Assembly (NCBI GenBank): GCA_002792535.1
Contig: PFOM01000036.1
Location: 11,936 to 75,935 of the forward strand
DNA: 64,000 nucleotides
From: Candidatus Peregrinibacteria bacterium CG_4_10_14_0_2_um_filter_38_24
GTDB lineage: Bacteria; Patescibacteriota; Gracilibacteria; UBA1369; LOWO2-01-FULL-3
Reading direction: 5' to 3'
The translations under genes and the position numbers were made by a program. This document shows, piece after piece, positions 1 to 64,000 of the stretch (the first letter of the stretch is position 1; each line of letters starts with the position of its first letter). The notes beneath the pieces were generated by a model, which saw nothing but the letters and a program-made list of their open reading frames with translations, had not been told where the DNA came from and did not search any database.

Positions 1-1170
1 CGAACAACACTAAAATTCACAACAGAAATAAAACAAGTATTCATTTCTTGGTTTATTTGGGCCGCATTTTGCGTAACATATTTCTTTTTCACACGCACAT
101 TCCCCTTCTCAAGACTCGCGATTTTATATAGCTGGTCTCTAACATTTTCATTCATCATCGTCGGACGCGGAATAATAAAAATCATACAATTAATATTGCT
201 AAAAAAAGGCATAGGCAAAAGAAAATTACTCTTTATTGGCAAAAATGAAATCACAAACGAAATCTACAAACAATTAAAAAAAGATGCGCGATACAAAATC
301 GTAGAAATCATCGAAAAACCAAGCCAACTTGAATACACAATCAATCACAAAAATATCGATGAAATAATTCAAACCGATTCAAAAATAAACGCAAAAGACA
401 ACGAAGAAATCCTTCAACTCTGCGATTTAAACCACATTTCGTATAAATTCGTACCTGACCTTGTCGATGTACGCCGCTCAAACATCTCGATCTCGACCAT
501 CGGTCGTGTACCGATAATCTCACTAAAACCGACTCCACTCGAAGGTTGGGGTAGAGTCATAAAAAGATGCATCGATTTTTTTGGCTCACTGATATTATTA
601 ATCATACTCTCCCCTGTTTTTCTTCTCACAGCTATCGCAATAAGATTAAATTCAAAAGGCCCAACCTTTTTCACAAAAAAAGACGACGGCGAGCGCGTAA
701 AAAGAGTCGGACAATTCGGAGAACTCTTCAATTTCTACAAATTCAGATCAATGTATCCGAAAACAGACAGCATGAGATACAAAGAACTTTCCTCAAGCAA
801 TACACGAAAAGACAGCCCACTCGTAAAAATAAAAAACGACCCGAGAGTCACAAAAGTCGGCAAATTCATTCGCAGATATTCAATCGATGAACTCCCACAA
901 TTATTTAGCGTTTTAGTCGGAGACATGAGCCTCACAGGCCCACGTCCACATTTACCTGAAGAAGTCGCAAAATACGAAAAAAATCACAAATTCGTCCTCA
1001 CAATAAAACCCGGAGTCACCGGAATCTCACAAATAAGCGGCCGCAGTGATCTCCCCTTTGAAGAAGAAATCAAACTCGACCGCTATTATATTGAAAACTG
1101 GTCCATCATCTTCGATCTCAAAATACTCATCAAAACAATCTTCGTCGTCCTAAAAGGCCACACAGAATAA
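1..1170 (+). CDS. Polyprenyl-phosphate glycosylphosphotransferase (bacterial sugar transferase family, WbaP-like); 5' end lies outside the window
   Basis: Frame 1 is open from base 1, so the TTG at 196 in the ORF track is not the real start. The upstream part is hydrophobic (FISWFIWAAFCVTYFFF, SWSLTFSFIIVGRGIIKI). The C-terminal domain has the family signatures KFRSMY, DELPQLFSVLVGDMSLTGPRP, KPGVTGISQISGRSDL and LDRYYIENWS. Confidence 0.85.
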   Translation, partial: RTTLKFTTEIKQVFISWFIWAAFCVTYFFFTRTFPFSRLAILYSWSLTFSFIIVGRGIIKIIQLILLKKGIGKRKLLFIGKNEITNEIYKQLKKDARYKIVEIIEKPSQLEYTINHKNIDEIIQTDSKINAKDNEEILQLCDLNHISYKFVPDLVDVRRSNISISTIGRVPIISLKPTPLEGWGRVIKRCIDFFGSLILLIILSPVFLLTAIAIRLNSKGPTFFTKKDDGERVKRVGQFGELFNFYKFRSMYPKTDSMRYKELSSSNTRKDSPLVKIKNDPRVTKVGKFIRRYSIDELPQLFSVLVGDMSLTGPRPHLPEEVAKYEKNHKFVLTIKPGVTGISQISGRSDLPFEEEIKLDRYYIENWSIIFDLKILIKTIFVVLKGHTE

Positions 1171-1833
1171 TTACACAGAAGCCGCAGAACCGGTATCTGC
1201 ACTCTTTTTAGCACCTTTCCTCTTCAACAATCTTCCATCTCTACCAAGACCAACAGCCTTTCTTGCACGAGCAAGTTGTAAATTAAAAACACCAACATCC
1301 ATCTCTACGACCTTTTCACCATTTTCACCTTCTTTGAGCCCTTCCCTTTTCTCAGCCTTTTGTGCACGAGCAAGTTGTAAATCGAAAGCACGTCTCTCTT
1401 GTTCTGCAACCTCTGCCTCAGAAATAAATTCTTCACATTCAGGCTTATTAAAACCACCTCTGCTTCCTATTACAACAACACCAACTGCATCAACACGTAA
1501 GCCAACATAATCAGCAATGACATCAGGGTCAGAAAAACCTGATTCCAAAGCCCCCTTTCCAGTCAACATATCCAATTCCGGAGCATCTCTCAAATCAGGA
1601 AACACACTACAAACTTTTTTAGGGACAGAACCACCAACAGAAGAATCAGGAATTTCAACAAAATATTTTGAACGGACAGAAGGCATTGAAACCCCAGCAA
1701 CACGAGCCCTAACAGGCTTTCCAGCATTCTCAATCATTCTTTTTGAAGCATCTCTCTCCCACACAAAGACTTCATTAGATCGAACATCGAATTCAGCACC
1801 ATCCGATCCTGTAAAACTATTTAATCCTGCCAT
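1171..1833 (-). CDS. Hypothetical protein with an internal duplicated F(D/N)LQLARA(Q/R)KA peptide
   Basis: A 220-aa ORF whose only competitor is an antisense shadow ORF. Its stop abuts the stop of the convergent sugar transferase gene. No family recognised. By eye it looks richer in G+C than its neighbours. Confidence 0.45.
   Translation of the reverse strand: MAGLNSFTGSDGAEFDVRSNEVFVWERDASKRMIENAGKPVRARVAGVSMPSVRSKYFVEIPDSSVGGSVPKKVCSVFPDLRDAPELDMLTGKGALESGFSDPDVIADYVGLRVDAVGVVVIGSRGGFNKPECEEFISEAEVAEQERRAFDLQLARAQKAEKREGLKEGENGEKVVEMDVGVFNLQLARARKAVGLGRDGRLLKRKGAKKSADTGSAASV
1264..1382. repeat. 20-nt direct repeat tgcacgagcaagttgtaaat (1264-1283 and 1363-1382), 99 nt apart, inside the hypothetical gene
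   Basis: Both copies read directly from the sequence. The spacing is exactly 33 codons, and the repeat encodes the duplicated LQLARA peptide on the minus strand. Confidence 0.9.
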
Positions 1834-1976
1834 TTTATTTTTAAATTAAATTATACTAGGCGCCCATTTTAAACATTTTCCCATCTTTGTCAATCATAAA
1901 ACTCCTTCAAGAAACAAAAATAGTGCTAGAATCTTCCAGCACAAACGATATTCAAAAAATTCACGAAAATTTTTAT

Positions 1977-4634
1977 ATGATTCAAAAAATACTAAACAAA
2001 CTTTTGGGAGATCCGAACGAGAAAGCCCTAAAAAAGATAAGACCTCTAGTCCAAGAGATACTTGCGATAGAAGAAAAATACCAAAAAGAAATCACGACGC
2101 AGGAGCAAGTAAAAGCCAAAACTGAAGAATTCAAAGAAAGACTCAAAAATGGCGAAACATTAGACCAAATTTTACCTGAAGCCTTCGCCTTGGTAAAAAC
2201 CGCATGCCGCCATCTCATGGGCAAATCTTGGACGGCAAAAGGACGCGAAGTGACTTGGGACATGATCCCCTACGACGTCCAGCTAATCGGAGGAATAGTC
2301 CTTCACCAAGGCAATATCGCCGAAATGAAAACCGGTGAAGGAAAAACTCTCGTTTGTACAATGCCGATTTATTTGAACGCACTTTTAGGCCGCGGCGCAT
2401 ACTTAGTCACAGTAAATGATTACTTGGCACATCGTGACGCGGAATGGATGGGCGGACTTTACAATTATTTGGGACTTTCAGTCGGCGTCACAGTCCACGG
2501 AATGAGCCATGCACAGAAAAAAGAAGCATACGCATGCGACATTACTTATGGAACAAACAACGAATTCGGATTCGATTATCTTCGTGACAACATGGTCACC
2601 GACAAAGAAGAAATCACGCAAAGAGACCTTTATTATGCGATTGTCGATGAGGTCGACTCGATTTTGATTGATGAAGCCAGAACTCCTTTGATCATCTCAA
2701 CTCAAGCCGAAGAATCCACATCAAAATACCAAAAACATTCAAAATTAATCCAAAATCTTGAAGAAAATACAGATTACGTAATTGACGAAAAGCTAAAAAC
2801 CGCAACGCTTACAGAAGCCGGAATCGTAAAAATGGAAGGACTTCTTGGAGTAGAAAATATTTACACGGAATCCGGATTTGAAGAAGTCCACCACCTTGAA
2901 CAAGCACTTCGCGCAAAGGCATGCTACAAAAACGACATCGACTACATAATCAAAGACGGTGAAATCTTAATTATTGATGAATTTACCGGACGCTTAATGC
3001 CGGGACGAAGATACTCTCACGGCCTTCATCAAGCCATCGAAGCAAAAGAAAACGTAGAAATAAAACGCGAATCCAAAACACTGGCAACAGTTTCATTCCA
3101 AAACTATTTCAGACTTTTCGAACGCTTGGGAGGTATGACAGGAACAGCGCTCACGGAAGCAGAAGAGTTTTATCAAATTTATGGCTTAGACACAATCGTA
3201 ATCCCATCAAACAGAAAAATACAAAGACTAGACAAAACAGATGCAATTTACAAAACATTCAAAGGAAAAATGTTAGCCGCAACAAAACTTGTAAAAGAAC
3301 TTAACAAAAAAGGACAGCCAGTTTTGGTCGGTACAGTTTCAGTCGAAAAATCAGAAATATTGAGCAAACTTTTCACACTTGAAGGGATTCCACACACAGT
3401 ATTGAATGCAAAAAATCATGAGAAAGAAGCCGAAATCGTATCAAACGCAGGACAAAAAGGTGCAGTCACAATCGCCACAAATATGGCAGGACGTGGAACA
3501 GATATTAAACTTGAAAAAGGTGTCCAAGACCTCGGCGGACTTTTCGTTTTAGGAACAGAAAGACATGAAGCTAGGCGCATCGACAATCAGTTACGTGGAC
3601 GTAGTGGACGTCAAGGAGACCCTGGAGCAAGCCAATTTTTGACATCCATGGATGACGATTTGATGAGACTTTTTGGTGGAGACAAAATCAAAGGAATGAT
3701 GGAACTTTTGAAAGTTCCGGAAGACATGCCTATTGAAAATTCAATAATTTCCCGCTCAATTGAAGGCGCCCAGAAAAAAGTTGAGGGCCACAATTTCGAC
3801 ATAAGAAAGCACCTCGTCGAATACGATGACATCATGAATATCCACAGAAACATCATCTACAAACAACGCAAAAATTATCTTTTCAAAGACGAAATCAAAG
3901 AAGATATCATACAAATGATCACAGAATCGGCGGAAAATATTGTCATAAATAATATCGCACACAGAGACGCTAAAGATTGGAACAAAAAAGAAATTTTCGA
4001 AGCATTAACTGCAATTCACAAAGACGACAATGCTCTCACGCAAGAGCAAATCAACACAATAATATACGAAGACGAACTTATCGAAAAAGCAAAATCATAT
4101 CTTTTGGAAGCATACAAAAAACGTGAAAAATCATTACCGGATCCAAAAATTTTACGAGGAATCGAAAAAGCAGTAATTCTCCGCTCAACAGATACATTAT
4201 GGATGGATCATATCGACACAATGCAAAACCTAAGAGAAAGCGTCGCATTCAGCGGCTACGCGCAAAAAGATCCTCTAACCGAATACAAAGCGCTTAGCTT
4301 CGAGCTTTTCAATGAACTCATGGCGATGATCAACTCCAACACATTAAACACCCTTTTCAAAATCGATCTCGAAAAAGTAGTTCCACAAGAAATGCTAAAA
4401 AGAGCTGAAATAAAACAAATCCAAACAAATGACGCAGAAATAGAAAAACCACTTTCCTCAAAAAATCCGGTAATAGTAAAAACCTCAGGCGCAACCGGCT
4501 CACAACTCACAGAACGCGCATCAACAGGCGGCACAGTAATCCACATGTCCGACAAAGATTCCGGCCCTGTCGTAGGCCGAAACGACCCTTGTCCATGCGG
4601 TAGCGGCAAAAAACACAAGAAATGTTGCGGGTGA
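1977..4634 (+). CDS. secA: Preprotein translocase ATPase SecA
   Basis: Motor motifs MKTGEGKTL (Walker A), DEVDSILIDEARTPLIIS and TNMAGRGTDIKL. C-terminal zinc-binding tail CPCGSGKKHKKCCG. The ATG at 1977 gives a canonical N-terminus (MIQKILNKLLGDPNEKALKK). The TTG at 1887 in the ORF track adds 30 residues that look non-conserved. Confidence 0.97.
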   Translation: MIQKILNKLLGDPNEKALKKIRPLVQEILAIEEKYQKEITTQEQVKAKTEEFKERLKNGETLDQILPEAFALVKTACRHLMGKSWTAKGREVTWDMIPYDVQLIGGIVLHQGNIAEMKTGEGKTLVCTMPIYLNALLGRGAYLVTVNDYLAHRDAEWMGGLYNYLGLSVGVTVHGMSHAQKKEAYACDITYGTNNEFGFDYLRDNMVTDKEEITQRDLYYAIVDEVDSILIDEARTPLIISTQAEESTSKYQKHSKLIQNLEENTDYVIDEKLKTATLTEAGIVKMEGLLGVENIYTESGFEEVHHLEQALRAKACYKNDIDYIIKDGEILIIDEFTGRLMPGRRYSHGLHQAIEAKENVEIKRESKTLATVSFQNYFRLFERLGGMTGTALTEAEEFYQIYGLDTIVIPSNRKIQRLDKTDAIYKTFKGKMLAATKLVKELNKKGQPVLVGTVSVEKSEILSKLFTLEGIPHTVLNAKNHEKEAEIVSNAGQKGAVTIATNMAGRGTDIKLEKGVQDLGGLFVLGTERHEARRIDNQLRGRSGRQGDPGASQFLTSMDDDLMRLFGGDKIKGMMELLKVPEDMPIENSIISRSIEGAQKKVEGHNFDIRKHLVEYDDIMNIHRNIIYKQRKNYLFKDEIKEDIIQMITESAENIVINNIAHRDAKDWNKKEIFEALTAIHKDDNALTQEQINTIIYEDELIEKAKSYLLEAYKKREKSLPDPKILRGIEKAVILRSTDTLWMDHIDTMQNLRESVAFSGYAQKDPLTEYKALSFELFNELMAMINSNTLNTLFKIDLEKVVPQEMLKRAEIKQIQTNDAEIEKPLSSKNPVIVKTSGATGSQLTERASTGGTVIHMSDKDSGPVVGRNDPCPCGSGKKHKKCCG

Positions 4635-4650
4635 GAACGAATCCCTATTG

Positions 4651-4679
4651 AGAAAAATATGAATATTTGATATTTTTCT
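4651..4679. repeat. Perfect 10-bp AT-rich inverted repeat (AGAAAAATAT-N9-ATATTTTTCT) between secA and purL; possible weak terminator or operator
   Basis: Read directly: 4651-4660 is the reverse complement of 4670-4679. Confidence 0.5.
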
Positions 4680-4710
4680 AGTGCGGGCAGATTTTTAAAC
4701 ATTGTTAAAA

Positions 4711-7700
4711 ATGGCATATAGGATCGAAGTTGTTACTCACGTAAATGACACACGTTCGGAAGTTATGAGAAAAAACCTTGTATCAGAAGGTTTTGCCATC
4801 GAAACCGCAAAAGTCCTCGAAGTCTACACCGTAAACAAAAATTTCAATTCAGAAGAGATCAAAAAGATCGCAGAAATTTTATCAAATCCGATTTCTCAAA
4901 AATTTAAAATTGTTACAAAATCAAATTTAGACCGCAATGTACTAGATAAAGTACATGAGGAGCTAAATTCGGGTTTTAACGAAGTAGCTCCGAAAGTTTT
5001 TGATTTTGCGCTAGAAATAGGCTTTTTGCCGGGAGTAACGGACAACATCGCAACCACAACAAAAGAAAGTATTGAAGGACTTACGAAACAAAAATTCATC
5101 GAAGAAGAAAGCGTTCACACGTCGACATTGATATTCTTGAAAGGAAAAATCACAGAAGAAGATACAAAAAAAATTGGCAATATTCTCGCGAATAAATTGA
5201 TTCAAAGAATTCACGTAAAAGACAAAACTTCATTTGAGAAAGACAACGGAATGGATTTGATAATTCCAAAAGTTCATCTTTCCTCAGAAATCGAGATCAC
5301 AAAAATCGACCTAAATATTTCAGAAGAAGAACTATTAAAACTTGGAAAAGAAGGAATTTTAAATCACGACGGAACACGCCGCGGCCCATTAGCACTTGAG
5401 AAAGATTACCTCTACGCAATCAAACAATATTTTGAAAAAGAAGATCGTTCCCCTACCGATATAGAACTCGAATCACTTGCACAAACTTGGTCAGAACACT
5501 GCAAACACACAATCTTTGCCGCAGAAATCGATGAGATAAAAGATGGCTTATACAAAGGCTATATCAAAAAAGCAACAATCGATATTCGCAACAAAAAAGG
5601 AAAAGATGATTTTTGTGTTTCAGTTTTTTCAGACAATTCCGGAGCAATAATTTTTGATGAAAATTATTTAATCACAGACAAAGCCGAAACCCACAACAGC
5701 CCATCAGCACTCGATCCATTCGGCGGTGCAATCACCGGAATCGTAGGAGTAAACAGAGACACAATTGGCTTCGGTAAGGGCGCAAAGCCGGTTCTGAATA
5801 AATACGGATTTTGCGTTGGACTACCGGACGACGAAGAACCAATTTACAGAGATAAAGATTTAAAAGAAGCTTCACTAACTCCAAAAAGAATTTTCGAAGG
5901 AGTTATTGCGGGAGTAAACGCAGGCGGAAACCAAAGCGGAATTCCAACTCCTCAAGGATTTTCTTATTTTCACAAAGACTACAAAGGCAAACCACTTATT
6001 TTTGTAGGAACAGTCGGACTTATTCCAAAGATTATAAATGGTAAACCTTCACACGAAAAAAGCGCGCATAAAGGCGATAAAATAGTAATAATTGGAGGAC
6101 GAACAGGACAAGACGGGATCCACGGCGCAACATTTTCATCAGAAACACTATCAGCAGAAAGTCCTGCAACCGCAGTGCAAATCGGCGATCCGATTACCCA
6201 GAAAAAATTCTCAGACGCGATAATAAAAGAAGCTAGAGAAATGGATTTATACAATTCAATTACGGACGACGGAGCAGGAGGACTTTCATCCTCAGTCTCA
6301 GAAATGGCTAAAGAATGCGGTGGATGCGAAGTCGATTTAGAAACAGTTCCGTTAAAATATCCAAACTTAGAACCATGGAAAATATGGATTAGTGAATCAC
6401 AAGAAAGAATGACACTTTCAATTCCTGAAGAAAAACTAGAAAAATTCATAGAGCTAATGAACCGCCGTGAAGTTGAATCAACAGTCATCGGAACATTCAC
6501 AGATAGCGGAAGATGCATCATCAAATACAAAGACGAAAAAATAATGGATATAAGTATGGATTTCCTTCATAACGGACTTCCAAAAAAGACATTACGCGCA
6601 ACTTACACAAAAATTGAACGCAAAGAAAAAGCACTACCAGAGCCAGAAAATCTCACAGAAACACTTCTTGAATTATTAAAAAATCCAAATATCGCAAGTA
6701 CTGAATTTATTTCAAGACAATATGATCATGTCGTTCAAGGAGGCGCAGTTTTAGGACCACTACACGGAAAAGGCAGAGTTATATCCCCTGCTTCCGTCAC
6801 AAAACCAATGATCGAAACTACAAAAGGAGCCGTATGCTCACAAGGACTTTATCCAAAATATTCTGAAATAGACACTTACGACATGGCCGCATGCGCTATA
6901 GATACAGCAGTAAGAAATTCTATCGCAATCGGAGGAAAACTTTCACACATGGCATTGATGGACAATTTCTGCTGGTGTAGCTCAAACGAACCTGAAAGAT
7001 TAGGCCAATTAAAAGCCGCAGCAAAAGCTTGTTACGATTATGCTGTAGCCTACAGAACGCCTTATATATCAGGAAAAGACTCAATGTTTAACGACTTCAA
7101 CGGCTTCGACAAAAACGGAAAAGCAATCAAAATTTCAGCACCTCCAACACTTTTAGTTTCATCATTAAGCGTAATGGATGATGTAACAAAAGCAGTTTCA
7201 TTAGATACAAAATTCGCCGGAGATTTAGTCTACATACTCGGAGAAACAAAAGATGAACTTGCTGGAAGTGAATATTTCCCCGAAGGTGAAAATATTCCAA
7301 AAGTAAATGCGATCTCTGCAAAAAAACTTTACGAAAAAGTTGAAGAAGCAATTTTAAAAAACATGATTGCCTCTGCCCTAAGCCCTTCACATGGAGGACT
7401 CGCGGCAACATTCGCGAAAAAAACAATCGCAGGACAACTGGGAATGGAAATAGATTTGAACAAAATTCCACGCGAAAAAGATCTACAAAGAAATGATTTT
7501 ATTTTATTTTCAGAGACTCAATCAAGGTTTGTAGTTACAATAAATCCAAAGAAAAAAGAAGAATTTGAAAAACTTTTCAAAAACGAATCTTTCGCAGGTA
7601 TAGGCCAAATTCTCGACTCTCAAAAATTCACAATCAAAGGCACAAACGGCAAAACAATCATCGACACAAATGTAAAAGATTTAGAAGAAGCGTACAAATT

Positions 7701-7719
7701 CACATTTAAAGATTACTAA
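4711..7719 (+). CDS. purL: Phosphoribosylformylglycinamidine (FGAM) synthase, PurL core fused to two N-terminal PurS-like modules
   Basis: The PurL core starts near residue 225 (LESLAQTWSEHCKHTIF, ETHNSPSALDPFGGAITG, SGKDSMFN). The preceding ~225 residues form two ~85-100-aa modules with PurS-like character (MAYRIEVVTHVNDTRSEV..., ALEIGFLPGVTDNIATTTKESI...). The ATG at 4711 is preferred to the TTG at 4702. Confidence 0.9.
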   Translation: MAYRIEVVTHVNDTRSEVMRKNLVSEGFAIETAKVLEVYTVNKNFNSEEIKKIAEILSNPISQKFKIVTKSNLDRNVLDKVHEELNSGFNEVAPKVFDFALEIGFLPGVTDNIATTTKESIEGLTKQKFIEEESVHTSTLIFLKGKITEEDTKKIGNILANKLIQRIHVKDKTSFEKDNGMDLIIPKVHLSSEIEITKIDLNISEEELLKLGKEGILNHDGTRRGPLALEKDYLYAIKQYFEKEDRSPTDIELESLAQTWSEHCKHTIFAAEIDEIKDGLYKGYIKKATIDIRNKKGKDDFCVSVFSDNSGAIIFDENYLITDKAETHNSPSALDPFGGAITGIVGVNRDTIGFGKGAKPVLNKYGFCVGLPDDEEPIYRDKDLKEASLTPKRIFEGVIAGVNAGGNQSGIPTPQGFSYFHKDYKGKPLIFVGTVGLIPKIINGKPSHEKSAHKGDKIVIIGGRTGQDGIHGATFSSETLSAESPATAVQIGDPITQKKFSDAIIKEAREMDLYNSITDDGAGGLSSSVSEMAKECGGCEVDLETVPLKYPNLEPWKIWISESQERMTLSIPEEKLEKFIELMNRREVESTVIGTFTDSGRCIIKYKDEKIMDISMDFLHNGLPKKTLRATYTKIERKEKALPEPENLTETLLELLKNPNIASTEFISRQYDHVVQGGAVLGPLHGKGRVISPASVTKPMIETTKGAVCSQGLYPKYSEIDTYDMAACAIDTAVRNSIAIGGKLSHMALMDNFCWCSSNEPERLGQLKAAAKACYDYAVAYRTPYISGKDSMFNDFNGFDKNGKAIKISAPPTLLVSSLSVMDDVTKAVSLDTKFAGDLVYILGETKDELAGSEYFPEGENIPKVNAISAKKLYEKVEEAILKNMIASALSPSHGGLAATFAKKTIAGQLGMEIDLNKIPREKDLQRNDFILFSETQSRFVVTINPKKKEEFEKLFKNESFAGIGQILDSQKFTIKGTNGKTIIDTNVKDLEEAYKFTFKDY

Positions 7720-7720
7720 C

Positions 7721-8620
7721 ATGTCAAACAACGATATAACTTTAGGGAAAGATCGCTTTCGCAGAGACATTCCGCAAACAACTTCGTTGTCGAGGACGTC
7801 TCAAGGAAGCGTAGCTTTACCTAAAGTTCTTGTTCTGACTGGCTACGGAATAAACTGCGAAGAAGAAACTGCAAAAGCTTTTGAATTGTCCGGAGGACTT
7901 CCAACAATAGTTCACATAAATGACCTGATTGAAAACCCAAAGATGCTTGACGACTACCAAATCATGGTTTTCCCGGGAGGTTTTTCATACGGAGATGACA
8001 CAGGTTCAGGAAACGCACTCGCAAACAAAATCAAAAATAATATCGAAAAAGAAATCCTAGATTTCGCAAAACAAGACAGATTAATCATCGGAATTTGTAA
8101 CGGATTCCAAATCTTAACAAACCTCGGACTCGTTCCTGCAAAAGAAAATAAATATGGAAAACGCCAAGCAGTCCTCATGCACAACGCACACGCACGTTAC
8201 GAATGCCGCTGGATTAAGCTAAAAAACACATCTCAAAAATGCGTATGGACTCGAAACATCGACACACTACACTGCCCTATCGCACATGGCGAAGGAAATT
8301 TTTATGCAGAAAAAGAAGTCATCGATAGCCTGATAAAAAACGACCAAATCGCATTCAAATATATCAAAGACGACAACTCTCCTGCCAACCAAGAGTTCCC
8401 ATTCAATCCAAATGGCACAATGCTCGACATCGCAGGAATATGCGACGAAACAGGCCGTATCTTCGGTCTAATGCCACATCCGGAAAGATTCAATTCATTT
8501 ACAAACGAAGACGGTTGGACCCTTGAAAAAGAACATCTCCTCCGCGAAGGCAAAGAACTTCCAACTCTAGGCAAGGGTTTGCAAGTCTTCAAAAACGCGA
8601 TAGAATACTTTACGAAATAG
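7721..8620 (+). CDS. purQ: FGAM synthase glutamine amidotransferase subunit PurQ (long form)
   Basis: Class I amidotransferase nucleophile context GICNGFQIL and MPHPER His/Glu context. Starts 1 nt after the purL stop. At 299 aa it is longer than the ~225-aa stand-alone PurQ I remember. Confidence 0.88.
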   Translation: MSNNDITLGKDRFRRDIPQTTSLSRTSQGSVALPKVLVLTGYGINCEEETAKAFELSGGLPTIVHINDLIENPKMLDDYQIMVFPGGFSYGDDTGSGNALANKIKNNIEKEILDFAKQDRLIIGICNGFQILTNLGLVPAKENKYGKRQAVLMHNAHARYECRWIKLKNTSQKCVWTRNIDTLHCPIAHGEGNFYAEKEVIDSLIKNDQIAFKYIKDDNSPANQEFPFNPNGTMLDIAGICDETGRIFGLMPHPERFNSFTNEDGWTLEKEHLLREGKELPTLGKGLQVFKNAIEYFTK

Positions 8621-8636
8621 CCTCTCAAATTTTCCA

Positions 8637-8930
8637 ATGAAAATCATAATAACAACGAACAAAAACAGATCCACAACAATATTATCAAAAATCTCAATGT
8701 TTTTTTTTGGCGCATTCGTTACCGCAATTCTTTGGGCACTTCTTTCAAAATATTTAGGAGAATATGGAATCATAACAGGTCTACTTTCAATGATAACACT
8801 CATATTTCTCGGATTCAAAAAAACACAAAAAAACACATACCCAAGAATCATAGTCTACGGCATGCTCTCAACAACAATCCTCGCCTCGATCTTGATTTTA
8901 GGCTTCCTGTTAATAGTAAAGACAGCCTAG
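8637..8930 (+). CDS. Small membrane protein, hypothetical
   Basis: A 97-aa ORF with three hydrophobic helices (FFFGAFVTAILWALL, IITGLLSMITLIFLGF, MLSTTILASILILGFLLIV). No family recognised. Confidence 0.4.
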   Translation: MKIIITTNKNRSTTILSKISMFFFGAFVTAILWALLSKYLGEYGIITGLLSMITLIFLGFKKTQKNTYPRIIVYGMLSTTILASILILGFLLIVKTA

Positions 8931-8968
8931 AAGAATCACGAGAAGAAACATATCTGTCATCTTTCCCT

Positions 8969-11209
8969 CTATCTTTCCTCCTCACTCATAATTCTCCTAG
9001 GTTTCGCACCATCAGCAGGTCCAACCACTCCATTTTCCTCGAGCAAATCCAAAAGCCTTGCCGCTCTTGCGTATCCAACCTTCAGCCTTCTTTGTAGCAA
9101 CGATGCAGAAGCTTTTCTACTCTCCATTACAACAGTATAGGCCTGTCCGTACAAACTATCATCAGCATTGTCAGAATCAGGCACACCCAAAACCTTTTGT
9201 TTTGAAGTTTCATTTGAAGTAATTTCATTATCATATTCAGGCGCAACGGTAAGTTTTACTCTATTTGATACCCTCTCAATTTCCTCCGTAGAAACATAAA
9301 TTCCCTGAACACGAAGCGGTTTATTTCGTCCAACCGGAAGGTAAAGCATATCTCCTTTTCCAACCAAATCCTCCGCCCCCATGCAATCCAAAATAATTCT
9401 TGAATCAATAGAATTTGAAACCGCAAACGCAATTCTCGCAGGAATATTTGCCTTAATAAGTCCGGTAATTACATCAACTCTCGGACTCTGTGTAGCAATG
9501 ATCAAATGAATTCCAACAGCTCTGGCCATCTGCGCAATACGGCATATAGAAGCCTCAACTTCCTTTCCCGCCGCCAACATCAAATCGGCCAACTCATCAA
9601 TAACAACAACAATTCTCGACATTTTTCTAACCCCATCCACTTCATTAAATTCAGCAATATTTCTCACTCTTTTTGTAGAAAGTTCTCTATATCTCCTCAT
9701 CATTTCACCAACAACCCACCTCAAAGAAATCGCCGCCTTTTCAGGATCTTGAATCACAGGAGTCAACAAATGCGGAATATTATTATAAGAAGAAAGCTCA
9801 ACTCTCTTCGGATCAATCAAAATTAATCTCAAATCTTCAGGCGAATTTTGATAGAGCAATGACACCAAAAACGTGTTCATACAAACAGATTTTCCACTTC
9901 CAGTCGTTCCGGCAATAAGCAAATGCGGCATAGCATCAAGACTCGCAACAATAGGTTTTCCTGAAACATCACGCCCGAGAGGAAGAGTAAGTTTTGAAGG
10001 CGAAGCCCCAAACTCAGGACTTTCAAGAATTTCACGAAGATAGACAATCGCTCTATAAGAATTCGGAACCTCAATTCCCACCAATGATTTCCCGGGAATC
10101 GGCGCCTCAATACGAACCTTCTCCGCGGCCAAAGCAAGCGCAATATCATTTTTCAAAGACGTAATTTTAGAAAGCTTCACAGCCTCATTTGGTTTCAAAG
10201 TATACTGAACAACCGTCGGCCCAACATTAACTTCATGCATCGCAACTTCAATTCCAAACTGCGAAAGTTTTTTTCTGATTTTCTCCGCACTTTCTTTCAA
10301 AAATTTCTCATCCACTACCACATTACTATCTCCATTCAGCAATAAATCGAGCGACGGAAATTCCCATTCAATTTCTTCACGCTCCGTTTTTACGGCTTTA
10401 TCAAGCGCCGCCGCCGTCGCATCACCCCTATTTATCGCAACCGACTCAACTTTTTCATCATCATCATCCTCCATTAAACCATCACCGCCATTGCGCGCAT
10501 TCTCTTTCCCGTCTTCATCCTCCTCTTCACGTCTCAAAGCACTTATCTTCGATTTATGTATGAAAATTTCAGGCTCAGCAACCTCCTCATCATCATAATC
10601 CTCATCTCCATCAAAAATCCCACGCTTTTTAGTTTTCCCACGCGAACGAGAAGTTTCAATTTTTATTTGTGGAATAGCAAAACGCACAAGTTCAATAATT
10701 GAAAGCTCAAAAACCAGCATCAGTGAGACCACAAACCCGGTAATAAAAATAATAGTCGCCCCAATCCTTCCAACATTCAAAACCTGCAAAAACAAAAAAT
10801 TCGTCACAAAACCAATATATCCTCCATAGCTTCCAACAGAAGCATAATCATAAATATGTTCCGTCGGAACAGAAAGATGAATCAAACTAAGCCCAAAAGT
10901 CATAAACAGAATAATTCCAAAAACTCTCGAAGCCCCAAATTCAATATCTTTCGACAAAAACATCATCGCCGAAACAAGAATAAACAGCACAGGAATAATA
11001 TAAATCCCCCATCCAAGAATCGGACTCAAAAATCCAACCCAAATATCCCCCACAGGCCCAAAAGACCCCTTAATACTCAAAATAGTAAGAACTCCGGTCG
11101 ACAACAAAATCGTCGACCAAATCTCTCTGGCAATTAATGGATCGACCTTTATATTTACAGTAGCGCGTTTCCTGCGCACCGTCCTTCTAAGCCTTCGTCG
11201 TCTTGCCAT
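8969..11209 (-). CDS. ftsK: DNA translocase FtsK/SpoIIIE
   Basis: N-terminal TM helices and an acidic linker. Motor domain with Walker A GTTGSGKS and Walker B VVVIDELADL. C-terminal winged-helix gamma domain (LLQRRLKVGYARAARLLDLLEENGVV). Confidence 0.93.
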   Translation of the reverse strand: MARRRRLRRTVRRKRATVNIKVDPLIAREIWSTILLSTGVLTILSIKGSFGPVGDIWVGFLSPILGWGIYIIPVLFILVSAMMFLSKDIEFGASRVFGIILFMTFGLSLIHLSVPTEHIYDYASVGSYGGYIGFVTNFLFLQVLNVGRIGATIIFITGFVVSLMLVFELSIIELVRFAIPQIKIETSRSRGKTKKRGIFDGDEDYDDEEVAEPEIFIHKSKISALRREEEDEDGKENARNGGDGLMEDDDDEKVESVAINRGDATAAALDKAVKTEREEIEWEFPSLDLLLNGDSNVVVDEKFLKESAEKIRKKLSQFGIEVAMHEVNVGPTVVQYTLKPNEAVKLSKITSLKNDIALALAAEKVRIEAPIPGKSLVGIEVPNSYRAIVYLREILESPEFGASPSKLTLPLGRDVSGKPIVASLDAMPHLLIAGTTGSGKSVCMNTFLVSLLYQNSPEDLRLILIDPKRVELSSYNNIPHLLTPVIQDPEKAAISLRWVVGEMMRRYRELSTKRVRNIAEFNEVDGVRKMSRIVVVIDELADLMLAAGKEVEASICRIAQMARAVGIHLIIATQSPRVDVITGLIKANIPARIAFAVSNSIDSRIILDCMGAEDLVGKGDMLYLPVGRNKPLRVQGIYVSTEEIERVSNRVKLTVAPEYDNEITSNETSKQKVLGVPDSDNADDSLYGQAYTVVMESRKASASLLQRRLKVGYARAARLLDLLEENGVVGPADGAKPRRIMSEEER

Positions 11210-11337
11210 ATGAAAGTTTAACTTTAATAAAAAACACTCATTTCAAGCCCCTTTATTCTACACGACACAGCCCCTTTTTTCCAGAGGAAAAACCATGTAT
11301 AATCCAATCGGAATTTACTTAAATTACACAATAAAAC

Positions 11338-12915
11338 ATGGTCCGCACACGTTTCGCGCCATCACCGACAGGATACTTGCACGTTGGAGGGCTTCGCACA
11401 GCGCTTTACTGCTACTTGTTTGCAAAGAAAAATAAAGGCAATTTTTTGCTAAGGATTGAAGACACAGACCAAGAAAGATTCGTCGAAGGTGCAGTCGAAA
11501 ATTTGATAAAAACACTTTCGTGGATCAGACTTGATCACGATGAAGGGCCATTACTCGATGGCTCAGAAAAGGGAGAATTCGGCCCATATACTCAATCCAA
11601 AAGAACAGAAATTTACAAGAAACATGCAGACGAACTTATCGAAAAAGGTCATGCATACAGATGCTTTTGCACAAAAGAACGTCTCGAAGAAATGCATAAT
11701 GCACAAGAAAAAAACAAGCTTCCACCGATGTATGACAGAACATGCGCAAAACTTCCACAATCGAAAATCGAAGAAAAACTCGCATCAAACACTCCTTTTG
11801 TCATAAGACAAAAAATGCCTTATGAACTAATAAAATTCAAAGATCTTGTTCGCGGAAACGTACAATTCGACGGAAAAATAATCGACGACCAAGTCCTAAT
11901 AAAATCAGACGGCTTCCCGACATATCACCTCGCAAATGTAGTCGATGATCATTCCATGCAAATCACACACGTCATAAGAGGAGAAGAATGGCTTCCCTCA
12001 ACGCCAAAACATATCGCACTATACAAAGCATTCGGATGGGAACATCCCGAATTTGCACACCTTCCTCTTCTGTTAAACTCGGACAAAAGCAAACTTTCAA
12101 AGCGCCAAGGTGACGTTTCTGTCGAAAGCTACATCGAAAAAGGATATTTAAAAGAAGCGATAATAAATTTTGCAGCATTTTTAGGCTGGAATCCGGGAAG
12201 CGGAGAAGAAAAAGAAATTTTCACTTTGGAAGAACTCGAAGAAGTTTTTTCAATCGAACATATCCACAAAGCCGGCGCAATTTTTAATATAGAAAAACTA
12301 GACTGGTTCAACTGGAGATGGCAAAAAGAAATTTTCAATAAAAAGATTTTTCCTCTCGCAAAAGAAATAGACGAAAAAGTTGAAATCGATTTATCTCGCA
12401 AGGACCAGCCAAAATTTGCATTCACTTCTTCAGACAAAGAAGAAAAATTCATTGAAGAAAAAGGAAAAATATTGCTCGAAATATGTAAAAAATATTTAGA
12501 CAAAAAATATTTGTCAGACAAAAATATTTCAAAAATGCTTGTAACTGTTGAAGAAAAAATTCTACGCGACGCAAAAGAAGTTTCATCACAAATAGATTTT
12601 TATTTTACGCTACCAAACTATTCAAAGGAATTATTGACGAATGAAAAAATGGGAGTAGACTTTTCTTGGGCAAAGAAATCGATTGAAGAAGCACAAAAAA
12701 ATCTCGAAAAATTAGACAACTGGAATATTCCTGAAATAAAAGATGTTCTTACAAAAATAGTTGAAAGATTAGAATGCAAAAACGGACAGGTTTTTTGGCC
12801 TCTACGTGCCGCGTTAAGCGGACTTGACTTCTCTCCTGGAGTATTCGAAATAATGTATACACTCGGGAAAGAAAAATCATTACAAAGAATAAAAAAAGCA
12901 TTAGAAAAACTATAA
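11338..12915 (+). CDS. gltX: Glutamyl-tRNA synthetase
   Basis: Class I aaRS motifs RFAPSPTGYLHVGG (HIGH-type) and KLSKRQG (KMSKS-type), plus THVIRGEEW. Confidence 0.95.
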   Translation: MVRTRFAPSPTGYLHVGGLRTALYCYLFAKKNKGNFLLRIEDTDQERFVEGAVENLIKTLSWIRLDHDEGPLLDGSEKGEFGPYTQSKRTEIYKKHADELIEKGHAYRCFCTKERLEEMHNAQEKNKLPPMYDRTCAKLPQSKIEEKLASNTPFVIRQKMPYELIKFKDLVRGNVQFDGKIIDDQVLIKSDGFPTYHLANVVDDHSMQITHVIRGEEWLPSTPKHIALYKAFGWEHPEFAHLPLLLNSDKSKLSKRQGDVSVESYIEKGYLKEAIINFAAFLGWNPGSGEEKEIFTLEELEEVFSIEHIHKAGAIFNIEKLDWFNWRWQKEIFNKKIFPLAKEIDEKVEIDLSRKDQPKFAFTSSDKEEKFIEEKGKILLEICKKYLDKKYLSDKNISKMLVTVEEKILRDAKEVSSQIDFYFTLPNYSKELLTNEKMGVDFSWAKKSIEEAQKNLEKLDNWNIPEIKDVLTKIVERLECKNGQVFWPLRAALSGLDFSPGVFEIMYTLGKEKSLQRIKKALEKL

Positions 12916-12917
12916 AA

Positions 12918-13223
12918 ATGAACACAAACGAAATAAAATCTACCGTAAAACAACTCACAGAAACCTGTGAATGTTTGAGCTGTAAGACAAAATACAAAGA
13001 AAATAAAATTAACGTAATCGCAACAACAAAAAAAGAAGGACTCTTCGAAATGCACTGTGACAAATGCCATTCAACATCTTTAGTCACCGTAATGATCAAC
13101 AAAATAACACAGCTGGAAGGGCAGAGACAACACTCTAAAATAGAAAGTATTTCAAAAAATGATGTCCTTGATATGAAAAATTTCCTACAAAACTTTGATG
13201 GAAACTTCAAAAAAATCCTTTGA
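12918..13223 (+). CDS. Small putative zinc-ribbon protein, hypothetical
   Basis: Starts 2 nt after the gltX stop. Has two Cys pairs (CECLSC and CDKCH). No family recognised. Confidence 0.4.
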   Translation: MNTNEIKSTVKQLTETCECLSCKTKYKENKINVIATTKKEGLFEMHCDKCHSTSLVTVMINKITQLEGQRQHSKIESISKNDVLDMKNFLQNFDGNFKKIL

Positions 13224-13920
13224 TACTACAGGTTTTCTCAAATGCCAGTTTCACACACACGCAGAAGGAGATTTATTGGACCATATTTCTCATACACCGA
13301 AAGAACTCATAGATAAAGCCAAAAAACTAAGGTATGACGTTCTCTCAATCACCTCTCATAGAACAGTAATTTTCACAAAAGAGTTAGAATCATATGCAAA
13401 GAAAAAAGGAATTTTATTAATTCCGGGAATAGAATTTGAAATAAATGGCAAACATATTTTAGGAATAAATATCGACAAAAAAATCAAAAAAATAAAAACA
13501 TTTGAAAACCTAAAAAAATACAAATCTACACATAAAAATTGTTTAATAATTGCTCCACATCCATTTTTCCCCGGCAAAGTAACACTCAAAAAAAACCTTC
13601 AGTCCAACATCGAACTCTTTGATGCAATCGAATATTCTTTTTGCTATACCTCTACAAAAAATTACAACAAAAAAGCGGAATCAATGGCTAAAAAACATAA
13701 ATTACCAATGATTGCCACAGCAGATTGTCACGATTTAGAAAATCTAGATATTTCGTATAGCCTTATTAAAAGCCAAAAAACAACAAACCAAATAATTGAA
13801 AAAATAAAAAAATCTTCTTTTTCAAACAAAAAAATAAAACTCATATCGCAACCGATATCATATTTTAAAATTGCAAAATTAATTGCAAAACAAGAAATAA
13901 AAAATTTCTTTAAAAAATAA
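13195..13920 (+). CDS. PHP-domain metal-dependent phosphoesterase
   Basis: N-terminal FHTHAEGD motif typical of PHP domains, with later His/Asp motifs (APHPF, TADCHD). Overlaps the upstream ORF by 29 nt. Confidence 0.7.
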   Translation: MMETSKKSFDTTGFLKCQFHTHAEGDLLDHISHTPKELIDKAKKLRYDVLSITSHRTVIFTKELESYAKKKGILLIPGIEFEINGKHILGINIDKKIKKIKTFENLKKYKSTHKNCLIIAPHPFFPGKVTLKKNLQSNIELFDAIEYSFCYTSTKNYNKKAESMAKKHKLPMIATADCHDLENLDISYSLIKSQKTTNQIIEKIKKSSFSNKKIKLISQPISYFKIAKLIAKQEIKNFFKK

Positions 13921-13958
13921 ATATCTGTTATAATAAAAGTTGAAATTACCTCAAACCT

Positions 13959-14504
13959 ATGGACGAAATAAACGTTTACAATATTCCTGCATTTCAAAGG
14001 AAAAGAAGTTTAGCCGCAAAAGGCAGAAAAAAAACTACTTTACCGAAAAAACGAAAAACCGCATCACGTTCAGTAAAAAAACCAACAACCCGTCGCAGTA
14101 AAATCTTAAGGCCTGTAGAAACAAACTACAACTCTCCATCTTTTATTGAACAAGATTTAATACCGGAAATTTACGAAAGAGAACCACTTCCTTCACAAGA
14201 ACTTTTTGAAGAATTCGAAGAAAAAACAATAAAAAAATCTTCTTCGGATTTCAGAGAATTAAAAATATGCGGAATTTGCGAAGGATATTTCGACAAAATC
14301 GATGTAGCGATTATCAAGGTTACAAGCCCAATTCGAAAAGGAGATCAACTTATTTTCGAAAAAGAAGGAGGCCTTTTCGAACAAGTAATCAATTCAATCC
14401 AAATCGACAGAAAAGATGTATCAATAGCAAAATCAGGAAGTGATATCGGAGTAAAAGTATTTATAGCTCCAAAAGTTGGAACCCATGTCTATAAAGAATT
14501 ATGA
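13959..14504 (+). CDS. Hypothetical protein: basic N-terminus with an FtsZ C-terminal-peptide-like motif, plus a C-terminal EF-Tu-domain-2-like small beta-barrel
   Basis: N-terminus MDEINVYNIPAFQRKRSLAAKGRKK. The C-terminal ~85 aa (GYFDKIDVAIIKVTSPIRKGDQLIFEK...IQIDRKDVSIAKSGSDIGVKV) resemble the short proteins usually annotated as translation elongation factor-like. Confidence 0.55.
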   Translation: MDEINVYNIPAFQRKRSLAAKGRKKTTLPKKRKTASRSVKKPTTRRSKILRPVETNYNSPSFIEQDLIPEIYEREPLPSQELFEEFEEKTIKKSSSDFRELKICGICEGYFDKIDVAIIKVTSPIRKGDQLIFEKEGGLFEQVINSIQIDRKDVSIAKSGSDIGVKVFIAPKVGTHVYKEL

Positions 14505-15613
14505 AAATTCTTGTCATCAACGCAGGATCATCTTCTCTAAAATATAAACTTTTCGATTCGAAAAATTTTATAGTTTTAGCAAAAAATCTAATAGAAGTTA
14601 GCGATAAATCAAAAACGAAAACAATAGATTCAGCGCTTAAATTAGCAATGAAAGAGATTCTCGATTCAAAAAAAATATCCTCTTTAAACGAAATAGAAAA
14701 AATAGGACATAGGGTCGTACATGGAGGAGAAAAATATTCAAAAACTACAGAAATCGAAAAAAAACTGATAGCAGAAATTAAAAAATTATTCCCTCTCGCC
14801 CCTCTTCACAACTCCATAAATCTTGAGGGGATTTTGGCCTGCAAAAAACACCTACCACGCGCAAAAAATTATGCAGTTTTTGACACAAGTTTTTATTCTA
14901 CAATGCCGGAAAAAGCCTATCTATATGCCCTTCCACGCGAATTACACAAAAAATACAAAATAAGAAAATACGGATTTCACGGAACAAGTCACAAATTCGT
15001 AACGGAAAAAGCATTACAGATTTTAAAGAATAAAAAAGCAAAAATAATTTCATGCCATCTTGGCAACGGTGTATCTATAACCGCATCAGTAGGAGGAAAA
15101 GCAGTCGACACAACAATGGGGTTCACCCCGCTTGAAGGCATGATGATGGGCACACGATGCGGCTCAATCGATCCAGCAATCACATTCTACCTTTCAAAAA
15201 CGGCAAAACTTCCACTCGAAAAAATCGAAGAAATTTACTTGAAAAAATCAGGCCTTAAAGCAATTTCAGAAATAAGTTGGGACATGAGAGAGATCCACAA
15301 AAAAGCGCTAAAGAAAGACAAAAAAGCGCTATTCACAATTGAAATATTTTCATATCATCTCGCAAAACACATCGCAGAAATGTCCGCATCGACCCAAGGA
15401 ATCGACGCAATAATCTTCACGGCGGGAATCGGCGAAAACGCACACTACGTAAGAGAACAAACAATCAATTATCTCTCGCATTTCGGCATCTCTCTCGACA
15501 AAAAAGCAAACCGACTATCCAAAGAAGTAATCTCATCAAAAACCAGCAAATCCAAAGTCCTAGTCATAAAAACCGACGAAGAACTCCAGATTGCAAAAGA
15601 AATCTCTAATTAG
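14501..15613 (+). CDS. ackA: Acetate kinase
   Basis: MKILVINAGSSSLKYKLFD, GHRVVHGG, LAPLHN, YGFHGTSH, DTTMGFTPLEG, FTAGIGEN. ATGA overlap with the upstream gene. Confidence 0.93.
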   Translation: MKILVINAGSSSLKYKLFDSKNFIVLAKNLIEVSDKSKTKTIDSALKLAMKEILDSKKISSLNEIEKIGHRVVHGGEKYSKTTEIEKKLIAEIKKLFPLAPLHNSINLEGILACKKHLPRAKNYAVFDTSFYSTMPEKAYLYALPRELHKKYKIRKYGFHGTSHKFVTEKALQILKNKKAKIISCHLGNGVSITASVGGKAVDTTMGFTPLEGMMMGTRCGSIDPAITFYLSKTAKLPLEKIEEIYLKKSGLKAISEISWDMREIHKKALKKDKKALFTIEIFSYHLAKHIAEMSASTQGIDAIIFTAGIGENAHYVREQTINYLSHFGISLDKKANRLSKEVISSKTSKSKVLVIKTDEELQIAKEISN

Positions 15614-17616
15614 TAATTCAATTCATAGATCTTGTCCTTCGTCAAAATCAACATTTTCTTCGAATCCGGATCTACACTCAAATCACGAATCTCCCCGATA
15701 TTTGGGAACAAATACTGCATAGTGTAAACAAGATTTCCTGTTTTAGCATCTTTCTGGTAAAACAAAATTCTACCCTGAGCATCCACCACAAACACATAAT
15801 CAAGTTTATCATTCGTATATATAATTGAAGGATCCTTCAGAGCATTAAACGGAGGATTATTTATATAAAAATCAACCTTAGTTCCTCCATAATATTTATT
15901 TATATCTCCGTTATTCATCAAAACGTAAAGATTTGCATCAATCGCAAAGCTCTTTGCTCCGGCCAAATCAACCTTTTCTTTTGCAAAATACGCCTCAGCG
16001 TTTCCAAACCCACCTGTCGTAGCTTTATATGCATATTTCCAAATCTCACTGTTCTCAGTATCCAGCAAATAAACCTTATTTCCCCAGTCAACAACATAAC
16101 TTCCCTTATGAAAAGTTGTATCAACAGTGTCCATAAAATTCATCGTACCATTATTGTATTGAATCATTTTGCCATTTTTCGTCAAAAACACGACCGCATT
16201 CCTATCAGAAAAACCTGTCGCGGCGATCACAGTTTCATCTTTATCAATAGTCAAAGGATCCTGAACCTGATCAAGAACAAGCTCGTAAAGAGCATTATAT
16301 TCATAAACAAAAATCCTTCCTTTCATATCCACAAAACCAAGCGCATTCACATCGCTTCTCTTTTTAGTAAGATCAGCCACAACCTTTGGAGTTTCCACTC
16401 TCTGTACGCTATCAAGTTTATCCCTCGTCTCATCTATTTGAACCAAAAACAATTTCGCTTTATCTCTATAATATCCGGAATTCAATACACTCATAGCATC
16501 AACATATGCCTTATCCAAGACCTCTTTCGCTGCCACCTTATCGTAAGACCCCTTCGTGTCAGCTTCTGTTATTTTTGACTGAACACCGTTCAAAACCTCA
16601 TCAAGCTGAGCCAATTGCTCCCTCTGCGAACTATTTACTCCATAAACCCAGATTCCAGCCCCAAGCACTATGATAAGCACCACCAAAAGAGCCAAAATCT
16701 TGTCCTTCCCAAACCCTTTGGAAAAAAGTCCGGAAACAAATCTTGAAAAGAAATCTTTAATTTTTTCAAAAAATCCAATACCGGAAAGTTTGCTTCCCCC
16801 TTTCGATTTATATCCTTTAAATGCAGTCAAGAATTTTCCCGTCAAAGTCTCTTTCTGCGCAGAAACATGCCCTCTTGAAGATTCAAGCACTCCCTTCTCA
16901 GAAAACTCAATATCGTCAAGAAAATCTTCCACTTCAGCTTCCATAGCCTTTGAAAATAAAATTCCGGTAAGCCCAACTCGTCCCAAAATCTCGGTAGACA
17001 TCGTATCTTTAATCTCATTCAAAGAATTCATAATATCATTCCCGCTCGTAGCCTTTGCCAAATCCGTTTTGCTAATATAACGCAAAAGCCTTGTAGAAGA
17101 GAACAAAACCGTGTCTCCAACATCTATTTTCCCGGTAGCAATACTTCCAAACACATCTCCATTGCTCAAATCATCACTCAGCCCTTCACTCACAACACTA
17201 ATAAATCTCTTCCTTATAAGGTAAGCCTCACTGTCTCCAGCTTGAGTCAAATATAATGTATCCCCGACTATCGCCCCGATAATCACATTCAAATTTCCGA
17301 TATATCCTGAAACTTTTTGCGCCTTAAATTCATTTAAAACTCCATTTACAGACTTAAGCCCAGCCTCAAACCTCTCGTATGGATCCTTCCCTACATCCTC
17401 AAAAAACACTTTCTGCATCGTCTCAAAAAGCACCTGTCCAATCTCCTCCGCATCCACTGGATTATTTTGAATCTCTAGATTTATAAATATTTGTCCGCTC
17501 TTGTCTCCAAAATCTTGAAAAAGATCATAATAATAATTTTCTAAAAAACTATTGTCATCCTTTCCAAAAAACAGAAACTCATATCCCGCTTTGATTGCCA
17601 TAACCTTATGTTTCAA
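15610..17616 (-). CDS. Membrane protein with a cytoplasmic PP2C-like (possibly inactive) domain and a large extracytoplasmic beta-rich domain
   Basis: PP2C-type motif LYLTQAGDSEAYLIRKR and GDTVLFSSTRLL in the N-terminal ~230 aa. Single TM helix ILALLVVLIIVLGAGIWVYGV. The C-terminal ~330 aa are rich in aromatic/Gly/Asn beta-strand-like segments. Confidence 0.6.
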   Translation of the reverse strand: MKHKVMAIKAGYEFLFFGKDDNSFLENYYYDLFQDFGDKSGQIFINLEIQNNPVDAEEIGQVLFETMQKVFFEDVGKDPYERFEAGLKSVNGVLNEFKAQKVSGYIGNLNVIIGAIVGDTLYLTQAGDSEAYLIRKRFISVVSEGLSDDLSNGDVFGSIATGKIDVGDTVLFSSTRLLRYISKTDLAKATSGNDIMNSLNEIKDTMSTEILGRVGLTGILFSKAMEAEVEDFLDDIEFSEKGVLESSRGHVSAQKETLTGKFLTAFKGYKSKGGSKLSGIGFFEKIKDFFSRFVSGLFSKGFGKDKILALLVVLIIVLGAGIWVYGVNSSQREQLAQLDEVLNGVQSKITEADTKGSYDKVAAKEVLDKAYVDAMSVLNSGYYRDKAKLFLVQIDETRDKLDSVQRVETPKVVADLTKKRSDVNALGFVDMKGRIFVYEYNALYELVLDQVQDPLTIDKDETVIAATGFSDRNAVVFLTKNGKMIQYNNGTMNFMDTVDTTFHKGSYVVDWGNKVYLLDTENSEIWKYAYKATTGGFGNAEAYFAKEKVDLAGAKSFAIDANLYVLMNNGDINKYYGGTKVDFYINNPPFNALKDPSIIYTNDKLDYVFVVDAQGRILFYQKDAKTGNLVYTMQYLFPNIGEIRDLSVDPDSKKMLILTKDKIYELNY

Positions 17617-17707
17617 AATTTAAATTAGAGCTTATCTTACTACACAAATATACTTTAGTAAACATATTCTTTGCAAGAAAAAGTTTAACCGATATACTCT
17701 CGCCATT

Positions 17708-18043
17708 ATGGAAAATTTTATAGTTACATTCAGGGAAACGCTTGAAGCCGCACTTATCGTAAGTATTATTCTTGGATACTTGTCAAAAGTAAACCAGCCA
17801 AAATACAAAAAGATTGTATATTATGGAGTACTTGCGGGAATAATTTGTAGCATAATCGGCGCATTTATTTTCATAAAACTACAAGGAAACTTCACTGGAG
17901 AAGGAATCGAAACAGTAATTTTCTTAGGAGCATTCAACGCAACCACAATTCTACTCTCAGTTTTCGTTATACAAATGATTTTTCATGAAGTTGAAGAATT
18001 GACTGAAAGTGAAAAAACAACAGAACTACTCCAAAATTCTTAA
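17708..18043 (+). CDS. FTR1/EfeU-like iron permease fragment (N-terminal ~110 aa only)
   Basis: TM1 carries a REXXE-type motif (FRETLEAALIV) like FTR1-family permeases, followed by two more hydrophobic helices. Full-length family members are about 2.5 times longer as I recall. Confidence 0.45.
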   Translation: MENFIVTFRETLEAALIVSIILGYLSKVNQPKYKKIVYYGVLAGIICSIIGAFIFIKLQGNFTGEGIETVIFLGAFNATTILLSVFVIQMIFHEVEELTESEKTTELLQNS

Positions 18044-18073
18044 AAAACAGAACCTGCGTCACAAGATTTTCTG

Positions 18074-18102
18074 TTGCAAGATTAGATTTTCCTCTGTAAA
18101 AT
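18074..18102 (+). promoter_or_regulatory. Candidate sigma70-type promoter for rpmH-rnpA-yidC-khpB (TTGCAA-N17-TAAAAT)
   Basis: Hexamers read at 18074-18079 and 18097-18102, 45 nt upstream of the rpmH ATG. Confidence 0.35.
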
Positions 18103-18147
18103 CACCACGCAAAGGACTAAAATACATTATAGAACTAATTAAATACC

Positions 18148-18279
18148 ATGTTAGGAAAACTAAAGAAAAGAATCAGACTAAAAACTCACGGCTTCAGAAA
18201 AAGAAGCGCAGTTGTGCTCAACAGAAGGAGATCAAGAGGCAGAAAGAGCCTTACTGTTAAGATCCACTCTAAAGGATGA
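18148..18279 (+). CDS. rpmH: 50S ribosomal protein L34
   Basis: Hand-translated 43-codon ORF, below the ORF-track cutoff: MLGKLKKRIRLKTHGFRKRSAVVLNRRRSRGRKSLTVKIHSKG. It carries the L34 signature (THGFR...VL.RRR.RGRK.LTV). Its TGA overlaps the rnpA ATG, and it sits in the conserved position upstream of rnpA. Confidence 0.9.
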   Translation: MLGKLKKRIRLKTHGFRKRSAVVLNRRRSRGRKSLTVKIHSKG

Positions 18280-18608
18280 TCGCAAAAAAATTTAAGATCC
18301 CCAAAAAACACATAGCACTCATTTTGCAAAAAGGTGAGTCTTTTGATTCGAAACTTTTTGTGATAAGATTCTGGGAGAATAAAGTCAGTTTCCCAAGATT
18401 TAGGATAATAGTAAGCACAAAATTCGCAAAAAAAGCGGTAGACAGAAACAAAACACGAAGACGCATTTACGAAGCACTTAGGCTCATAGTAAAAGAAAAC
18501 TCAAATTTGCGCCCGCTAGACATAATACTAATTCCAAAAAAACAAATTCTAACTAAAGAATTCAAGGAAATCTCTCAAATAGCGGAAGAAACTATAACAA
18601 AGCTTTAA
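18276..18608 (+). CDS. rnpA: Ribonuclease P protein component
   Basis: A 110-aa basic protein with the RNR-type motif KAVDRNKTRRRIYEALR. Conserved rpmH-rnpA-yidC order. Confidence 0.88.
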   Translation: MIAKKFKIPKKHIALILQKGESFDSKLFVIRFWENKVSFPRFRIIVSTKFAKKAVDRNKTRRRIYEALRLIVKENSNLRPLDIILIPKKQILTKEFKEISQIAEETITKL

Positions 18609-18609
18609 A

Positions 18610-19836
18610 ATGGAAAAATTCAACCAATTAGTAAAGAATATCTTGATATTTTTAGCTATATTTTTGGCAGTAAACTACGCAATAAACCTATTTAAAGGAA
18701 ATAAAGCTCCCGAAAACACAACTCCAAGCACAATAGTTTTCGAAACAACAGACAACGAATACTCAAGACGCGATATCGTCACTATAAAGATCAAAAACAA
18801 CACTTCCGCCGCAATAACAATTCCAAACAAATGTCCAGCAGAACCATTCGACACATTCAGAAACGAAAACAATGAATGGGTAAAAAAGACATATTCTCCG
18901 CAACTTGATTGTACAAACAAAAAAGACATAGAAATTCTCCCTACAAAAGAGATTCTAGTCCCCTATTCAACCTGGAACCACACACTTTTTGGAGACATGG
19001 GCAGATACAAAGTTGAGATGAAAACAAAAGTAGGCGAAAAAGAAAAAACGCTTACTTCAAACGAATTCACCGTCGTAGAAGAAGGCATTTTCTCCAAACT
19101 CTGGATCGGAATTTTCTATCGCCCAATCTACAACACAATGATCTTCCTTGCGAAAATGATGCCAAATCATGACATTGGACTAGCCATAATTCTTCTTACA
19201 CTAATAATAAGAACAATTCTGCTCATACCTTCACAAAAGGCTATGAAAGCGCAAAAACGCATGCAAGACGTTCAACCTAGACTCGAGAAAATCAAAGAAA
19301 AATACAAAGGAGATCAGCAAAAAATCGCCATGGAAACAATGGCATTATGGAAAGAAGCAAAAGTAAATCCAATGGGAAGCTGCCTTCCACTACTCTTACA
19401 ACTTCCATTCCTTATCGGAATTTTCTACGTCGTACAAGATAGCCTAAATCCCGACAACACATACCTTTTATACAAAACATACGAAAATTTTGCACTAAGC
19501 GACATTTCACACACATTTTTCGGAATAATTGACCTATCTAAACCAAATCTATACGTACTCCCAATAATAATCGGAGGACTTCAATTCATACAGATGAAAC
19601 TCTCCATGGGAGTTTCAAGTCCAAAAGGAGAAATGGCCAGCGCATCAAAAATCATGATATACTTGATGCCGGTCATGATCGCAGTATTCACGGCATCATT
19701 ACCTGCGGGCGTCGGCTTTTACTGGGGCACTTCAACACTTTACGGAATAATTCAGCAAATATTTGTAAACAAAGGCAAGTCAACCCACAAAAAAGACGAT
19801 AACGAACCGACAGTCAAAGTTATTACAACAAACTAA
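18610..19836 (+). CDS. yidC: Membrane protein insertase YidC
   Basis: N-terminal anchor plus an extracytoplasmic domain. Conserved 60-kDa insertase core (GLAIILLTLIIRTILLIPSQKAMKAQKRMQDVQPRLEKIKEKYKGDQQKIAMETMALWKEAKVNPMGSCLPLLLQLP). Confidence 0.92.
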   Translation: MEKFNQLVKNILIFLAIFLAVNYAINLFKGNKAPENTTPSTIVFETTDNEYSRRDIVTIKIKNNTSAAITIPNKCPAEPFDTFRNENNEWVKKTYSPQLDCTNKKDIEILPTKEILVPYSTWNHTLFGDMGRYKVEMKTKVGEKEKTLTSNEFTVVEEGIFSKLWIGIFYRPIYNTMIFLAKMMPNHDIGLAIILLTLIIRTILLIPSQKAMKAQKRMQDVQPRLEKIKEKYKGDQQKIAMETMALWKEAKVNPMGSCLPLLLQLPFLIGIFYVVQDSLNPDNTYLLYKTYENFALSDISHTFFGIIDLSKPNLYVLPIIIGGLQFIQMKLSMGVSSPKGEMASASKIMIYLMPVMIAVFTASLPAGVGFYWGTSTLYGIIQQIFVNKGKSTHKKDDNEPTVKVITTN

Positions 19837-19855
19837 ACTTTAAAAACCACATATT

Positions 19856-20317
19856 ATGGAAATAATAGAAGCATTAAAGGAAACACTGGAAGAGATTCTA
19901 AAAAGAATCGAAGTTCCTTACACAGACTTGGACATCGTAGAAGATGAACCAGACGCCTTCCTTATAAACATAAAAAGCGAAAACCCAAATTTGCTGATAG
20001 GCTTCAGAGGAATGAACATTCAAGCCATTCAACATCTTTTAAAAGTAATGGCATGGCAAAAATGCAAAACAGAAAATTTTTCAATCACTTTGGACGTGGA
20101 TGAGTACAGAAAACGCCAAGAAGAAAGCATGCTAAACATGGCCCAAAGAAAAATCGAAATGGCTAGGAAATTCCACCGCCCACAAAGACTTCCACCAATG
20201 TCAGCTTATTTCAGACGAAAAATTCATTTGATGTGCATGGGGTCCGGATATGAAGACATTGAAACGTTCAGCGACGGAGAAGGCGAAATGCGCCACATCG
20301 TCATTAAAACGAAATAA
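19856..20317 (+). CDS. khpB: KhpB/Jag-like RNA-binding protein (KH plus R3H)
   Basis: KH-like segment LLIGFRGMNIQAIQHLLKV and R3H-type motif MSAYFRRKIHLMC. Conserved position after yidC. Confidence 0.8.
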   Translation: MEIIEALKETLEEILKRIEVPYTDLDIVEDEPDAFLINIKSENPNLLIGFRGMNIQAIQHLLKVMAWQKCKTENFSITLDVDEYRKRQEESMLNMAQRKIEMARKFHRPQRLPPMSAYFRRKIHLMCMGSGYEDIETFSDGEGEMRHIVIKTK

Positions 20318-20338
20318 TACACCCTTAAAAACATACTC

Positions 20339-21286
20339 ATGAGTACCAAAAAAAACCTAACTTGGTTACTCGTTCCTATAATAACTTTGATCGCAACAAT
20401 TTCGCATACACCAACAATAATCAGAGCGGAGTCTCCAAACAATTTTTCTGACATAAAAGAAGGAAATTCACATTTCGTTGCAATAGATTATTTACGTGCA
20501 AACAACATAATTCAAGGCTACGAAGACGGCACATTCAAATCCAAACAAAAGATTTCACGCGCGGAAGCTCTCAAAATCTTCATATTGGCAAGTAAAGCAG
20601 TTCAAGAAGCCGACATAGTCAAAATCAACGAATCCCCCCTCTCAGACGTTCCTACAGACTCATGGTTTGCCCCATACGTCGCAATAGCAAAAGAAAAAGG
20701 AATAATCTCAGGATACGAAGACGGCACCTTTCAACCGGATAAAACTATAAATCTCGCAGAATCATTAAAAATATTTTTAAGCTGTTATCCTGAACTCGAA
20801 TATCCATCGACAGATGACATTTTTGCAGACGCCGTCAGCACAGATTGGTTCGCAAAATATGCCGCATACGCAAAACAAAAAACACTCGTAAACATCACCC
20901 TGGAAAACAAAATCGACCCAAACCAAGACATGACACGCGGATACATGGCAGAAATAATTTACAGAAAAATCATGAATGACTCGATAAGCAACATGGAATT
21001 TGGAAAAGCCACTTACTATGGAAACGGGGCAGACGGAGCAAACACAGCATCAGGAGAAAAATTAAACAACGCAAACTTCGTCGCCGCGCACAAAACGCTC
21101 CCATTCGGAACAATAGTTGAAGTTACAAATCTCGCAACCGGAAAATCGATTCAAGTAAAAATCATAGATCGCGGACCATACGGCCATGGCCGAATAATCG
21201 ACCTATCGATGGGCGCATTCGCCACACTTGCAGATTTATCCGTAGGCGTTATAAATGTACAAGACAAAGTAATTCACTTGCCATAA
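20339..21286 (+). CDS. Secreted SLH-domain protein with a C-terminal RlpA-like double-psi beta-barrel (putative lytic transglycosylase)
   Basis: N-terminal signal/TM. SLH-like repeats (FSDIKEGNSHFVAIDYLRANNIIQGYEDGTFKSKQKISRAEALKI; FAPYVAIAKEKGIISGYEDGTFQPDKTINLAESLKI). DPBB domain ATYYGNGADGANTASGEKL...AAHKTLPFGTIVEVTNLATGKSIQVKIIDRGPY. Confidence 0.8.
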   Translation: MSTKKNLTWLLVPIITLIATISHTPTIIRAESPNNFSDIKEGNSHFVAIDYLRANNIIQGYEDGTFKSKQKISRAEALKIFILASKAVQEADIVKINESPLSDVPTDSWFAPYVAIAKEKGIISGYEDGTFQPDKTINLAESLKIFLSCYPELEYPSTDDIFADAVSTDWFAKYAAYAKQKTLVNITLENKIDPNQDMTRGYMAEIIYRKIMNDSISNMEFGKATYYGNGADGANTASGEKLNNANFVAAHKTLPFGTIVEVTNLATGKSIQVKIIDRGPYGHGRIIDLSMGAFATLADLSVGVINVQDKVIHLP

Positions 21287-21597
21287 TGTACCAGAAAACC
21301 ACGCTTCAAACAGAAGCAAAAAAAACAGCAAAATTGCTTATAGTCACACTTTCTTCGATGATTATCGTTTTGTTGGGAATATTTTTCTTAGTCACAAACG
21401 ACTCCGCACAAAAAGGTTATGCCTTACAACAAGAAAAACTCAAAAATGAAATACTGAAAACCGAAAATTCAGGCTTAAACTCGAAAATCACAGACTCCTC
21501 CGCCTTCACAAAAATAAACGAAGACCAAAAAACAAAAGAGATGCTAAACCCCGAAAACAAACAATACGTCACCAAAAAAGACAACGAAATAAAATAA
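21286..21597 (+). CDS. Membrane-anchored small protein, hypothetical (FtsL/DivIC-like architecture)
   Basis: ATG overlaps the upstream stop. One TM helix (LLIVTLSSMIIVLLGIFFLV) followed by a short coiled-coil-like segment. No family recognised. Confidence 0.4.
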   Translation: MYQKTTLQTEAKKTAKLLIVTLSSMIIVLLGIFFLVTNDSAQKGYALQQEKLKNEILKTENSGLNSKITDSSAFTKINEDQKTKEMLNPENKQYVTKKDNEIK

Positions 21598-21644
21598 GGA
21601 AATAAATAAATAACCAGCACACGCCCCCGCAACGCAAAATGAAA

Positions 21645-21672
21645 TTGACTTTAACCCACAAGCCCTTATACT
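21645..21672 (+). promoter_or_regulatory. Candidate promoter for tRNA-Glu (TTGACT-N16-TATACT)
   Basis: Hexamers at 21645-21650 and 21667-21672, about 38 nt upstream of the tRNA 5' end. Confidence 0.35.
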
Positions 21673-21709
21673 AATGCTCGCGTACGTTTACGCAACAAAA
21701 AATCATCAT

Positions 21710-21784
21710 GGTGCCATCGTCTAGTGGTTAGGACAACGGGTTTTCATCCCGTAAACGGGAGTTCAATTCTCCCTGGCACTACCA
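21710..21784 (+). tRNA. tRNA-Glu (anticodon UUC), CCA encoded
   Basis: Cloverleaf folded by hand. Acceptor GGTGCCA/TGGCACT (G1-U72 wobble). D stem GTCT/GGAC. Anticodon stem ACGGG/CCCGT with loop TTTTCAT (anticodon TTC). T arm GGGAG-TTCAATT-CTCCC. Discriminator A followed by CCA. Confidence 0.93.
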
Positions 21785-21794
21785 CTTATATTTC

Positions 21795-21986
21795 CTATTG
21801 AAGCCTATTTTCAATATACTTATTCAAACTCAAATTACTAGCCTGAGCCTCGAAATAAAGCTTTTCATGAATCGCCGGTTCAGTACGAATTAAAATTTGA
21901 CCATTAAATTTACCTTTATAATCAGGTTCAGGAATTTGTTCCTTCTCTTTTTTTCTACGAACAAGATCCTCCTCAATCATTTCCAC
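21795..21986 (-). CDS. HicB-like ribbon-helix-helix antitoxin domain protein (short, no adjacent toxin)
   Basis: The C-terminal segment YKGKFNGQILIRTEPAIHEKLYFEAQASNLSLNKYIENRL matches the Y.GKF.lR.p..LH..L...A...g.SLN.yi pattern of HicB-family antitoxin DNA-binding domains. The listed start is GTG; the ATG at 21980 is the more likely start. The stop lies 10 nt from the tRNA 3' end. Confidence 0.6.
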   Translation of the reverse strand: MEMIEEDLVRRKKEKEQIPEPDYKGKFNGQILIRTEPAIHEKLYFEAQASNLSLNKYIENRLQ

Positions 21987-22381
21987 AACAAATTCATGCC
22001 GAAAAAGACTTCACTCCTCCGGAAACTTTTGAAGTGACACTAAATCCATTGCCGGCAAATCAAGTCCCAGCTTTCTCAAAATTTTATGCTAGAAATCCAA
22101 ACGGAATAACAGGATCAACAGCACTTGATATCGTAATCACAGCAACTCAAGTTTTAGCAGCAATAGGAAAAGAAGCAGGTGGAATACCGGAAGAACGATC
22201 CCTCGGCGCAAGATTCAACAACGTAATTTTGCCACCAGCACACAAATTAATAACTGGATGCAAACTAAAATTAGAAGTACAATAAGACAAAGTACGAAAA
22301 ACTGAAAAAGCTGAATTTTGGCCAATACACTTCACCTTCTTAGACGGCGAAACAGATCAAGACATCGTCCACACCCTCACT

Positions 22382-24409
22382 TCACCATCTTCCCCCTCCA
22401 CCTCCACCAAATCCTCCACCAGAGAAACCTCCGGAAAATCCGCTTCCGCCTCCCCACGAACTCGATCCGCCACTTCCGCCCCATCCCGAAGATTTCCATC
22501 CGGAATTCGGAGCCCCGGCCACAAACTGCTTTTCACCATATCTGCTCCACCTTCCCAAATCATTCATAAAAATAAACATATTTGTTTGATTCGCGCCTAC
22601 GTACCAATCCGGCATTCCCTTGTACAAGCCTTCAAATTGTTTCGACCATTGCTTCTCAACACCAAGCACCATTGCATACGGCAAATATTTCTCAAACACA
22701 TTTTTGTATTCACTCGGAGAAAACATTTTTTTTAATCTATCCGTTTCCGTCGCCTTCAAAAACATCTGAAAACCACGCACTTTTTCATTCACTTCCACTC
22801 CAAAAACAGTCTTTTTCGGCATAAATCTCGCAACAATAAAAAACGCCACACCCACAATAGGCATTGCCGCATAAAGAGCACTATCCGACAAAATCGACAA
22901 ACCAACCCCAATCATAGTCATCAAAAAAACCGACACGATCCCCAAAACCATATAATTAATTCTTCTTTTATCAGGATCTGTATCAAAATATTTTTTATCC
23001 ACCATACTTTCGTAAAGCAGTTCTTTCACCTTCGAAAGAACAGGATAAAACCGCCTTCCCAAGCTCTGCAAACTCACTCTCGACTTTCCCCCCTTCGGAA
23101 AAATTCCGGCAAAAATCTTCTTTTCAAAATCCTTCAAATCCTTCGCATCCGCCGCATCTTTTTGCAACAAAAAGAAATAGTCAACATCAGCTTTGAACTG
23201 ATACCATTTTTTTTCTTTCTCAACTTTTTCAATTTTCAAATACCCCTTCACCGCCATATTTATAATACTCGCACTTATATCATGCAAATGAGCAACCTCG
23301 TCGTAAATCACGCCGACTTCTCCCGGAGAAAGTTTATCCGGAGCCTCATAAAGCGGCATAATGACGCCCTTTCCTCTCGGATCTCTCCCCTTAAAAAACC
23401 ACAACAAAAACACCAAAAACAAACCAAATCCTAATAAAATCCACGGAAAAATTTCACCCACAAATCTCCAAAAGAAAGTTTTCTCAAGAACAATATCAAC
23501 CATCTTTGTCTTGAATCCGGCTACAGTTATTTTCGCAGAATAATCCTCATAACCATAACTTTTCACTTCCACCAAATGCTCACCGGAGAAAACCATAATA
23601 CTGTCATAGAACTTACCCAAAACCTTATTCCCATCAATATAAACATCAGGAGAATAAATAGATAAAGACGATCCGGAAATATTAAAACCAACAGACGCAT
23701 TTTCCTTCACAATCCCTTTTTCAAACCCAGCAACAACAGTAAATCCACCGCCATAAACAGGCTTATCCAAGGTAAATCTATAACTGTTGTCGGAAACTAC
23801 TTCCGCAGTACAATCCTGATTTTCAGACCCATATCCCCCACTATAACAAGTCGCCTTTTTCCCTTCTTTCACTCCTCCAAGCACAGTCACCTTTACAACA
23901 GATTTCTCTACATCCGCCTCCCAATAATTTCCGGTCACATTCCAATAAAGTTCATCATAAATCAAAAAATTATTAATCACGGCGTGTGCCTTATAATTCA
24001 CATAATACCAATGTTCTCCGGTCAAAGTTTTATCACTGTCCCCAACCTTCAAACTCAAACTATATCCATCGACATAATCAATAAAATCATACGGATTCCC
24101 ATTTTCATCCGTCACCGAAAAATCATCAAAAATAATAGCAACTCGATCCTCTCCACTTCCGTAAACAAAAGGCAAATCCCTGATAATTCCATGCCCGGGA
24201 ACATCTCCAAAATCATACAAAATCTTCTCCGCCACATCTATAGACCCATTTTCATTCACAATAATATCAGAATTATATTGATGAATTTTATCACCAATCG
24301 TTTCGGCCTCAGCTACGCCCATAAACCAACCTACAAACACCGAAGCAATCAAAGAAACCGCAAGCACAAGGGCTACGATCAATTTTAATATTTTTATTTG
24401 ATTTTTCAT
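22382..24409 (-). CDS. DUF2207-family membrane protein
   Basis: Signal/TM (LKLIVALVLAVSLIASVFVGWF), a large extracytoplasmic domain and several TM helices. Has the Gly/Ser/Trp tail characteristic of DUF2207 proteins (GWGGSGGSSSWGGGSGFSGGFSGGGFGGGGGGRW). The ATG at 24409 is preferred to 24457. Confidence 0.8.
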   Translation of the reverse strand: MKNQIKILKLIVALVLAVSLIASVFVGWFMGVAEAETIGDKIHQYNSDIIVNENGSIDVAEKILYDFGDVPGHGIIRDLPFVYGSGEDRVAIIFDDFSVTDENGNPYDFIDYVDGYSLSLKVGDSDKTLTGEHWYYVNYKAHAVINNFLIYDELYWNVTGNYWEADVEKSVVKVTVLGGVKEGKKATCYSGGYGSENQDCTAEVVSDNSYRFTLDKPVYGGGFTVVAGFEKGIVKENASVGFNISGSSLSIYSPDVYIDGNKVLGKFYDSIMVFSGEHLVEVKSYGYEDYSAKITVAGFKTKMVDIVLEKTFFWRFVGEIFPWILLGFGLFLVFLLWFFKGRDPRGKGVIMPLYEAPDKLSPGEVGVIYDEVAHLHDISASIINMAVKGYLKIEKVEKEKKWYQFKADVDYFFLLQKDAADAKDLKDFEKKIFAGIFPKGGKSRVSLQSLGRRFYPVLSKVKELLYESMVDKKYFDTDPDKRRINYMVLGIVSVFLMTMIGVGLSILSDSALYAAMPIVGVAFFIVARFMPKKTVFGVEVNEKVRGFQMFLKATETDRLKKMFSPSEYKNVFEKYLPYAMVLGVEKQWSKQFEGLYKGMPDWYVGANQTNMFIFMNDLGRWSRYGEKQFVAGAPNSGWKSSGWGGSGGSSSWGGGSGFSGGFSGGGFGGGGGGRW

Positions 24410-24545
24410 TGAAATAAGATTTAAATAGAAATTTACTGAAATACTAACATAAATCATTCCACAAAAACAAAAACAAAAACTTGCAACATCTTCTTCCGAT
24501 AATTCCCTTTTAATCCCTCAAACACTCTGATATTATTTAAAGTAC

Positions 24546-24593
24546 CCACTAGATATAGTATGCTTATTAAAAAATGGCTACTATATGTAGGAA
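24546..24593 (+). promoter_or_regulatory. Tandem NrdR-box-like operators upstream of nrdJ
   Basis: Box 1 CCACTAGATATAGTAT (24546-24561) matches 13/16 positions of the NrdR consensus as I remember it (acaCwAtATaTwGtgt). Box 2 CTACTATATGTAGGAA (24578-24593) matches 10/16. The centres are 32 bp apart, which fits the known tandem arrangement. Confidence 0.5.
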
Positions 24594-24673
24594 AACCTCA
24601 TTCCTATGGGAAATGTCTCCTGTGTCTAAGCACACAGGGATAAAAACAACAAAACATTAACCTCCCACATCTT

Positions 24674-27058
24674 ATGTCCCCTATCAAAAAAATTAAAAAA
24701 AGAAACGGAGACGTCGTTGAATTTGACCAAGCAAAAATCACAGAAGCTATCTGGAAAGCCGCAAATTCAGTAGGGGGGGGAAACACTGATGTTTCTGCGC
24801 AGATCTCAAATCAAGTTACCGCAGTACTTGAAGTATTTTTCAAAGATGAAAGCAATATTCCTACAGTCGAACAAATTCAAGATTTGGTTGAGAAAATTTT
24901 GATAGAAGGTGGACACGCAAAAACCGCAAAGGCATACATCCTATACCGCGAACAGCATAAAAACATTCGCTACAAGCAGGAAGAAATTTTAAACGGAAAA
25001 ACCACAAAACTCCCCTTTAGCATAAACGCTTTGCGAGTTTTGGCGGGAAGATATTTACAAAGAAATGAAAAAGGCGAAGTCACAGAATCTCCGGAAGAAA
25101 TGTTTTCAAGAGTTGCAGGAGCCCTTGCAAGCGTTGAAAAACAATACGGAAAAAGCGAACAAGAAATAGAAGAATTCGCAGAAAAATTTAGAGATATTTT
25201 ATATAATTTTGAATTTATCCCTGCAGGACGAACGCTCGCAAACGCAGGAGGAAAAACAAAACTCGTTGCAAACTGTATCGTTCTTCACGCAGAAGACAGC
25301 ATGCGCGGAATTTTCGACACACTTCGAGATGCATCTCTTCTTCAACAAGCTGGTTCAGGACTTGGATTTCCATGGCACATACTTCGACCGGCAGGAACAC
25401 GTGCCAGTGCAACGCAGGGAGTCGCATCAGGCCCTGTTTCCTTCATGAAGGTTTACAATGAAGCTTTTAGCGTTATCAAACAACAAGGCCGTCACGGAGC
25501 AAATATGGGAGTCATGAGAATCGATCATCCGGATATTCTAGAATTCATTGAATCAAAATGGGAAGAAGGATCATTTGTAAATTTCAACATCTCAGTTGCA
25601 CTTACAGATAAATTCATGCAACAAGTCGAAGAAGGCTCAAAAGAGCCATGGATGTGTACATACAAAGACAAGGAAATGAAACCAAGAAGAATCATCAGAA
25701 ACAAAAGAAGTGCTTTCGTAGAAGCAATTGAAGAAACAATCACAGCTTCGGAATTGATGGACAAAATCATCAATTCCGCTTGGAGAAACGGAGAACCCGG
25801 AGTTCTTTTCCCGGACGCGGCAAACAGAACAAATCCAATTCCAGCGCTGGGAAGACTTGAAGCTACCAATCCATGTGGAGAGCAATGGCTTCACGACGGA
25901 GACGTTTGTAACCTTGGATCAGTCAACCTCTCAAAATTTGTAAAAGACGGAAAAATTGAAGAAGAAAGACTAAAACACGTTGTAAAAATGGCTGTCCGCC
26001 TTCTTGATAACGTTATCGACATATCAGACTTCCCTGTCGAAAAAATAAATAAAGTATTCAGAAACAACAGAAGAGTCGGACTTGGAATTATGGGATTCGC
26101 AGACATGCTTTACCAACTAAAAGTTCCTTACGACTCAGAACAAGGATTCGCAACAGGAAAAAGAGTTATGCATTTAATAAATGTCACAGCTCATGATTAT
26201 TCAGAAGAAATCGCAAAAGAAAAAGGCACATTCCCAAACTGGGAAATCTCAATCTTCGGACCCAAAGAAAAAAACAGGAAACAAAGAAATGCCGCGTTAA
26301 CAACGGTCGCACCGACAGGATCAATCTCAATGCTTCTCGATTGCGGCTCAGGAGTAGAACCATTTTTCGCACTATCCTTTCAAAAAGAAGTTATGAGCGG
26401 ACAAAAACTAATGTATCTGAACTCATTCTTGGAAGCAGAGCTTAAAACGTTAAACCTATATAACGACACCATCTTAAAAGAAATCGAACGCACAGGATCA
26501 ATCCAGCACATCACAGAAATTCCTGAAAACATCAGAAAAGTATACGTCACGGCCATGGATATTTCCGCAGAAGCTCACATAAGAATGCAAGCGGCATTCC
26601 AAAGCGAAGTCGACAACAGCATCTCAAAAACAATCAATTTCCCATACAGCGCAACTCGTGAAGACGTTCGCCAAGGATACATCATGGCATGGAAAGCAGA
26701 CCTTAAAGGATGCACAGTTTACCGTGATGGAAGCCGAAAAGAACAAGTTTTGACAATTACAAAAGACACAGAAGAACAAAAAAAAGAAACAAATGACACT
26801 CCATGCGAAATTTCATGCGAGACATGCGAAGCAACAGAACAAATTGAATTAAAGCAAAATTTCGAAGAAGTAATTCCGCCTCCAGTGGGAAATACAGACA
26901 AACACGCAGAACACAATCACGATCCTCGCGCACACATGTCCCTCAGCAAAAACGAAATAATCAAAAGCAGAAAATGTCCGGAATGCTCAAATCCAATTCA
27001 AATTGCAGAAGGGTGCATGCTTTGCTTAAGCTGTGGATTCTCAGCTTGTTCAGCTTAA
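24674..27058 (+). CDS. nrdJ: Class II (adenosylcobalamin-dependent) ribonucleotide reductase with an N-terminal ATP-cone and a C-terminal Cys-rich zinc ribbon
   Basis: ATP-cone IKKRNGDVVEFDQAKITEAIWKA. Catalytic-site region LEATNPCGEQWLHDGDVCNLGS. Single-chain ~790 aa. C-terminal CPECSNPIQIAEGCMLCLSCGFSAC. Confidence 0.93.
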   Translation: MSPIKKIKKRNGDVVEFDQAKITEAIWKAANSVGGGNTDVSAQISNQVTAVLEVFFKDESNIPTVEQIQDLVEKILIEGGHAKTAKAYILYREQHKNIRYKQEEILNGKTTKLPFSINALRVLAGRYLQRNEKGEVTESPEEMFSRVAGALASVEKQYGKSEQEIEEFAEKFRDILYNFEFIPAGRTLANAGGKTKLVANCIVLHAEDSMRGIFDTLRDASLLQQAGSGLGFPWHILRPAGTRASATQGVASGPVSFMKVYNEAFSVIKQQGRHGANMGVMRIDHPDILEFIESKWEEGSFVNFNISVALTDKFMQQVEEGSKEPWMCTYKDKEMKPRRIIRNKRSAFVEAIEETITASELMDKIINSAWRNGEPGVLFPDAANRTNPIPALGRLEATNPCGEQWLHDGDVCNLGSVNLSKFVKDGKIEEERLKHVVKMAVRLLDNVIDISDFPVEKINKVFRNNRRVGLGIMGFADMLYQLKVPYDSEQGFATGKRVMHLINVTAHDYSEEIAKEKGTFPNWEISIFGPKEKNRKQRNAALTTVAPTGSISMLLDCGSGVEPFFALSFQKEVMSGQKLMYLNSFLEAELKTLNLYNDTILKEIERTGSIQHITEIPENIRKVYVTAMDISAEAHIRMQAAFQSEVDNSISKTINFPYSATREDVRQGYIMAWKADLKGCTVYRDGSRKEQVLTITKDTEEQKKETNDTPCEISCETCEATEQIELKQNFEEVIPPPVGNTDKHAEHNHDPRAHMSLSKNEIIKSRKCPECSNPIQIAEGCMLCLSCGFSACSA

Positions 27059-27079
27059 ATATTTAAACACAAATAAGGG

Positions 27080-27108
27080 TTGACAATGTGAGCAAAATAT
27101 TATATCAT
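27080..27108 (+). promoter_or_regulatory. Near-consensus sigma70-type promoter (TTGACA-N17-TATCAT)
   Basis: Hexamers at 27080-27085 and 27103-27108, 39 nt upstream of the 846-aa ORF. Confidence 0.45.
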
Positions 27109-27146
27109 TGCACGCTTGTAATATTTTGAAAAATATTTAATACGAA

Positions 27147-29687
27147 ATGGAAAACAACCTAGCTGAAAATCAAACTGAAAATCAGGGGGAAAATGAGAAC
27201 AAAGATCCAAAAGATCTTTTTGAAGGAAAAAATCAATCAAAGCTAACCCCTTCAGAGATTGCGGCAGTTCAAAGCCGTACTCTTTCCATAAGAGACATCG
27301 TAAACGAAAGAAATCGTACAGCTCATCAAGCAAAAACCGAACTTGGCAAACTCGCGTCTTCCTCAAAAGATCGAAAACAGGTAATCAGCCTAAAAGAATA
27401 CAGAGAATTTTCAGAAAAAATCCAAGAAACAGAAAGTGCGGAAAAAATGAAAATCATTTTGGACGAAATACAGGAAATTCCGGAAAGGAAAGAGAAAGAG
27501 ATGAAGGAAGATGTAGCACAAAGCGAAACGCTAGAAAAAGACGATCCACGCCTCGAAGAACTACAGGAAGAATTCGACGAAACATGTGACGAAAATATCC
27601 AATACATCGGGACAAAACAAGTCAACGGATTCAAAAATTGGTTTAAAAACGAAATAGACAAAAAACCTCAAATAAAACACTTAAAAGACGTAATCAAAAG
27701 ACTGAAAGGAGAAAAATCAACCGACTCCGGCGGACTTGCTCCACGCCGAGAAGAATACGGAAATCTTCAAAGACTTTTCAAAAAACACGGATTAAATGAA
27801 CCGACAGATTCAAAATACATCGAAGAAGAAGGGCTAAGCGAAAGAAAAACATACAGAAAAAACGCCGAAGGAATAGAAGACCAATTGATGAAAGGAAAAG
27901 AAAAGGGATTCTATTCAAAAGAAGCAATTCAAGAAATTATGCAAGAAGTGCTTACCGCTGACTCTCTTGGAAAACAAAAAGAAATCAAAAACCAATTAGA
28001 CAAAGTCTCCCGACTTGAATCAGAAAGCTTCACTTATCTTGATTCAAAAACAACAGTCGGTGGGATCACAATCAGAAAAATGAGTCAGAAAGGCAAAGAT
28101 TTCTTGCTCGATTATTACAAACCAATTTCATTAGACGAAAGAGAAGAAAACGTAAGAATGTGGCCAAAATTCATAGAAGATGAAGCAAAACTGGCCGAAG
28201 ATTTGCTTGAAATATACGAAGACAATCCTGAAGGATTCAAGCTCGCAATGGGCAGTTTCCAACACTTAACATTCGACGAAAAAGAAAAAGCTTTGAAAGA
28301 ACACAAGCTATTCGTGGAAACAGCCGAAAGCAAAGAAGAGCTCGAAACAAAACTCACAATCAAGGCCGCACACGGAGCACTCGACGAAGCCGCAAGAAAC
28401 AACATAATCGCAAAAGGAAAAGAGAAAACACAAGGAAAATACAAAGAATTTTTCGAAGACGAAGAAAATTTCAAAAACCCAAAAACAGGAAAAGAAGGAG
28501 ATTTAGGTGAACTAAAAAAAGCTTACGAATTACTCGTGAACAAAAGTCCAAATAAAAAATACAAAAACCTCGCGGCATACGAAGAATCAAGAAAAGAATA
28601 CAAAAAAGGTTTAAAACGCCTTGGAGAATTTGACGATGAATTAGATGAAAAAGACCTTGCGAAAATGCAGGAAGAATACGATCGAGAAGGCTGGACAGAC
28701 AGAGAAGATCTGCAAGAAGAATTAAAGAAAACAGTAGACAAAGCAAAAGAAAAACACGACAAGATGAAACGGATAACAAAAGTTACGGACATTAAAGAAC
28801 TAACGAAAGGAAAAAAGCTAAACAAAAAAGAATCAGGAGAAAAAGATGAAGAAAACGAAGAAGGACCTGAAACCCCAGAAGCAGCTATAAAAGCCGCAAA
28901 CAAACTTTTGATGAACGACGAAGGAGCAGAAGCTCTAAAAGTTCTTTTAGAATATAACGATAAAGATCCGGATCATCCAAAAATCTTATTTTGGCTGGAA
29001 AAAACAGCAGAATACATCAGATCATTCGGTAGCGGCAAAAAGAAAGTTGACCAATCTTTCGAAGCGGAACTCGCAGACGAAATCGAAGAAGCAATGGAAG
29101 AAGATGAGACAAAAAAATTCATAGAAGAAGAACAACTCGAAACATTAAGTTTGGAAGGAACAGAAGAAAGCGAAAGACTTCATGGAAACAAAAAATCAGC
29201 GAAAGAAAGAGCAGAATATGAATCGTTAAGCCGCGTTGGAACAACTTCACTGGAAGCGGAATTGACTCAAGATTTCTATGAAAATTCCGACGAAGAATTC
29301 ATTTTGGACAAAGAAGGAAAAGGAGAAAAAGTAACAGAAGTACAATTCGACGACACGGAATACAAAAAAGAAGAAGTACAAGATCTAAAAAAAGAGATAT
29401 ACCGAAAACAAGACAGGCTTAGAGAAAAACGTGGACTTGTTGACACAGTATTAAAAGACAAAGACGGCAAAATAATAACAACAAAAGAAGCACAAAGATT
29501 ACAACAAAAAGATGTAGACAATCTTGAAGAAGAAATAGTAGAAAACATGGAAGAGAACATCGCAACAAAAAAAGGAACTCCTGAAGGAGCAGAAATATTC
29601 GATTTAACGCAAAGAATAGCGGCGAAAAGAAAAGCAAAAGAAATGTTAGACAAACAATTACACGCAAAACTAACTTCTGAAAATTAA
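27147..29687 (+). CDS. Large hyper-charged (Glu/Lys-rich) cytoplasmic protein, hypothetical
   Basis: An 846-aa uninterrupted ORF with no signal peptide or TM segment. Long E/K/D-rich, coiled-coil-like stretches throughout. No family recognised. The antisense ORFs in the track are low-complexity shadows. Confidence 0.6.
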   Translation: MENNLAENQTENQGENENKDPKDLFEGKNQSKLTPSEIAAVQSRTLSIRDIVNERNRTAHQAKTELGKLASSSKDRKQVISLKEYREFSEKIQETESAEKMKIILDEIQEIPERKEKEMKEDVAQSETLEKDDPRLEELQEEFDETCDENIQYIGTKQVNGFKNWFKNEIDKKPQIKHLKDVIKRLKGEKSTDSGGLAPRREEYGNLQRLFKKHGLNEPTDSKYIEEEGLSERKTYRKNAEGIEDQLMKGKEKGFYSKEAIQEIMQEVLTADSLGKQKEIKNQLDKVSRLESESFTYLDSKTTVGGITIRKMSQKGKDFLLDYYKPISLDEREENVRMWPKFIEDEAKLAEDLLEIYEDNPEGFKLAMGSFQHLTFDEKEKALKEHKLFVETAESKEELETKLTIKAAHGALDEAARNNIIAKGKEKTQGKYKEFFEDEENFKNPKTGKEGDLGELKKAYELLVNKSPNKKYKNLAAYEESRKEYKKGLKRLGEFDDELDEKDLAKMQEEYDREGWTDREDLQEELKKTVDKAKEKHDKMKRITKVTDIKELTKGKKLNKKESGEKDEENEEGPETPEAAIKAANKLLMNDEGAEALKVLLEYNDKDPDHPKILFWLEKTAEYIRSFGSGKKKVDQSFEAELADEIEEAMEEDETKKFIEEEQLETLSLEGTEESERLHGNKKSAKERAEYESLSRVGTTSLEAELTQDFYENSDEEFILDKEGKGEKVTEVQFDDTEYKKEEVQDLKKEIYRKQDRLREKRGLVDTVLKDKDGKIITTKEAQRLQQKDVDNLEEEIVENMEENIATKKGTPEGAEIFDLTQRIAAKRKAKEMLDKQLHAKLTSEN

Positions 29688-30836
29688 TCTTTTCAACATA
29701 AAGAAAATCGCAACGAAATAATAAATAAAAAATATTTCGGACGTAAACCAATCAATTTTGTAATACGCAAAAGGGAAATTAGCAAACAACTCCACCAAAA
29801 AAAGAACAAACTTCAAAACAGCATATTCTATAAAACCAAAAAGCATAGCAATCTTCAAAGAAAAAAGCCCAACGAATAAAATCACAAAACCAAAAAACAT
29901 AGCAATCGGGATCAGCGGCAAAACAAAAATATTAGCTATCGGAGAAATCGCACTAAAATTTCCAAAATTCAATAAGATCACAGGCATGGTCAAAATTTGT
30001 GCTGAAATTGTCATCAAAAAAGCACTTTTAAACCCAAATATATCAGGCACGGATTCACAAAACACATCCATTCTTGGATAAAAACACACAATTCCAAAAG
30101 TCGCTCCAAAAGACAATTGAAAACCTATATCGTCAAAAATAAGCATCGGCAAAAATAAATTCATAATAAATGCGGCGAAGATAAGTCCGATAAAAGGCAT
30201 ATATTGTCGACCAGAAAAAATAGCATAATAACTCACGATTCCCATTATCGCGGCCCTAATGCACGAAGCGGAAAAACCAGTCAAGGCCACAAATAAAACA
30301 ATCAAAAAAATCATCACAAAAAACTTCATTTTTTGCCCCAGAAATCCAAAAAATTTCGTACAAAAAGCAATAAGTATAGAAATATTATATCCGGAAACCG
30401 CAATGATATGAGTAAGTCCGGTCGCATTAAATTTCTCCAAAATATCTTTGCCCAAACCGTTTTTCTTCCCAAGAATAAGCCCTTCAACAAAACCGGAATA
30501 TGGCTCAGGCAAAACATTTCTAAAGACAAAATCAATCCTCTCCCCCATAAAAGAAAAATATTCGCCCAAAAATTGAAAATCAAAACCACCATGATCCAAA
30601 TACGAAAAATATCTAAAAACCCCACAAGAAAATCCAAGAAAAACACATAAAAAAACATACAAAAATATTTTCCTAAGAACAGCAAACAAAAATTTCAGCA
30701 AAAGAAGAACAGTTATCAGCAAAAACACAATTTCATTCCACATTCCATTCAAAAAGAAAAACCCAAAAACAATTCCAATAAGAAAAAATGACGCAAAGAT
30801 TACAAACAAGAAAGATTTCTGACTTTTATTCTCCAT
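29670..30836 (-). CDS. ComEC/Rec2-family competence channel protein (membrane core only)
   Basis: Polytopic membrane protein with the competence-domain signature FNATGLTHIIAVSGYNISIL. It lacks the OB and metallo-beta-lactamase domains of long ComEC. Its 3' end overlaps the convergent gene by 18 nt. Confidence 0.8.
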   Translation of the reverse strand: MENKSQKSFLFVIFASFFLIGIVFGFFFLNGMWNEIVFLLITVLLLLKFLFAVLRKIFLYVFLCVFLGFSCGVFRYFSYLDHGGFDFQFLGEYFSFMGERIDFVFRNVLPEPYSGFVEGLILGKKNGLGKDILEKFNATGLTHIIAVSGYNISILIAFCTKFFGFLGQKMKFFVMIFLIVLFVALTGFSASCIRAAIMGIVSYYAIFSGRQYMPFIGLIFAAFIMNLFLPMLIFDDIGFQLSFGATFGIVCFYPRMDVFCESVPDIFGFKSAFLMTISAQILTMPVILLNFGNFSAISPIANIFVLPLIPIAMFFGFVILFVGLFSLKIAMLFGFIEYAVLKFVLFLVELFANFPFAYYKIDWFTSEIFFIYYFVAIFFMLKRLIFRS

Positions 30837-30949
30837 ATAATTATAAAACAGTTACAGGATAATCATACAAATAAGACTTAAAATTTTCTTAAAAAAATTC
30901 TAAAATATCACAGCGAATGAAAGAACAAAGAAAACCCTAAATTACAAAA

Positions 30950-33328
30950 ATGAAAATAAATCAAAGAATTTCGACATTCGTGCTCCTTGCGGCGACCCTT
31001 TCACAATTTCTCCTTCCACAAACAGCATTTGCCGATTTCTCGGACGTTTCCGAATCATACCAAAACTTCGAAGCGATCACCTACCTCCAAGAAAAAGACA
31101 TAATAAACGGATATTCCGACGGCACATTCAAACCGGACAAACTCGTAAACCGCGCAGAATTTCTAAAAATAATAATCGAAGGCTCAGGAATAAAAACCAA
31201 TGCCAACGCAGAAACTCCGTTCAGCGACACCGACGATACAGCTTGGTACGCACCATACGTCGAAAAAGCCTATTCCGAAAATTGGGTTCAGGGCTACACG
31301 GACGGCACATTCAAACCATCACAAACAATCACAAAAGCCGAAGCCCTAAAAATCCTTGGAGAAGTCCAAAATTGGGAAATGTCCGCCGTCACAAAAGCCC
31401 CATTTTTAGACACAAAAACAACAGATTGGTTCACTCCATACATCGCATTTGCAAAAGAAAATGAACTCCTCGAAACAACCGGAAAATTAGTTTTCCCAAA
31501 TCAAGAAATGTCACGCGCAAAAATAAGCGAAACAGTCTACCGAACAATTATAAAAAACATCTCGACACAACCCATCGAAACGCAACCCACAACTCAATCA
31601 AATCTCGACTTCTCTCCTGTCAAATTTTCTCAAATACCCTCAACATACTATGCGAACATTTCCCTTGATGAAGACACCCCAAACACATTTTATCAAAACG
31701 AAATCTACATAATAAAAGGCACAGTGACCTCCAGCTCAAACAAAGAAGCCACAGTTTCACTCGAAAACGAAACTTTCACAGAATCCCTCTCAAATAATCA
31801 TTTCGAAATACCCATAATCTTCAGGAAAACAGGAAATCTTTCACTAGGAATTTTACCAGGAAACAGCGGAAACACAAAAACTCAAACAATTTCCGTCCTT
31901 CCGTCTCTCCCCTCCTCAACAAACAAAGAAATTCCTCCATTAAAACTCGCACCGGAAATAAAATTTTCAAACGGAAAAACATCCGTAAATTTCCAAAATA
32001 CATATTCAACCATAAAAAGATTAACGCTAACACAAGGCTCAAAATCAACATCATACCTCTCACGACAAAACGAAAATACAATTTCAATATTTTACAAAGA
32101 CTTTCAGAATTTCTCTGAATCATCAGTTTCCTACCAAATAGAATCCGCAAAAACATCATCATCCTTGCCCCTAATAATTTCATCGGATTTTTCAAAAAGT
32201 GAAACAAAAACTTTCACACCAACATATCACGCATTTTCAACTATAGACAAAAACGCCACCACCTCTCCTCCCGAAACAATGAAATCTCCTTCCAAAATTT
32301 CATTCACCATTGGAACCTCCATTTCCGTAGAAACAACGGGCTACGTCACGACACCGGACGGATTCGTAGAAAAGGTCGAACTTTCAAAAAACAGCAACAC
32401 CTACACCTATTCTTACACTCCAAAAACTTCCGGAACATACATCGTAGAAATAAATAACTCCGAAGGCATCGCAGTAATAAATCATCCGGTCTACATAGGA
32501 AACTCAATCCCGCTACTTCCGGATTTCTTCGACATAAACAAAAGAAAATATTTCACGGGAACAGTTTCGCTAAATGCAATGCGAAATGAAATGCTCAATG
32601 AAATAAATAAATCCAGAAAAAAACATGGTTTGAATGAAGTTGTTTTAGCCGATGAACTAAACGCTTTAGCACAAATTCATACAGACGATATGTCCAAAAA
32701 TAATTATTTCGCTCACGTAGATTTAAGCGGAAATTCACCTGAAGACAGACGAAAATCATTAAAAATTTCAACTCCTGTTGAAGAAAACATGGCAAAAGAA
32801 ACATCTGTACAATTCGCACACGAAGGCCTTATGCGTAGCGGTTCTCATCGCAGCAATATTCTGGAAAAAGAATGGACACGCGTCGGAATAGGCATCACAA
32901 AAACAATAAACGACGGAGGATATTTGCTGATAGATCAAGAGTTTTCGACCAATCCAATCTCAATAGAAAATTTATCAACAATGAGGCAAGAAATTTTCAC
33001 CAAAATAAACGAAAAACGCACGAACAAAAGCTTAAACCCTCTCGCCTCAGACACGACACTAGACAACGCAAGCAAATATTTAAACGACAAAATCATCAAT
33101 GAAAATGCCACACTTACAAATCAGGTCTTTTCAGGTGCGCTAGATTCGTTTAACATAGGCGGGCAATCCGAAGCTATCGGCCATTCATACAACCTATGGT
33201 CAACAATTCTTGACTCAATATTAAACGAAGAAGAATCCCTTTTTACCGCAGATTGGCTCAAGATAGGAATAGATATTCAGACAGACTTGGCCGGAATACT
33301 AAATACCTTCATAATCATCAATAAATAA
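30950..33328 (+). CDS. Secreted SLH-domain protein with C-terminal CAP/SCP (PR-1-like) domains
   Basis: Signal peptide. Three SLH-like repeats (FSDVSESYQNFEAITYLQEKDIINGYSDGTFKPDKLVNRAEFLKI and following). CAP domain LNEINKSRKKHGLNEVVLADELNALAQIHTDDMSKNNYFAHVD...GSHRSNILEKEWTRVGIGI, plus a second degenerate copy. Confidence 0.8.
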   Translation: MKINQRISTFVLLAATLSQFLLPQTAFADFSDVSESYQNFEAITYLQEKDIINGYSDGTFKPDKLVNRAEFLKIIIEGSGIKTNANAETPFSDTDDTAWYAPYVEKAYSENWVQGYTDGTFKPSQTITKAEALKILGEVQNWEMSAVTKAPFLDTKTTDWFTPYIAFAKENELLETTGKLVFPNQEMSRAKISETVYRTIIKNISTQPIETQPTTQSNLDFSPVKFSQIPSTYYANISLDEDTPNTFYQNEIYIIKGTVTSSSNKEATVSLENETFTESLSNNHFEIPIIFRKTGNLSLGILPGNSGNTKTQTISVLPSLPSSTNKEIPPLKLAPEIKFSNGKTSVNFQNTYSTIKRLTLTQGSKSTSYLSRQNENTISIFYKDFQNFSESSVSYQIESAKTSSSLPLIISSDFSKSETKTFTPTYHAFSTIDKNATTSPPETMKSPSKISFTIGTSISVETTGYVTTPDGFVEKVELSKNSNTYTYSYTPKTSGTYIVEINNSEGIAVINHPVYIGNSIPLLPDFFDINKRKYFTGTVSLNAMRNEMLNEINKSRKKHGLNEVVLADELNALAQIHTDDMSKNNYFAHVDLSGNSPEDRRKSLKISTPVEENMAKETSVQFAHEGLMRSGSHRSNILEKEWTRVGIGITKTINDGGYLLIDQEFSTNPISIENLSTMRQEIFTKINEKRTNKSLNPLASDTTLDNASKYLNDKIINENATLTNQVFSGALDSFNIGGQSEAIGHSYNLWSTILDSILNEEESLFTADWLKIGIDIQTDLAGILNTFIIINK

Positions 33329-33329
33329 A

Positions 33330-34814
33330 ATGGATTTCGAAACGAAAAAAATAAGAACAAAACCCAGCATCTCAGCCACTGAAGGAAAAAGAATCAAAAT
33401 AAATCTTCCTGTCCTGATCACAATAACAATAATCCTAATTCTAGGCGTAGGAATCGCAAAAGCGGTTTCAAGCATAGACATGAGCATAATATTAAAAATA
33501 GCCGGAAGCGATTTGAAAGAAGACTCCTACGGACACACGAACTTCTTACTTTTGGGCTCAGGCGGGGTTAATCACGATGGCGGCACCCTCACAGACACAA
33601 TGATAGTCGCCAGCTTAGACAATGAAACGAAAACCGTCACAATGCTCTCAATTCCTCGAGATTTATGGATAAAAGACAATATAGTCGGAAATTCAAAAAT
33701 AAATGAAATCTACATAAACGCAAAAACTCACTACGAAAAACAAAACAAAGTCCCCCCAAAAACCGAAGATCCAATCTCGAATCAACAAGCCATCGAACAC
33801 CTAAGGACAAAAATAGAAGAAATTCTCGGCATCCCAATTCACTATTATGCATCCGTAAATTTTGATGCATTCACCGATCTCGTAGACGCAATCGGAGGCG
33901 TAGATATTTTCGTCGAAAAATCAATTTACGACCCACTTTATCCAAAAGGAGAAACGACAGACTACGAAATATTTTCAATGCAAAAAGGCCTCCAGCATCT
34001 CGACGGAAAAACAGCCCTAAAATACGCACGAAGCCGCGAAACAACCTCTGATTTCGACAGATCAAAGCGCCAACAACAAATAATAATGGCCATCAAAGAA
34101 AGTGCTCTAAAAGCAAACGTTTTATTTAGCAAAGAAAAAATAGAAAACATTCTTGGAATAATAAATTCAAACATAACAACCAACATCACAATCGAAGAAA
34201 TACTTACTCTCGGAAGCATCGCAAAAGATTATTCAAAAGACAGCATCGTCACAAGGCTTATTCACGACGATCCGGCAAGATGCGGAGGATTTCTTTACAC
34301 TCCTGAAAGATCATATTACGGAGGCGCTTTCGTGCTAATCCCGGCAGGAGGATTTGATATCGTTCACAAATACGCAGATTTGATATTCGGATTTACAGGT
34401 ATTGCAAAAGAAAACGCAAAAATACAGATATTAAACGGCACACCACGCGCAGGCGTCGCAGGAGAAACAAAACAAATACTCCAAAGATTTTGTTTCGACA
34501 TGACAAGATTTGGCAATGCAGAGACAAAAAACATCACACAAACAACCCACTATTACAAAATTCATTTAAATGAAAAAGGTGAAAAATTAAACTCCAGACC
34601 TCTCGCATTAGATTTTCTAAAAAAACTTATTCCAGGAAAAGAAGTTGAAGGAATTCCACAAACATACATAGATTTGGGCTACACAGAATCAGACATAATA
34701 ATCGAACTCGGAACCGACTACACAAATTCCAAAAACTACATGGAAGACCCTTTCTACAGCCTTCCAATGGTCGCGCCTACACCGACAACACCCACAACAA
34801 ATGCGTCTAAATAA
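33330..34814 (+). CDS. LytR-CpsA-Psr (LCP) family cell-wall glycopolymer ligase
   Basis: TM anchor. LCP motifs TNFLLLGSGG, TLTDTMIVASLDNETKTVTMLSIPRDLWI and LDGKTALKYARSR. LytR_C-like end KIQILNGTPRAGVAGE. Confidence 0.88.
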   Translation: MDFETKKIRTKPSISATEGKRIKINLPVLITITIILILGVGIAKAVSSIDMSIILKIAGSDLKEDSYGHTNFLLLGSGGVNHDGGTLTDTMIVASLDNETKTVTMLSIPRDLWIKDNIVGNSKINEIYINAKTHYEKQNKVPPKTEDPISNQQAIEHLRTKIEEILGIPIHYYASVNFDAFTDLVDAIGGVDIFVEKSIYDPLYPKGETTDYEIFSMQKGLQHLDGKTALKYARSRETTSDFDRSKRQQQIIMAIKESALKANVLFSKEKIENILGIINSNITTNITIEEILTLGSIAKDYSKDSIVTRLIHDDPARCGGFLYTPERSYYGGAFVLIPAGGFDIVHKYADLIFGFTGIAKENAKIQILNGTPRAGVAGETKQILQRFCFDMTRFGNAETKNITQTTHYYKIHLNEKGEKLNSRPLALDFLKKLIPGKEVEGIPQTYIDLGYTESDIIIELGTDYTNSKNYMEDPFYSLPMVAPTPTTPTTNASK

Positions 34815-35502
34815 ATTCATCGCAGAAAATTCAAAATATTCCCGCCGAAAAGCGGATATTTTGATAAAAGACAGATTAGTTCTAATCAACGGAAAAACAG
34901 CTGATTCTCTCGGTATTCAAATCGATCCTAAAAAAGACAAAATCGAAATCAACGGAGAAAAAATAACCGCAAACAAAAAAGAAAAAGTATATTTTGCATT
35001 AAATAAACCAATGGGTTTCATCTCAACTCGCGAAGACAGACACGCAAAAAGAACAGTCATGGAACTTCTTCCAAAAATTGATAACCTCAAACCGGTAGGA
35101 AGGCTGGACAAAGAGACAGAAGGACTTCTACTTTTCACAAACGACGGAGATTTTATTCTGAAACACACTCATCCAAGATACGAATGTAAGAAAAAATATC
35201 ACGTAATAATTAATGGATTTTTAACCGATGAAGAGAAAAAAAAACTCGAAGAAGGAGTCATGCTAGAAGAGAAAAAGACATATCCGGCAAAAATACACGG
35301 AATCAGACGCGATAAAAATGAGACCGAGCTCGAAATAGAAATCCATGAAGGCCGAAACCGCCAAGTACGAAATATGTTTGCAATGTTCCGCCACAATGTG
35401 AAATACTTGCAACGTATAGAGACAGGAACGATAAAACTCGGCAACTTAAAGCTGGGTGAATTCAGAAAACTAACAAAAGAAGAAATAAATGATAATATCT
35501 AG
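34801..35502 (+). CDS. rluB: Pseudouridine synthase, RsuA/RluB family
   Basis: S4 domain MRLNKFIAENSKYSRRKADILIKDRLVLINGK. Catalytic motif GRLDKETEGLLLFTNDG. EGRNRQVRNMF. Confidence 0.88.
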   Translation: MRLNKFIAENSKYSRRKADILIKDRLVLINGKTADSLGIQIDPKKDKIEINGEKITANKKEKVYFALNKPMGFISTREDRHAKRTVMELLPKIDNLKPVGRLDKETEGLLLFTNDGDFILKHTHPRYECKKKYHVIINGFLTDEEKKKLEEGVMLEEKKTYPAKIHGIRRDKNETELEIEIHEGRNRQVRNMFAMFRHNVKYLQRIETGTIKLGNLKLGEFRKLTKEEINDNI

Positions 35503-36391
35503 CATCCTAAGTTTATATGTAGCATCAATAATAAACCCCGATTTCGAAGCCGTTCCGTCGTACACAGACACAGGATTCGCAAATATTTTTGACATAGATT
35601 TGAGAAACATTTTAAGCACAAATTCAGTCCCGGTCAAAAAAAACACCTACATTTCCCCTATCATCTCGCCAAAAAGCGCGATTGCAGTAGACAACGACAC
35701 GGGCGCAGTTTTATACGAAAAAAATCCAGACGAAAAATTACCGATTGCAAGCATTACAAAACTCATGACAATTCTCATAATACTGGACGAAAATGAATTA
35801 TCAGACACAGTCACAGTATCATCAAACGCATCCTCCACCGGAGGAAGCACAATGTTTTTAAGAATAGGCGAAAAAATCGCAGTGGAAAACTTAATATATG
35901 GCGCATTAATCGGATCCTCAAACGATGCCGCAACAGCGCTAGCGGAATACAACGCCGGCTCAACCGCCACATTTGTAGAGAAAATGAACAAAAAAGCAAA
36001 AAACATGCATCTCACAAACACACATTTTTCAACACCAAACGGACTTGGAGAAACAAATAATTACTCATCAGCACGAGATTTATCCATCCTCGCGCAACAA
36101 GTATACAAAAACAAATTCATCAAACACGCCGCAGAATTAAAAGAAATCGAAGTTCTTTCGACAGATGCCTCAGTCACTCATAAAATCAAAACAACAAATG
36201 ATCTTTTAGGTGGATATTTAAACATCAAAGGCCTAAAAACAGGCACCACAGACGCGGCAGGACAATGTTTAGTCACAATAGCAGAAAACGACAAAGGACA
36301 CGAAATAACAACAGTATTACTACACAGCCCAGACAGATTCACAGAAGCGAAAGTACTTATAGACTGGGTTTTCCGAGCATTTAATTGGTAA
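35489..36391 (+). CDS. D-alanyl-D-alanine carboxypeptidase (S11, PBP5-like)
   Basis: SxxK (ASITKLM), SxN (GSSNDAA) and KTG (LKTGTT) motifs in the correct order and spacing. Confidence 0.85.
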   Translation: MIISSILSLYVASIINPDFEAVPSYTDTGFANIFDIDLRNILSTNSVPVKKNTYISPIISPKSAIAVDNDTGAVLYEKNPDEKLPIASITKLMTILIILDENELSDTVTVSSNASSTGGSTMFLRIGEKIAVENLIYGALIGSSNDAATALAEYNAGSTATFVEKMNKKAKNMHLTNTHFSTPNGLGETNNYSSARDLSILAQQVYKNKFIKHAAELKEIEVLSTDASVTHKIKTTNDLLGGYLNIKGLKTGTTDAAGQCLVTIAENDKGHEITTVLLHSPDRFTEAKVLIDWVFRAFNW

Positions 36392-36409
36392 AAAATAATT
36401 ATCAAAAAT

Positions 36410-37468
36410 ATGTTTCTTACTCAAAATTTAGAAAGACTTTCATTAATACTCGGCTCAAGTATCACAGGATTTTTAATCGCATTCATACTGGCACCATGGT
36501 TCACAAAACTTTTAATAAAATTTAAAATCGGCAAGCAAATCAGGGAAAACGCCATCTCCGGAGAAAAAGCGGAACTATTCAACGCACTACATGCAAAAAA
36601 ATCCGGCACGCCAACAATGGGCGGACTTTTGATTTGGGGAACAGTTTTAGTAGTAATAATAATCTCAAGAATAGCCTCAGGATTTGGATTATTCGACCGT
36701 TCACTTTTAAACAGAAAAGAAACATGGATCCCAATTTTCACGATGGTAACATGCGGAATATTGGGAGCAATTGATGACTATTTAAACATAAAAGGCGTAG
36801 GAAAAACAAAAGGAATTTCCGCAAAATTAAAAACTTTCTGGCTAATAGTTTTCAGTGCGGCAGGAGGATGGTGGTTCTATGAAAAACTCGGATTCACTAG
36901 CATCTCAATACCAATTTCAGGCGTCAGCTCAATAGAATTAGGATGGTGGTATATTCCACTTTTTATATTTGTAATCAACGCAACAGCAAATTCAGTAAAC
37001 TTCACAGACGGACTGGATGGACTAGCAAGTGGCTTATTAATCATGTCATTTGGGGCATTCGGAATAATCGCATTCGTAAAAGGAATGTTCATTTTGGCCG
37101 CACTTTGCGGAGTGATATGCGGAACAATTTCAGCATTCTTATGGTTCAACGTGCCTCCCGCAAAATTCTACATGGGAGATACAGGCTCTCTTGCCCTCGG
37201 CGCAACGCTGGGAGTCATTGCAATGCTCACAGATCAAGCCTTAACACTACCACTCATCGGATTTATTTATGTTATTGAAACTCTCTCAGTCATTATCCAA
37301 CTCTTTTCAAAAAAATTCTTCAAAAGAAAAGTTTTCAAAATCGCACCAATTCACCACCATTTCGAACAAAGTGGATGGGCCGAATTCACAGTCGTTATGC
37401 GCTTTTGGATAATCGGAGGAATCATGACATCAATGGGCGTAGTCCTCGCTCTTTCGACTTTAAAATAA
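36410..37468 (+). CDS. mraY: Phospho-N-acetylmuramoyl-pentapeptide transferase
   Basis: KSGTPTMGGLL, NSVNFTDGLDGLA, MGDTGSLALG, APIHHHFE. Ten-TM architecture. Confidence 0.95.
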   Translation: MFLTQNLERLSLILGSSITGFLIAFILAPWFTKLLIKFKIGKQIRENAISGEKAELFNALHAKKSGTPTMGGLLIWGTVLVVIIISRIASGFGLFDRSLLNRKETWIPIFTMVTCGILGAIDDYLNIKGVGKTKGISAKLKTFWLIVFSAAGGWWFYEKLGFTSISIPISGVSSIELGWWYIPLFIFVINATANSVNFTDGLDGLASGLLIMSFGAFGIIAFVKGMFILAALCGVICGTISAFLWFNVPPAKFYMGDTGSLALGATLGVIAMLTDQALTLPLIGFIYVIETLSVIIQLFSKKFFKRKVFKIAPIHHHFEQSGWAEFTVVMRFWIIGGIMTSMGVVLALSTLK

Positions 37469-37471
37469 AAT

Positions 37472-39307
37472 TTATTTTCCAATCAATGGAGGAAGAACTT
37501 TATCTCCATTCATTTTTACACCATATTCATCAGCATTATTCCTCTCATCACTTTTGGTCTCAGGAACAGCAGAAGTAGCGACAGGCATAGTATTATCATT
37601 GGAATCATCTGAAGAAACTTTCGCCACAGGAATAACTTTAGTCGCATCCGAAACAACCGGTACCTCAACATCTTTCACCCCAAGCGCCACAGTTTTAAGA
37701 TCACTTATTCCCTTATCGGTAGTCGTAACACTCTTCGCAAAATCAATATCACTAATAACTTTCTTAGTAAGTTTATCCTTAAACTCCTGCTCTGCAGGCA
37801 TATCCTGAATAACATTGATTACATCTTTCACATCATTTTTATACCCTTCAAAAGCTATATCAAAAGCCTCTTTATTTCCCTCAACAACAACTTCCTGCGC
37901 ATCAGAAAGTTTTCCCAAAGCATTGTCCATTTTTATTGCGACAAGATCCTCAGGCTTCAAATTTCCGGAAGTTTCAAGATCATCAAGTGTAACTTTTGCC
38001 GCATACAAAAGTGAATCCGGAAGAACAAGACTCAACCCTTTTTTCTGCGCCAAAATTTTATCCCCAACGTATTTATTAAGCTCTTCCGCATACTTCATAT
38101 CAGTACTGGAAACAACTCCTACAAACGTATAGAAATTCTTCACATCAACAGAAAATTTATCGAGAGCATCCTTCGCCTTAGCCTTTTCCTCCTCAGAAGA
38201 AGTAGCTGAAGAAAGCACCAATTGAGCCGTCACAAAATTTTTCTCAGAAAGATCTAGCTCTATTTTTTTCTGCTTCACATCATCAAAAGTCAAAAATAAA
38301 ATTGCATTTTCCTTTAATGAATTTCCAAAAGAAGCATTTTCCGCCTTAACTCCAACGCTTTCAACCTTTGCCGCCAAAAGCCTTTGTTCCGTATCAGCAA
38401 GATATTTTTTATCATCATTAAGATTCGTTGTAACCCAATCATCATTTTTTTCCGTATTACTTAAAACTCCAACACTTACTTTTTTATGATCATCCATTGT
38501 AACTTTTTGTCCACTCACAGCCTTATTCACAGAACTTCCGGAAATATCAACGACATGATTAAAAACCTGAACATCAGTTTTTTTATCATCAACTACAACA
38601 TCAAACGCCGCTTTCTTCGCCGTCACATAAAGCTGATTTGCCTCAACAGTAAAAGAAGAATGACTCTGCACAAGATTAAGAACTCGTGTCCAAAGTCTTC
38701 CCTCTTTTAAAGAAACTTCAACATAACTTCTCACTTTACTGTCATCAACCTTATCCAATTTATTCAAAACAACCACCGTATCATTTGCAAGCCTACTCAT
38801 ACTGTCATCAAAAAATTTAATAGCCGCATATCCATCGTCTCCCGTCACGACCTGATCCTTTTCCTCAAGTTTCATATTTTCAGAAACAGACAAAACTTTA
38901 CCATCTCTCAAAACAGAAACATAACCTTTATAAGAATTCAAAACAGTAAAACTATCGGCTCTCGCAACAGAAAAATCAAAAGTCATAAAACTAAAAACAG
39001 AGAAAGACATCAAAACTGCAAGCACTCCTGCAAAAACTTTTTTCTGCAAAGCAAAAAAATTTTCCCAGAAAAACCATTTCTGTTTTTTCTGAGTAATAAC
39101 AGCAAATACAGCTTCCTTAATCCTAACCGCATCATAAAAACTGACATGCGTGTTTGAGGCTGCCTTCCTTAGACTTTCCACGATTGGGTAGTCAAGGCGC
39201 ATAAAAATACGACCCTTGAGTCGAGCTTTAGCTCGAGCGTCTAAGGAAGGCACCGCAACTGCAGCGAGAATCTTCTCCACCCTGTCTGTTTCTTTTTCTG
39301 TTTCCAT
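37472..39307 (-). CDS. Putative anti-sigma factor with a FecR-like domain and a long extracytoplasmic region
   Basis: Lies directly downstream of the ECF sigma gene. Cytoplasmic N-terminus and one TM helix (VFAGVLAVLMSFSVFSFMTF). FecR-like segment YKGYVSVLRDGKVLSVSENMKLEEKDQVVTGDDGYAAIKFFDDS. Confidence 0.6.
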   Translation of the reverse strand: METEKETDRVEKILAAVAVPSLDARAKARLKGRIFMRLDYPIVESLRKAASNTHVSFYDAVRIKEAVFAVITQKKQKWFFWENFFALQKKVFAGVLAVLMSFSVFSFMTFDFSVARADSFTVLNSYKGYVSVLRDGKVLSVSENMKLEEKDQVVTGDDGYAAIKFFDDSMSRLANDTVVVLNKLDKVDDSKVRSYVEVSLKEGRLWTRVLNLVQSHSSFTVEANQLYVTAKKAAFDVVVDDKKTDVQVFNHVVDISGSSVNKAVSGQKVTMDDHKKVSVGVLSNTEKNDDWVTTNLNDDKKYLADTEQRLLAAKVESVGVKAENASFGNSLKENAILFLTFDDVKQKKIELDLSEKNFVTAQLVLSSATSSEEEKAKAKDALDKFSVDVKNFYTFVGVVSSTDMKYAEELNKYVGDKILAQKKGLSLVLPDSLLYAAKVTLDDLETSGNLKPEDLVAIKMDNALGKLSDAQEVVVEGNKEAFDIAFEGYKNDVKDVINVIQDMPAEQEFKDKLTKKVISDIDFAKSVTTTDKGISDLKTVALGVKDVEVPVVSDATKVIPVAKVSSDDSNDNTMPVATSAVPETKSDERNNADEYGVKMNGDKVLPPLIGK

Positions 39308-39344
39308 ACTAACCTTTCAAACGAATTAAAATTCCATTTGTTAC

Positions 39345-39926
39345 TCAAATCTCATAGTTAATGCCCATTTGCTCAAATTCTTGTTTTAAAGCCTTTAGCG
39401 CGCGGAATTGAAGGATTCTAACACTTCCCTCGCTTTGACCCAAAACCTCCGCAATTTCAGCATTCGATAAATCATTAATAAATTTATAAATCAAAATATC
39501 CTGATACCCTTTTTTTAGCCTACACAAAGCACTCCTCAAAACCTCTTGATCCAAATGTCTCTCAATTTTTCGCAAAGGATTGTGTTCCCTGTTCAAATCC
39601 GGGATTGAAACATCGATCTCCCCAACCATTCGATCTTTCGAAGCCCTGTAATAATCCACGACAACATTATGGGCAATCCTAAAAATCCACGAAGAAAAAT
39701 ACACATCTTTTTTGTCCTTATAACTTTGTATGTTTTCCCAAATTTTCAAAAAAACATTTTCCGTAATATCTTCCGCATCTTCATTCTTAACCCTATAAAA
39801 AACATACCGATAAATAGGATCGATAAAAATATCGTAAAGTTCAGAAAAAGCGTCATGACTGCCATTTTTCACTTCTGCAACCAACTCTTCAATTCTCTCT
39901 CGTTTTGAATTAATTTCATTCATCAA
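39345..39926 (-). CDS. ECF-type RNA polymerase sigma-70 factor
   Basis: Region 2 (FSELYDIFIDPIYRYVFYRV, SSWIFRIAHNVVVDYYR) and region 4 HTH (LSNAEIAEVLGQSEGSVRILQFRALKALK). Confidence 0.88.
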   Translation of the reverse strand: MMNEINSKRERIEELVAEVKNGSHDAFSELYDIFIDPIYRYVFYRVKNEDAEDITENVFLKIWENIQSYKDKKDVYFSSWIFRIAHNVVVDYYRASKDRMVGEIDVSIPDLNREHNPLRKIERHLDQEVLRSALCRLKKGYQDILIYKFINDLSNAEIAEVLGQSEGSVRILQFRALKALKQEFEQMGINYEI

Positions 39927-39955
39927 GCCCTAATTTTTTTAAAATCTGCCCTGTA

Positions 39956-40957
39956 TTATTTAAACCAACTTATCAAATCTTTTATTCTAGAAACATAACC
40001 CCACTCATTATCATACCACGAAATAACTTTGATTTTGTTACCCATCAAAACCTTCGTACTAAGTAAATCAACAATCGAAGAACGGCTATCTCCTCTGAAA
40101 TCCACAGAAACAAGCTCTTCATCCGTCGTCCCCAAAATACCTTTCATTTCTCCATTTTCATATTTTTTAAACATTTCATTTACCTCCTCCACAGTGACGG
40201 TCTTTCCAAGATCAGCCACCAAATCAATACAGGAGACCGTAGGAACAGGCACACGGAAAGCCATTCCATCGACTTTGCCTTCAAGAGACGGAATCACTCG
40301 TGAAATCGCTTTCATCGCACCGGTCGTCGTAGGAATTATCGATTCAGTCGTCGCGCGAGACCTTCTGAAATCTTCAGGATTTGAATTATCCAGCAAGTTC
40401 TGCGTAAAAGTAAACGCATGAATAGTCGTAACCAAAGAATAATTAACACCAAATTCTTTATTCAAAACTTCCAGCACCGGCGCAAGACAATTTGTCGTGC
40501 ATGAAGCATTTGAAACCACTTTAAAATCAGCAGGATTATAATTTTTTTCATTCACTCCGATAACAATATTTGGAATTTCCTTTTCCTTGCAAGGCGCAGT
40601 AACAAGCACTTTTTTCGCTCCAGCCTGTAGATGTTTTTCAGCATCGGCCATTGTCGTGAAATTTCCCGTAGATTCTATAACAATATCAATATCATGCTTC
40701 GCCCATGGAGTCTCCGCAGGATCTTTTATCTGATAGACATAAGTTTTTTTGCCATTAACAACCATATCATTCCCATCAACTTTGATATCCGCATCACAAA
40801 TGCCATACAAAGAATCGTGCTTCAAAAGATAAGCATGAGAACTTGCATCAGACCTCGAATTTATCGCGGTAACCTCCATATCATCTCGTCCGATAATCTG
40901 TCTATGAAGATCTCTACCGATTCTTCCATATCCATTGATAGCAATTTTGATAGGCAT
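39956..40957 (-). CDS. gap: Glyceraldehyde-3-phosphate dehydrogenase, divergent paralog (GapB-like, possibly NADP-preferring)
   Basis: INGYGRIGR, catalytic SNASCTTNCLAP, WYDNEWGY. The cofactor-determining position reads AINSRSD instead of AIND. Confidence 0.93.
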   Translation of the reverse strand: MPIKIAINGYGRIGRDLHRQIIGRDDMEVTAINSRSDASSHAYLLKHDSLYGICDADIKVDGNDMVVNGKKTYVYQIKDPAETPWAKHDIDIVIESTGNFTTMADAEKHLQAGAKKVLVTAPCKEKEIPNIVIGVNEKNYNPADFKVVSNASCTTNCLAPVLEVLNKEFGVNYSLVTTIHAFTFTQNLLDNSNPEDFRRSRATTESIIPTTTGAMKAISRVIPSLEGKVDGMAFRVPVPTVSCIDLVADLGKTVTVEEVNEMFKKYENGEMKGILGTTDEELVSVDFRGDSRSSIVDLLSTKVLMGNKIKVISWYDNEWGYVSRIKDLISWFK

Positions 40958-40999
40958 TTTAGATTTTTTTGTTAAAAAATTAATTAATAATTAAAACGT

Positions 41000-41926
41000 T
41001 TATTTTGCGCTGTCATCAAGTAATTTTTGAAATTTCTCGACCATTTTTACAGCTTCATTTTTTGGTCTCTTCCAAACATTTCTTCCAAAAATAAAACCAA
41101 AAGTATTCGCATCGATACATGCATTTGCATTTTCAATCAGATCATTATCACCGATTTCAGAACCTCCTGAAAAAAGCACAGGCACGCCCTGCGCGGCTTC
41201 AACAACACGTTTCGCACGTTCCCATTTTTGTTCTTTTGGAGAAAGTTCCTGCAATTTTTTTTCAAGTTTTCGATAATATTCAGGAATTCCGGGATTTTCA
41301 AAAAAGTCAGCTTTTGCCGCAACAGGCAAATTTGCTTTGATGATTGTCGCACCCATTTCCATCGCCATTCGAACAGCAGATTCGATAGCATAACTGCTTT
41401 CTTTTCCGCCTTTCGCCTCGATCGCACTTCCTCTTGGATAAGCCCAAACAATCAAAGGAAGATCAGCTTTTTCGCATTCTCTTCGTACATTTGCCAATTG
41501 TGGTAAATCCTCATCTTGCCTTGGTGATCCATAAAACATCGTATACCCTACCGCACTCGCACCAAGTTTTTCCGCATCATCCACAAAAGAAGTATGCACA
41601 GAAAGCGCATTATCTTGAGAAGGAATCGAAGTTTTTCCATTCACTTTTAGTATAAGCGGCATTTGTCCCGCATATTTTATCCAATATCTTTTCGCCACAC
41701 CATAGTGAAAAACCACAGCATTGCATCCGCTTTCCATCGCAAGTTTGATAATATAATCCGGATTTCCAGCCTCAGGATTAGGATCAATATGGCGATTATC
41801 ATGTTCAATAAACTGATCATACGGAAGAATGATGGTCTTCCCGCTTTCACGCACAACCTCCTTTACATGCGAAAGTTCTCCAACCGAATAATGCAGATTT
41901 TGAAAAAAACTTAAAGATTTGTCCAT
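41000..41926 (-). CDS. Class I fructose-bisphosphate aldolase, DhnA/FbaB (archaeal IA) type
   Basis: TIM-barrel aldolase pattern with Schiff-base lysine context EMGATIIKANLP, GASAVGYTMFYGS and VLFSGGSE. The ATG at 41926 (MDKSLSFF) is preferred to 41962. Confidence 0.8.
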   Translation of the reverse strand: MDKSLSFFQNLHYSVGELSHVKEVVRESGKTIILPYDQFIEHDNRHIDPNPEAGNPDYIIKLAMESGCNAVVFHYGVAKRYWIKYAGQMPLILKVNGKTSIPSQDNALSVHTSFVDDAEKLGASAVGYTMFYGSPRQDEDLPQLANVRRECEKADLPLIVWAYPRGSAIEAKGGKESSYAIESAVRMAMEMGATIIKANLPVAAKADFFENPGIPEYYRKLEKKLQELSPKEQKWERAKRVVEAAQGVPVLFSGGSEIGDNDLIENANACIDANTFGFIFGRNVWKRPKNEAVKMVEKFQKLLDDSAK

Positions 41927-41996
41927 ATTTGTAAAAATTAAATGCCCTTTAACGAAAAGCACTTTAGCACAAAATGAAGGTTTTTAAAACAAATTT

Positions 41997-42359
41997 TTAC
42001 CTACTCGCAATAGAAGTCTCACCGCTCAAATAAACCACAGTTTTTGGATTTCGCATCTTTGCAACACGAGGAAGATCTTGGATGTGGCGCAAAGAACGTG
42101 AATCTGAAAGCCGCATGTCCATCTGTTCACCACTTTTGATTAGAACCTGATGAGAATCCTCAAGTGAATTCAAAAGATACCCTTTTGTGACCTGTCTTGT
42201 GGAGAAAACAAGCGTAATCACCGTCACCAACACCACAAAAGAAATAAGAGAAAACATCAGGAAAAATGACCCAAACTCAACGTTTGGGAAAAATTTTGTT
42301 AAAAGGTTTTTTATGCCTGATCGATATGGTGTGCCTCTTGAGAGGATAAGTTGTGACAT
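41997..42359 (-). CDS. FtsL-like cell division membrane protein (assigned by position)
   Basis: A 120-aa bitopic protein (TM FFLMFSLISFVVLVTVITLVF), 27 nt downstream of rsmH. This is the conserved slot for ftsL. Sequence similarity cannot be judged by eye. Confidence 0.5.
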   Translation of the reverse strand: MSQLILSRGTPYRSGIKNLLTKFFPNVEFGSFFLMFSLISFVVLVTVITLVFSTRQVTKGYLLNSLEDSHQVLIKSGEQMDMRLSDSRSLRHIQDLPRVAKMRNPKTVVYLSGETSIASR

Positions 42360-42386
42360 TTTTTAGGAATTTAATATTTTTGTAAG

Positions 42387-43364
42387 TTAGCTTTGAGGAA
42401 GCTCTCTCACCTTCTTGTAGACTCGCAGTTTTGCGCTTCTACTTCGCCTATTCTGTTCTATTTCTTCATCTGTCGGGACTATCGGTTTTCGTATAATTGG
42501 TTCAAAAATGCTGTCACCGTGGTTTCTGTAAATTGATTCTTCCATTGTCACTTCAGGCTGTTCCAATTTTTTAAAGAATTGCTTCGTAATACGATCTTCA
42601 AGCGAATGATATGAAATCACAGCAATCCGACCACCAATGTTTAGCATTTCCACCGCCTGATCGAGTGCATCAGACAAAGCCTTAAGTTCATCATTCACAG
42701 CTATTCTAAGCGCCTGAAAAACTCTCGTAGCAGGATGAATTTTCTCCCTCCATCTCTTTCCAACTCCACCGCAGACCGCCACCTCAATGAAAGTCGCTAA
42801 CTGCAATGTAGAAGTGAATTTTTCAGTTTTCCTGTGAGTACAAATCTCTCTCGCAATCTTTCGAGCATATTTTTCCTCGCCATATTCGTAAAAAATCTTC
42901 ATAAGATCTTCCTCTTTCCATTCATTCACCACTTTTTCAGCAGTAAGTGAACCGCGCTCATCAAATCTCATATCGAGATGCCCATCATTCAAGAAAGAAA
43001 ATCCTCTATTTGAATCGTCTATATGTGGCGAACTCAAGCCCAAATCAAACAAAATCGCATCTATTTTTTTGATTCCAATTCCGATAATCCTTTTTTTCAA
43101 GTAACGAAAATTGTCGCTAACGTAGAAAACATTTTTAACTTCACCTTTCGAAAACTCTTTTATCCTTTTCTTCGCTTCAATAAGATTCCTTTCATCTTGT
43201 TCAAATGCTACAAGTTTGCCGGTTTTCCCAACATTTTTCAGTAACATCATCGCATGTCCACCAAGTCCAAGAGTTGCATCCACCACAATTTCACCTTTCT
43301 TTAAATCCAGTAGCTTTTCGACATCATTTTTTAACACAGATACATGGCTGAATTTTGGCTTCAT
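42387..43364 (-). CDS. rsmH: 16S rRNA (cytosine1402-N4)-methyltransferase
   Basis: HVSVLKNDV, DATLGLGGHA, FDLGLSSPHIDD, ISYHSLEDR. Confidence 0.93.
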   Translation of the reverse strand: MKPKFSHVSVLKNDVEKLLDLKKGEIVVDATLGLGGHAMMLLKNVGKTGKLVAFEQDERNLIEAKKRIKEFSKGEVKNVFYVSDNFRYLKKRIIGIGIKKIDAILFDLGLSSPHIDDSNRGFSFLNDGHLDMRFDERGSLTAEKVVNEWKEEDLMKIFYEYGEEKYARKIAREICTHRKTEKFTSTLQLATFIEVAVCGGVGKRWREKIHPATRVFQALRIAVNDELKALSDALDQAVEMLNIGGRIAVISYHSLEDRITKQFFKKLEQPEVTMEESIYRNHGDSIFEPIIRKPIVPTDEEIEQNRRSRSAKLRVYKKVRELPQS

Positions 43365-43455
43365 ATAAAGGAATTCTCAATGTACTAATTAAATCTCTTG
43401 TTCAAAACTTGTGCACAGCGCGTGTATAACTTTTTTACACTCCATTTCTTTCAAG

Positions 43456-43484
43456 ATAATAGGAGTAATCTCGCATACAGTCAA
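43456..43484 (-). promoter_or_regulatory. Candidate promoter for rsmH (TTGACT-N17-TATTAT on the minus strand)
   Basis: Reverse complement of 43479-43484 is TTGACT and of 43456-43461 is TATTAT. About 90 nt upstream of the rsmH ATG. Confidence 0.3.
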
Positions 43485-43703
43485 CAAAACATAACAAAAG
43501 GGTTCAATAAAACTGAACAATGACCGCTAATTACATGCCAAACAGCGCACAGACAAGCCAAACCTACCCCTTGTAAAATAATATTGAACAAAGTCTAATC
43601 TATTGCGTAACTTTTTTGATCATAAAAGTTTTTTCAAAAAACCGTTTAACATCCCGCCATAAAAAATATAGAATAAAAAACGAGCAAATCTTAAAAAATC
43701 ATA

Positions 43704-44174
43704 ATGCCTCCAGAGATAATAGTATTTTTCGCCGCAATGACTCCATTCGTGGATATCAAATTCTCGATTCCTTTAGGTATGAAACTCGGACTTACAGGAC
43801 TAAGCTCAGCACTTTTCTCCATAGCCGGATCAATGACCCTTTGCGCAATAATCTTGGCCTTACTTGGCCCTATATCGAGATTCGCGATGAAAAAATCCAA
43901 ATTCCTAAATAAATATTTTACAAAATTATTCGACACGACAAGAAGCGCTCACGCAGAAAAAATCAGCAAATACGGTATAATCTTCCTTCCCGTCTTTATA
44001 GCAATACCATTCCCGGGTAGCGGCATTATGGGAGGCTCCATCCTAGCCTTCATTTTCGGCATAGAATACTTCAAAAGCCTCGCACTGATATTCATGGGCA
44101 CCGCAATTCCAGCAATAGTAATAACCCTCGGAAGCAAATCCGTGTTTATGATAATCCGACATTTCAGGTACTAA
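43704..44174 (+). CDS. Small multidrug export protein family membrane protein (Sm_multidrug_ex-like)
   Basis: A 156-aa four-TM protein with TPFVDIKFSIPLGMKLGL and IAIPFPGSGIMGGSILAFIFG, as in this family. Confidence 0.7.
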   Translation: MPPEIIVFFAAMTPFVDIKFSIPLGMKLGLTGLSSALFSIAGSMTLCAIILALLGPISRFAMKKSKFLNKYFTKLFDTTRSAHAEKISKYGIIFLPVFIAIPFPGSGIMGGSILAFIFGIEYFKSLALIFMGTAIPAIVITLGSKSVFMIIRHFRY

Positions 44175-44184
44175 ACCACGTGCA

Positions 44185-44775
44185 TCAGATAAAAATCTCC
44201 CCCTGCCGCAAAACCGTCACTCTGTCCCCCTCAATCTTCACCACCGTAGATGGCTTATTTAAAGGAATTTTTCCACCATCAACCACAAAATCAATCAAAT
44301 CTTTTAAATTACCTCCACCAAGAACAGGCGCGTCAAATTTTGCCATATCAACCTCGTACATCACACTCTCCCCCGCCAAATTCGCACTCGTCGTAACAAT
44401 AGGCCTTCCCAAAGCCTTCACCAAATCCGTCGAAAATTTATCAGATGAAACTCTCATTGAAACAAATTTCTCACCAACATTCAAAAACTTAGGCAATTTT
44501 TCTCTACGAGGAACAACAATAGAAAGCGCCCCGGGCCAAAACCTACTCGCCAAACCCAAAGCCCTGTCACCAAAAACCCCATACTCCTTCGCCATTTCAA
44601 TATCAAAAACCAAAATTGCCAAAGGTTTTCCTTTCTCCCGCCCCTTTATTTCATAAATTTTAGCCAACGCAGATTCACTAAAAACATCGCACGCCAAACC
44701 ATAGCAAGTTTCAGTCGGATGCATTATCACGCCATTAGCCTGCAAAATCTCCAAAGCCTTTTCAAAATCATTCAT
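44185..44775 (-). CDS. tsaC: L-threonylcarbamoyladenylate synthase (YrdC/TsaC type)
   Basis: HPTETCYGLACD, KGREKGKPLAILV, TTSANLAGE, NKPSTVV. The ATG at 44775 (MNDFEKALEIL) is preferred to 44808. Confidence 0.88.
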   Translation of the reverse strand: MNDFEKALEILQANGVIMHPTETCYGLACDVFSESALAKIYEIKGREKGKPLAILVFDIEMAKEYGVFGDRALGLASRFWPGALSIVVPRREKLPKFLNVGEKFVSMRVSSDKFSTDLVKALGRPIVTTSANLAGESVMYEVDMAKFDAPVLGGGNLKDLIDFVVDGGKIPLNKPSTVVKIEGDRVTVLRQGEIFI

Positions 44776-44892
44776 AAATTTAAATTTATTTACACGCACA
44801 GTACACAATACTTTAATCCATCGTCAAGCAGACTTGCCTTCAAAGCTTCTCCGAACAACTCTATACTTCAAAAAAATTAACCCCTCAAAAAA

Positions 44893-45894
44893 ATGTTAAA
44901 AGTTGCAATAAACGGATTCGGAAGAATCGGAAGACAAATTTTCCACATAAACTCTGAAAAAAAATATTTCGAAGTAGTCGCGATAAATGACCTCACAGAC
45001 TCAAAAACCCTTGCTCACCTACTCAAATATGATTCAAATTACGGAATTGCAAAACAAGAAATTTCCGCAACAGAATCAGAAATAATCATAGACGGAAAAG
45101 CAGTAAAAATCTTCAAAGAAATGGATCCTGAACGCTTGCCATGGAAAGACCTCGGCATTGATTTGGTCATCGAATCCACAGGCGCATTCACGAAAAAAGA
45201 AGGCGCAAAAAAACACCTAAAAGCAGGTGCGAAAAAAGTCATTGTAACCGCTCCGGGCACAGACCTTGATCTCACTATCGTCCTTGGAGTAAACGAAAAC
45301 GAATACGACTCAAGCAAACACAACCTCGTTTCAAACGCATCATGTACGACAAACTGCCTCGCGCCAGTTGTAAAAATCATAAACGATAATTTCGGAATAG
45401 TAAAAGGCTCAATGACAACAATTCATTCATACACAAACGATCAAAGAATCCTTGATTTGCCTCACAAAGATTTACGACGAGCGCGCTCCGCAGGCCAATC
45501 CATCATCCCGACAACAACAGGCGCCGCAAAAGCAATCGGCTTGGTAATCCCGGAACTAGACGGGAGATTAAATGGAGTTTCAATAAGAGTCCCTACTCCC
45601 ACAGTTTCAATCGTCGATTTAGTTTGTGAGACTAAAAAAGACACGACAGTCGAAGAAGTAAACACCGCTCTCAAAAAAGCCGCAGAAACGTCAATGAAAA
45701 ACATCTTGGGCTACACAGAACTTCCACTCGTTTCAATAGACTTCAGAGGCAACCCACTTTCCTCAATAGTCGATTCCCTCTCCACACAAGTCATGGAAAA
45801 AAATCTCGTAAAAGTCCTCTCATGGTACGACAACGAATGGGGCTACAGCAACAGAGTTGTAGATTTGGTGAAATTTATGGGAGAGAAGATGTAA
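44893..45894 (+). CDS. gap: Glyceraldehyde-3-phosphate dehydrogenase, canonical NAD-type
   Basis: INGFGRIGR, VVAINDLTD (Asp at the NAD-ribose position), SNASCTTNCLAPV, YTNDQRILD, WYDNEWGYS. Confidence 0.95.
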   Translation: MLKVAINGFGRIGRQIFHINSEKKYFEVVAINDLTDSKTLAHLLKYDSNYGIAKQEISATESEIIIDGKAVKIFKEMDPERLPWKDLGIDLVIESTGAFTKKEGAKKHLKAGAKKVIVTAPGTDLDLTIVLGVNENEYDSSKHNLVSNASCTTNCLAPVVKIINDNFGIVKGSMTTIHSYTNDQRILDLPHKDLRRARSAGQSIIPTTTGAAKAIGLVIPELDGRLNGVSIRVPTPTVSIVDLVCETKKDTTVEEVNTALKKAAETSMKNILGYTELPLVSIDFRGNPLSSIVDSLSTQVMEKNLVKVLSWYDNEWGYSNRVVDLVKFMGEKM

Positions 45895-45912
45895 AAACTT
45901 CACATTAATCGA

Positions 45913-45941
45913 TTGACTTTCCGCTCAAGAATTGCTAAGAT
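45913..45941 (+). promoter_or_regulatory. Candidate promoter for the HTH-GHKL/DUF4325 pair (TTGACT-N17-TAAGAT)
   Basis: Hexamers at 45913-45918 and 45936-45941. Followed by short repeats (AGATTTTAG twice, and TAGTA-N5-TACTA) before the ATG at 45978. Confidence 0.3.
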
Positions 45942-45977
45942 TTTAGTAGGTTTTACTAGATTTTAGCAGATTACGTA

Positions 45978-46730
45978 ATGACAGAACAAAAAATGTTATC
46001 CATAGGTGAAACAGCAAAAATACTCGGAGTATCGATTGAAAATCTCAGGAATTGGGATAAAAACGGCATACTTCCATCTTTTCGCCCATCTCCATCAAGC
46101 AAACGCTATTATCGCCGAGAAGATATAGAAAATTTCTTAAAAAAAGACACCAAAATCGAAGAGGAAAACATCGCAAACTTGGCAAAAGAATGGGCAATAA
46201 GTAAGACTCCAGCCTCAATCCCAGCATCTTTTTATTGTGAGACCAATGACGTTTTTTCCGCCCGCTTGCAAAGTTTGAGCATACTACTTGAACGCTTACC
46301 GGAACTAAAAGAAATTTTTCCTTTGATCATCGCAATCATAGGAGAAATTGGAAACAACTCATACAATCATAACATCGGCAATTGGCCGGATGTACCGGGA
46401 ATTTTTTTTACCTACAGTCTTGATAAACGCCAAATAATCCTTGCTGACCGCGGACGGGGAATTTTAAAAACATTGCAACGCGTCGTACCAAACCTTAAAA
46501 CAGACAAAGAAGCACTCAATATAGCATTTACAAAATACATTTCCGGTCGCGCACCGGAAAATCGAGGAAATGGCTTAAAATTCGTCAAAGATGTAATCTC
46601 CGAAAATCCATTCCGGCTACAATTTTACACAGGAAACGCCGAAACGGAACTCAAGCAAAACACAACCAAATTAAATATCAAAACTCTGGATACAAAATTC
46701 CACGGATGCATCGCAATAATTCAATATTAA
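45978..46730 (+). CDS. MerR-type HTH domain fused to an RsbW/SpoIIAB-like GHKL (histidine-kinase-like) ATPase domain
   Basis: N-terminal HTH MLSIGETAKILGVSIENLRNWDKNGILPSFRPSPSSKRYYRREDIENFL. The C-terminal domain has an N-box-like GEIGNNSYNHN, a G1-like LADRGRGI and a G2-like ENRGNGLKFV. Confidence 0.65.
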   Translation: MTEQKMLSIGETAKILGVSIENLRNWDKNGILPSFRPSPSSKRYYRREDIENFLKKDTKIEEENIANLAKEWAISKTPASIPASFYCETNDVFSARLQSLSILLERLPELKEIFPLIIAIIGEIGNNSYNHNIGNWPDVPGIFFTYSLDKRQIILADRGRGILKTLQRVVPNLKTDKEALNIAFTKYISGRAPENRGNGLKFVKDVISENPFRLQFYTGNAETELKQNTTKLNIKTLDTKFHGCIAIIQY

Positions 46731-46740
46731 CCCTCTCAAT

Positions 46741-47016
46741 ATGAAAATATATTTAAAAAAATTTGGCACCACATTAATCTCCAGACCTGCGGGCAAAGAA
46801 GCCTTTTTAGCGCTTCAGCCCTCAATAAACGAAACACCGACAGATAGAAAAATCGAAATAGATTTTGAAGGGGTTTCAGTCCTCACTCCATCTTGGGCGG
46901 ATGAATTTATCACACCCCTGTCAAATCAACACAACGTAACTTTATTAAACACCGAGAATCCTTCAGTCAAAGCCACTTTGGAAACATTGAAAAAATCACA
47001 AGAGCCTCAATCCTAA
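46741..47016 (+). CDS. STAS-like DUF4325 domain protein
   Basis: A 91-aa protein with the DUF4325 pattern (ISRPAGKEAF...KIEIDFEGVSVLTPSWADEFITPL). Starts 10 nt after the upstream gene. Confidence 0.6.
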   Translation: MKIYLKKFGTTLISRPAGKEAFLALQPSINETPTDRKIEIDFEGVSVLTPSWADEFITPLSNQHNVTLLNTENPSVKATLETLKKSQEPQS

Positions 47017-47034
47017 AACACAAAAATCCCCCAC

Positions 47035-47064
47035 TTGCCAAATCTGCATTTAGCACTGTATAAT
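47035..47064 (+). promoter_or_regulatory. Candidate hrcA promoter (TTGCCA-N18-TATAAT) overlapping CIRCE
   Basis: Hexamers at 47035-47040 and 47059-47064. Confidence 0.5.
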
Positions 47065-47076
47065 CGCAACTGCTAA
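47050..47076 (+). promoter_or_regulatory. CIRCE-like HrcA operator (TTAGCACTG-N9-AACTGCTAA)
   Basis: Matches 8/9 and 7/9 positions of the TTAGCACTC-N9-GAGTGCTAA consensus. Lies 22 nt upstream of hrcA. Confidence 0.65.
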
Positions 47077-47097
47077 GTATATTTTTACGAAAAATCA

Positions 47098-47814
47098 ATG
47101 TCGGAAGATCGCAAAAAACAAGTACTACAAGCCATTATCAATCATTTCATTCAAACAGCTGAACCTGTCGGATCCAACACGATTTTGATAAGTTACAAAT
47201 TTCACGTGTCTCCTGCAACTATCAGAAATGACATGATGGAACTCGAAAACGAGGGATATATTTCACAACCACACACTTCCGCAGGAAGAGTCCCAACAGA
47301 CAAAGCATACCGACTTTTTGTAGATGAAATGGCCGACTACGACAAAGCACGCAAGGAAGCCCTAAAAGCACTCGCACTTATTCAAGGAAAATACGCCGCA
47401 GAGAAAGTTAGAGAAAATCTTCACGACGCAGTTTCAGTGCTTTCCAGAGCCACAAATCAAGTAAGCTTTTCTACAACTCCAGACAATCCACGAACATTTT
47501 TCTTAGGAATGAGCAACGCATTTTTACAACCAGAATTTGCAAACAATCCAGTAAGCGCCAGCGAAGTTTTCGAGGTTTTAGAAAGAAGCGATAAATTCGT
47601 AAAAACACTCGCAAACCTCGATGTTTCAGATGAAATAAAAGTATACATCGGAGACGAAAATATCATTCCACAAGCGCAATCTTGCAGTATTATCGTCACA
47701 AAATATCATAAAAACGGATACAATGGATTCATGGGAATCCTCGGCCCAAAACGCATGAACTATGCATTTAATATCGTGATTTTGGAAGAAATAAAAAAAC
47801 TTTTAGAACAATAA
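47098..47814 (+). CDS. hrcA: Heat-inducible transcription repressor HrcA (short form)
   Basis: Winged-helix N-terminus EPVGSNTILISYKFHVSPATIRNDMMELENEGYISQPHTSAGRVPTDKAYRLFVDEM. At 238 aa it is shorter than the ~340-aa HrcA I remember. Confidence 0.88.
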   Translation: MSEDRKKQVLQAIINHFIQTAEPVGSNTILISYKFHVSPATIRNDMMELENEGYISQPHTSAGRVPTDKAYRLFVDEMADYDKARKEALKALALIQGKYAAEKVRENLHDAVSVLSRATNQVSFSTTPDNPRTFFLGMSNAFLQPEFANNPVSASEVFEVLERSDKFVKTLANLDVSDEIKVYIGDENIIPQAQSCSIIVTKYHKNGYNGFMGILGPKRMNYAFNIVILEEIKKLLEQ

Positions 47815-47824
47815 TTCCACAAAA

Positions 47825-48391
47825 ATGACAGACGACAAAAATAACGAAAAAATAGATTTAAATAAAAAACTTAAAGAAGCAAAACTCAAAGCCGCGCAAG
47901 AAACGGAAAAAGCAAGCTCGACAATCAAACAAGAAGGCGAAGACGAACTTGCAAAATTGAGAGAAGAACTCGCTCAAATGACCGAGACCGCAAAACGCAC
48001 GATGGCCGACATGCAAAACCTACGAAGACGCTATGAAGAAGAGAAAAAATCGCTCGTTCTGATGGCAAACGCAGATTTAATCAAAAATCTTTTACCAATT
48101 TTCGACAACTTCAAAAGAGCGCAGACACATGCACCAAAAGACGCAAACGAAGAGACCGCAAAATGGCTCGAAGGAATCGAAATGGCAACAAACCAACTTG
48201 AAAAATTACTACAAGATTTCGGCGTCAAAAAAATAGAGTCACTCGGCCAAAAATTCAATCCCGATTTCCACGAAGCTCTAGCTCAAGACAAAGGCGAAAA
48301 AGACATCGTCCTCGAAGAACTTGAATCCGGCTATACACTTGGCGACAAAGTCCTAAGACATGCCAAAGTCAAAGTAGGAAACGGAGAATAA
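47825..48391 (+). CDS. grpE: Nucleotide exchange factor GrpE
   Basis: Coiled-coil N-terminal region, LLPIFDNFKRA, FNPDFHEAL. Conserved position between hrcA and dnaK. Confidence 0.9.
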   Translation: MTDDKNNEKIDLNKKLKEAKLKAAQETEKASSTIKQEGEDELAKLREELAQMTETAKRTMADMQNLRRRYEEEKKSLVLMANADLIKNLLPIFDNFKRAQTHAPKDANEETAKWLEGIEMATNQLEKLLQDFGVKKIESLGQKFNPDFHEALAQDKGEKDIVLEELESGYTLGDKVLRHAKVKVGNGE

Positions 48392-48422
48392 TAATTCAAC
48401 TATTCTTGCTTCCTACTTACAA

Positions 48423-48773
48423 GTGGCCTATTTGGATTTGTCGGAAGCCACGCCTCAAACGCCACAAAAACCGATTTTATTCGGATCTCAATACCAAGCA
48501 AAAAAACCAATACTAATCCCCGGATTAAATATAGACATTAAAGGAGGAGAAACATTTAAACTAATTACAATGACAGAGGTGACAGGAAGCGGCTGTGTCG
48601 GAACACTTGAAATAACAGACGCAAATGGAGAAAAACGCACAACAGGAGAAATTTATATTCCAAACGCTCTGGGAGATCCGGACACATCGGAAAGAATTCA
48701 AGATAAAGCCCCTCAGGCCACAGCACAAAACACACACGACAGATTCGAAGCAGTCGAAGCAGTCGGAGCATAA
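48423..48773 (+). CDS. Hypothetical protein inserted between grpE and dnaK (weak call)
   Basis: A 116-aa ORF with a GTG start and no recognisable family. Two antisense ORFs of similar length compete with it, so coding status is uncertain. Confidence 0.3.
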   Translation: MAYLDLSEATPQTPQKPILFGSQYQAKKPILIPGLNIDIKGGETFKLITMTEVTGSGCVGTLEITDANGEKRTTGEIYIPNALGDPDTSERIQDKAPQATAQNTHDRFEAVEAVGA

Positions 48774-48799
48774 ATAGAGCATAAATAGAAAAATTACTC

Positions 48800-48828
48800 T
48801 TGACCAACACTTATTAGCACTCTATAAT
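48800..48828 (+). promoter_or_regulatory. Near-consensus dnaK promoter (TTGACC-N17-TATAAT)
   Basis: Hexamers at 48800-48805 and 48823-48828. The -10 element sits inside the CIRCE spacer. Confidence 0.6.
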
Positions 48829-48840
48829 TACGAGTGCTAA
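48814..48840 (+). promoter_or_regulatory. Perfect-consensus CIRCE operator (TTAGCACTC-N9-GAGTGCTAA)
   Basis: Read directly: TTAGCACTC tataattac GAGTGCTAA, 47 nt upstream of the dnaK ATG. Confidence 0.9.
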
Positions 48841-48886
48841 TTTGCTGTAACGCACAGCAATCACATAAAACATTAACCAAAAAAAT

Positions 48887-50899
48887 ATGTCAAAAATAAT
48901 AGGTATCGACTTGGGAACAACAAATTCATGCGTTTCCGTAATGGAAGGAGGTGAAGCGATTGTAATCCCAAATTCCGAAGGTGGACGCACGACTCCATCC
49001 GTTGTAGCAATCAAAGACGGCGAAAGGCGCGTGGGAATTGCCGCAAAAAACCAAGCGGTCACAAATCCGGACAACACAATCTACTCAGCAAAACGTTTTA
49101 TCGGTCGCCAATATGACGAATCAATGACAGACATAAAAAGAGTTTCATATAAAACCGCGAAAGGAAAAGACGGTGAAGTGGAAATAATATTGGAAGGAAA
49201 ACAAAAACGCCCTGCCGAAATTTCCGCAATGGTCCTACAAAAATTAAAAGCGGACGCAGAAGCTTATCTCGGATATGAAGTAAAAGAAGCCGTCATCACC
49301 GTTCCTGCATACTTCAACGATTCACAAAGACAGGCCACAAAAGACGCAGGAAAAATCGCAGGACTTGATGTAAAAAGAATCATAAACGAACCAACCGCCG
49401 CCGCACTTGCATATGGAGTTGATAAAAAAGGAGGCGAGAAAAAAGTTGCAGTTTACGACTTTGGTGGAGGAACTTTCGACGTCTCTATTTTGGAGCTTGG
49501 AGAAGGCGTTTTTCAAGTAAAATCCACAAACGGAAACACACAATTGGGAGGTGACGATTTGGACGAAAGAGTAACAAAATGGCTAATAGATGAGTACAAA
49601 AAACAAAACGGTGCAGACATCTCGAAAGATAAATTGGCTATGCAAAGAATCAAAGAAGCCGCAGAAAAGGCAAAAATCGAATTATCATCTTTGCACGAAA
49701 CCACGATTTCGCTTCCATATATTACTGTCGACAAAGACGGTCCAAAAAATTTCGAAGCAAAATTGACCAGAACAAAACTCGAAGATTTAGTCGCAGACTT
49801 AATTGCACTCACTGAAGAACCTTGCAAACAAGCCATGAAAGACGCGAAGATTTTCGAAAGCGATATTGACGAAGTTTTGCTTGTTGGAGGAATGACACGT
49901 ATGCCCGCTATTCAAGCAAAAGTAAAAGAAATTTTCGGAAAAGAACCTTCGAGAGGATCAAATCCGGACGAAGTTGTCGCGCTCGGCGCAGGAATTCAAG
50001 GAGGAATTTTGCAAGGAGACTCTAACGTAAAAGATATTTTATTGGTCGACGTCACTCCCCTTTCACTTGGAATCGAAACACTTGGCGGAGTAAATACAAT
50101 TTTGATTGAAAAAAATTCCGCAATCCCTACATCAAAATCACAAGTTTTCTCAACTGCGGCCGACAATCAAACATCTGTCGAAATCAATGTTGTTCAAGGT
50201 GAACGCCCAATGGCATTGGACAACAAATCACTTGGAAAATTCGTATTGGACGGAATACCACCTTCCCCACGCGGAATGCCACAAATCGAGGTTTCATTCG
50301 ACATCGATTCAAACGGAATTTTGAATGTAAAAGCCGCGGACAAAGCCACAAATAAAGAACAACACATCACTATTGCCGGAAGCTCAAACATGAGCAAAGA
50401 AGAAGTCGAACAACGCAGACAGGAAGCTGAAAAATACGCCGAAGAAGACAAAAAGAAAAAGGAAATGATTGAACTGAAAAACCAAGCCGAAAGCTTGATC
50501 CTTCAATCGGAAAAAGCAATCAAAGACGCTGGCGACAAAGTCTCTGACGAACTCACAAAACCAATCAAGGAAAAAATCGAAACCCTTACAAAAGTGTTAG
50601 GAAACAAAGACGCCACATTCGAAGAAATCAAAACACCTTACGAAGACTTGAGCCAAGAAATCCAAAAAATCGGTGCCGAACTATACAAAACCGCCCAAGC
50701 CTCCGCACAACCTGCAGGCGCAGAAGGAAGCGAACCTAGCAGCGATGCTAGCGGAGCGGACAGTGAAGAGGGTTCCCCAAACGAAGCCGACGACGACGTC
50801 AAAGTCTACAAAAAAGGCGACAAAAAGAAAAGCAAAAAAGGCGATGATGATGTAGTAGAGGCGGAGGTTGTGGATGAGAAAAAGGAGAAGGAGAATTAA
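48887..50899 (+). CDS. dnaK: Molecular chaperone DnaK (Hsp70)
   Basis: [33 protein letters not shown], substrate-binding domain. Extended acidic/lysine-rich C-terminal tail. Confidence 0.98.
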
Positions 50900-50934
50900 A
50901 ATGGATACAAAATTACTTCTTAATTTCAAATAAA

Positions 50935-51135
50935 ATGCAAACTTTCTTCAAACCAGCTTCTGAAAAAAATCCAAAAACCGAGAAATGGACTCCAGTATAT
51001 ACACGAACAATTGAAGATGGTCCTACTAGCAATATGCAAACGGATAGTTTGAACAAAGAATTCAACACTCAAGAAGAAGCAGATCAATATTGCATAGGAT
51101 ATTGCCTACAACAAGGCTACACACAAATAGATTAA
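50935..51135 (+). CDS. Small hypothetical protein (66 aa)
   Basis: ATG-started ORF at the start of the AT-rich islet. No family recognised. Confidence 0.3.
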   Translation: MQTFFKPASEKNPKTEKWTPVYTRTIEDGPTSNMQTDSLNKEFNTQEEADQYCIGYCLQQGYTQID

Positions 51136-51154
51136 AATAATTAATAACAACTAT

Positions 51155-51337
51155 ATGGATCTAGAAAAATTCTTTGCATTATCCTTCTTCATAACATTGC
51201 CACTCGCATTCCTAGAAACAACAAGTCTAGTTAGATCTCCATTCGGCCAAGAAAGCTTTAGCCTAATAGCCTTCTGGTTCTTCATTAGTTACATAATTAC
51301 AAAGTTCATAGTTTGGATAAAAAACAGAAAAAAATAA
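51155..51337 (+). CDS. Small hypothetical two-TM membrane protein (60 aa)
   Basis: Hydrophobic segments FFALSFFITLPLAFL and FSLIAFWFFISYIITKFIVWI with a basic C-terminus. Confidence 0.3.
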   Translation: MDLEKFFALSFFITLPLAFLETTSLVRSPFGQESFSLIAFWFFISYIITKFIVWIKNRKK

Positions 51338-51396
51338 TTTTAACACTAGCCGGTTTCCGATCCAAGTAAAATAATTTTATAATTAACAACATATCT

Positions 51397-51555
51397 ATGG
51401 AAATACTTATAAGTCTTGCCTTAATTATTTTAATTGGTATATACATCGAATTACGGAGAAGTAGAAAAATGCTAAAATATATCGAGGTTAGATTGTATGA
51501 TATATACAAATATGTAAGTTCACTCAAAGATGTTGATCCTGATATATATTCATAA
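51397..51555 (+). CDS. Small hypothetical single-TM protein (52 aa), below the ORF-track cutoff
   Basis: Hand translation: MEILISLALIILIGIYIELRRSRKMLKYIEVRLYDIYKYVSSLKDVDPDIYS. It has an N-terminal TM helix followed by a charged tail. Confidence 0.25.
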   Translation: MEILISLALIILIGIYIELRRSRKMLKYIEVRLYDIYKYVSSLKDVDPDIYS

Positions 51556-51611
51556 ACAAAATTATATTATTATTTAGCTCGCTCATCCATATTTCTAACA
51601 CTAGAACCAAC

Positions 51612-52157
51612 ATGGAAGCTGATTATTCTAAAATAAAACTACATTCACTTTTCGATCCAATTAAAAAAATATTTGAATTTTTTATTCTCGGAACGATCTT
51701 CATAGGACAAAAAGACTTTCAAGCATTAATACTAGAACAAAATAAAGAACTAAGGTCTTTGATAGAAAAATACAACAAAGAAGTAAAACTTAGAGTAGAA
51801 GGAACCCGCGTAAAATCTAATACAAAAATGTACTACACTAATATAAGCCGATTAATGGCCATAGCAATATTTGATATTTTGCAATGCTCGAAATACCATA
51901 ATGCTGTCAAAAACAGTACTGTTTTTAAATTTGCAAAACACATACGCAATGGAGCAGCTCATGACAATACATTTGACTTAGCCCCTCCAATAAAAAATCC
52001 AATTACATGGCAAAAATTTACGATCACTCAAAGCTTGAATAAAACACCTGTTTTCCCAGATTTTATTGGTGCACCTACATTAATCTTTTTAATGAAGGAT
52101 ATTTCAGAAATGATCGAAAAGCATGAAGAAGAGAAAAATAGGCATCACAGCATATAA
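51612..52157 (+). CDS. HEPN-like protein with an Rx4H motif (candidate RNase), otherwise hypothetical
   Basis: A 181-aa mostly helical-looking protein. FAKHIRNGAAHDNTF contains R112-x4-H117 (nt 51945-51962) in the h-h-R-N-x-x-x-H context typical of HEPN domains. Confidence 0.45.
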   Translation: MEADYSKIKLHSLFDPIKKIFEFFILGTIFIGQKDFQALILEQNKELRSLIEKYNKEVKLRVEGTRVKSNTKMYYTNISRLMAIAIFDILQCSKYHNAVKNSTVFKFAKHIRNGAAHDNTFDLAPPIKNPITWQKFTITQSLNKTPVFPDFIGAPTLIFLMKDISEMIEKHEEEKNRHHSI

Positions 52158-52215
52158 TAGCTACCTAGCCAGTTCACGAGCTAAGTAAAATTATCCTTTA
52201 TAATTAATCTAAAGA

Positions 52216-52746
52216 ATGAAATCCCACTGGCTCTATTCCAAAACCAGCGACAACAAAGCAAGATTTTTACTTGGAGAAAAAGGTAACAAAACTTTAATAT
52301 GCATCGGCATAAATCCAAGCACCGCAGAACCTGATAATTTAGATCGAACTTTAACTGTCGTAAAAAGATTTTCTCGTGATTTGAAGTACAATTCATGGCT
52401 TATGTTAAACGTATATCCACAAAGGGCAACAAATCCAAATAATTTAGATTTAGAAATTAATAGCGAGTACCATTTTGAAAATTTGAAACAAATTGAAACA
52501 TTTTTAAAAACAGGAAAATTTGATATTTGGGCAGCATGGGGCACAAACATCAGTAAAAGAAAATATTTGTTTTCATGTTTAAAAGATATAGTTTCAATAA
52601 CGAAAAAACATTCAATTAACTGGCATACCATCGGCAAAAAAAGCAAAGAAGGTCATCCACATCATCCATTATATTTAGATAAAAAGTTGGGACTTGATTC
52701 ATTTGATATCAAGGAATACCTACAAAAAAACATAAAAAAATCATAA
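52216..52746 (+). CDS. DUF1643 domain protein
   Basis: Family pattern LICIGINPSTAEPDNLDRTLTVVKRFSRDLKYNSWLMLNVYPQRATNPNNL, and C-terminal GHPHHPLYL. Confidence 0.75.
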   Translation: MKSHWLYSKTSDNKARFLLGEKGNKTLICIGINPSTAEPDNLDRTLTVVKRFSRDLKYNSWLMLNVYPQRATNPNNLDLEINSEYHFENLKQIETFLKTGKFDIWAAWGTNISKRKYLFSCLKDIVSITKKHSINWHTIGKKSKEGHPHHPLYLDKKLGLDSFDIKEYLQKNIKKS

Positions 52747-52767
52747 ACTTTTTTTATAAAAATTCTA

Positions 52768-52796
52768 TTGACGGTGAGTGTACGCTCACCTATAAT
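52768..52796 (+). promoter_or_regulatory. Consensus-like dinD promoter (TTGACG-N17-TATAAT) whose spacer is an 18-bp palindrome (candidate repressor operator)
   Basis: Hexamers at 52768-52773 and 52791-52796. GGTGAGTGTACGCTCACC (52773-52790) is palindromic at 16 of 18 positions. Confidence 0.6.
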
Positions 52797-52822
52797 GCGG
52801 ACGAAATCAATCAACCGCACAC

Positions 52823-53662
52823 ATGGAAAAGAAAATCATACAAACACTAACGGAAAATTTTGAATCATTCGCTCATAAAACAGAACAGGGAGTTGAATTT
52901 TGGTTTGCAAGAGATTTGCAAAAACTTTTAGGATATGACAAATGGGATAATTTTTCACAAGTTATTGAAAAAGCTAAAACTGCCTGCGAAAAATCCACGC
53001 ATAAAATTTCGGACCATTTTGCCGACGCCGGGAAAAAGGTTTCTATCGGTTCTGGAGCCACAAAAGAGATTTTCGACATAATGCTGACTCGTTACGCCTG
53101 CTACCTCATCGCGCAAAACGGAGATCCACGAAAAGAACAAATAGCCTTCGCGCAAAACTACTTTGCAGTTCAAACAAGAAAATTTGAAATAATCGAAGAA
53201 AGAATAAAAGACTGGGAAAGACTTTCCGCAAGACAAAAACTCTCACTCTCAGAAAAAGAATTTTCAGAACTCATTTTCGAAAAAACAGGAAATGAAAAAA
53301 ATTTCGCAGTGATAAGAAGCAAAGGCGATAACGCTTTATTTGGCGGACATGATACTAATGCAATGAAGAAAAAACTTGGCATTCCAGAAAACAGACCACT
53401 CGCAGATTTTCTCCCAACCATCACGATAAAAGCAAAAGATTTTGCAACCGAAATCACCGTTTTCAATCTAAAAGACAAAGATCTAAAAGATGAAAAACAA
53501 ATTTCTAGCGAACACATTAAAAATAATCAAAGTGTAAGAAGTGTCCTCCTTGAAAGAGGCATAAAACCCGAAGAACTTCCGCCAGAAACAGACCTAAAGA
53601 AGCTCGAAAGAAAATTAAAAAACGACGACAAAAAAACTTTAAAAAATTCACAGAATTTGTAA
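52823..53662 (+). CDS. dinD: DNA damage-inducible protein D
   Basis: Collinear with E. coli DinD as I recall it (GVEFWFARDLQKLLGYDKWDNFSQVIEKAKTACEKS, SDHFADAGKKVSIGSGATKEIFDIMLTRYACYLIAQNGDPRKEQIAFAQNYFAVQTRK). Similar length (279 aa). Confidence 0.88.
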   Translation: MEKKIIQTLTENFESFAHKTEQGVEFWFARDLQKLLGYDKWDNFSQVIEKAKTACEKSTHKISDHFADAGKKVSIGSGATKEIFDIMLTRYACYLIAQNGDPRKEQIAFAQNYFAVQTRKFEIIEERIKDWERLSARQKLSLSEKEFSELIFEKTGNEKNFAVIRSKGDNALFGGHDTNAMKKKLGIPENRPLADFLPTITIKAKDFATEITVFNLKDKDLKDEKQISSEHIKNNQSVRSVLLERGIKPEELPPETDLKKLERKLKNDDKKTLKNSQNL

Positions 53663-53874
53663 ACAAAAAATTTAGTTACCATCTTTTGCGAGATATAAAC
53701 TAACATACAAGATAGTTTGCATCTCAAGTTTAAAAAATTGGAAAAATACGAAGTGACAAGAAAAAGCCTTCCGCCAATCTATGGTGTATAAACCACGGCC
53801 AAAAGCAAATTCCACAAACATAATAGCCAAATCATTCACAAAAGGCAAGCTTTTTAAACAAAAAAATCACAAAT

Positions 53875-53903
53875 TTGCAACGCCACAAATTCCGGCATAT
53901 TAT
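53875..53903 (+). promoter_or_regulatory. Candidate promoter (TTGCAA-N17-TATTAT) immediately upstream of the 84-aa membrane protein gene
   Basis: Hexamers at 53875-53880 and 53898-53903. The ATG at 53912 would leave a very short or absent leader. Confidence 0.3.
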
Positions 53904-53911
53904 AATCCCAC

Positions 53912-54166
53912 ATGCCAACACTCACTTCCTTACAAAAAGAAATCGACACAATCAAAACCCGCAACAAAAAAGTCGAGCTCGACAAAGCGTGGGAGACTTC
54001 ATGGACACGCAAATTAGTTATTCTGATCCTGACATACATTGTCATCGTAATATTTTTCTTCGCAGCAAATCTCGAAAATCCATTCCTAAACGCCATCGTC
54101 CCCTCAATCGGATTTTTCCTCTCCACTCTCACAATCACAATCTTCAAAAACTGGTGGATAAAATAA
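53912..54166 (+). CDS. Small two-TM membrane protein (KAWETSW motif family), hypothetical
   Basis: The N-terminal helical segment ending in VELDKAWETSWTRK, followed by two TM helices, resembles a conserved small-protein family I recall from other bacteria. Preferred over the two overlapping ORFs (53781.., 53875..), which have low-complexity basic translations. Confidence 0.5.
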   Translation: MPTLTSLQKEIDTIKTRNKKVELDKAWETSWTRKLVILILTYIVIVIFFFAANLENPFLNAIVPSIGFFLSTLTITIFKNWWIK

Positions 54167-54206
54167 TATAGACATCCATATAAACCTCACAAAATAAAAA
54201 ATTTAC

Positions 54207-54524
54207 ATGACCAAATTTTACCTTCTCGTAGCCGCAATAAACACACTCGACCTCATTGCCATAATATTCGCGAAACTTTGGAACATACATAAAAATCCGA
54301 TTTTCCTCGCGCTCACAATCCTCGGTTTCGGAAGCGCAGGATTCTTTTTTGCACTCTCACTAAAGTACGAAGGCATGGCCATCACAAACATTCTCTGGAT
54401 CGCCATTTCAGTAATTTTAGTCACAATCGTCGGCTATTTTTTCTTTAAAGAAGCAATTTCAGTCTTACAATTCATAGGAATCGCATTAATCATGATCGGA
54501 CTCGTCCTCATAAATTTAAAATAA
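54207..54524 (+). CDS. SMR-fold small membrane transporter (EmrE/ArnE-like, four TM)
   Basis: 105 aa with four TM helices. The C-terminal half aligns by eye with EmrE (WIAISVILVTIVGYFFFKEAISVLQFIGIALIMIGLVLINL). TM1 has Asp (NTLDLIA) rather than the canonical Glu14. Confidence 0.6.
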   Translation: MTKFYLLVAAINTLDLIAIIFAKLWNIHKNPIFLALTILGFGSAGFFFALSLKYEGMAITNILWIAISVILVTIVGYFFFKEAISVLQFIGIALIMIGLVLINLK

Positions 54525-54583
54525 AACTTTTCTTTTAACTCAAAAATCCGCTATATTAAGACAAGAAATTAATATTTTTTCAC

Positions 54584-55786
54584 ATGCTGACTCTCGATTT
54601 AAAAAATTCAAAAGGTTCGCCAGAAAAATTCCTAAAAGACATAGAAAAAAGAAACCAAGGATTCTACAAAATTATCGACGATAAAAAAGAATTTGAAAAA
54701 GTCGAAACACTCGCAAAAAAACTAAAAAACAACTTCAACCACTTCGTAGTTTTAGGGATCGGCGGCTCAGCACTAGGCACTATTTGCCTTAAGAATGCGC
54801 TAAAACCATTAGCTCACGAAAAACTTTTCGTCATAGACAACGTTGATCCAGATTTCATAAAAGAAACAAAAAATAAAATCGACATCAAAAAAACACTCTT
54901 CATTGTAGTATCAAAATCCGGAGACACACTCGAAACATTGTCTCAATTTTTTTATTTCCAGAAAAAAGTCACAGACAAGAAACTCGATGCAAAAAAACAT
55001 TTTATTTTCATTACTGATTCCGAAAAAGGCTACCTAAAAGAACTCGCAAAAAAAGAAAATTACCAAACACTTGATGTCCCAAAAAATGTAGGAGGAAGAT
55101 TCTCAGTTTTAACAGCAGTAAGCCTTTTCCCCGCCGCACTCATAGGTATAGATATAAAAAAAATAATCACAGGAGCACAAAAAATGCGCAACAGATTTCT
55201 ATCAAAAGACACTAAAAAAAATCTGCCATTTTTGCTCGCAAACACACAACACAATTTTTACAGAAAAGGATTCAAAACAAATATTTTATTCCCGTATTCA
55301 AACTCACTTTCAAGTTTTTCCGACTGGGTCAGACAACTCGTTTGCGAAAGCACAGGCAAAAAATTAGACAACAAAAGAAAGAAAGTCTTCACAGGAATCA
55401 CAATAGTTCCCGCTCTCGGCGCAACCGATCAACATGCGCAAAGTCAGCTTTTCCACGAAGGACCAAATGACAAATTAATAATATTTTTCGAAATAGAAAA
55501 ATTCAAAAACACATTAAAAATTCCAAATAAAAATTTAAAAAACATTACATTCAACGAATTGATAAACATCGAAAAAGCATCCACAGAAAAATCATTAAAA
55601 GACTCACATCGCCCAACCATAACTATAAAATTAGACAAAATTTCTGAAGAAACTTTAGGTGAATTATTTATGTTATTCGAAGGAGCAACCGCATTCCTTG
55701 GCGAATTTTTAAACATCAATGCCTTCAATCAACCAGGAGTTGAACATTCAAAAAAACTTACAAAGCAGGCAATAATAAAATTATAA
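54584..55786 (+). CDS. pgi: Glucose-6-phosphate isomerase (short SIS-type)
   Basis: VVLGIGGSALG, FIVVSKSGDTLET, VGGRFSVLTAVSLFPAAL, ATDQHAQSQLFHEG. Confidence 0.9.
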   Translation: MLTLDLKNSKGSPEKFLKDIEKRNQGFYKIIDDKKEFEKVETLAKKLKNNFNHFVVLGIGGSALGTICLKNALKPLAHEKLFVIDNVDPDFIKETKNKIDIKKTLFIVVSKSGDTLETLSQFFYFQKKVTDKKLDAKKHFIFITDSEKGYLKELAKKENYQTLDVPKNVGGRFSVLTAVSLFPAALIGIDIKKIITGAQKMRNRFLSKDTKKNLPFLLANTQHNFYRKGFKTNILFPYSNSLSSFSDWVRQLVCESTGKKLDNKRKKVFTGITIVPALGATDQHAQSQLFHEGPNDKLIIFFEIEKFKNTLKIPNKNLKNITFNELINIEKASTEKSLKDSHRPTITIKLDKISEETLGELFMLFEGATAFLGEFLNINAFNQPGVEHSKKLTKQAIIKL

Positions 55787-55790
55787 ACTT

Positions 55791-56477
55791 ATGAAAAAAG
55801 AAAAAAAAACACTATCAGGAGATCCAGTATTGAAACATGCCAGTGTCAGCGACCTATTAAAACGAAATGATTTCAGAGTAACGATTTTCGGATCAGCAAG
55901 GATAAAAAAAGACGACAAAATTTACAAACAAATATTCAATCTTGCAAAAAGCATCGGACACGAAGGATTTGATATAGTAACAGGAGGAGGTCCAGGGCTT
56001 ATGGAAGCCGCAAATGCAGGACATGAAGCCGGAGACAAGCCAAGGCGAGCACAATCAATCGGACTGACAATTCACCTACCGTGGGAAGCAGAAAAAAATG
56101 AATATTTAGAAGTTCACAAACATTTTGCAAAATTTTCAAAAAGATTAGACACTTTCATGACACTCTCAAGTGCAATCGTAATAACTCCAGGAGGAATAGG
56201 CACATGCCTAGAGCTTATGTACACTTGGCAACTTGAACAAGTTCAACACATATGCCCACTACCAATAATTTTAGTAGGAAGAATGTGGGAACCACTCATA
56301 AAATGGTTCAAGAAATATCCTCTAAAACAAGGACTAATAAGCCCAAAAGACATGAATAATATTTACGTGGCACGCAGCAATAAAAAAGCCATGGAAATAA
56401 TATTAAAAACATACAAAGTCTTCCAAAAAGAAGGAAAAAATTACTGCTCAAATGTAAGAAAATACAAACTGGATTAA
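55791..56477 (+). CDS. LOG-family protein (TIGR00730-type nucleotide 5'-monophosphate nucleosidase)
   Basis: VTIFGSARI, IVTGGGPGLMEAANAGH, PGGIGTCLELMYTWQL (PGGxGTxxE motif). Confidence 0.88.
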   Translation: MKKEKKTLSGDPVLKHASVSDLLKRNDFRVTIFGSARIKKDDKIYKQIFNLAKSIGHEGFDIVTGGGPGLMEAANAGHEAGDKPRRAQSIGLTIHLPWEAEKNEYLEVHKHFAKFSKRLDTFMTLSSAIVITPGGIGTCLELMYTWQLEQVQHICPLPIILVGRMWEPLIKWFKKYPLKQGLISPKDMNNIYVARSNKKAMEIILKTYKVFQKEGKNYCSNVRKYKLD

Positions 56478-56494
56478 TTCTCGGAACGAACCAA

Positions 56495-57487
56495 ATGATT
56501 TACGACAAAAAAACAGCAATCGAAAGGAATAAACTCACAAAATCATTGCGCATTTTTTTTGAAAAAGAAAAATTCCTAGAAGTCGAAACGCCGATCATGG
56601 TGCGGATTCCAGGCATGGAACCACATTTAAACGTATTCGAAACAAACCTCATTGTCGGAAATAAAAAAACAAAACTTTTCCTAAATCACTCCCCCGAACT
56701 GCAAATGAAAAAACTTCTCGGAGCAAACTTTAGAAACATTTTCACACTAACAAAAACTTTTAGAAATGGAGAAATTGGCGGAAATTTTCACAATCCAGAA
56801 TTCACAATGCTTGAGTGGTATCGAATCAAAGCAAACTACAAAGATTTAATGAAAGATTGCGAAAACTTAATAAAAACACTGGCAAAAACCCCTCAAATAA
56901 CATACCAAAATCACAAAATAGATCTAAAAACTCCTTGGGAAAAATTTTCATGCGAAGAACTTTTCCAAAAATACTGCAAAATCTCGCTTGATCAAAATAG
57001 AACATTCAAACAGCTAAAAAACACAGCAAAAAAACAAAATTTAGACACAAATTTTTGCAAAGATTGGGACGATATTTTCTTCAAAATTTTCTTAAACGAA
57101 ATAGAACCACACTTAGGAAAGAAAAAGCCTACTTTCGTCTACGACTACCCATCAACTCAGGCTGCACTCGCAAAAAAATCATCAAAAAATCCATTCTTCG
57201 CAGAACGTTTTGAGCTATACATTGGAGGAGTTGAAATCGCAAACGCATTTTCAGAACTCACAGACGCAAAAGAACAAAAAACACGACTGATCGAAGAACA
57301 GAAAATAAGAAAAAAACTCAAAAAAACGATATTTGATATTGACGGGGAATTTTTAGCTAGTCTAGAATCCATTCAGCATAAATGCGCGGGCATAGCTCTT
57401 GGGATAGATAGATTGTTCATGATTCTCATGGATAAAAAAAATATCGACGAGACTTTACTCTTTCCACTAAAAAAAATTCTTAACTAA
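56495..57487 (+). CDS. epmA: EF-P lysine beta-lysyltransferase EpmA (PoxA/GenX, LysRS class II paralog without an anticodon domain)
   Basis: Class II aaRS core motifs FLEVETPIM, FRNGEIGGNFHNPEFTMLEWY, ELYIGGVEIANAFSELTD, GIALGIDRLFMIL. 330 aa. Immediately upstream of efp. Confidence 0.85.
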   Translation: MIYDKKTAIERNKLTKSLRIFFEKEKFLEVETPIMVRIPGMEPHLNVFETNLIVGNKKTKLFLNHSPELQMKKLLGANFRNIFTLTKTFRNGEIGGNFHNPEFTMLEWYRIKANYKDLMKDCENLIKTLAKTPQITYQNHKIDLKTPWEKFSCEELFQKYCKISLDQNRTFKQLKNTAKKQNLDTNFCKDWDDIFFKIFLNEIEPHLGKKKPTFVYDYPSTQAALAKKSSKNPFFAERFELYIGGVEIANAFSELTDAKEQKTRLIEEQKIRKKLKKTIFDIDGEFLASLESIQHKCAGIALGIDRLFMILMDKKNIDETLLFPLKKILN

Positions 57488-57494
57488 AATTTTT

Positions 57495-58055
57495 ATGGCA
57501 ATGACAACAGATATCAAAAAAGGCCTCGCAATAAACTTCAAAAACGGCACATGGCTAATCATTGAAGCACAATTTGTAAACCCTGGAAAAGGCGGAGCCT
57601 TCACGAGAGCAAAAATTCGAAACTTAAAAAGCAACCAAGTAATTGAATACACTTTTAAAGCTGGAGAATCGGTAGATGAAGCAGAAATAAGCAAAAGAAG
57701 ATGCCAATATTTATACAACGACGGCTCAACTTTCAACTTCATGGACAACGACAGCTACGAACAATTTTCACTTCCTGCAGACGTTATTGGCAACGACAAA
57801 AGATTTTTAATAGACGGAATAGAATGCTACGCAATGCACATTGACGGAGCCCCTGCGAGCATCGAATTACCTCCAAAAATGGATTTCAAAGTCACCACAA
57901 CAACTCCGGGAATAAAAGGAGACACCGCTACAGGAGGCTCAAAAGAAGCTACGATTGAAACAGGCGCAGTAGTAAGAGTTCCACTATTTGTGAAAGAAGG
58001 AGACATGATAAAAATCAACACAGACGATGGATCATATGTCAGCAAAGCAAATTAA
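57495..58055 (+). CDS. efp: Elongation factor P
   Basis: IKKGLAINFKNGTWLIIEAQFVNPGKGGAFTRAKIRNL, with the modifiable Lys in the PGKG loop. Three-domain length (186 aa). Confidence 0.95.
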   Translation: MAMTTDIKKGLAINFKNGTWLIIEAQFVNPGKGGAFTRAKIRNLKSNQVIEYTFKAGESVDEAEISKRRCQYLYNDGSTFNFMDNDSYEQFSLPADVIGNDKRFLIDGIECYAMHIDGAPASIELPPKMDFKVTTTTPGIKGDTATGGSKEATIETGAVVRVPLFVKEGDMIKINTDDGSYVSKAN

Positions 58056-58074
58056 AATTTCACCTCCAAATCTT

Positions 58075-59340
58075 ATGCAAGACGTAAAACACATCATAGA
58101 AAATCCGGAGAAATTTATCGACGGAGCAAAAAATAAAAAAGCGGATGTAGACATCAAAAAACTGGTCGAACTATACGAAAAACGAAACAAATTAATGCAA
58201 GATTTGGAAAGTCTTCGTGCTCGCCAAAATGAAGTTTCAAAAGAAATTACAAAAGCGGAGAACAAAGAAGCACTAATGGAAGAAATGAAAAAAACAAAAG
58301 AAACCGCAAAAAATCTCTCTCCGCAAATCGAAGAACTGGAAAAAGAAATCGACGAAATCGCAATCAGAATTCCAAATCCAACCCTTCCATCAACTCCGCA
58401 CGGCAAAGATGAGACAGAAAGCGTAGTCGTAAAAACACATGGAGAGAAGCCACAATTTGACTTTGAACCTCAAGATCACATTGCGCTTGGAAAATCACTC
58501 GACATCATCGATATCGAAAGAGGAACTCGCGCCTCCGGCGCTCGTTTTTATTATCTAAAAGGCGACGCCGCACTTTTAGAACTTGCACTCCTTCAATATG
58601 TGATGAACAAACTCACACAAAAAGGATTCACTCCCGTGATTCCACCGGTTTTAGTAAAAGAAGAAGCAATGTACGCAACAGGGTTTTTCCCTGCAGATAG
58701 AAACGAAATCTATTCCGTAAATCCGGGCGAAGACAATCTTTTTCTAGTTGGAACTTCGGAAGTTCCACTAACAATGCTACACGCAACAGAAATTCTTGAA
58801 GAAGAAAAATTACCAATCAGATACGCAGGATTTTCCACATGCTTCAGGCGCGAAGCAGGTTCATACGGCAAAGACACAACAGGAATAATTCGCGTTCACC
58901 AATTCGACAAAATAGAAATGTTCTCATTCTGCGACCCTGAAAAATCTGAAGAAGAACACGAATTAATCAGATCAGTAGAAGAAGAAATCATGCAAGAACT
59001 TGGATTTCATTACCAAGTTTTAAATATTTGTGATAGCGATTTAGGTTATCCTGCCGCAAAAAAATACGACATCGAAGTTTGGATCCCGACTCAAGAAAAA
59101 TTCCGAGAACTTACATCTTGCTCAAATTGCACAGACTTTCAAGCACGAAGATCAAAAATAAAATACAAGAACAAAGACAGCAAAAATGAATATCTACACA
59201 CTCTAAACGGAACCGCAATGGCAAGCGCACGAACGCTCGTCGCAATTATCGAAAACTACCAAACAAAAGAAGGAAATATCGCAATTCCGGAAGTTTTACG
59301 CCCATACATGGGAGGTCGCACAGAAATTACAAAAAAATAA
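58075..59340 (+). CDS. serS: Seryl-tRNA synthetase
   Basis: The ATG at 58075 gives the canonical N-terminus (MQDVKHIIENPEKF). Coiled-coil arm. Class II motifs CFRREAGSYGKDTTGIIRVHQF and LNGTAMASARTLVAIIENYQ. The ORF-track start at 58027 overlaps efp. Confidence 0.95.
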   Translation: MQDVKHIIENPEKFIDGAKNKKADVDIKKLVELYEKRNKLMQDLESLRARQNEVSKEITKAENKEALMEEMKKTKETAKNLSPQIEELEKEIDEIAIRIPNPTLPSTPHGKDETESVVVKTHGEKPQFDFEPQDHIALGKSLDIIDIERGTRASGARFYYLKGDAALLELALLQYVMNKLTQKGFTPVIPPVLVKEEAMYATGFFPADRNEIYSVNPGEDNLFLVGTSEVPLTMLHATEILEEEKLPIRYAGFSTCFRREAGSYGKDTTGIIRVHQFDKIEMFSFCDPEKSEEEHELIRSVEEEIMQELGFHYQVLNICDSDLGYPAAKKYDIEVWIPTQEKFRELTSCSNCTDFQARRSKIKYKNKDSKNEYLHTLNGTAMASARTLVAIIENYQTKEGNIAIPEVLRPYMGGRTEITKK

Positions 59341-59366
59341 CACGCGGCTTTCTCCGCGAAAAAATC

Positions 59367-60032
59367 ATGATTGTTTTACAAGATGTTTACAAAAAATTCA
59401 GTTCTGGAAAATCAAAAACAGATGCCTTAATTAACGTAAACATCAAAATCAAGGAAGGCGAATTTGTCGCTATCACAGGCCCTTCCGGCTCCGGCAAAAC
59501 AACTCTTCTAAACATAATCGGCGGACTCGATTCCCCGACAAAAGGAAAAGTTTTCATCAATGATTTCGATTTGAAACACATGGACGACGACGAACTTTCT
59601 CATTACAGAAACAAAGAAATCGGATTCATTTTTCAAGAATTTCACCTCGAACCATTTTTAAAGGTAAGAAACAATATATTACTTCCAACTCTTTTCGACG
59701 GACACACTCATGATGTACAGGCTTACGCCGACGCACTTTTGAAAGAAGTGAAATTGGTAAAAAAATCATACGCTTTAGCAAATGAACTTTCAGGAGGAGA
59801 AAAGCAAAGAACCGCTATAGCAAGAGCTCTAATCAACAAACCAAAAATAATAATTGCAGACGAACCGACAGGAAACCTCGACCAAGAAACAGGCGAAGCG
59901 ATCATAACTCTACTAAAAAATTTACAAAAAACACACAACATTACTCTCATAATCGCAACTCATGACAAAGAGATTGCACGGCTTGCAAAGCGCATAATCC
60001 ACATTGAAGACGGAATAATAAAACGTCGCTAA
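59367..60032 (+). CDS. ABC transporter ATP-binding protein (MacB/LolD-like)
   Basis: Walker A GPSGSGKTT, signature LSGGEKQR, Walker B IIIADEPTGNLD. Confidence 0.9.
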   Translation: MIVLQDVYKKFSSGKSKTDALINVNIKIKEGEFVAITGPSGSGKTTLLNIIGGLDSPTKGKVFINDFDLKHMDDDELSHYRNKEIGFIFQEFHLEPFLKVRNNILLPTLFDGHTHDVQAYADALLKEVKLVKKSYALANELSGGEKQRTAIARALINKPKIIIADEPTGNLDQETGEAIITLLKNLQKTHNITLIIATHDKEIARLAKRIIHIEDGIIKRR

Positions 60033-60043
60033 AACATAAAAAA

Positions 60044-61312
60044 ATGATATCAATCGCAATTAGAAGCCTCATCGCCCATCGCTCACGCACAACCCTTTCG
60101 ATAATTTCTATCGCGATCGGCGTCGCATCGATTTTTCTTTTTGTGACAATGATAAACGGCATAAACAAAGCCTCAACAGAACAAACGGCAAAACAAAATC
60201 CGTTAAATCAAATAATTGTCAGGCCACGCTTAGACAAAACCGGTCTCGTATCTTTTCTTACAAAATCCGAAAAAGGAAAACTAACAGACCAAACAATTGA
60301 AGACATAAAAAAAATTAATGGAATAAAAAATATTTATCCGGAAATTCAATTCGGAAATTTCTCATCAATCGAAGTCCAACTCATAGGCATCGGCGTACTC
60401 ACAGACGCAATGGTTTTCGGCGTTCCATACGAATTCATAAAAGACGAAATCCCAAACGAAGAGACATGGAAATCCTCAGAAGAGCCATATCCTGCAATTC
60501 TTCCACGCAAAATTCTTGAGTTATACAATCTCTCCGTGGCCTCTCCACAAGGCCTTCCGCTCCTCTCCGAGGAAGATCTTATCGGAAAAGAAATGATTTT
60601 TTATCCAAGATTTTCTACATTTTTCGGATCTTCAGGAAACGACAAATCCACACAAATCACACTAAAAATCGTCGGATTCTCAGACAAAGCAAGCCTACTC
60701 GGACCTACAATTCCACTCGAAATATTAAACACATTAAACAGATATTACGCACCATCAGGAAACAATTCATACACAGAGCTTTTTGTTGAGACATCAGACC
60801 AAAACAAGACAACACAAATCGCCCAAGAAATAGAAAATCTCGGACTTTCCACACAATATTTCACAAAAGATTTAAAAGAAGTTCAAGCAAAAATTTCATA
60901 TTTATCGATAGGACTTGGACTTATAAGTTTAATAATAATTCTACTTTCAGGCATAGCAATAATTGGAACATTCCTAAGCCAAATCGCAGAACGCAGAAAA
61001 GAACTCGGACTACTTCGCGCACTCGGAGCAACACGCAAACAAATCAAACTTTTGATAATGTCAGAAGCCGGATTCATCGGATTAATCGGCAGCACAATAG
61101 GAATCGGCGCAGGAATTTTGGCAAGCATCATCTTCGACAAATACATCACAACCGAACTAAGAAATACCATCCTACTCCCAAAAACTCTCTTCTGCATCAC
61201 TCCGGAAATAATAATAGCAACCCTCGCATTCGGTATCTGCTTGAGCATAATCGCCGCCTACATCCCAGCGAACACCGCCTCAAAAGTCGATCCAATCACA
61301 GCATTAAAATGA
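60044..61312 (+). CDS. ABC transporter permease (FtsX/MacB-like)
   Basis: N-terminal TM, a ~250-aa extracytoplasmic domain and three C-terminal TM helices. RRKELGLLRALGATRKQI and the C-terminal ASKVDPITALK are typical of the FtsX-like permease domain. Confidence 0.85.
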   Translation: MISIAIRSLIAHRSRTTLSIISIAIGVASIFLFVTMINGINKASTEQTAKQNPLNQIIVRPRLDKTGLVSFLTKSEKGKLTDQTIEDIKKINGIKNIYPEIQFGNFSSIEVQLIGIGVLTDAMVFGVPYEFIKDEIPNEETWKSSEEPYPAILPRKILELYNLSVASPQGLPLLSEEDLIGKEMIFYPRFSTFFGSSGNDKSTQITLKIVGFSDKASLLGPTIPLEILNTLNRYYAPSGNNSYTELFVETSDQNKTTQIAQEIENLGLSTQYFTKDLKEVQAKISYLSIGLGLISLIIILLSGIAIIGTFLSQIAERRKELGLLRALGATRKQIKLLIMSEAGFIGLIGSTIGIGAGILASIIFDKYITTELRNTILLPKTLFCITPEIIIATLAFGICLSIIAAYIPANTASKVDPITALK

Positions 61313-61658
61313 ACCAAACAATCCTAATCCTCCCCGGCTGGCAAGATTCAGGGCCAAATCATTGGCAAAGTCTTTTGCTTAAAAAATATCCAAACTGATA
61401 AAAGTCGTTCAAAAAGATTTCATGAATCCGGAAAAAATAAAAGGTTTTGCCCCAATGCCAATTCGAGAACTAGCATTCAAAAGCATCACGGTCGTAAGTT
61501 CAAACGACAAATGGGTGAGTCCCGAAAGAGCCGAATTCTTCGCAAAATCTTGGAATTCACAACTAATAAACATCGGCCCTCACGGCCACATAAACGCAGA
61601 CACAGGTTTCGGAGAATGGCCCCAAGGAGAAGAATTATTGAAACAGCTAACACAATAA
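61309..61658 (+). pseudogene. Remnant of a YdeN/RBBP9-like alpha/beta serine hydrolase (N- and C-terminal pieces; the catalytic middle is missing)
   Basis: 61309-61398 encodes MNQTILILPGWQDSGPNHWQSLLLKKYPN followed by TGA, which is a family-typical N-terminus. The ORF at 61422-61658 encodes a family-typical C-terminus (VVSSNDKWVSPERAEFFAKSWNSQLINIGPHGHIN). The total span of ~115 codons is far below the ~180-190 aa I expect, and no GxSxG nucleophile motif is present. Confidence 0.6.
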
Positions 61659-61662
61659 ATCC

Positions 61663-62784
61663 CTACCCCTTCACCGGCGGATGATCCTCAATAAACTTCA
61701 CAACTTCATCTGTGTCATCAGAAATCGCCAACATATCATGATACTTTAAGCCTTTCGACAAATCCGAAACTAATTCATAAACTTTGCAGTCCTCACTCCA
61801 AAATTTCTTTCCAAAAAAGATCATCGGACTCACCCATCCAAAGCTCGAATAATGATCCTGCGCCGCATCAGTGAATATTTCCTGAACAGTTCCCGCACTT
61901 CCCGGCCCATAAATAATTCCATGCAAAGCAACCGCCAAAAGAACATCCTCACGAATCGCATTTGAAAAATATTTTGCAATACTTGTCGCAAAAATATTCA
62001 AAGGTTCATGCCCATAAAACCACGTAGGAATCGCAATATTCTCTACTCCAGTAGGATACATATCAATAACTTTTTTGGATTGCACTATATAATTTTCATC
62101 CTGATATCTTGGTGCAACCTTCAAAATTTCTATAGCTTCCGTTAGTTGAGCATCCGTTTTCCCTGCAAGATAAGCCCCAAGATTCGCCGCCTCCATAATT
62201 CCAGGACCTCCACCAGACAAAATCAAATACCCTTTTCCCGCCAATTTCTTCGAAACCATCGCAACTTTTTCATAAGCGGGATCATCACGCAAAACACTAT
62301 GCCCTCCCATTATTCCAACACATTTCTTTTTTGTCATGCCATCTTCCCCAATCCCAATAATATCGTAAATCGCATCATCAATCGCATGATCATGAATCCT
62401 CTCGCAAAGCGCTTCATTAATATCTCCGGAATTTTTAAAAGACACAAAATGATTATAAATTTTCGTATCCAAAATTTCCCCACTTTCCATATCATTTCCC
62501 TGTATCAATTCTTCCCAAGTATAAAGACTTTTTCGATAAGGATTATAAGGAAGCCCCACAACCTTAGGATAGATTATGGCTCCCTTCTGCCTCAAAATCG
62601 ATTCCGTCTCGTCGTCCATATCGCATCCAAGAAAAGTAGTATTCGCCAATTTTATATTAGCCCAATCCAATTTTTCCTTCTTAAAATCCAAATCCTGAAT
62701 CGTTAAATTCAAAAGAACATTTCCCTCATTCAAAAGCTCTTTTACGGATTTTATTTCCTTTATCAATTTTTTTGGAGCAGGCAT
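61663..62784 (-). CDS. Extended LOG-like / COG1611-type Rossmann protein (PpnN-like nucleotide nucleosidase candidate)
   Basis: Central and C-terminal motifs VGIMGGHSV, ILSGGGPGIMEAANLGA and YGPGSAGTVQEIF (a PGGxGTxxE variant). Has an additional ~150-aa N-terminal domain. Confidence 0.7.
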   Translation of the reverse strand: MPAPKKLIKEIKSVKELLNEGNVLLNLTIQDLDFKKEKLDWANIKLANTTFLGCDMDDETESILRQKGAIIYPKVVGLPYNPYRKSLYTWEELIQGNDMESGEILDTKIYNHFVSFKNSGDINEALCERIHDHAIDDAIYDIIGIGEDGMTKKKCVGIMGGHSVLRDDPAYEKVAMVSKKLAGKGYLILSGGGPGIMEAANLGAYLAGKTDAQLTEAIEILKVAPRYQDENYIVQSKKVIDMYPTGVENIAIPTWFYGHEPLNIFATSIAKYFSNAIREDVLLAVALHGIIYGPGSAGTVQEIFTDAAQDHYSSFGWVSPMIFFGKKFWSEDCKVYELVSDLSKGLKYHDMLAISDDTDEVVKFIEDHPPVKG

Positions 62785-62860
62785 TTATTCTTTAGTTATA
62801 TTTTATAAATGAAGTATTTCACAAATTAATAATCTTACAAAAACTATCTTTAAAATTCTC

Positions 62861-62888
62861 TTGACTTCCTGTCAAAATACCATAGAAT
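62861..62888 (+). promoter_or_regulatory. Candidate rpoB promoter (TTGACT-N16-TAGAAT)
   Basis: Hexamers at 62861-62866 and 62883-62888. Followed by a leader with small hairpins (AGTCAC-gacg-GTGACT at about 62902-62917). Confidence 0.4.
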
Positions 62889-62998
62889 TAGGCGGTGATG
62901 AAGTCACGACGGTGACTAATCACAAAGACCTTTAGATACGAATGTGTTGTGGCAAGTTTGGTCTTAATTATTATGCAAACTTTGACCACTTTTTTATT

Positions 62999-64000
62999 AT
63001 GCCAAAAGCAAAAAAAACACTTAAAAAATCTTCAAAAGCGCTTTCAAAAAAAGATTCAAAGATAAAAAAATCCGCAAAAAAAGTAGCGAAAGCTATTGTC
63101 AAAAAAGCTTCTCCGAAAAAAGAGAAGAAAATTTTGAAAAAAGCGGAAAAATCTTTGAAGAAAGCCAAAAAAAAGACACCTAAGGCCGCTCCGGAAAAGA
63201 AAAAAGATATGGTTTTGCCTTCGGAAATTCCGATTAAGCAAGAATTGATTATGACAAGGAGCAAGCGAAAACACATTACTCCTCAAATTGATGAAAACGT
63301 ACTTATTCCAGGACTTATCGAAGTACAAACAAATTCTTACAAATGGTTTTTAGAAGAAGGAATTCGTGAATTATTAGACGAAATTTCCCCTATCCAAGAT
63401 TTCTCAGGAAAAAAACTTGAGCTAAAATTTTTAGACCACTCATTAGGAGAAATCAAATACAACGCCGAGGAAGCAATGAAGAAAAACATTACTTTCGAAG
63501 CTCCATTAAAAGTACACGTACAGCTTATAAACAAAGAGACAGGTGAAATTAAAGAGCAAGATGTATTTCTAGGAAACATTCCACTGATGACAAATCGTGG
63601 AACATTCATCGTAAACGGAATTGAAAGAGTAGTTGTGAGCCAAATCGTACGTTCACCGGGTGTTTTCTTCTCAAAAAACCCAGCCGCTCCGGGACTACAC
63701 AGCGCAAAAATTATTCCAAAACGTGGAGCATGGCTTGAAATCGAAACAGACAAAAAAGGAATTATCACAGTAAAAATCGACAGAAAAAGAAAAATCCCGA
63801 TCACTTCCCTACTTCGAGTATTCGGATACAAAACAGACAAAGAAATCGGAGACCTATTCAAAGACGAAATAAAAGACATCGAGCAAGATTCGATCACATT
63901 AACCCTTGGAAAAGACCAAGCGGAAACACCGGAAGAAGCATACCAGAATATTTATAAAAAAATTCGTCCCGGCGATTTAGCAACAGCTGAAAACGCGAAA
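62999..64000 (+). CDS. rpoB: DNA-directed RNA polymerase beta subunit, 5' part (runs off the window), with an in-frame lysine-rich N-terminal extension
   Basis: Not in the ORF track because no stop lies within the window. The frame is open from the ATG at 62999 to base 64000. The conserved RpoB N-terminus starts at the ATG at 63251 (MTRSKRKHITPQIDENVLIPGLIEVQTNSYKWFLEEGIRELLDEISPIQDF...FIVNGIERVVVSQIVRSPGVFF). The 84 codons before it are in frame and Lys/Ala/Ser/Pro-rich. Confidence 0.95.
   Translation, partial: MPKAKKTLKKSSKALSKKDSKIKKSAKKVAKAIVKKASPKKEKKILKKAEKSLKKAKKKTPKAAPEKKKDMVLPSEIPIKQELIMTRSKRKHITPQIDENVLIPGLIEVQTNSYKWFLEEGIRELLDEISPIQDFSGKKLELKFLDHSLGEIKYNAEEAMKKNITFEAPLKVHVQLINKETGEIKEQDVFLGNIPLMTNRGTFIVNGIERVVVSQIVRSPGVFFSKNPAAPGLHSAKIIPKRGAWLEIETDKKGIITVKIDRKRKIPITSLLRVFGYKTDKEIGDLFKDEIKDIEQDSITLTLGKDQAETPEEAYQNIYKKIRPGDLATAENAK

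What the first reader, a model, noticed from the sequence alone, without database searches (positions are those of the whole stretch)
45913..47016. MerR-HTH fused to an RsbW/SpoIIAB-like GHKL ATPase, paired with a STAS-like DUF4325 protein: an uncharacterised partner-switching-like module just upstream of hrcA-grpE-dnaK
Seen in sequence:
- ORF 45978-46730 starts with a clear MerR/excisionase-type HTH (IGETAKILGVSIENLRNWDKNGIL...RYYRREDIENFL).
- It ends with a small GHKL ATPase fold with N-box-like (GEIGNNSYNHN), G1-like (DRGRGI) and G2-like (NRGNGLKF) elements.
- 10 nt later comes a 91-aa protein with the DUF4325/STAS-like pattern (IDFEGVSVLTPSWADEF). The Ser in TPSW sits where SpoIIAA/RsbV-type STAS antagonists are phosphorylated.

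Established knowledge: a GHKL serine kinase plus a STAS antagonist is the core of partner-switching circuits that normally control a sigma factor.

Inference: here the kinase-like protein carries its own DNA-binding domain, so the module could be a self-contained transcription switch. Alternatively, it could be a conflict or defence sensor, since I recall ATPase plus DUF4325 pairs occurring in variable genome regions. I know of no characterised example of this fusion.
Basis: partly seen in the sequence, partly recalled or inferred. Interest (0 to 1): 0.7.

Follow-up and report, generated by a model that had tools for sequence, protein, structure and literature searches.

The report
DNA-binding kinase-like switch with STAS partner
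Two adjacent genes widespread in the tiny "candidate phyla radiation" bacteria encode a DNA-binding protein fused to a kinase-like ATP-binding domain and a small partner protein. The pair probably forms a self-regulating genetic switch of a kind that has not been studied.

Summary
ORF 45978-46730 has an excisionase/BldC-type MerR helix-turn-helix (residues 6-56). The rest of the protein is a very divergent domain that only structure prediction and transitive profile matches place in the GHKL (Bergerat) ATPase/kinase superfamily. Its N-box, G1 and G2 motifs are invariant. ORF 46741-47016 is a DUF4325 protein with a STAS-like fold (best meaningful match RsbS) and an invariant Ser51.

The pair is adjacent in 83 of 83 testable related loci, co-diverges, and occurs in at least 568 species-level genomes, almost all Patescibacteria. 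No other neighbour is conserved. hrcA-grpE-dnaK lies next to it in only 4-5 of 81 loci and has its own CIRCE operators, so the heat-shock link is incidental.

Upstream of nearly every copy lie 2-5 phased head-to-tail repeats (TGYATAGRTTT; three at 45938-45972 here) over the promoter. These are a likely autoregulatory operator.

HTH-less versions, GHKL-DUF4325 fusions, prophage "moron" copies and the N-terminal part of a DISARM DrmA profile show that GHKL+DUF4325 is a wider, uncharacterised module.

Best reading: an autoregulated, ATP-dependent switch that resembles partner-switching circuits. Phosphorylation of Ser51 and any output beyond its own promoter are unproven. It is a new variant of a known kind.

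The parts
45913..45941 (+). Promoter-like site of the two-gene operon: -35 TTGACT, 17-nt spacer, TG-extended -10 TAAGAT
   Evidence: The consensus scan scores it 9 of 12, with a TG before the -10. By itself this is weak evidence. In related loci, TTGACA and TATAAT-like boxes sit in the same place among the repeats.
45938..45972 (+). Three head-to-tail direct repeats with a 10-nt period (AGATTTTAGTAGGTT / AGGTTTTACTAGATT / AGATTTTAGCAGATT); putative operator of the HTH
   Evidence: the repeat finder family D1. The motif is unique to this site in the window. In 81 related loci, the core TAGRTT occurs at 14.1 per kb in the 120 nt upstream on the gene strand. That compares with 0.45 per kb in the background and 0.6 per kb on the opposite strand. 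Spacings cluster at 10, 20-21 and 30-31 nt.
45978..46730 (+). Gene for the 250-aa HTH-GHKL fusion protein (alternative start at 45993)
   Evidence: ORF. It has 1626 homologues at E<=1e-3, named only as MerR/HTH/excisionase-family or hypothetical proteins of Patescibacteria. The AF2 model has pLDDT 88.6 and pTM 0.80.
45993..46145 (+). N-terminal winged HTH, residues 6-56, MerR-like of the HTH_17/excisionase/BldC type (no coiled-coil follows)
   Evidence: Pfam MerR_1, MerR and HTH_17. PDB profile hits include BldC (6ama, 6amk). Viral Foldseek hits to Excise, AlpA, TorI and PrtN proteins have rmsd about 2 A.
46146..46316 (+). Helical N-terminal extension of the core domain, residues 57-113 (invariant W72, F93; near-invariant Y86, C87, R96, L97); retained in HTH-less relatives
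   Evidence: Alignment A1. The ~195-aa HTH-less relatives begin at this helix.
46317..46727 (+). GHKL (Bergerat-fold) ATP-binding domain, residues 114-250. N-box is 46341-46373, G1 is 46443-46460, the ATP lid is about 46461-46562, and G2 is 46563-46586
   Evidence: The top Foldseek PDB hits with E<=1e-3 are all GHKL ATPases: ASFV topo II and TRAP1 (Hsp90), followed by GyrB/ParE and other Hsp90 structures. BmrR matches to the HTH appear only lower in the list. E123, N127, H131, D157, G159, G161, G199 and L200 are invariant. Residues 98-244 match phrog_3364 at E 2.3e-11. Other proteins that match phrog_3364, or are similar to them, score on HATPase_c or HATPase_c_2.
46741..47016 (+). Gene for the 91-aa DUF4325 (STAS-like) partner. 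The invariant P50-S51-W52 is at 46888-46896, with the Ser51 codon at 46891-46893
   Evidence: Pfam DUF4325. The AF2 model has pLDDT 92.4 and a beta-alpha-beta-alpha-beta-alpha topology. Foldseek matches RsbS 6jhk (prob 0.99, TM 0.63) and the Listeria stressosome 7b0u (rmsd 2.7 A). Ser51 is present in 82 of 82 loci. The gene is adjacent to the GHKL gene in 83 of 83 testable loci.

Best explanation
This is an autonomous, autoregulated two-gene module. The first protein is a one-component regulator. Its BldC/excisionase-type HTH binds as head-to-tail multimers to helically phased direct repeats (TGYATAGRTTT; here three copies at 45938-45972). These repeats overlap or abut the operon's own promoter, so binding represses it.

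The C-terminal domain of the same protein is a stand-alone GHKL ATP-binding domain of the kinase/anti-sigma type. The small STAS-like DUF4325 protein, which is translationally coupled to it, is its dedicated binding partner. By analogy with RsbT-RsbS and SpoIIAB-SpoIIAA, DUF4325 is probably also its substrate, at the invariant Ser51.

On this reading, the nucleotide state (ATP/ADP) and/or the phosphorylation state of DUF4325 decides whether the partner is bound. That in turn changes the ability of the HTH-GHKL protein to oligomerise on the repeats. The module would thus be a partner-switching circuit whose output is DNA binding rather than release of a sigma factor.

What is shown:
- domain folds and motifs;
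- strict pairing and co-divergence of the two genes;
- existence of fused GHKL-DUF4325 proteins;
- the conserved phased repeats at the promoter.

What is inferred:
- that the HTH binds those repeats;
- that the two proteins bind each other;
- ATP dependence;
- phosphotransfer to Ser51;
- the direction of the regulation.
For: **Domains**
- HTH.
- GHKL by fold.
- GHKL motifs are invariant from the Patescibacteria family out to plasmid and phage relatives.
- There is a transitive sequence link. The window protein matches phrog_3364 at E 2.3e-11. The Nostoc protein matches phrog_3364 at E 3e-37 and scores above the Pfam threshold on HATPase_c.
- A Streptococcus prophage relative scores E 2e-5 on the RsbW-type model HATPase_c_2.
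- The partner has a STAS-like fold closest to RsbS, a natural substrate of a GHKL serine kinase.
- Ser51 is invariant in 82 of 82 loci and lies at the N-terminus of helix 50-63 in the model.

**Pairing**
- The genes are adjacent on the same strand in 83 of 83 testable loci, with gaps of -40 to +53 nt in all but one.
- HTH-less relatives show the same pairing with 4-nt overlaps; a third overlaps by 11 nt.
- The distance matrices of the two proteins correlate at r=0.71, against a permutation maximum of 0.13.
- Single polypeptides exist that carry HATPase_c plus DUF4325. There are 64 cluster representatives, some named by IMG as 'anti-sigma regulatory factor (Ser/Thr protein kinase)/anti-anti-sigma regulatory factor'.

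**Operator**
- The repeat core is enriched 32-fold, is strand-specific, and is phased at 10, 21 and 31 nt. It lies over -35/-10-like boxes across 81 otherwise unrelated promoters.
- BldC, a structural relative of this HTH, binds direct repeats as head-to-tail multimers (PMC5859096).

**Autonomy**
- No third gene is conserved.
- No other phased sites were found in about 1 Mb of flanking DNA or in the 64-kb window.
Against: - No profile search places the window protein itself significantly in any HATPase family. Only 2 of 39 family members touch HATPase_c_2, at E 0.12.
- The best fold matches are topoisomerase, GyrB and Hsp90 ATPases, not RsbW or SpoIIAB. The kinase assignment therefore rests on domain size, the NSxxH form of the N-box, and relatives.
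- No PP2C-type phosphatase or other third gene is linked. A reversible phosphorylation cycle is therefore not supported by gene context.
- One database homologue (P0189) has Ala in place of Ser51.
- The only detectable target is the module's own promoter, so what the 'switch' controls is unknown.
- Protein-protein contact could not be modelled with the tools available.
Confidence: 0.45

Rival explanations
1. This is a conflict or defence (toxin-antitoxin-like or infection-sensing) module. The GHKL domain is a sensor or effector kinase that acts on a host or phage target. DUF4325 is its inhibitor or pseudo-substrate. The HTH only provides the autorepression typical of such cassettes.
For: - The wider GHKL+DUF4325 superfamily sits in typical accessory or 'moron' positions.
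  - In a Streptococcus prophage it lies between the lysis genes and paratox.
  - In a Dehalobacter prophage it lies directly after the holin/M23 cassette.
  - In Gordonia phage Phishy it lies between the tail genes and the integrase.
  - It also occurs on plasmids of Nostoc and Alicyclobacillus.
- These relatives match positions 24-395 of a PADLOC DrmA (DISARM) model at E 9e-37 and 5e-22.
- DUF4325 genes have been reported coupled to a VapC-like PIN group (PMC5499597) and next to the CI repressor of a Francisella prophage (PMC7924643).
- The Patescibacteria pair is a compact autoregulated operon with variable neighbours. These include PIN/MazE, HepT/MNT, HicB, Fic, GIY-YIG, DUF4143 ATPases and transposases in some loci.
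- One genome bin carries two copies.
Against: - No recognisable toxin or effector domain is present.
- The window proteins match nothing in PADLOC except through the HTH.
- Only 1 of 2.9 million viral contigs carries the Patescibacteria form.
- In the window, and in the closest relative whose upstream flank is known (L006, 88% identical), the pair sits between GAPDH and hrcA. Similarity falls off roughly with taxonomy, which looks more vertical than mobile.
- I found no actual DrmA protein with this N-terminus.
Confidence: 0.3
2. This is an ATP-dependent regulator without phosphotransfer. The GHKL domain acts as a nucleotide-driven dimerisation clamp or ligand sensor that sets the spacing or oligomeric state of the HTHs. 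DUF4325 is a non-phosphorylated co-regulator, and its Ser51 is structural (a helix N-cap).
For: - The best fold matches are clamp-type GHL ATPases.
- No phosphatase is linked.
- One homologue has Ala at position 51.
- PSW[GA]DEF is a whole conserved surface, not only the Ser.
Against: - There is no transducer domain with the catalytic Lys that GHL ATPases need. The domain ends at residue 250.
- The N-box has the NSxxH form seen in kinase and anti-sigma GHKL proteins. This comparison rests on my own knowledge of SpoIIAB and histidine kinases.
- Relatives carry a STAS domain and match HATPase_c_2.
Confidence: 0.15
3. This is an anti-sigma factor module. The GHKL domain sequesters a sigma factor as RsbW and SpoIIAB do, and DUF4325 is the anti-anti-sigma.
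For: - IMG names fused relatives as anti-sigma/anti-anti-sigma factors.
- A gene for a 'sigma factor-like HTH' protein precedes the pair on the Alicyclobacillus plasmid.
Against: - No sigma-factor gene is conserved near the pair in 81 loci.
- The protein has its own DNA-binding domain and operator, which gives it a direct output.
Confidence: 0.05
4. This is a heat-shock regulator (HspR-like MerR protein) of the adjacent hrcA-grpE-dnaK genes.
For: - It lies immediately upstream of hrcA.
- There is a weak NCBIfam hit to HspR over the HTH, at E 0.004 and far below the cut-off.
Against: - hrcA, grpE or dnaK is nearby in only 4-5 of 81 loci.
- hrcA and dnaK each have their own promoter-embedded CIRCE element, at 47050-47076 and 48814-48840.
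- The repeat motif is absent from those promoters.
Confidence: 0.02

Closest known systems
RsbT-RsbS, RsbW-RsbV and SpoIIAB-SpoIIAA partner-switching pairs (GHKL serine kinase plus STAS protein)
   Same: - A small stand-alone GHKL domain with N, G1 and G2 boxes.
- It is encoded next to a small STAS-fold protein.
- That protein carries a conserved Ser at the start of a helix.
- The genes are tightly coupled.
   Different: - There is no significant sequence match to HATPase_c_2 or STAS for the window proteins.
- No sigma factor or PP2C phosphatase is linked.
- The kinase-like protein carries its own HTH and has its own operator.
- The STAS-like partner is a shortened version (3 strands, 3 helices).
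BldC (Streptomyces) and lambda Xis-type MerR-like/excisionase HTH proteins
   Same: - A short MerR-like winged HTH without a coiled-coil.
- The predicted operator consists of phased head-to-tail direct repeats, variable in number.
   Different: - BldC and Xis are proteins of about 70 aa with no sensor domain. Here the HTH is fused to a ~190-aa ATP-binding domain.
- DNA binding has not been demonstrated.
Classical MerR-family regulators (MerR, CueR, BmrR, HspR)
   Same: The N-terminal HTH matches the Pfam MerR and MerR_1 models.
   Different: - There is no long dimerisation helix.
- The operator is made of direct repeats at or after the -10, not a palindrome inside a 19-20-bp spacer.
- The effector domain is a GHKL fold.
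phrog_3364 / phrog_5816 proteins of temperate phages and plasmids ('ATPase-like ATP-binding protein' plus DUF4325, or fused 'DUF4325 domain-containing protein'), and the N-terminal region of PADLOC DrmA model PDLC02567
   Same: - The GHKL domain is homologous (E 2.3e-11 to phrog_3364).
- The partnership with DUF4325 is the same, either as a downstream gene or as a fusion.
   Different: - Those proteins carry an N-terminal STAS-like region instead of an HTH.
- They lie in prophage ends or on plasmids.
- They too have no known function.

Membership tests
GHKL (Bergerat-fold) ATPase/kinase superfamily | Bergerat alpha/beta sandwich fold | tested here: met
   The AF2 model has pLDDT 88.6. All eight Foldseek PDB hits with E<=1e-3 are GHKL ATPase domains (ASFV topo II, TRAP1), at E down to 7e-4 and prob 0.96-1.0. 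The next hits are GyrB/ParE and Hsp90. Viral hits include rIIA-like proteins and topo II.
GHKL (Bergerat-fold) ATPase/kinase superfamily | N-box (ExxxN), G1 (DxGxG) and G2 (GxGL) nucleotide-binding motifs | tested here: met
   E123, N127, D157, G159, G161, G199 and L200 are invariant in 39 family members. They are also invariant in an alignment with HTH-less, plasmid and fused relatives.
GHKL (Bergerat-fold) ATPase/kinase superfamily | Significant match to a HATPase_c-type profile | tested here: inconclusive
   The window protein has no hit. The link is transitive only. The window protein matches phrog_3364 at E 2.3e-11. The Nostoc protein, which also matches phrog_3364, scores 28.2 bits on HATPase_c, above the 26.4-bit cut-off. 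HTH-less member P0304 scores E 0.0047 on HATPase_c.
GHKL (Bergerat-fold) ATPase/kinase superfamily | ATP binding or hydrolysis | not testable with these tools
   Needs biochemistry.
RsbW/SpoIIAB/RsbT-type anti-sigma serine kinases | Match to HATPase_c_2 (PF13581) | tested here: inconclusive
   Two of 39 family members score E 0.12. A Streptococcus prophage relative scores E 2e-5, at 25.1 bits, just below the 27.4-bit cut-off. hhalign against my recalled SpoIIAB sequence aligned only the G1 box and was not significant.
RsbW/SpoIIAB/RsbT-type anti-sigma serine kinases | Adjacent STAS-type antagonist or substrate gene | tested here: met
   A DUF4325 gene is adjacent in 83 of 83 testable loci. Its fold is closest to RsbS.
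RsbW/SpoIIAB/RsbT-type anti-sigma serine kinases | Linked sigma factor and PP2C phosphatase | tested here: not met
   No third gene family recurs in more than 7 of 81 loci. None of the eight recurrent neighbour families I annotated is a sigma factor or a phosphatase. The rest of the genome was not available.
RsbW/SpoIIAB/RsbT-type anti-sigma serine kinases | Phosphorylates the conserved Ser of the STAS partner | not testable with these tools
   Only the conservation of Ser51 (82 of 82 loci) could be shown.
STAS-domain anti-sigma antagonists (SpoIIAA/RsbV/RsbS) | STAS fold | tested here: met
   Foldseek matches RsbS 6jhk (prob 0.99, TMq 0.63), the stressosome 7b0u (rmsd 2.7 A), and SLC26 STAS domains lower in the list. 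E-values are weak (0.04) because the protein is small. Pfam itself describes DUF4325 as STAS-like.
STAS-domain anti-sigma antagonists (SpoIIAA/RsbV/RsbS) | Match to Pfam STAS/STAS_2, and a DSSG-type phospho-site at the N-terminus of helix 2 | tested here: inconclusive
   There is no STAS or STAS_2 hit. Ser51 sits at the N-terminus of helix 50-63 in the model, but in a PSW context, and no structural superposition was available. hhalign against my recalled SpoIIAA sequence was not significant.
Classical MerR-family regulators | Long C-terminal coiled-coil dimerisation helix after the winged HTH | tested here: not met
   In the model, the HTH (helices 9-16, 20-28, 47-54) is followed by short helices at 62-74 and 90-105 that belong to the GHKL module. 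HTH-less relatives keep those helices.
Classical MerR-family regulators | Palindromic operator within an overlong -35/-10 spacer | tested here: not met
   The operator candidates are strand-specific direct repeats. In the window, the spacer is 17 nt.
BldC-like / excisionase-type HTH regulators | MerR-like HTH lacking the coiled-coil, binding phased direct repeats head-to-tail | tested here: met
   BldC structures are among the PDB profile hits. Excisionase, AlpA and TorI are fold hits. The phased direct repeats are conserved. Binding itself is inferred. The BldC mode of binding is described in PMC5859096.
Known anti-phage defence systems (PADLOC 2.0) | Match of either protein to a defence-system model | tested here: not met
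   Only the HTH matches, to mad1 and to a methyltransferase HTH. The DUF4325 protein has no hit. More distant relatives match the N-terminal part of a DrmA model.

The most novel reading that the evidence does not exclude
GHKL plus DUF4325 is an unrecognised, widespread sensor/kinase module of phage-host conflict. It occurs in prophage moron regions, on plasmids, and at the N-terminus of some DISARM DrmA helicases. The Patescibacteria version has been captured as a one-component transcription factor. It would be a partner-switching circuit that reads an infection or energy signal and outputs directly to DNA without any sigma factor. That would make it one of the few lineage-wide signal-responsive regulators in these minimal genomes.
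Probability: 0.25. Interest if true: 0.8.

Novelty: new variant of a known kind. Interest (0 to 1): 0.62.

Why it matters
Patescibacteria have very small genomes and few recognisable regulators. A sensor-regulator pair conserved in hundreds of their species is therefore a good candidate for how they sense energy state, stress or infection.

Mechanistically, it would extend partner switching from sigma-factor control to direct, oligomerisation-based DNA binding. Partner switching pairs a GHKL kinase with a STAS protein.

It also gives DUF4325 a concrete, testable role. DUF4325 is a domain of unknown function found in phages and plasmids and represented in the N-terminal part of a DISARM DrmA profile. 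The proposed role is as dedicated partner or substrate of a divergent GHKL kinase. The short operator motif and the invariant Ser51 make the hypothesis directly testable in vitro and in a heterologous host.

Tried and rejected
- **Sequence-only placement of the C-terminal domain found nothing.** I tried Pfam, NCBIfam and PADLOC, phmmer and profile searches of PDB sequences, and hhalign against SpoIIAB and SpoIIAA sequences that I recalled from memory. In the hhalign runs, only the G1 box and a C-terminal stretch aligned, without significance.
- **Heat-shock role rejected.** hrcA, grpE or dnaK is adjacent in only 4-5 of 81 loci, and those genes have their own CIRCE operators.
- **Search for a regulon found nothing.** No further exact motif matches occur in the 64-kb window, and 1-mismatch matches are at chance level. 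No phased consensus pairs occur outside the module's own promoter in about 1 Mb of related loci. Whole genomes could not be scanned.
- **Phage-borne origin of the Patescibacteria form rejected.** There is only one hit in IMG/VR.
- **Search for an actual DrmA protein carrying the GHKL+DUF4325 N-terminus failed.** The homologue search with the Nostoc fusion returned only proteins of about 240-470 aa, and the literature search was empty. The DrmA link therefore rests on HMM coordinates alone.
- **Literature searches found no functional study.** I searched for DUF4325, STAS-like with GHKL, and HTH-RsbW fusions.
Full report

Yes. ORF 45978-46730 (+, 250 aa) is followed after 10 nt by ORF 46741-47016 (+, 91 aa).
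- Pfam places MerR_1, MerR and HTH_17 on residues 6-56 of the first protein.
- Pfam places DUF4325 ('STAS-like domain of unknown function') on the second, above the curated cut-off.
In a 39-sequence alignment that reaches down to 49% identity, they are the most conserved parts of the protein: GEIGNNSxxHN, ADRGxG and RAPExRGNGLKFV.
- The flanking genes are GAPDH upstream and HrcA, GrpE, an unknown 116-aa ORF and DnaK downstream.

**2. The C-terminal domain is a GHKL domain, but a very divergent one.**

Sequence methods alone fail.
- Pfam, NCBIfam and PADLOC give no hit.
- PDB sequences give no hit, either with the single protein or with profiles of the full protein and of the domain.
- Only 2 of 39 family members touch HATPase_c_2, at E 0.12.

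Structure prediction does place it.
- The AlphaFold2 model built from the family alignment is confident (pLDDT 88.6, pTM 0.80).
- All eight of its Foldseek PDB matches with E<=1e-3 are Bergerat-fold ATPases (ASFV topoisomerase II and TRAP1/Hsp90), with prob 0.96-1.0. GyrB/ParE and further Hsp90 structures follow.
- Against viral models, the best matches are rIIA-like proteins and topo II.

A sequence bridge also exists.
- Residues 98-244 match PHROG family phrog_3364 at E 2.3e-11.
- Plasmid proteins from Nostoc and Alicyclobacillus match the same family at E 3e-37 and 3e-27.
- The Nostoc protein scores above the Pfam threshold on HATPase_c.
- A Streptococcus prophage protein, found by similarity to the Nostoc protein, scores E 2e-5 on the RsbW-type model HATPase_c_2.
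- In a joint alignment, the N-box Glu, Asn and His, the G1 DxGxGI and the G2 GxGL are the only invariant columns apart from one C-terminal Gly.

The domain is about 165 residues and has no transducer or His-phosphotransfer domain. Together with the 'NSxxH' form of the N-box, this resembles the kinase/anti-sigma branch of the superfamily. That comparison rests on my own knowledge of SpoIIAB and histidine kinases. The sub-family assignment is not proven.

**3. The partner is STAS-like.**
- The DUF4325 model (pLDDT 92.4) is a compact beta-alpha-beta-alpha-beta-alpha fold.
- Its best meaningful matches are B. subtilis RsbS (prob 0.99, TM 0.63) and the Listeria stressosome (rmsd 2.7 A). SLC26 STAS domains appear lower in the list.
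- RsbS is the natural substrate of the GHKL kinase RsbT.
- The motif [ST]-P-S-W-[GA]-D-E-F opens helix 50-63. Ser51, Pro50 and Asp54 are present in 82 of 82 non-redundant loci, including HTH-less ones.
- One database homologue (P0189) has Ala at position 51.

**4. The two genes form one unit, and nothing else is linked.**
- The first protein has 1626 homologues and the second 1820. All named ones are from Patescibacteria.
They span Peregrinibacteria, Gracilibacteria, many Parcubacteria and Microgenomates lineages, Doudnabacteria, and bins labelled Saccharibacteria.
- A few copies lie on very long contigs labelled Bacteroidota or Fibrobacterota. I did not check these.
- In 83 of 83 loci where the contig continues, a DUF4325 gene follows on the same strand. 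The gaps are -40 to +53 nt, with a single exception of 225 nt.
- The pairwise distances of the two proteins correlate at r=0.71, against a permutation maximum of 0.13.
- Clustering all neighbouring ORFs of 81 loci found no third family in more than 7 loci. HrcA, GrpE and DnaK occur in only 4-5 loci, which are the closest relatives of the window plus one other.
- Recurrent but rare neighbours are a mixture of housekeeping genes (ABC-F, YchF) and accessory genes (DUF4143 ATPase, DUF3892, GIY-YIG, Fic, TrmB-like).
- hrcA and dnaK in the window each have their own CIRCE element with a TATAAT in the spacer. The hrcA copy at 47050-47076 has 3 mismatches to the consensus, and the dnaK copy at 48814-48840 is perfect.
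- The heat-shock neighbourhood is therefore incidental.

**5. A conserved operator.**
- The 110 nt upstream of almost every copy contain 2-5 copies of an 11-nt element with consensus T-G-Y-A-T-A-G-R-T-T-T. Lineage variants include TTTACCTAGATTT in Peregrinibacteria and TGAGTAGATTT or TGGGTAGATTT elsewhere.
- The core TAGRTT occurs at 14.1 per kb in the upstream 120 nt on the gene strand. That compares with 0.45 per kb in the rest of the loci and 0.6 per kb on the opposite strand.
- Spacings pile up at 10, 20-21 and 30-31 nt.
- The repeats overlap TTGACA and TATAAT-like boxes.
- In the window, three copies with a 10-nt period (45938-45972) start at the -10 of a TTGACT-17-TGnTAAGAT promoter-like site and run to within 5 nt of the start codon.
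- The HTH lacks the MerR coiled-coil.
- Its PDB profile hits include BldC, and its fold hits include excisionase, AlpA and TorI proteins.
- BldC binds direct repeats as head-to-tail cooperative multimers (PMC5859096).
- The natural reading is autorepression by multimerisation on the repeats.
- I found no other phased sites in the 64-kb window or in about 1 Mb of related loci. The only visible target is the module itself, but whole genomes were not scanned.

**6. The wider family.**
- A profile of the C-terminal domain finds only 525 clusters (at the 50% level) among 1.84 billion representative proteins.
- Besides the ~245-aa HTH form, there is a ~195-aa HTH-less form that starts at the helix preceding the GHKL core. 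Rare forms carry another N-terminus: an ArsR-like wHTH or a cytidylyltransferase.
- Two of the three HTH-less members I examined have a DUF4325 gene overlapping by 4 nt, and the third overlaps by 11 nt.
- More distant relatives (phrog_3364) carry an N-terminal STAS-like region. Gordonia phage Phishy gp32 matches Pfam STAS above threshold.
- These relatives are followed by DUF4325 or fused to it. The fused form has 64 cluster representatives of about 414 aa from Cyanobacteria, Chloroflexota, Chlorobi, Dehalobacter and sphingomonads. IMG names some of them 'anti-sigma regulatory factor (Ser/Thr protein kinase)/anti-anti-sigma regulatory factor'.
- They sit in classic prophage accessory positions:
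  - after the lysis genes and before paratox in Streptococcus phages;
  - after the holin/M23 cassette in Dehalobacter;
  - between the tail genes and the integrase in Phishy.
- The Nostoc and Alicyclobacillus plasmid copies also match positions 24-395 of a 1750-position PADLOC DrmA (DISARM) model, at E 9e-37, 5e-22 and 2e-4. This implies that some DrmA proteins carry the module at their N-terminus. I could not retrieve such a protein.
- The Patescibacteria form itself is almost absent from viral contigs, with 1 hit.

**7. Interpretation.**

Shown:
- an HTH of the BldC/excisionase type fused to a GHKL ATP-binding domain;
- an obligate STAS-like partner with an invariant Ser;
- fusion proteins that argue for direct interaction;
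- a conserved, phased direct-repeat element at the promoter;
- no other linked gene.

Inferred:
- the protein represses its own operon by oligomerising on the repeats;
- the GHKL domain binds ATP and the partner;
- the partner, possibly through phosphorylation of Ser51, toggles DNA binding.

I give this about 0.45 as a whole. By component:
- domain assignments, about 0.9;
- autoregulation through the repeats, about 0.75;
- direct GHKL-DUF4325 interaction, about 0.7;
- Ser51 phosphorylation, about 0.35.

The main rival (0.3) is that the cassette is a conflict or defence module like its prophage relatives, with the HTH only providing TA-style autorepression. The two readings are not mutually exclusive.

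Remaining alternatives:
- A non-kinase ATP clamp (0.15) and a true anti-sigma function (0.05) remain possible.
- A heat-shock role is effectively excluded.

**8. Novelty.**

I found no paper describing the pair, the fusion, or DUF4325 function. The components are known kinds: a GHKL kinase-like domain, a STAS partner and a BldC-like HTH. The combination, and the direct DNA-binding output, are new. The family is large and nearly confined to Patescibacteria. I therefore class it as a new variant of a known kind, with interest 0.62.

Noticed in passing
window 48814-48840 and 47050-47076: There are two CIRCE (HrcA operator) elements. A perfect TTAGCACTC-N9-GAGTGCTAA lies just upstream of dnaK, and a copy with 3 mismatches lies upstream of hrcA. 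Each has TATAAT inside the 9-nt spacer. So hrcA-grpE and dnaK appear to be separately HrcA-controlled transcription units (the hrcA promoter scores 11 of 12).
   Followed up: partly
window 47098-47814: HrcA is only 238 aa. My recollection is that the usual length is about 340 aa. It still matches both the HrcA DNA-binding and C-terminal Pfam models.
   Followed up: no
window 48423-48773: A 116-aa ORF sits between grpE and dnaK and has no Pfam match. The perfect CIRCE lies directly after it.
   Followed up: no
L097 3013-4202 (Streptococcus phage phiGBSVK-D); L098 2414-3265 (Gordonia phage Phishy gp32); L099/L100 9001-10263 (Dehalobacter): Relatives of the GHKL+DUF4325 module occupy prophage 'moron' positions: after the lysis genes and next to paratox; between the tail genes and the integrase; and after a holin/M23 cassette. 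Phishy gp32 is STAS plus HATPase_c in one protein. These are candidates for a prophage-encoded defence or exclusion function.
   Followed up: partly
L094 1914-3158 (Nostoc plasmid pANSO36B); L095 540-1748 (Alicyclobacillus plasmid pAACI02): These GHKL/DUF4325 proteins match positions 24-395 of PADLOC DrmA model PDLC02567 (1750 positions). This suggests that a subset of DISARM DrmA helicases carries this module at the N-terminus. I could not retrieve an actual example.
   Followed up: partly
L048 and L078 (both from assembly CAZWLI01): One genome bin carries two copies of the pair, 84% identical in the GHKL protein. They could be paralogues or strain variants within the bin.
   Followed up: no
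L071, L076, L018: Copies of the HTH-GHKL/DUF4325 pair lie on very long contigs (0.4-1.6 Mb) labelled Prolixibacteraceae, Saprospiraceae and Fibrobacterota. L071 and L076 lack the TGYATAGRTTT repeats upstream. This could reflect horizontal transfer outside Patescibacteria or mislabelled bins.
   Followed up: no
L001 5114-5739; L002 880-1692; L086 1564-1896: Toxin-antitoxin genes lie close to the pair in several loci: PIN/MazE directly upstream, MNT/HepT about 4 kb upstream, and a HicB-like gene directly downstream. Enrichment was not tested.
   Followed up: no

Follow-up and report, generated by a model that had tools for sequence, protein, structure and literature searches.

The stretch between the dnaK stop codon (position 50899) and a gene of the SMR family (54207) is, on balance, best explained as a recombination or insertion hotspot that carries a solo defense-type HEPN-like gene as cargo, and not as a single cassette. 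It lies within a 64,000-nucleotide segment of genomic DNA, hereafter the window, and appears to comprise two variable slots on either side of a resident DUF1643 gene. Slot A (50900-52215) would encode a solo HEPN-like protein and three small proteins specific to the lineage, of which two are membrane proteins. Slot B (52747-54206) would hold a horizontally acquired dinD gene, with its own promoter and a palindromic operator, plus a small membrane ORF. The HEPN-like protein has relatives that mostly adjoin or lie inside type I, III or IIG restriction-modification (R-M) operons and other defense genes, and a defense role is proposed for the window copy.

The source is an uncultured groundwater bacterium of the Candidatus Peribacteria (CPR), and the islet lies directly 3' of the heat-shock gene dnaK. 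The original prediction, made by eye, described five same-strand ORFs of 66, 60, 52, 181 and 176 aa in an AT-rich accessory islet; all five are present on the plus strand as described, and its transmembrane counts (two segments in o60, one in o52, none in o66) agree with hydropathy analysis. G+C content is 30.1% in 50900-52760 vs 37.7% in the whole window. A value this low occurs in only 0.6% of windows of that size, and the one other comparably poor stretch lies at about 12-14 kb. The low counts reported for 51361-51480 (22.5%) and 52441-52500 (21.7%) were correct, as was the drop itself, whereas the 45-52% quoted for dnaK and dinD reflected a selective sample: these genes average 42.5% and 35.7%, respectively. 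At the gene level, G+C z-scores against 44 reference genes were -4.3 for o52, -2.65 for the DUF1643 gene, -2.6 for the HEPN-like gene and -0.85 for dinD. Codon usage had been suggested as a further check on foreign origin, but a CAI-like index gave nothing unusual for any of these four genes; the analysis is uninformative because the preferred codons of the genome are themselves AT-rich.

Table 1. Features of the variable stretch and its right border, in window coordinates.
Feature	Position	Strand	Basis or remark
o66, 66-aa soluble ORFan	50935..51135	+	no hydrophobic segment (hydropathy)
o60, 60-aa ORF with two hydrophobic segments	51155..51337	+	hydropathy
Direct-repeat copy A	51346..51399	+	8 nt past the o60 stop, to the o52 start codon; includes TATAATTAA
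o52, 52-aa ORFan, N-terminal hydrophobic helix and charged tail	51397..51555	+	G+C 25.8%; one hydrophobic segment
HEPN-like 181-aa protein, RNGAAH motif at residues 112-117	51612..52157	+	family alignments, AF2 model
Direct-repeat copy B	52165..52218	+	8 nt past the HEPN stop, to the DUF1643 start codon; includes TATAATTAA
DUF1643 protein, 176 aa	52216..52746	+	Pfam, 3.3e-30
dinD promoter, TTGACG-17-TATAAT	52768..52796	+	11/12 match
Perfect palindrome GGTGAG-TGTACG-CTCACC, candidate operator in the promoter spacer	52773-52790		unique in window
dinD (DNA damage-inducible protein D), Bro-N N-terminal domain	52823..53662	+	NCBIfam, Pfam, PADLOC
o84, 84-aa ORF with two hydrophobic segments, last variable gene	53912..54166	+	hydropathy, synteny
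Conserved SMR-family transporter gene	54207-54524		right border of the variable stretch

The two-slot layout is drawn from comparison with the corresponding loci of species-level relatives within Ca. Peribacteria (L016, L017 and L019). These relatives keep hrcA-grpE-dnaK and, further downstream, SMR, pgi and LOG; the ORFs between the two blocks differ, and conservation ends precisely with the dnaK stop codon. Neither the three tiny ORFs nor the HEPN-like gene nor dinD has a counterpart at the locus in any of the three; unrelated ORFs occupy those positions, and most have no Pfam match, the exceptions being DUF2000 and GNAT. Beyond the right edge originally placed at 52760, variability continues through dinD and o84, which also lacks a counterpart in the three loci, to about 54.2 kb. 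The DUF1643 gene, in contrast, directly follows dnaK in two other species (L016 and L019), with 88% and 86% amino acid and 89% and 86% nucleotide identity. Because it is kept there without the other genes, the locus resolves into two variable slots around a resident gene. In the relatives it is equally AT-rich (29% G+C), so its low G+C is no mark of recent arrival, and composition alone cannot date an acquisition when this conserved gene is as AT-rich as the variable ones. The relatives also carry cargo between grpE and dnaK, namely RelE/AbrB-type pairs and a 1250-aa ORF, and the whole operon flank therefore acts as a sink for cargo. The notion of an accessory islet is upheld for the tiny ORFs, the HEPN-like gene and dinD, which vary between species, but not for DUF1643.

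These comparisons weigh against the original proposal that the five ORFs, with or without dinD, are one acquired defense or toxin cassette in which a HEPN effector works together with the small membrane proteins and DUF1643. The genes do share strand, close spacing and AT-richness throughout. An upstream element, ATAATTAA-N8-10-ATG, is common to o60 (as ATAATTAA-N10-ATG), o52 and DUF1643 and occurs in this configuration nowhere else in the window, and DUF1643 is found elsewhere near HsdR, Fic or GIY-YIG genes. However, DUF1643 sits at the site in L016 and L019 without its supposed partners, and the 72 HEPN-family loci have no DUF1643, dinD or o66/o60/o52 homologs nearby. Searches with o66 (5.8 billion proteins) and with o52 (1.84 billion representatives, HMMER) recovered only the queries themselves, and PADLOC, which had been put forward as a check, recognizes only dinD at the locus, as candidate PDC-S13, and no multi-gene system. 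A single travelling cassette is most improbable, and synteny has already refuted it in large part.

The small ORFs of slot A are present in this lineage only, as far as the searches reach, and yet they do not resemble noise. Together the three tiny ATG ORFs take up 76% of 50900-51611, a value reached by 0 of 2000 dinucleotide shuffles (mean 3.6%), and the opposite strand of this segment contains no such ORFs; o66 and o52 are very unlikely to be chance ORFs. A weak match of o66 to NCBIfam CV_2116 stays below threshold (22 bits vs a cut-off of 58), and the ORF is absent from the related Peribacteria at the locus. For o60, no match was found in the relatives' loci or in the HEPN-family loci. Population contigs are uninformative on coding constraint of the tiny ORFs because they are 100% identical except for one SNP.

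No flanking direct repeats had been noticed by eye, but a pair is present around o52 and the HEPN-like gene. Copies A and B are identical at 45 of 65 aligned positions, and a 30-nt core recurs nowhere else in the window (0 expected). An alternative is therefore that the two genes form a module, a small membrane partner or antitoxin with an RNase toxin, which was inserted between o60 and DUF1643 and is bounded by the repeats. The repeats bracket the pair exactly, L032 has a similar element after the stop of its HEPN gene (75% identical), and homology with the relatives' DUF1643 starts only at 52211-52227, i.e. at the start codon, which places a junction there. In L081/L082, the ORF immediately preceding the HEPN-family gene is a homolog of o84 (57-59% identical), itself another small two-TM ORF. 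Against these points, o52 is an ORFan, the HEPN homologs have no conserved small upstream ORF (none recurs in the 72 loci), the intergenic repeats fold without significant secondary structure (z 0.03 and -0.47) and could be mere duplicated promoter or terminator sequence, and no recombinase is found among the annotated neighbors at 43-62 kb. We regard such a module as distinctly unlikely. A type II toxin-antitoxin pair was rejected on the missing o52 homolog and the missing recurrent upstream ORF in the 72 loci, and an integron-type cassette array on the presence of only two repeat copies, the lack of significant folding and the lack of a recombinase among the same annotated neighbors. No tRNA, tmRNA or Rfam family was detected at 46-58 kb or in the relatives' loci, and hence no tRNA-linked integration site is seen.

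The Rx4H motif noticed in the 181-aa protein is real and conserved (R112-N-G-A-A-H117). Residues R112, G114, A116, H117 and N119 show no variation across the 33 sequences collected by word-seeded HMMER, nor across all 79 family sequences, an invariance that is partly circular for the 68 metagenomic loci, which were retrieved with the pattern RNGAAH[DNE]N. The polar residue after the arginine, N113, is nearly invariant in the smaller alignment and present in 77/79 sequences of the larger one, where R and H are found in 79/79. A relative on a Rhodococcus plasmid, identified with tblastn independently of the motif pattern, carries RNGLAH. Judged from sequence, the protein conforms to the HEPN signature, Rx4-6H with a polar residue after R. 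The AF2 model (pLDDT 93.9) shows helix 103-116 ending at R112...A116, with H117 opening a loop, a long C-terminal helix at residues 154-179 and two inserted β-hairpins. Anantharaman et al. (2013, PMC3710099) locate Rx4-6H where core helix-3 ends and the loop to helix-4 begins, a position that the modeled motif appears to share.

For the 181-aa protein, Foldseek returned no HEPN entry from the PDB (best E 3.5) and a best E of 1.2 from BFVD; divergent helical bundles may escape this method. Single-sequence and profile searches of PDB sequences gave no relatives, Pfam, NCBIfam, PADLOC and PHROGs gave no passing match, and an IMG/VR scan for the family found none. The Pfam HEPN family pEK499_p136 (PF18736) scored 18.5 bits (E 0.0018) and did not reach its gathering cut-off of 26.6 bits. 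Similar sub-threshold matches cover the motif region in 10/33 family members; ten distant homologs had none, and one distant homolog showed a faint match to AbiU2 (E 0.05). The HEPN-like call of the original prediction is thus sustained by motif and context but not by Foldseek or by an above-threshold Pfam match. We consider the assignment reasonable on motif and context, with the proteins forming at most a separate family of the HEPN superfamily, and predict metal-independent endoRNase function.

Homologs of the protein often sit among R-M and other defense genes. An R-M gene lies within two ORFs of the family member in 23/51 dereplicated metagenomic contexts, counts that are lower bounds, many contigs being short and neighbor annotation incomplete. 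Gene order is Mod-HEPN-Res in L053, L072/73, L083, L089 and L090, HsdS-HEPN-HsdR in L041 and HEPN-HsdR in L033, whose homolog is 69% identical; in L034 a type III Mod-like gene adjoins an 84%-identical homolog. Further neighbors include type IIG/ISP enzymes, an EcoRI methylase with GmrSD-HNH, an OLD-family ATPase, Fic, Schlafen/AlbA_2, NYN, RelA/SpoT, RhuM and serine recombinases. Linkage of HEPN clades to R-M systems, with PrrC as the model, is documented (PMC3710099; bioRxiv 10.1101/2024.01.29.577857).

The window copy is solo, with o52 and DUF1643 as neighbors, and no R-M gene was detected in ten window ORFs (Pfam) or in the precomputed annotation of 43-62 kb. This lack of a partner would suit a reading in which the islet has no defense role and is fast-evolving lineage-specific filler. 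The HEPN-like gene would then be left over from an R-M system since lost, and the small ORFs would be decaying or would encode membrane factors specific to CPR. The unrelated ORFans that fill the same slots in relatives would fit as well, as would a nonsense change in DUF1643 on one population contig and the low G+C of the vertically inherited DUF1643, given which composition says little. But the HEPN ORF is intact, retains every family-invariant residue and is identical in each of the 15 loci that reach it, which represent about 11 distinct contigs drawn from several samples and sources, and the tiling of small ORFs goes far beyond chance. Solo homologs also recur between housekeeping genes (L026, L029 and L046), so that solo copies may be maintained. 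We judge the filler reading unlikely, though it retains some weight.

Under the favored hotspot reading, the HEPN-like protein would act as a metal-independent endoribonuclease using R112 and H117. It would presumably be held inactive until infection or stress and, once activated, would cut cellular or phage RNA and so stop translation, giving it an abortive-infection, second-line role like that of other R-M-linked HEPN nucleases. With no R-M partner found beside it, the window copy could be a stand-alone Abi-type toxin or a leftover orphan.

The resident DUF1643 protein belongs to a family of more than 7857 homologs, and its annotation was confirmed by a match to PF07799 (105.3 bits vs a cut-off of 22.5) over profile positions 1-134 of 134. 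Its AF2 model (pLDDT 93.2) gave nothing significant with Foldseek against the PDB (best E 1.2e-3, with TM about 0.3 to unrelated alpha/beta folds), and single-sequence and profile searches of the PDB gave no relatives. Two invariant motifs, GINPS (31-35) and HPHHPL (147-152), follow strands in the model and may resemble uracil-DNA glycosylase (UDG) motif A (G-x-N-P-G/S type) and motif B (H-P-S-P type). In the UDG-like fold, motif A comes after strand 1 and motif B after the last strand. No UDG appeared among the top 50 Foldseek PDB matches. Nothing was found in support of the DNA-associated role originally proposed for this protein, and the literature calls its role unknown (PMC9226611).

The identification of dinD held up: it matches the NCBIfam DinD equivalog NF008573 at 369.6 bits vs a cut-off of 242 (residues 1-278 of 279 aa), and the strong promoter noted for it is present (Table 1). 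PADLOC matches it over its full length to PDC-S13 (PDLC04919, E 1.5e-117). Such PDCs are candidates drawn from genes that lie within BREX, DISARM and type I R-M systems (bioRxiv 10.1101/2024.01.29.577857), so that the match names a candidate and not a proven defense gene. At 68% identity to DinD on a plasmid of Bernardetia (Bacteroidota), the gene looks horizontally acquired. The palindrome in its promoter is a putative operator; no second copy in the window points to a regulon box.

CPR bacteria have tiny genomes and their phage resistance is poorly understood; at this locus, defense-type and orphan genes collect even in the flanks of a core chaperone operon. The HEPN-like family, which four profile libraries fail to recognize above threshold, is a reasonable "guilt-by-embedding" candidate in view of its R-M embedding. 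A bolder interpretation would make the RNGAAH family an undescribed defense family with a fold unlike solved structures, acting as second-line RNase in type I/III/IIG R-M operons of CPR and other bacteria, with the hrcA-grpE-dnaK flanks as a dedicated cargo landing site in Peribacteria and the window copy, DUF1643 and DinD as a functional R-M-independent trio. We see this combination as a long shot.

Among known systems, both DUF1643 and dinD have counterparts. Copies of DUF1643 in staphylococcal SCC ccr gene complexes and other mobile elements belong to the same Pfam family and travel with SAUGI, DUF960, type I R-M and ISL3 cargo (PMC10581047, PMC10821479, PMC13231603). Unlike these copies with their mobile or defense cargo, the window gene is a stable element of its locus, kept across three species. 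The dinD product resembles E. coli DinD/PDC-S13 in its full-length equivalog match and Bro-N N-terminal domain, but the gene is here a solo one in a CPR genome.

For the HEPN-like protein, the closest likeness is to the pEK499_p136-like family (PF18736), the only Pfam family that matches it at all. Both are stand-alone proteins of about 170-180 aa with R-N-x-x-A-H (RNSVAH there, RNGAAH here), and some pEK499_p136-like members are in operons with R-M genes (PMC3710099). However, the match is under the curated cut-off, the 79-member family profile misses the pEK499_p136 protein (score 0.9; 45/2000 shuffles were as good), hhalign gives a probability of 0.3%, and the model has its two β-hairpin inserts. 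PrrC in the EcoprrI type Ic R-M operon offers the parallel of an RNase gene between R-M subunits, as in L041 and the Mod-HEPN-Res loci, and its working model is a latent second-line RNase freed when restriction fails (PMC3710099; bioRxiv 10.1101/2024.01.29.577857). PrrC carries an N-terminal ABC-type (ABC/Rad50-like) NTPase, whereas the present family is a single small domain; a PrrC-type assignment of the window protein was rejected on its 181-aa length, single domain, lack of an ATPase match and lack of an R-M neighbor. Single-gene HEPN Abi proteins (AbiD/F Abi_2, AbiU2, AbiV, ApeA and HEC-08) are likewise small effectors acting alone or nearly so, and in HEC-08 mutation of the Rx4-6H histidine abolishes defense (bioRxiv 10.1101/2024.01.29.577857); the window protein differs in having no significant profile match to any of them and no entry in PADLOC. 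That HEPN RNases occur inside R-M systems has been known since 2013; what is new here is the family and the host group, not the principle. The islet is a small defense-island-like sink, a modest example of known defense-linked cargo and not a new system.

At a hotspot beside dnaK, the locus forms a composite sink of defence-island-like character, not the single cassette envisaged in the original prediction. All five plus-strand ORFs between dnaK and dinD are present just as then described (see table). G+C content of the segment (50900-52760) is 30.1%, compared with 37.7% for the window, part of a Candidatus Peribacteria/Peregrinibacteria (CPR) genome; only 0.6% of windows of that length are so poor in G+C. 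The hand-counted 22-23% in two sub-stretches proved correct, while the 45-52% quoted for dnaK and dinD was a favourable sample (means 42.5% and 35.7%). Scored against 44 reference genes, the G+C of three islet genes (o52, the HEPN-like gene and DUF1643) falls 2.6 to 4.3 SD under the average; that of dinD does not deviate (z -0.85). A CAI-like index was ordinary for every gene scored. The window's only other stretch equally AT-rich, at ~12-14 kb (12050-14500), takes in the 3' portion of a gene for Glu/Gln-tRNA synthetase, a PHP-domain gene and two ORFs of 101 and 181 aa that match nothing in Pfam; low G+C in this genome is thus not limited to accessory DNA.

Features of the islet, its surroundings and related loci
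Locus	Feature	Position	Strand	Remark
Window	o66	50935-51135	+	66 aa
Window	o60	51155-51337	+	60 aa
Window	o52	51397-51555	+	52 aa
Window	HEPN-like	51612-52157	+	181 aa
Window	DUF1643	52216-52746	+	176 aa
Window	dinD promoter	52768-52796		TTGACG-17-TATAAT
Window	dinD	52823-53662		next gene after DUF1643
Window	o84	53912-54166		84 aa, two-TM, downstream of dinD
Window	ATAATTAA sites	51137, 51379, 52200		upstream of o60, o52, DUF1643
Window	CCAT...TTTTCTAACA leader	51585-51611		also 5' of HEPN genes in L031, L033, L035, L026
Window	PHP-domain gene	13195-13920		27.8% G+C
L016	grpE-dnaK gap cargo	5770-9561
L017	grpE-dnaK gap cargo	10619-13027
L018	grpE-dnaK gap cargo	10707-15049
L019	grpE-dnaK gap cargo	9550-13308
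L021	grpE-dnaK gap cargo	901-1461
L081	o84 homolog	4181-4444
L082	o84 homolog	3-272

Loci of other Peribacteria species were retrieved with a GrpE probe (L016, 94% identical GrpE; L017 and L019, 74%; L018, 71%). All of them keep hrcA-grpE-dnaK, and where contigs are long enough the downstream genes are kept too (SMR transporter, pgi and LOG in L019; SMR only in L017). Nucleotide similarity ends at the dnaK stop codon and returns at the SMR gene (~54195-54206), except for DUF1643, which follows dnaK in L016 (88% aa/89% nt) and L019 (86% aa/86% nt) and is as conserved there as the adjacent housekeeping genes; L017 lacks it. The tiny ORFs o66, o60 and o52, the HEPN-like gene, dinD and o84 have no counterpart at the relatives' locus, where unrelated ORFs, most without a Pfam match, fill the same positions. 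The idea that the islet would be missing from related genomes therefore holds for the tiny ORFs, the HEPN-like gene and dinD, and fails for DUF1643, a resident of L016 and L019. Since DUF1643 is equally AT-rich in both (29% G+C), a low G+C content is no evidence of recent arrival. Between grpE and dnaK, the relatives carry a ~1250-aa minus-strand ORF and/or RelE/ParE-like plus AbrB-like pairs; the window has neither, only a 116-aa ORF. Variable cargo appears to flank and interrupt the whole hrcA-grpE-dnaK operon, and synteny identifies the flanks of this chaperone operon as a hotspot in which two or more slots vary and DUF1643, lying between them, is an older resident. An identical locus is carried by the NCBI MAG GCA_002788735.1, and across the islet the contigs of this population from other samples match at 100%, with one exception: in L015, a single A>T at the equivalent of 52366 introduces a stop codon into DUF1643, splitting the call into 50 + 114 aa; either the gene is dispensable and this is a variant, or the contig was misassembled.

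The DUF1643 assignment was confirmed (Pfam, 105 bits against a cut-off of 22.5), and the family is very large (over 7857 matches). Its closest relative outside Peribacteria, from a Leptospiraceae MAG, is 71% identical, which is unusually high across phyla. Sampled contexts are again islands: the gene comes after HsdR, DUF2130 and NT5C genes in a Gracilibacteria contig and after Fic in Magasanikbacteria, and adjoins GIY-YIG and RtcB genes in Leptospiraceae. The literature places DUF1643 in SCC ccr complexes and among IS cargo, calling its role unknown. The predicted structure (pLDDT 93.2) is a three-layer α/β fold without a significant match in the PDB. Its invariant blocks GINPS (residues 31-35) and HPHHPL (147-152) both follow β-strands in the model and are reminiscent of motifs A and B of the uracil-DNA glycosylase superfamily, a likeness that Foldseek did not support.

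The identity of dinD was likewise upheld (NCBIfam DinD equivalog, 369.6 versus 242 bits). Its product contains a Bro-N domain (Pfam) and is the sole PADLOC match at the islet (candidate PDC-S13, E 1.5e-117), so that PADLOC did not bear out a defence cassette within the islet. The 68% identity to DinD on a Bernardetia plasmid indicates horizontal transfer. The strong promoter attributed to dinD is indeed near-consensus; its spacer contains a perfect 6-6-6 palindrome (GGTGAG TGTACG CTCACC), found once in the window, which is a candidate repressor site and to our knowledge resembles no known LexA box.

On one strand, the tiny ORFs cover 76% of 50900-51611, an extent matched by 0 of 2000 dinucleotide shuffles, and the opposite strand has no such ORFs; they are unlikely to have arisen by chance. 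Beyond the query itself, no homologs were found for o66 in 5.8 billion sequences or for o52 in 1.84 billion, and o60, compared only with the fetched loci (relatives and HEPN-family loci), matched nothing. Downstream of dinD, o84 is itself variable, being missing in L016, L017 and L019; the only homologs to emerge (L081 and L082, 57-59% identical) lie immediately 5' of HEPN-family genes that precede an Eco57I-like methylase.

Two copies of a direct repeat (45/65 aligned positions identical; core absent elsewhere in the window) start 8 nt past the o60 and HEPN stop codons and each extend to the start codon of the next gene (o52 and DUF1643, respectively). In L032, where the HEPN gene is 75% identical, its stop is followed by a similar element. 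Homology to the relatives' DUF1643 starts only at the start codon, indicating a recombination junction there. These features fit either of two events: an o52 + HEPN unit was inserted, or a promoter or terminator segment was duplicated. Folding of the repeat gave no significant structure, and the annotation shows no recombinase close by. The 64-kb window has three places, all within the islet, where an ORF of 45 aa or more has its ATG 8-10 nt beyond ATAATTAA; this could be a -10 box common to the three genes, whose leaders would then be very short. In HEPN genes with 63-83% identity to that of the window, a conserved leader of the form CCAT...TTTTCTAACA precedes the ATG by ~10-20 nt, so that a 5' element travels with the gene.

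The most informative islet gene is the HEPN-like one, a solo member of an unnamed family usually embedded in restriction-modification (R-M) operons. The product scores 18.5 bits against the Pfam HEPN family pEK499_p136, below the cut-off of 26.6, and has no match in NCBIfam, PADLOC or PHROGs; the pEK499_p136 protein itself was detected neither by hhalign nor by a 79-sequence family HMM. An invariant K-H-I-R-N-G-A-A-H-x-N-x-F block is common to 35 close homologs, all metagenomic and, where a source is named, from Patescibacteria. A pattern-seeded metagenome scan yielded 68 further loci (26-84% identity), in which motif invariance is partly circular, one of the two scan patterns being RNGAAH[DNE]N. 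Q37, N55, S93, W133 and I138 are also conserved (77-78 of 79 sequences), and a Rhodococcus plasmid protein found independently keeps RNGLAH-x-N-x-F. An all-α structure carrying two short hairpins was predicted with confidence by AlphaFold2 (pLDDT 93.9); in it, helix 103-116 has R112 in its final turn, and the loop that follows opens with H117. Rx4-6H motifs are placed at this same helix end, R being followed by a polar residue (Anantharaman et al. 2013, PMC3710099). Foldseek of the model against the PDB and BFVD gave no significant match, and profile searches of PDB sequences found nothing. The original HEPN-like call therefore stands for the motif and its predicted placement but not for curated-family membership, and we keep the name "HEPN-like" for a protein whose HEPN fold is putative.

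For genomic context, ORFs were called in 72 loci, neighbours clustered and recurrent clusters annotated. A recognised R-M gene lay at most two ORFs away in 23 of 51 contexts (dereplicated at 90% identity), a lower bound because many contigs span 1-3 kb. Arrangements included Type III Mod-HEPN-Res (L053, L072/73, L083, L089, L090), Mod and Res enclosing HEPN, extra small ORFs and an NYN gene (L067/69/97), Type I HsdS-HEPN-HsdR (L041), HEPN-HsdR (L033, homolog 69% identical to the window protein), a nearby Type III Mod-like methylase (L034, 84%), Type IIG/ISP methylase-nucleases (L028/35, L064, L066, L070, L078, L081/82) and EcoRI methylase with GmrSD-HNH (L087/88). Further neighbours were OLD-family ATPase, Fic, Schlafen/AlbA_2, RelA/SpoT, RhuM, Hypoth_Ymh, SIR2 and serine recombinases. 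A trio of a HEPN-family gene, Hypoth_Ymh (PF09509) and an 838-aa protein without a Pfam match recurs in L038 (5556-6272), L039 and L042. Solo homologs between housekeeping genes, as in the window, occur in L026, L029 and L046. In L052 (3-1683), of another lineage, a 32%-identical homolog directly follows dnaK (58% identical) and precedes a Schlafen/AlbA_2 gene, either a second independent case or an old linkage. A scan of IMG/VR found no family member. No relative of DUF1643, dinD or o66/o60/o52 adjoins a HEPN gene in the 72 loci, which, with DUF1643 kept in L016 and L019 without the others, counts against the five genes forming one system. From its motif, the predicted placement of that motif and its context, the HEPN-like protein is most likely a latent endoRNase that would act as a second-line effector in abortive infection.

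The HEPN-like family is arguably new, within a general kind already known. Experimental support for the logic of "guilt by embedding" exists for other genes (bioRxiv 10.1101/2024.01.29.577857), and many HEPN clades are known to be linked to R-M operons, with PrrC-EcoprrI as the paradigm (PMC3710099).
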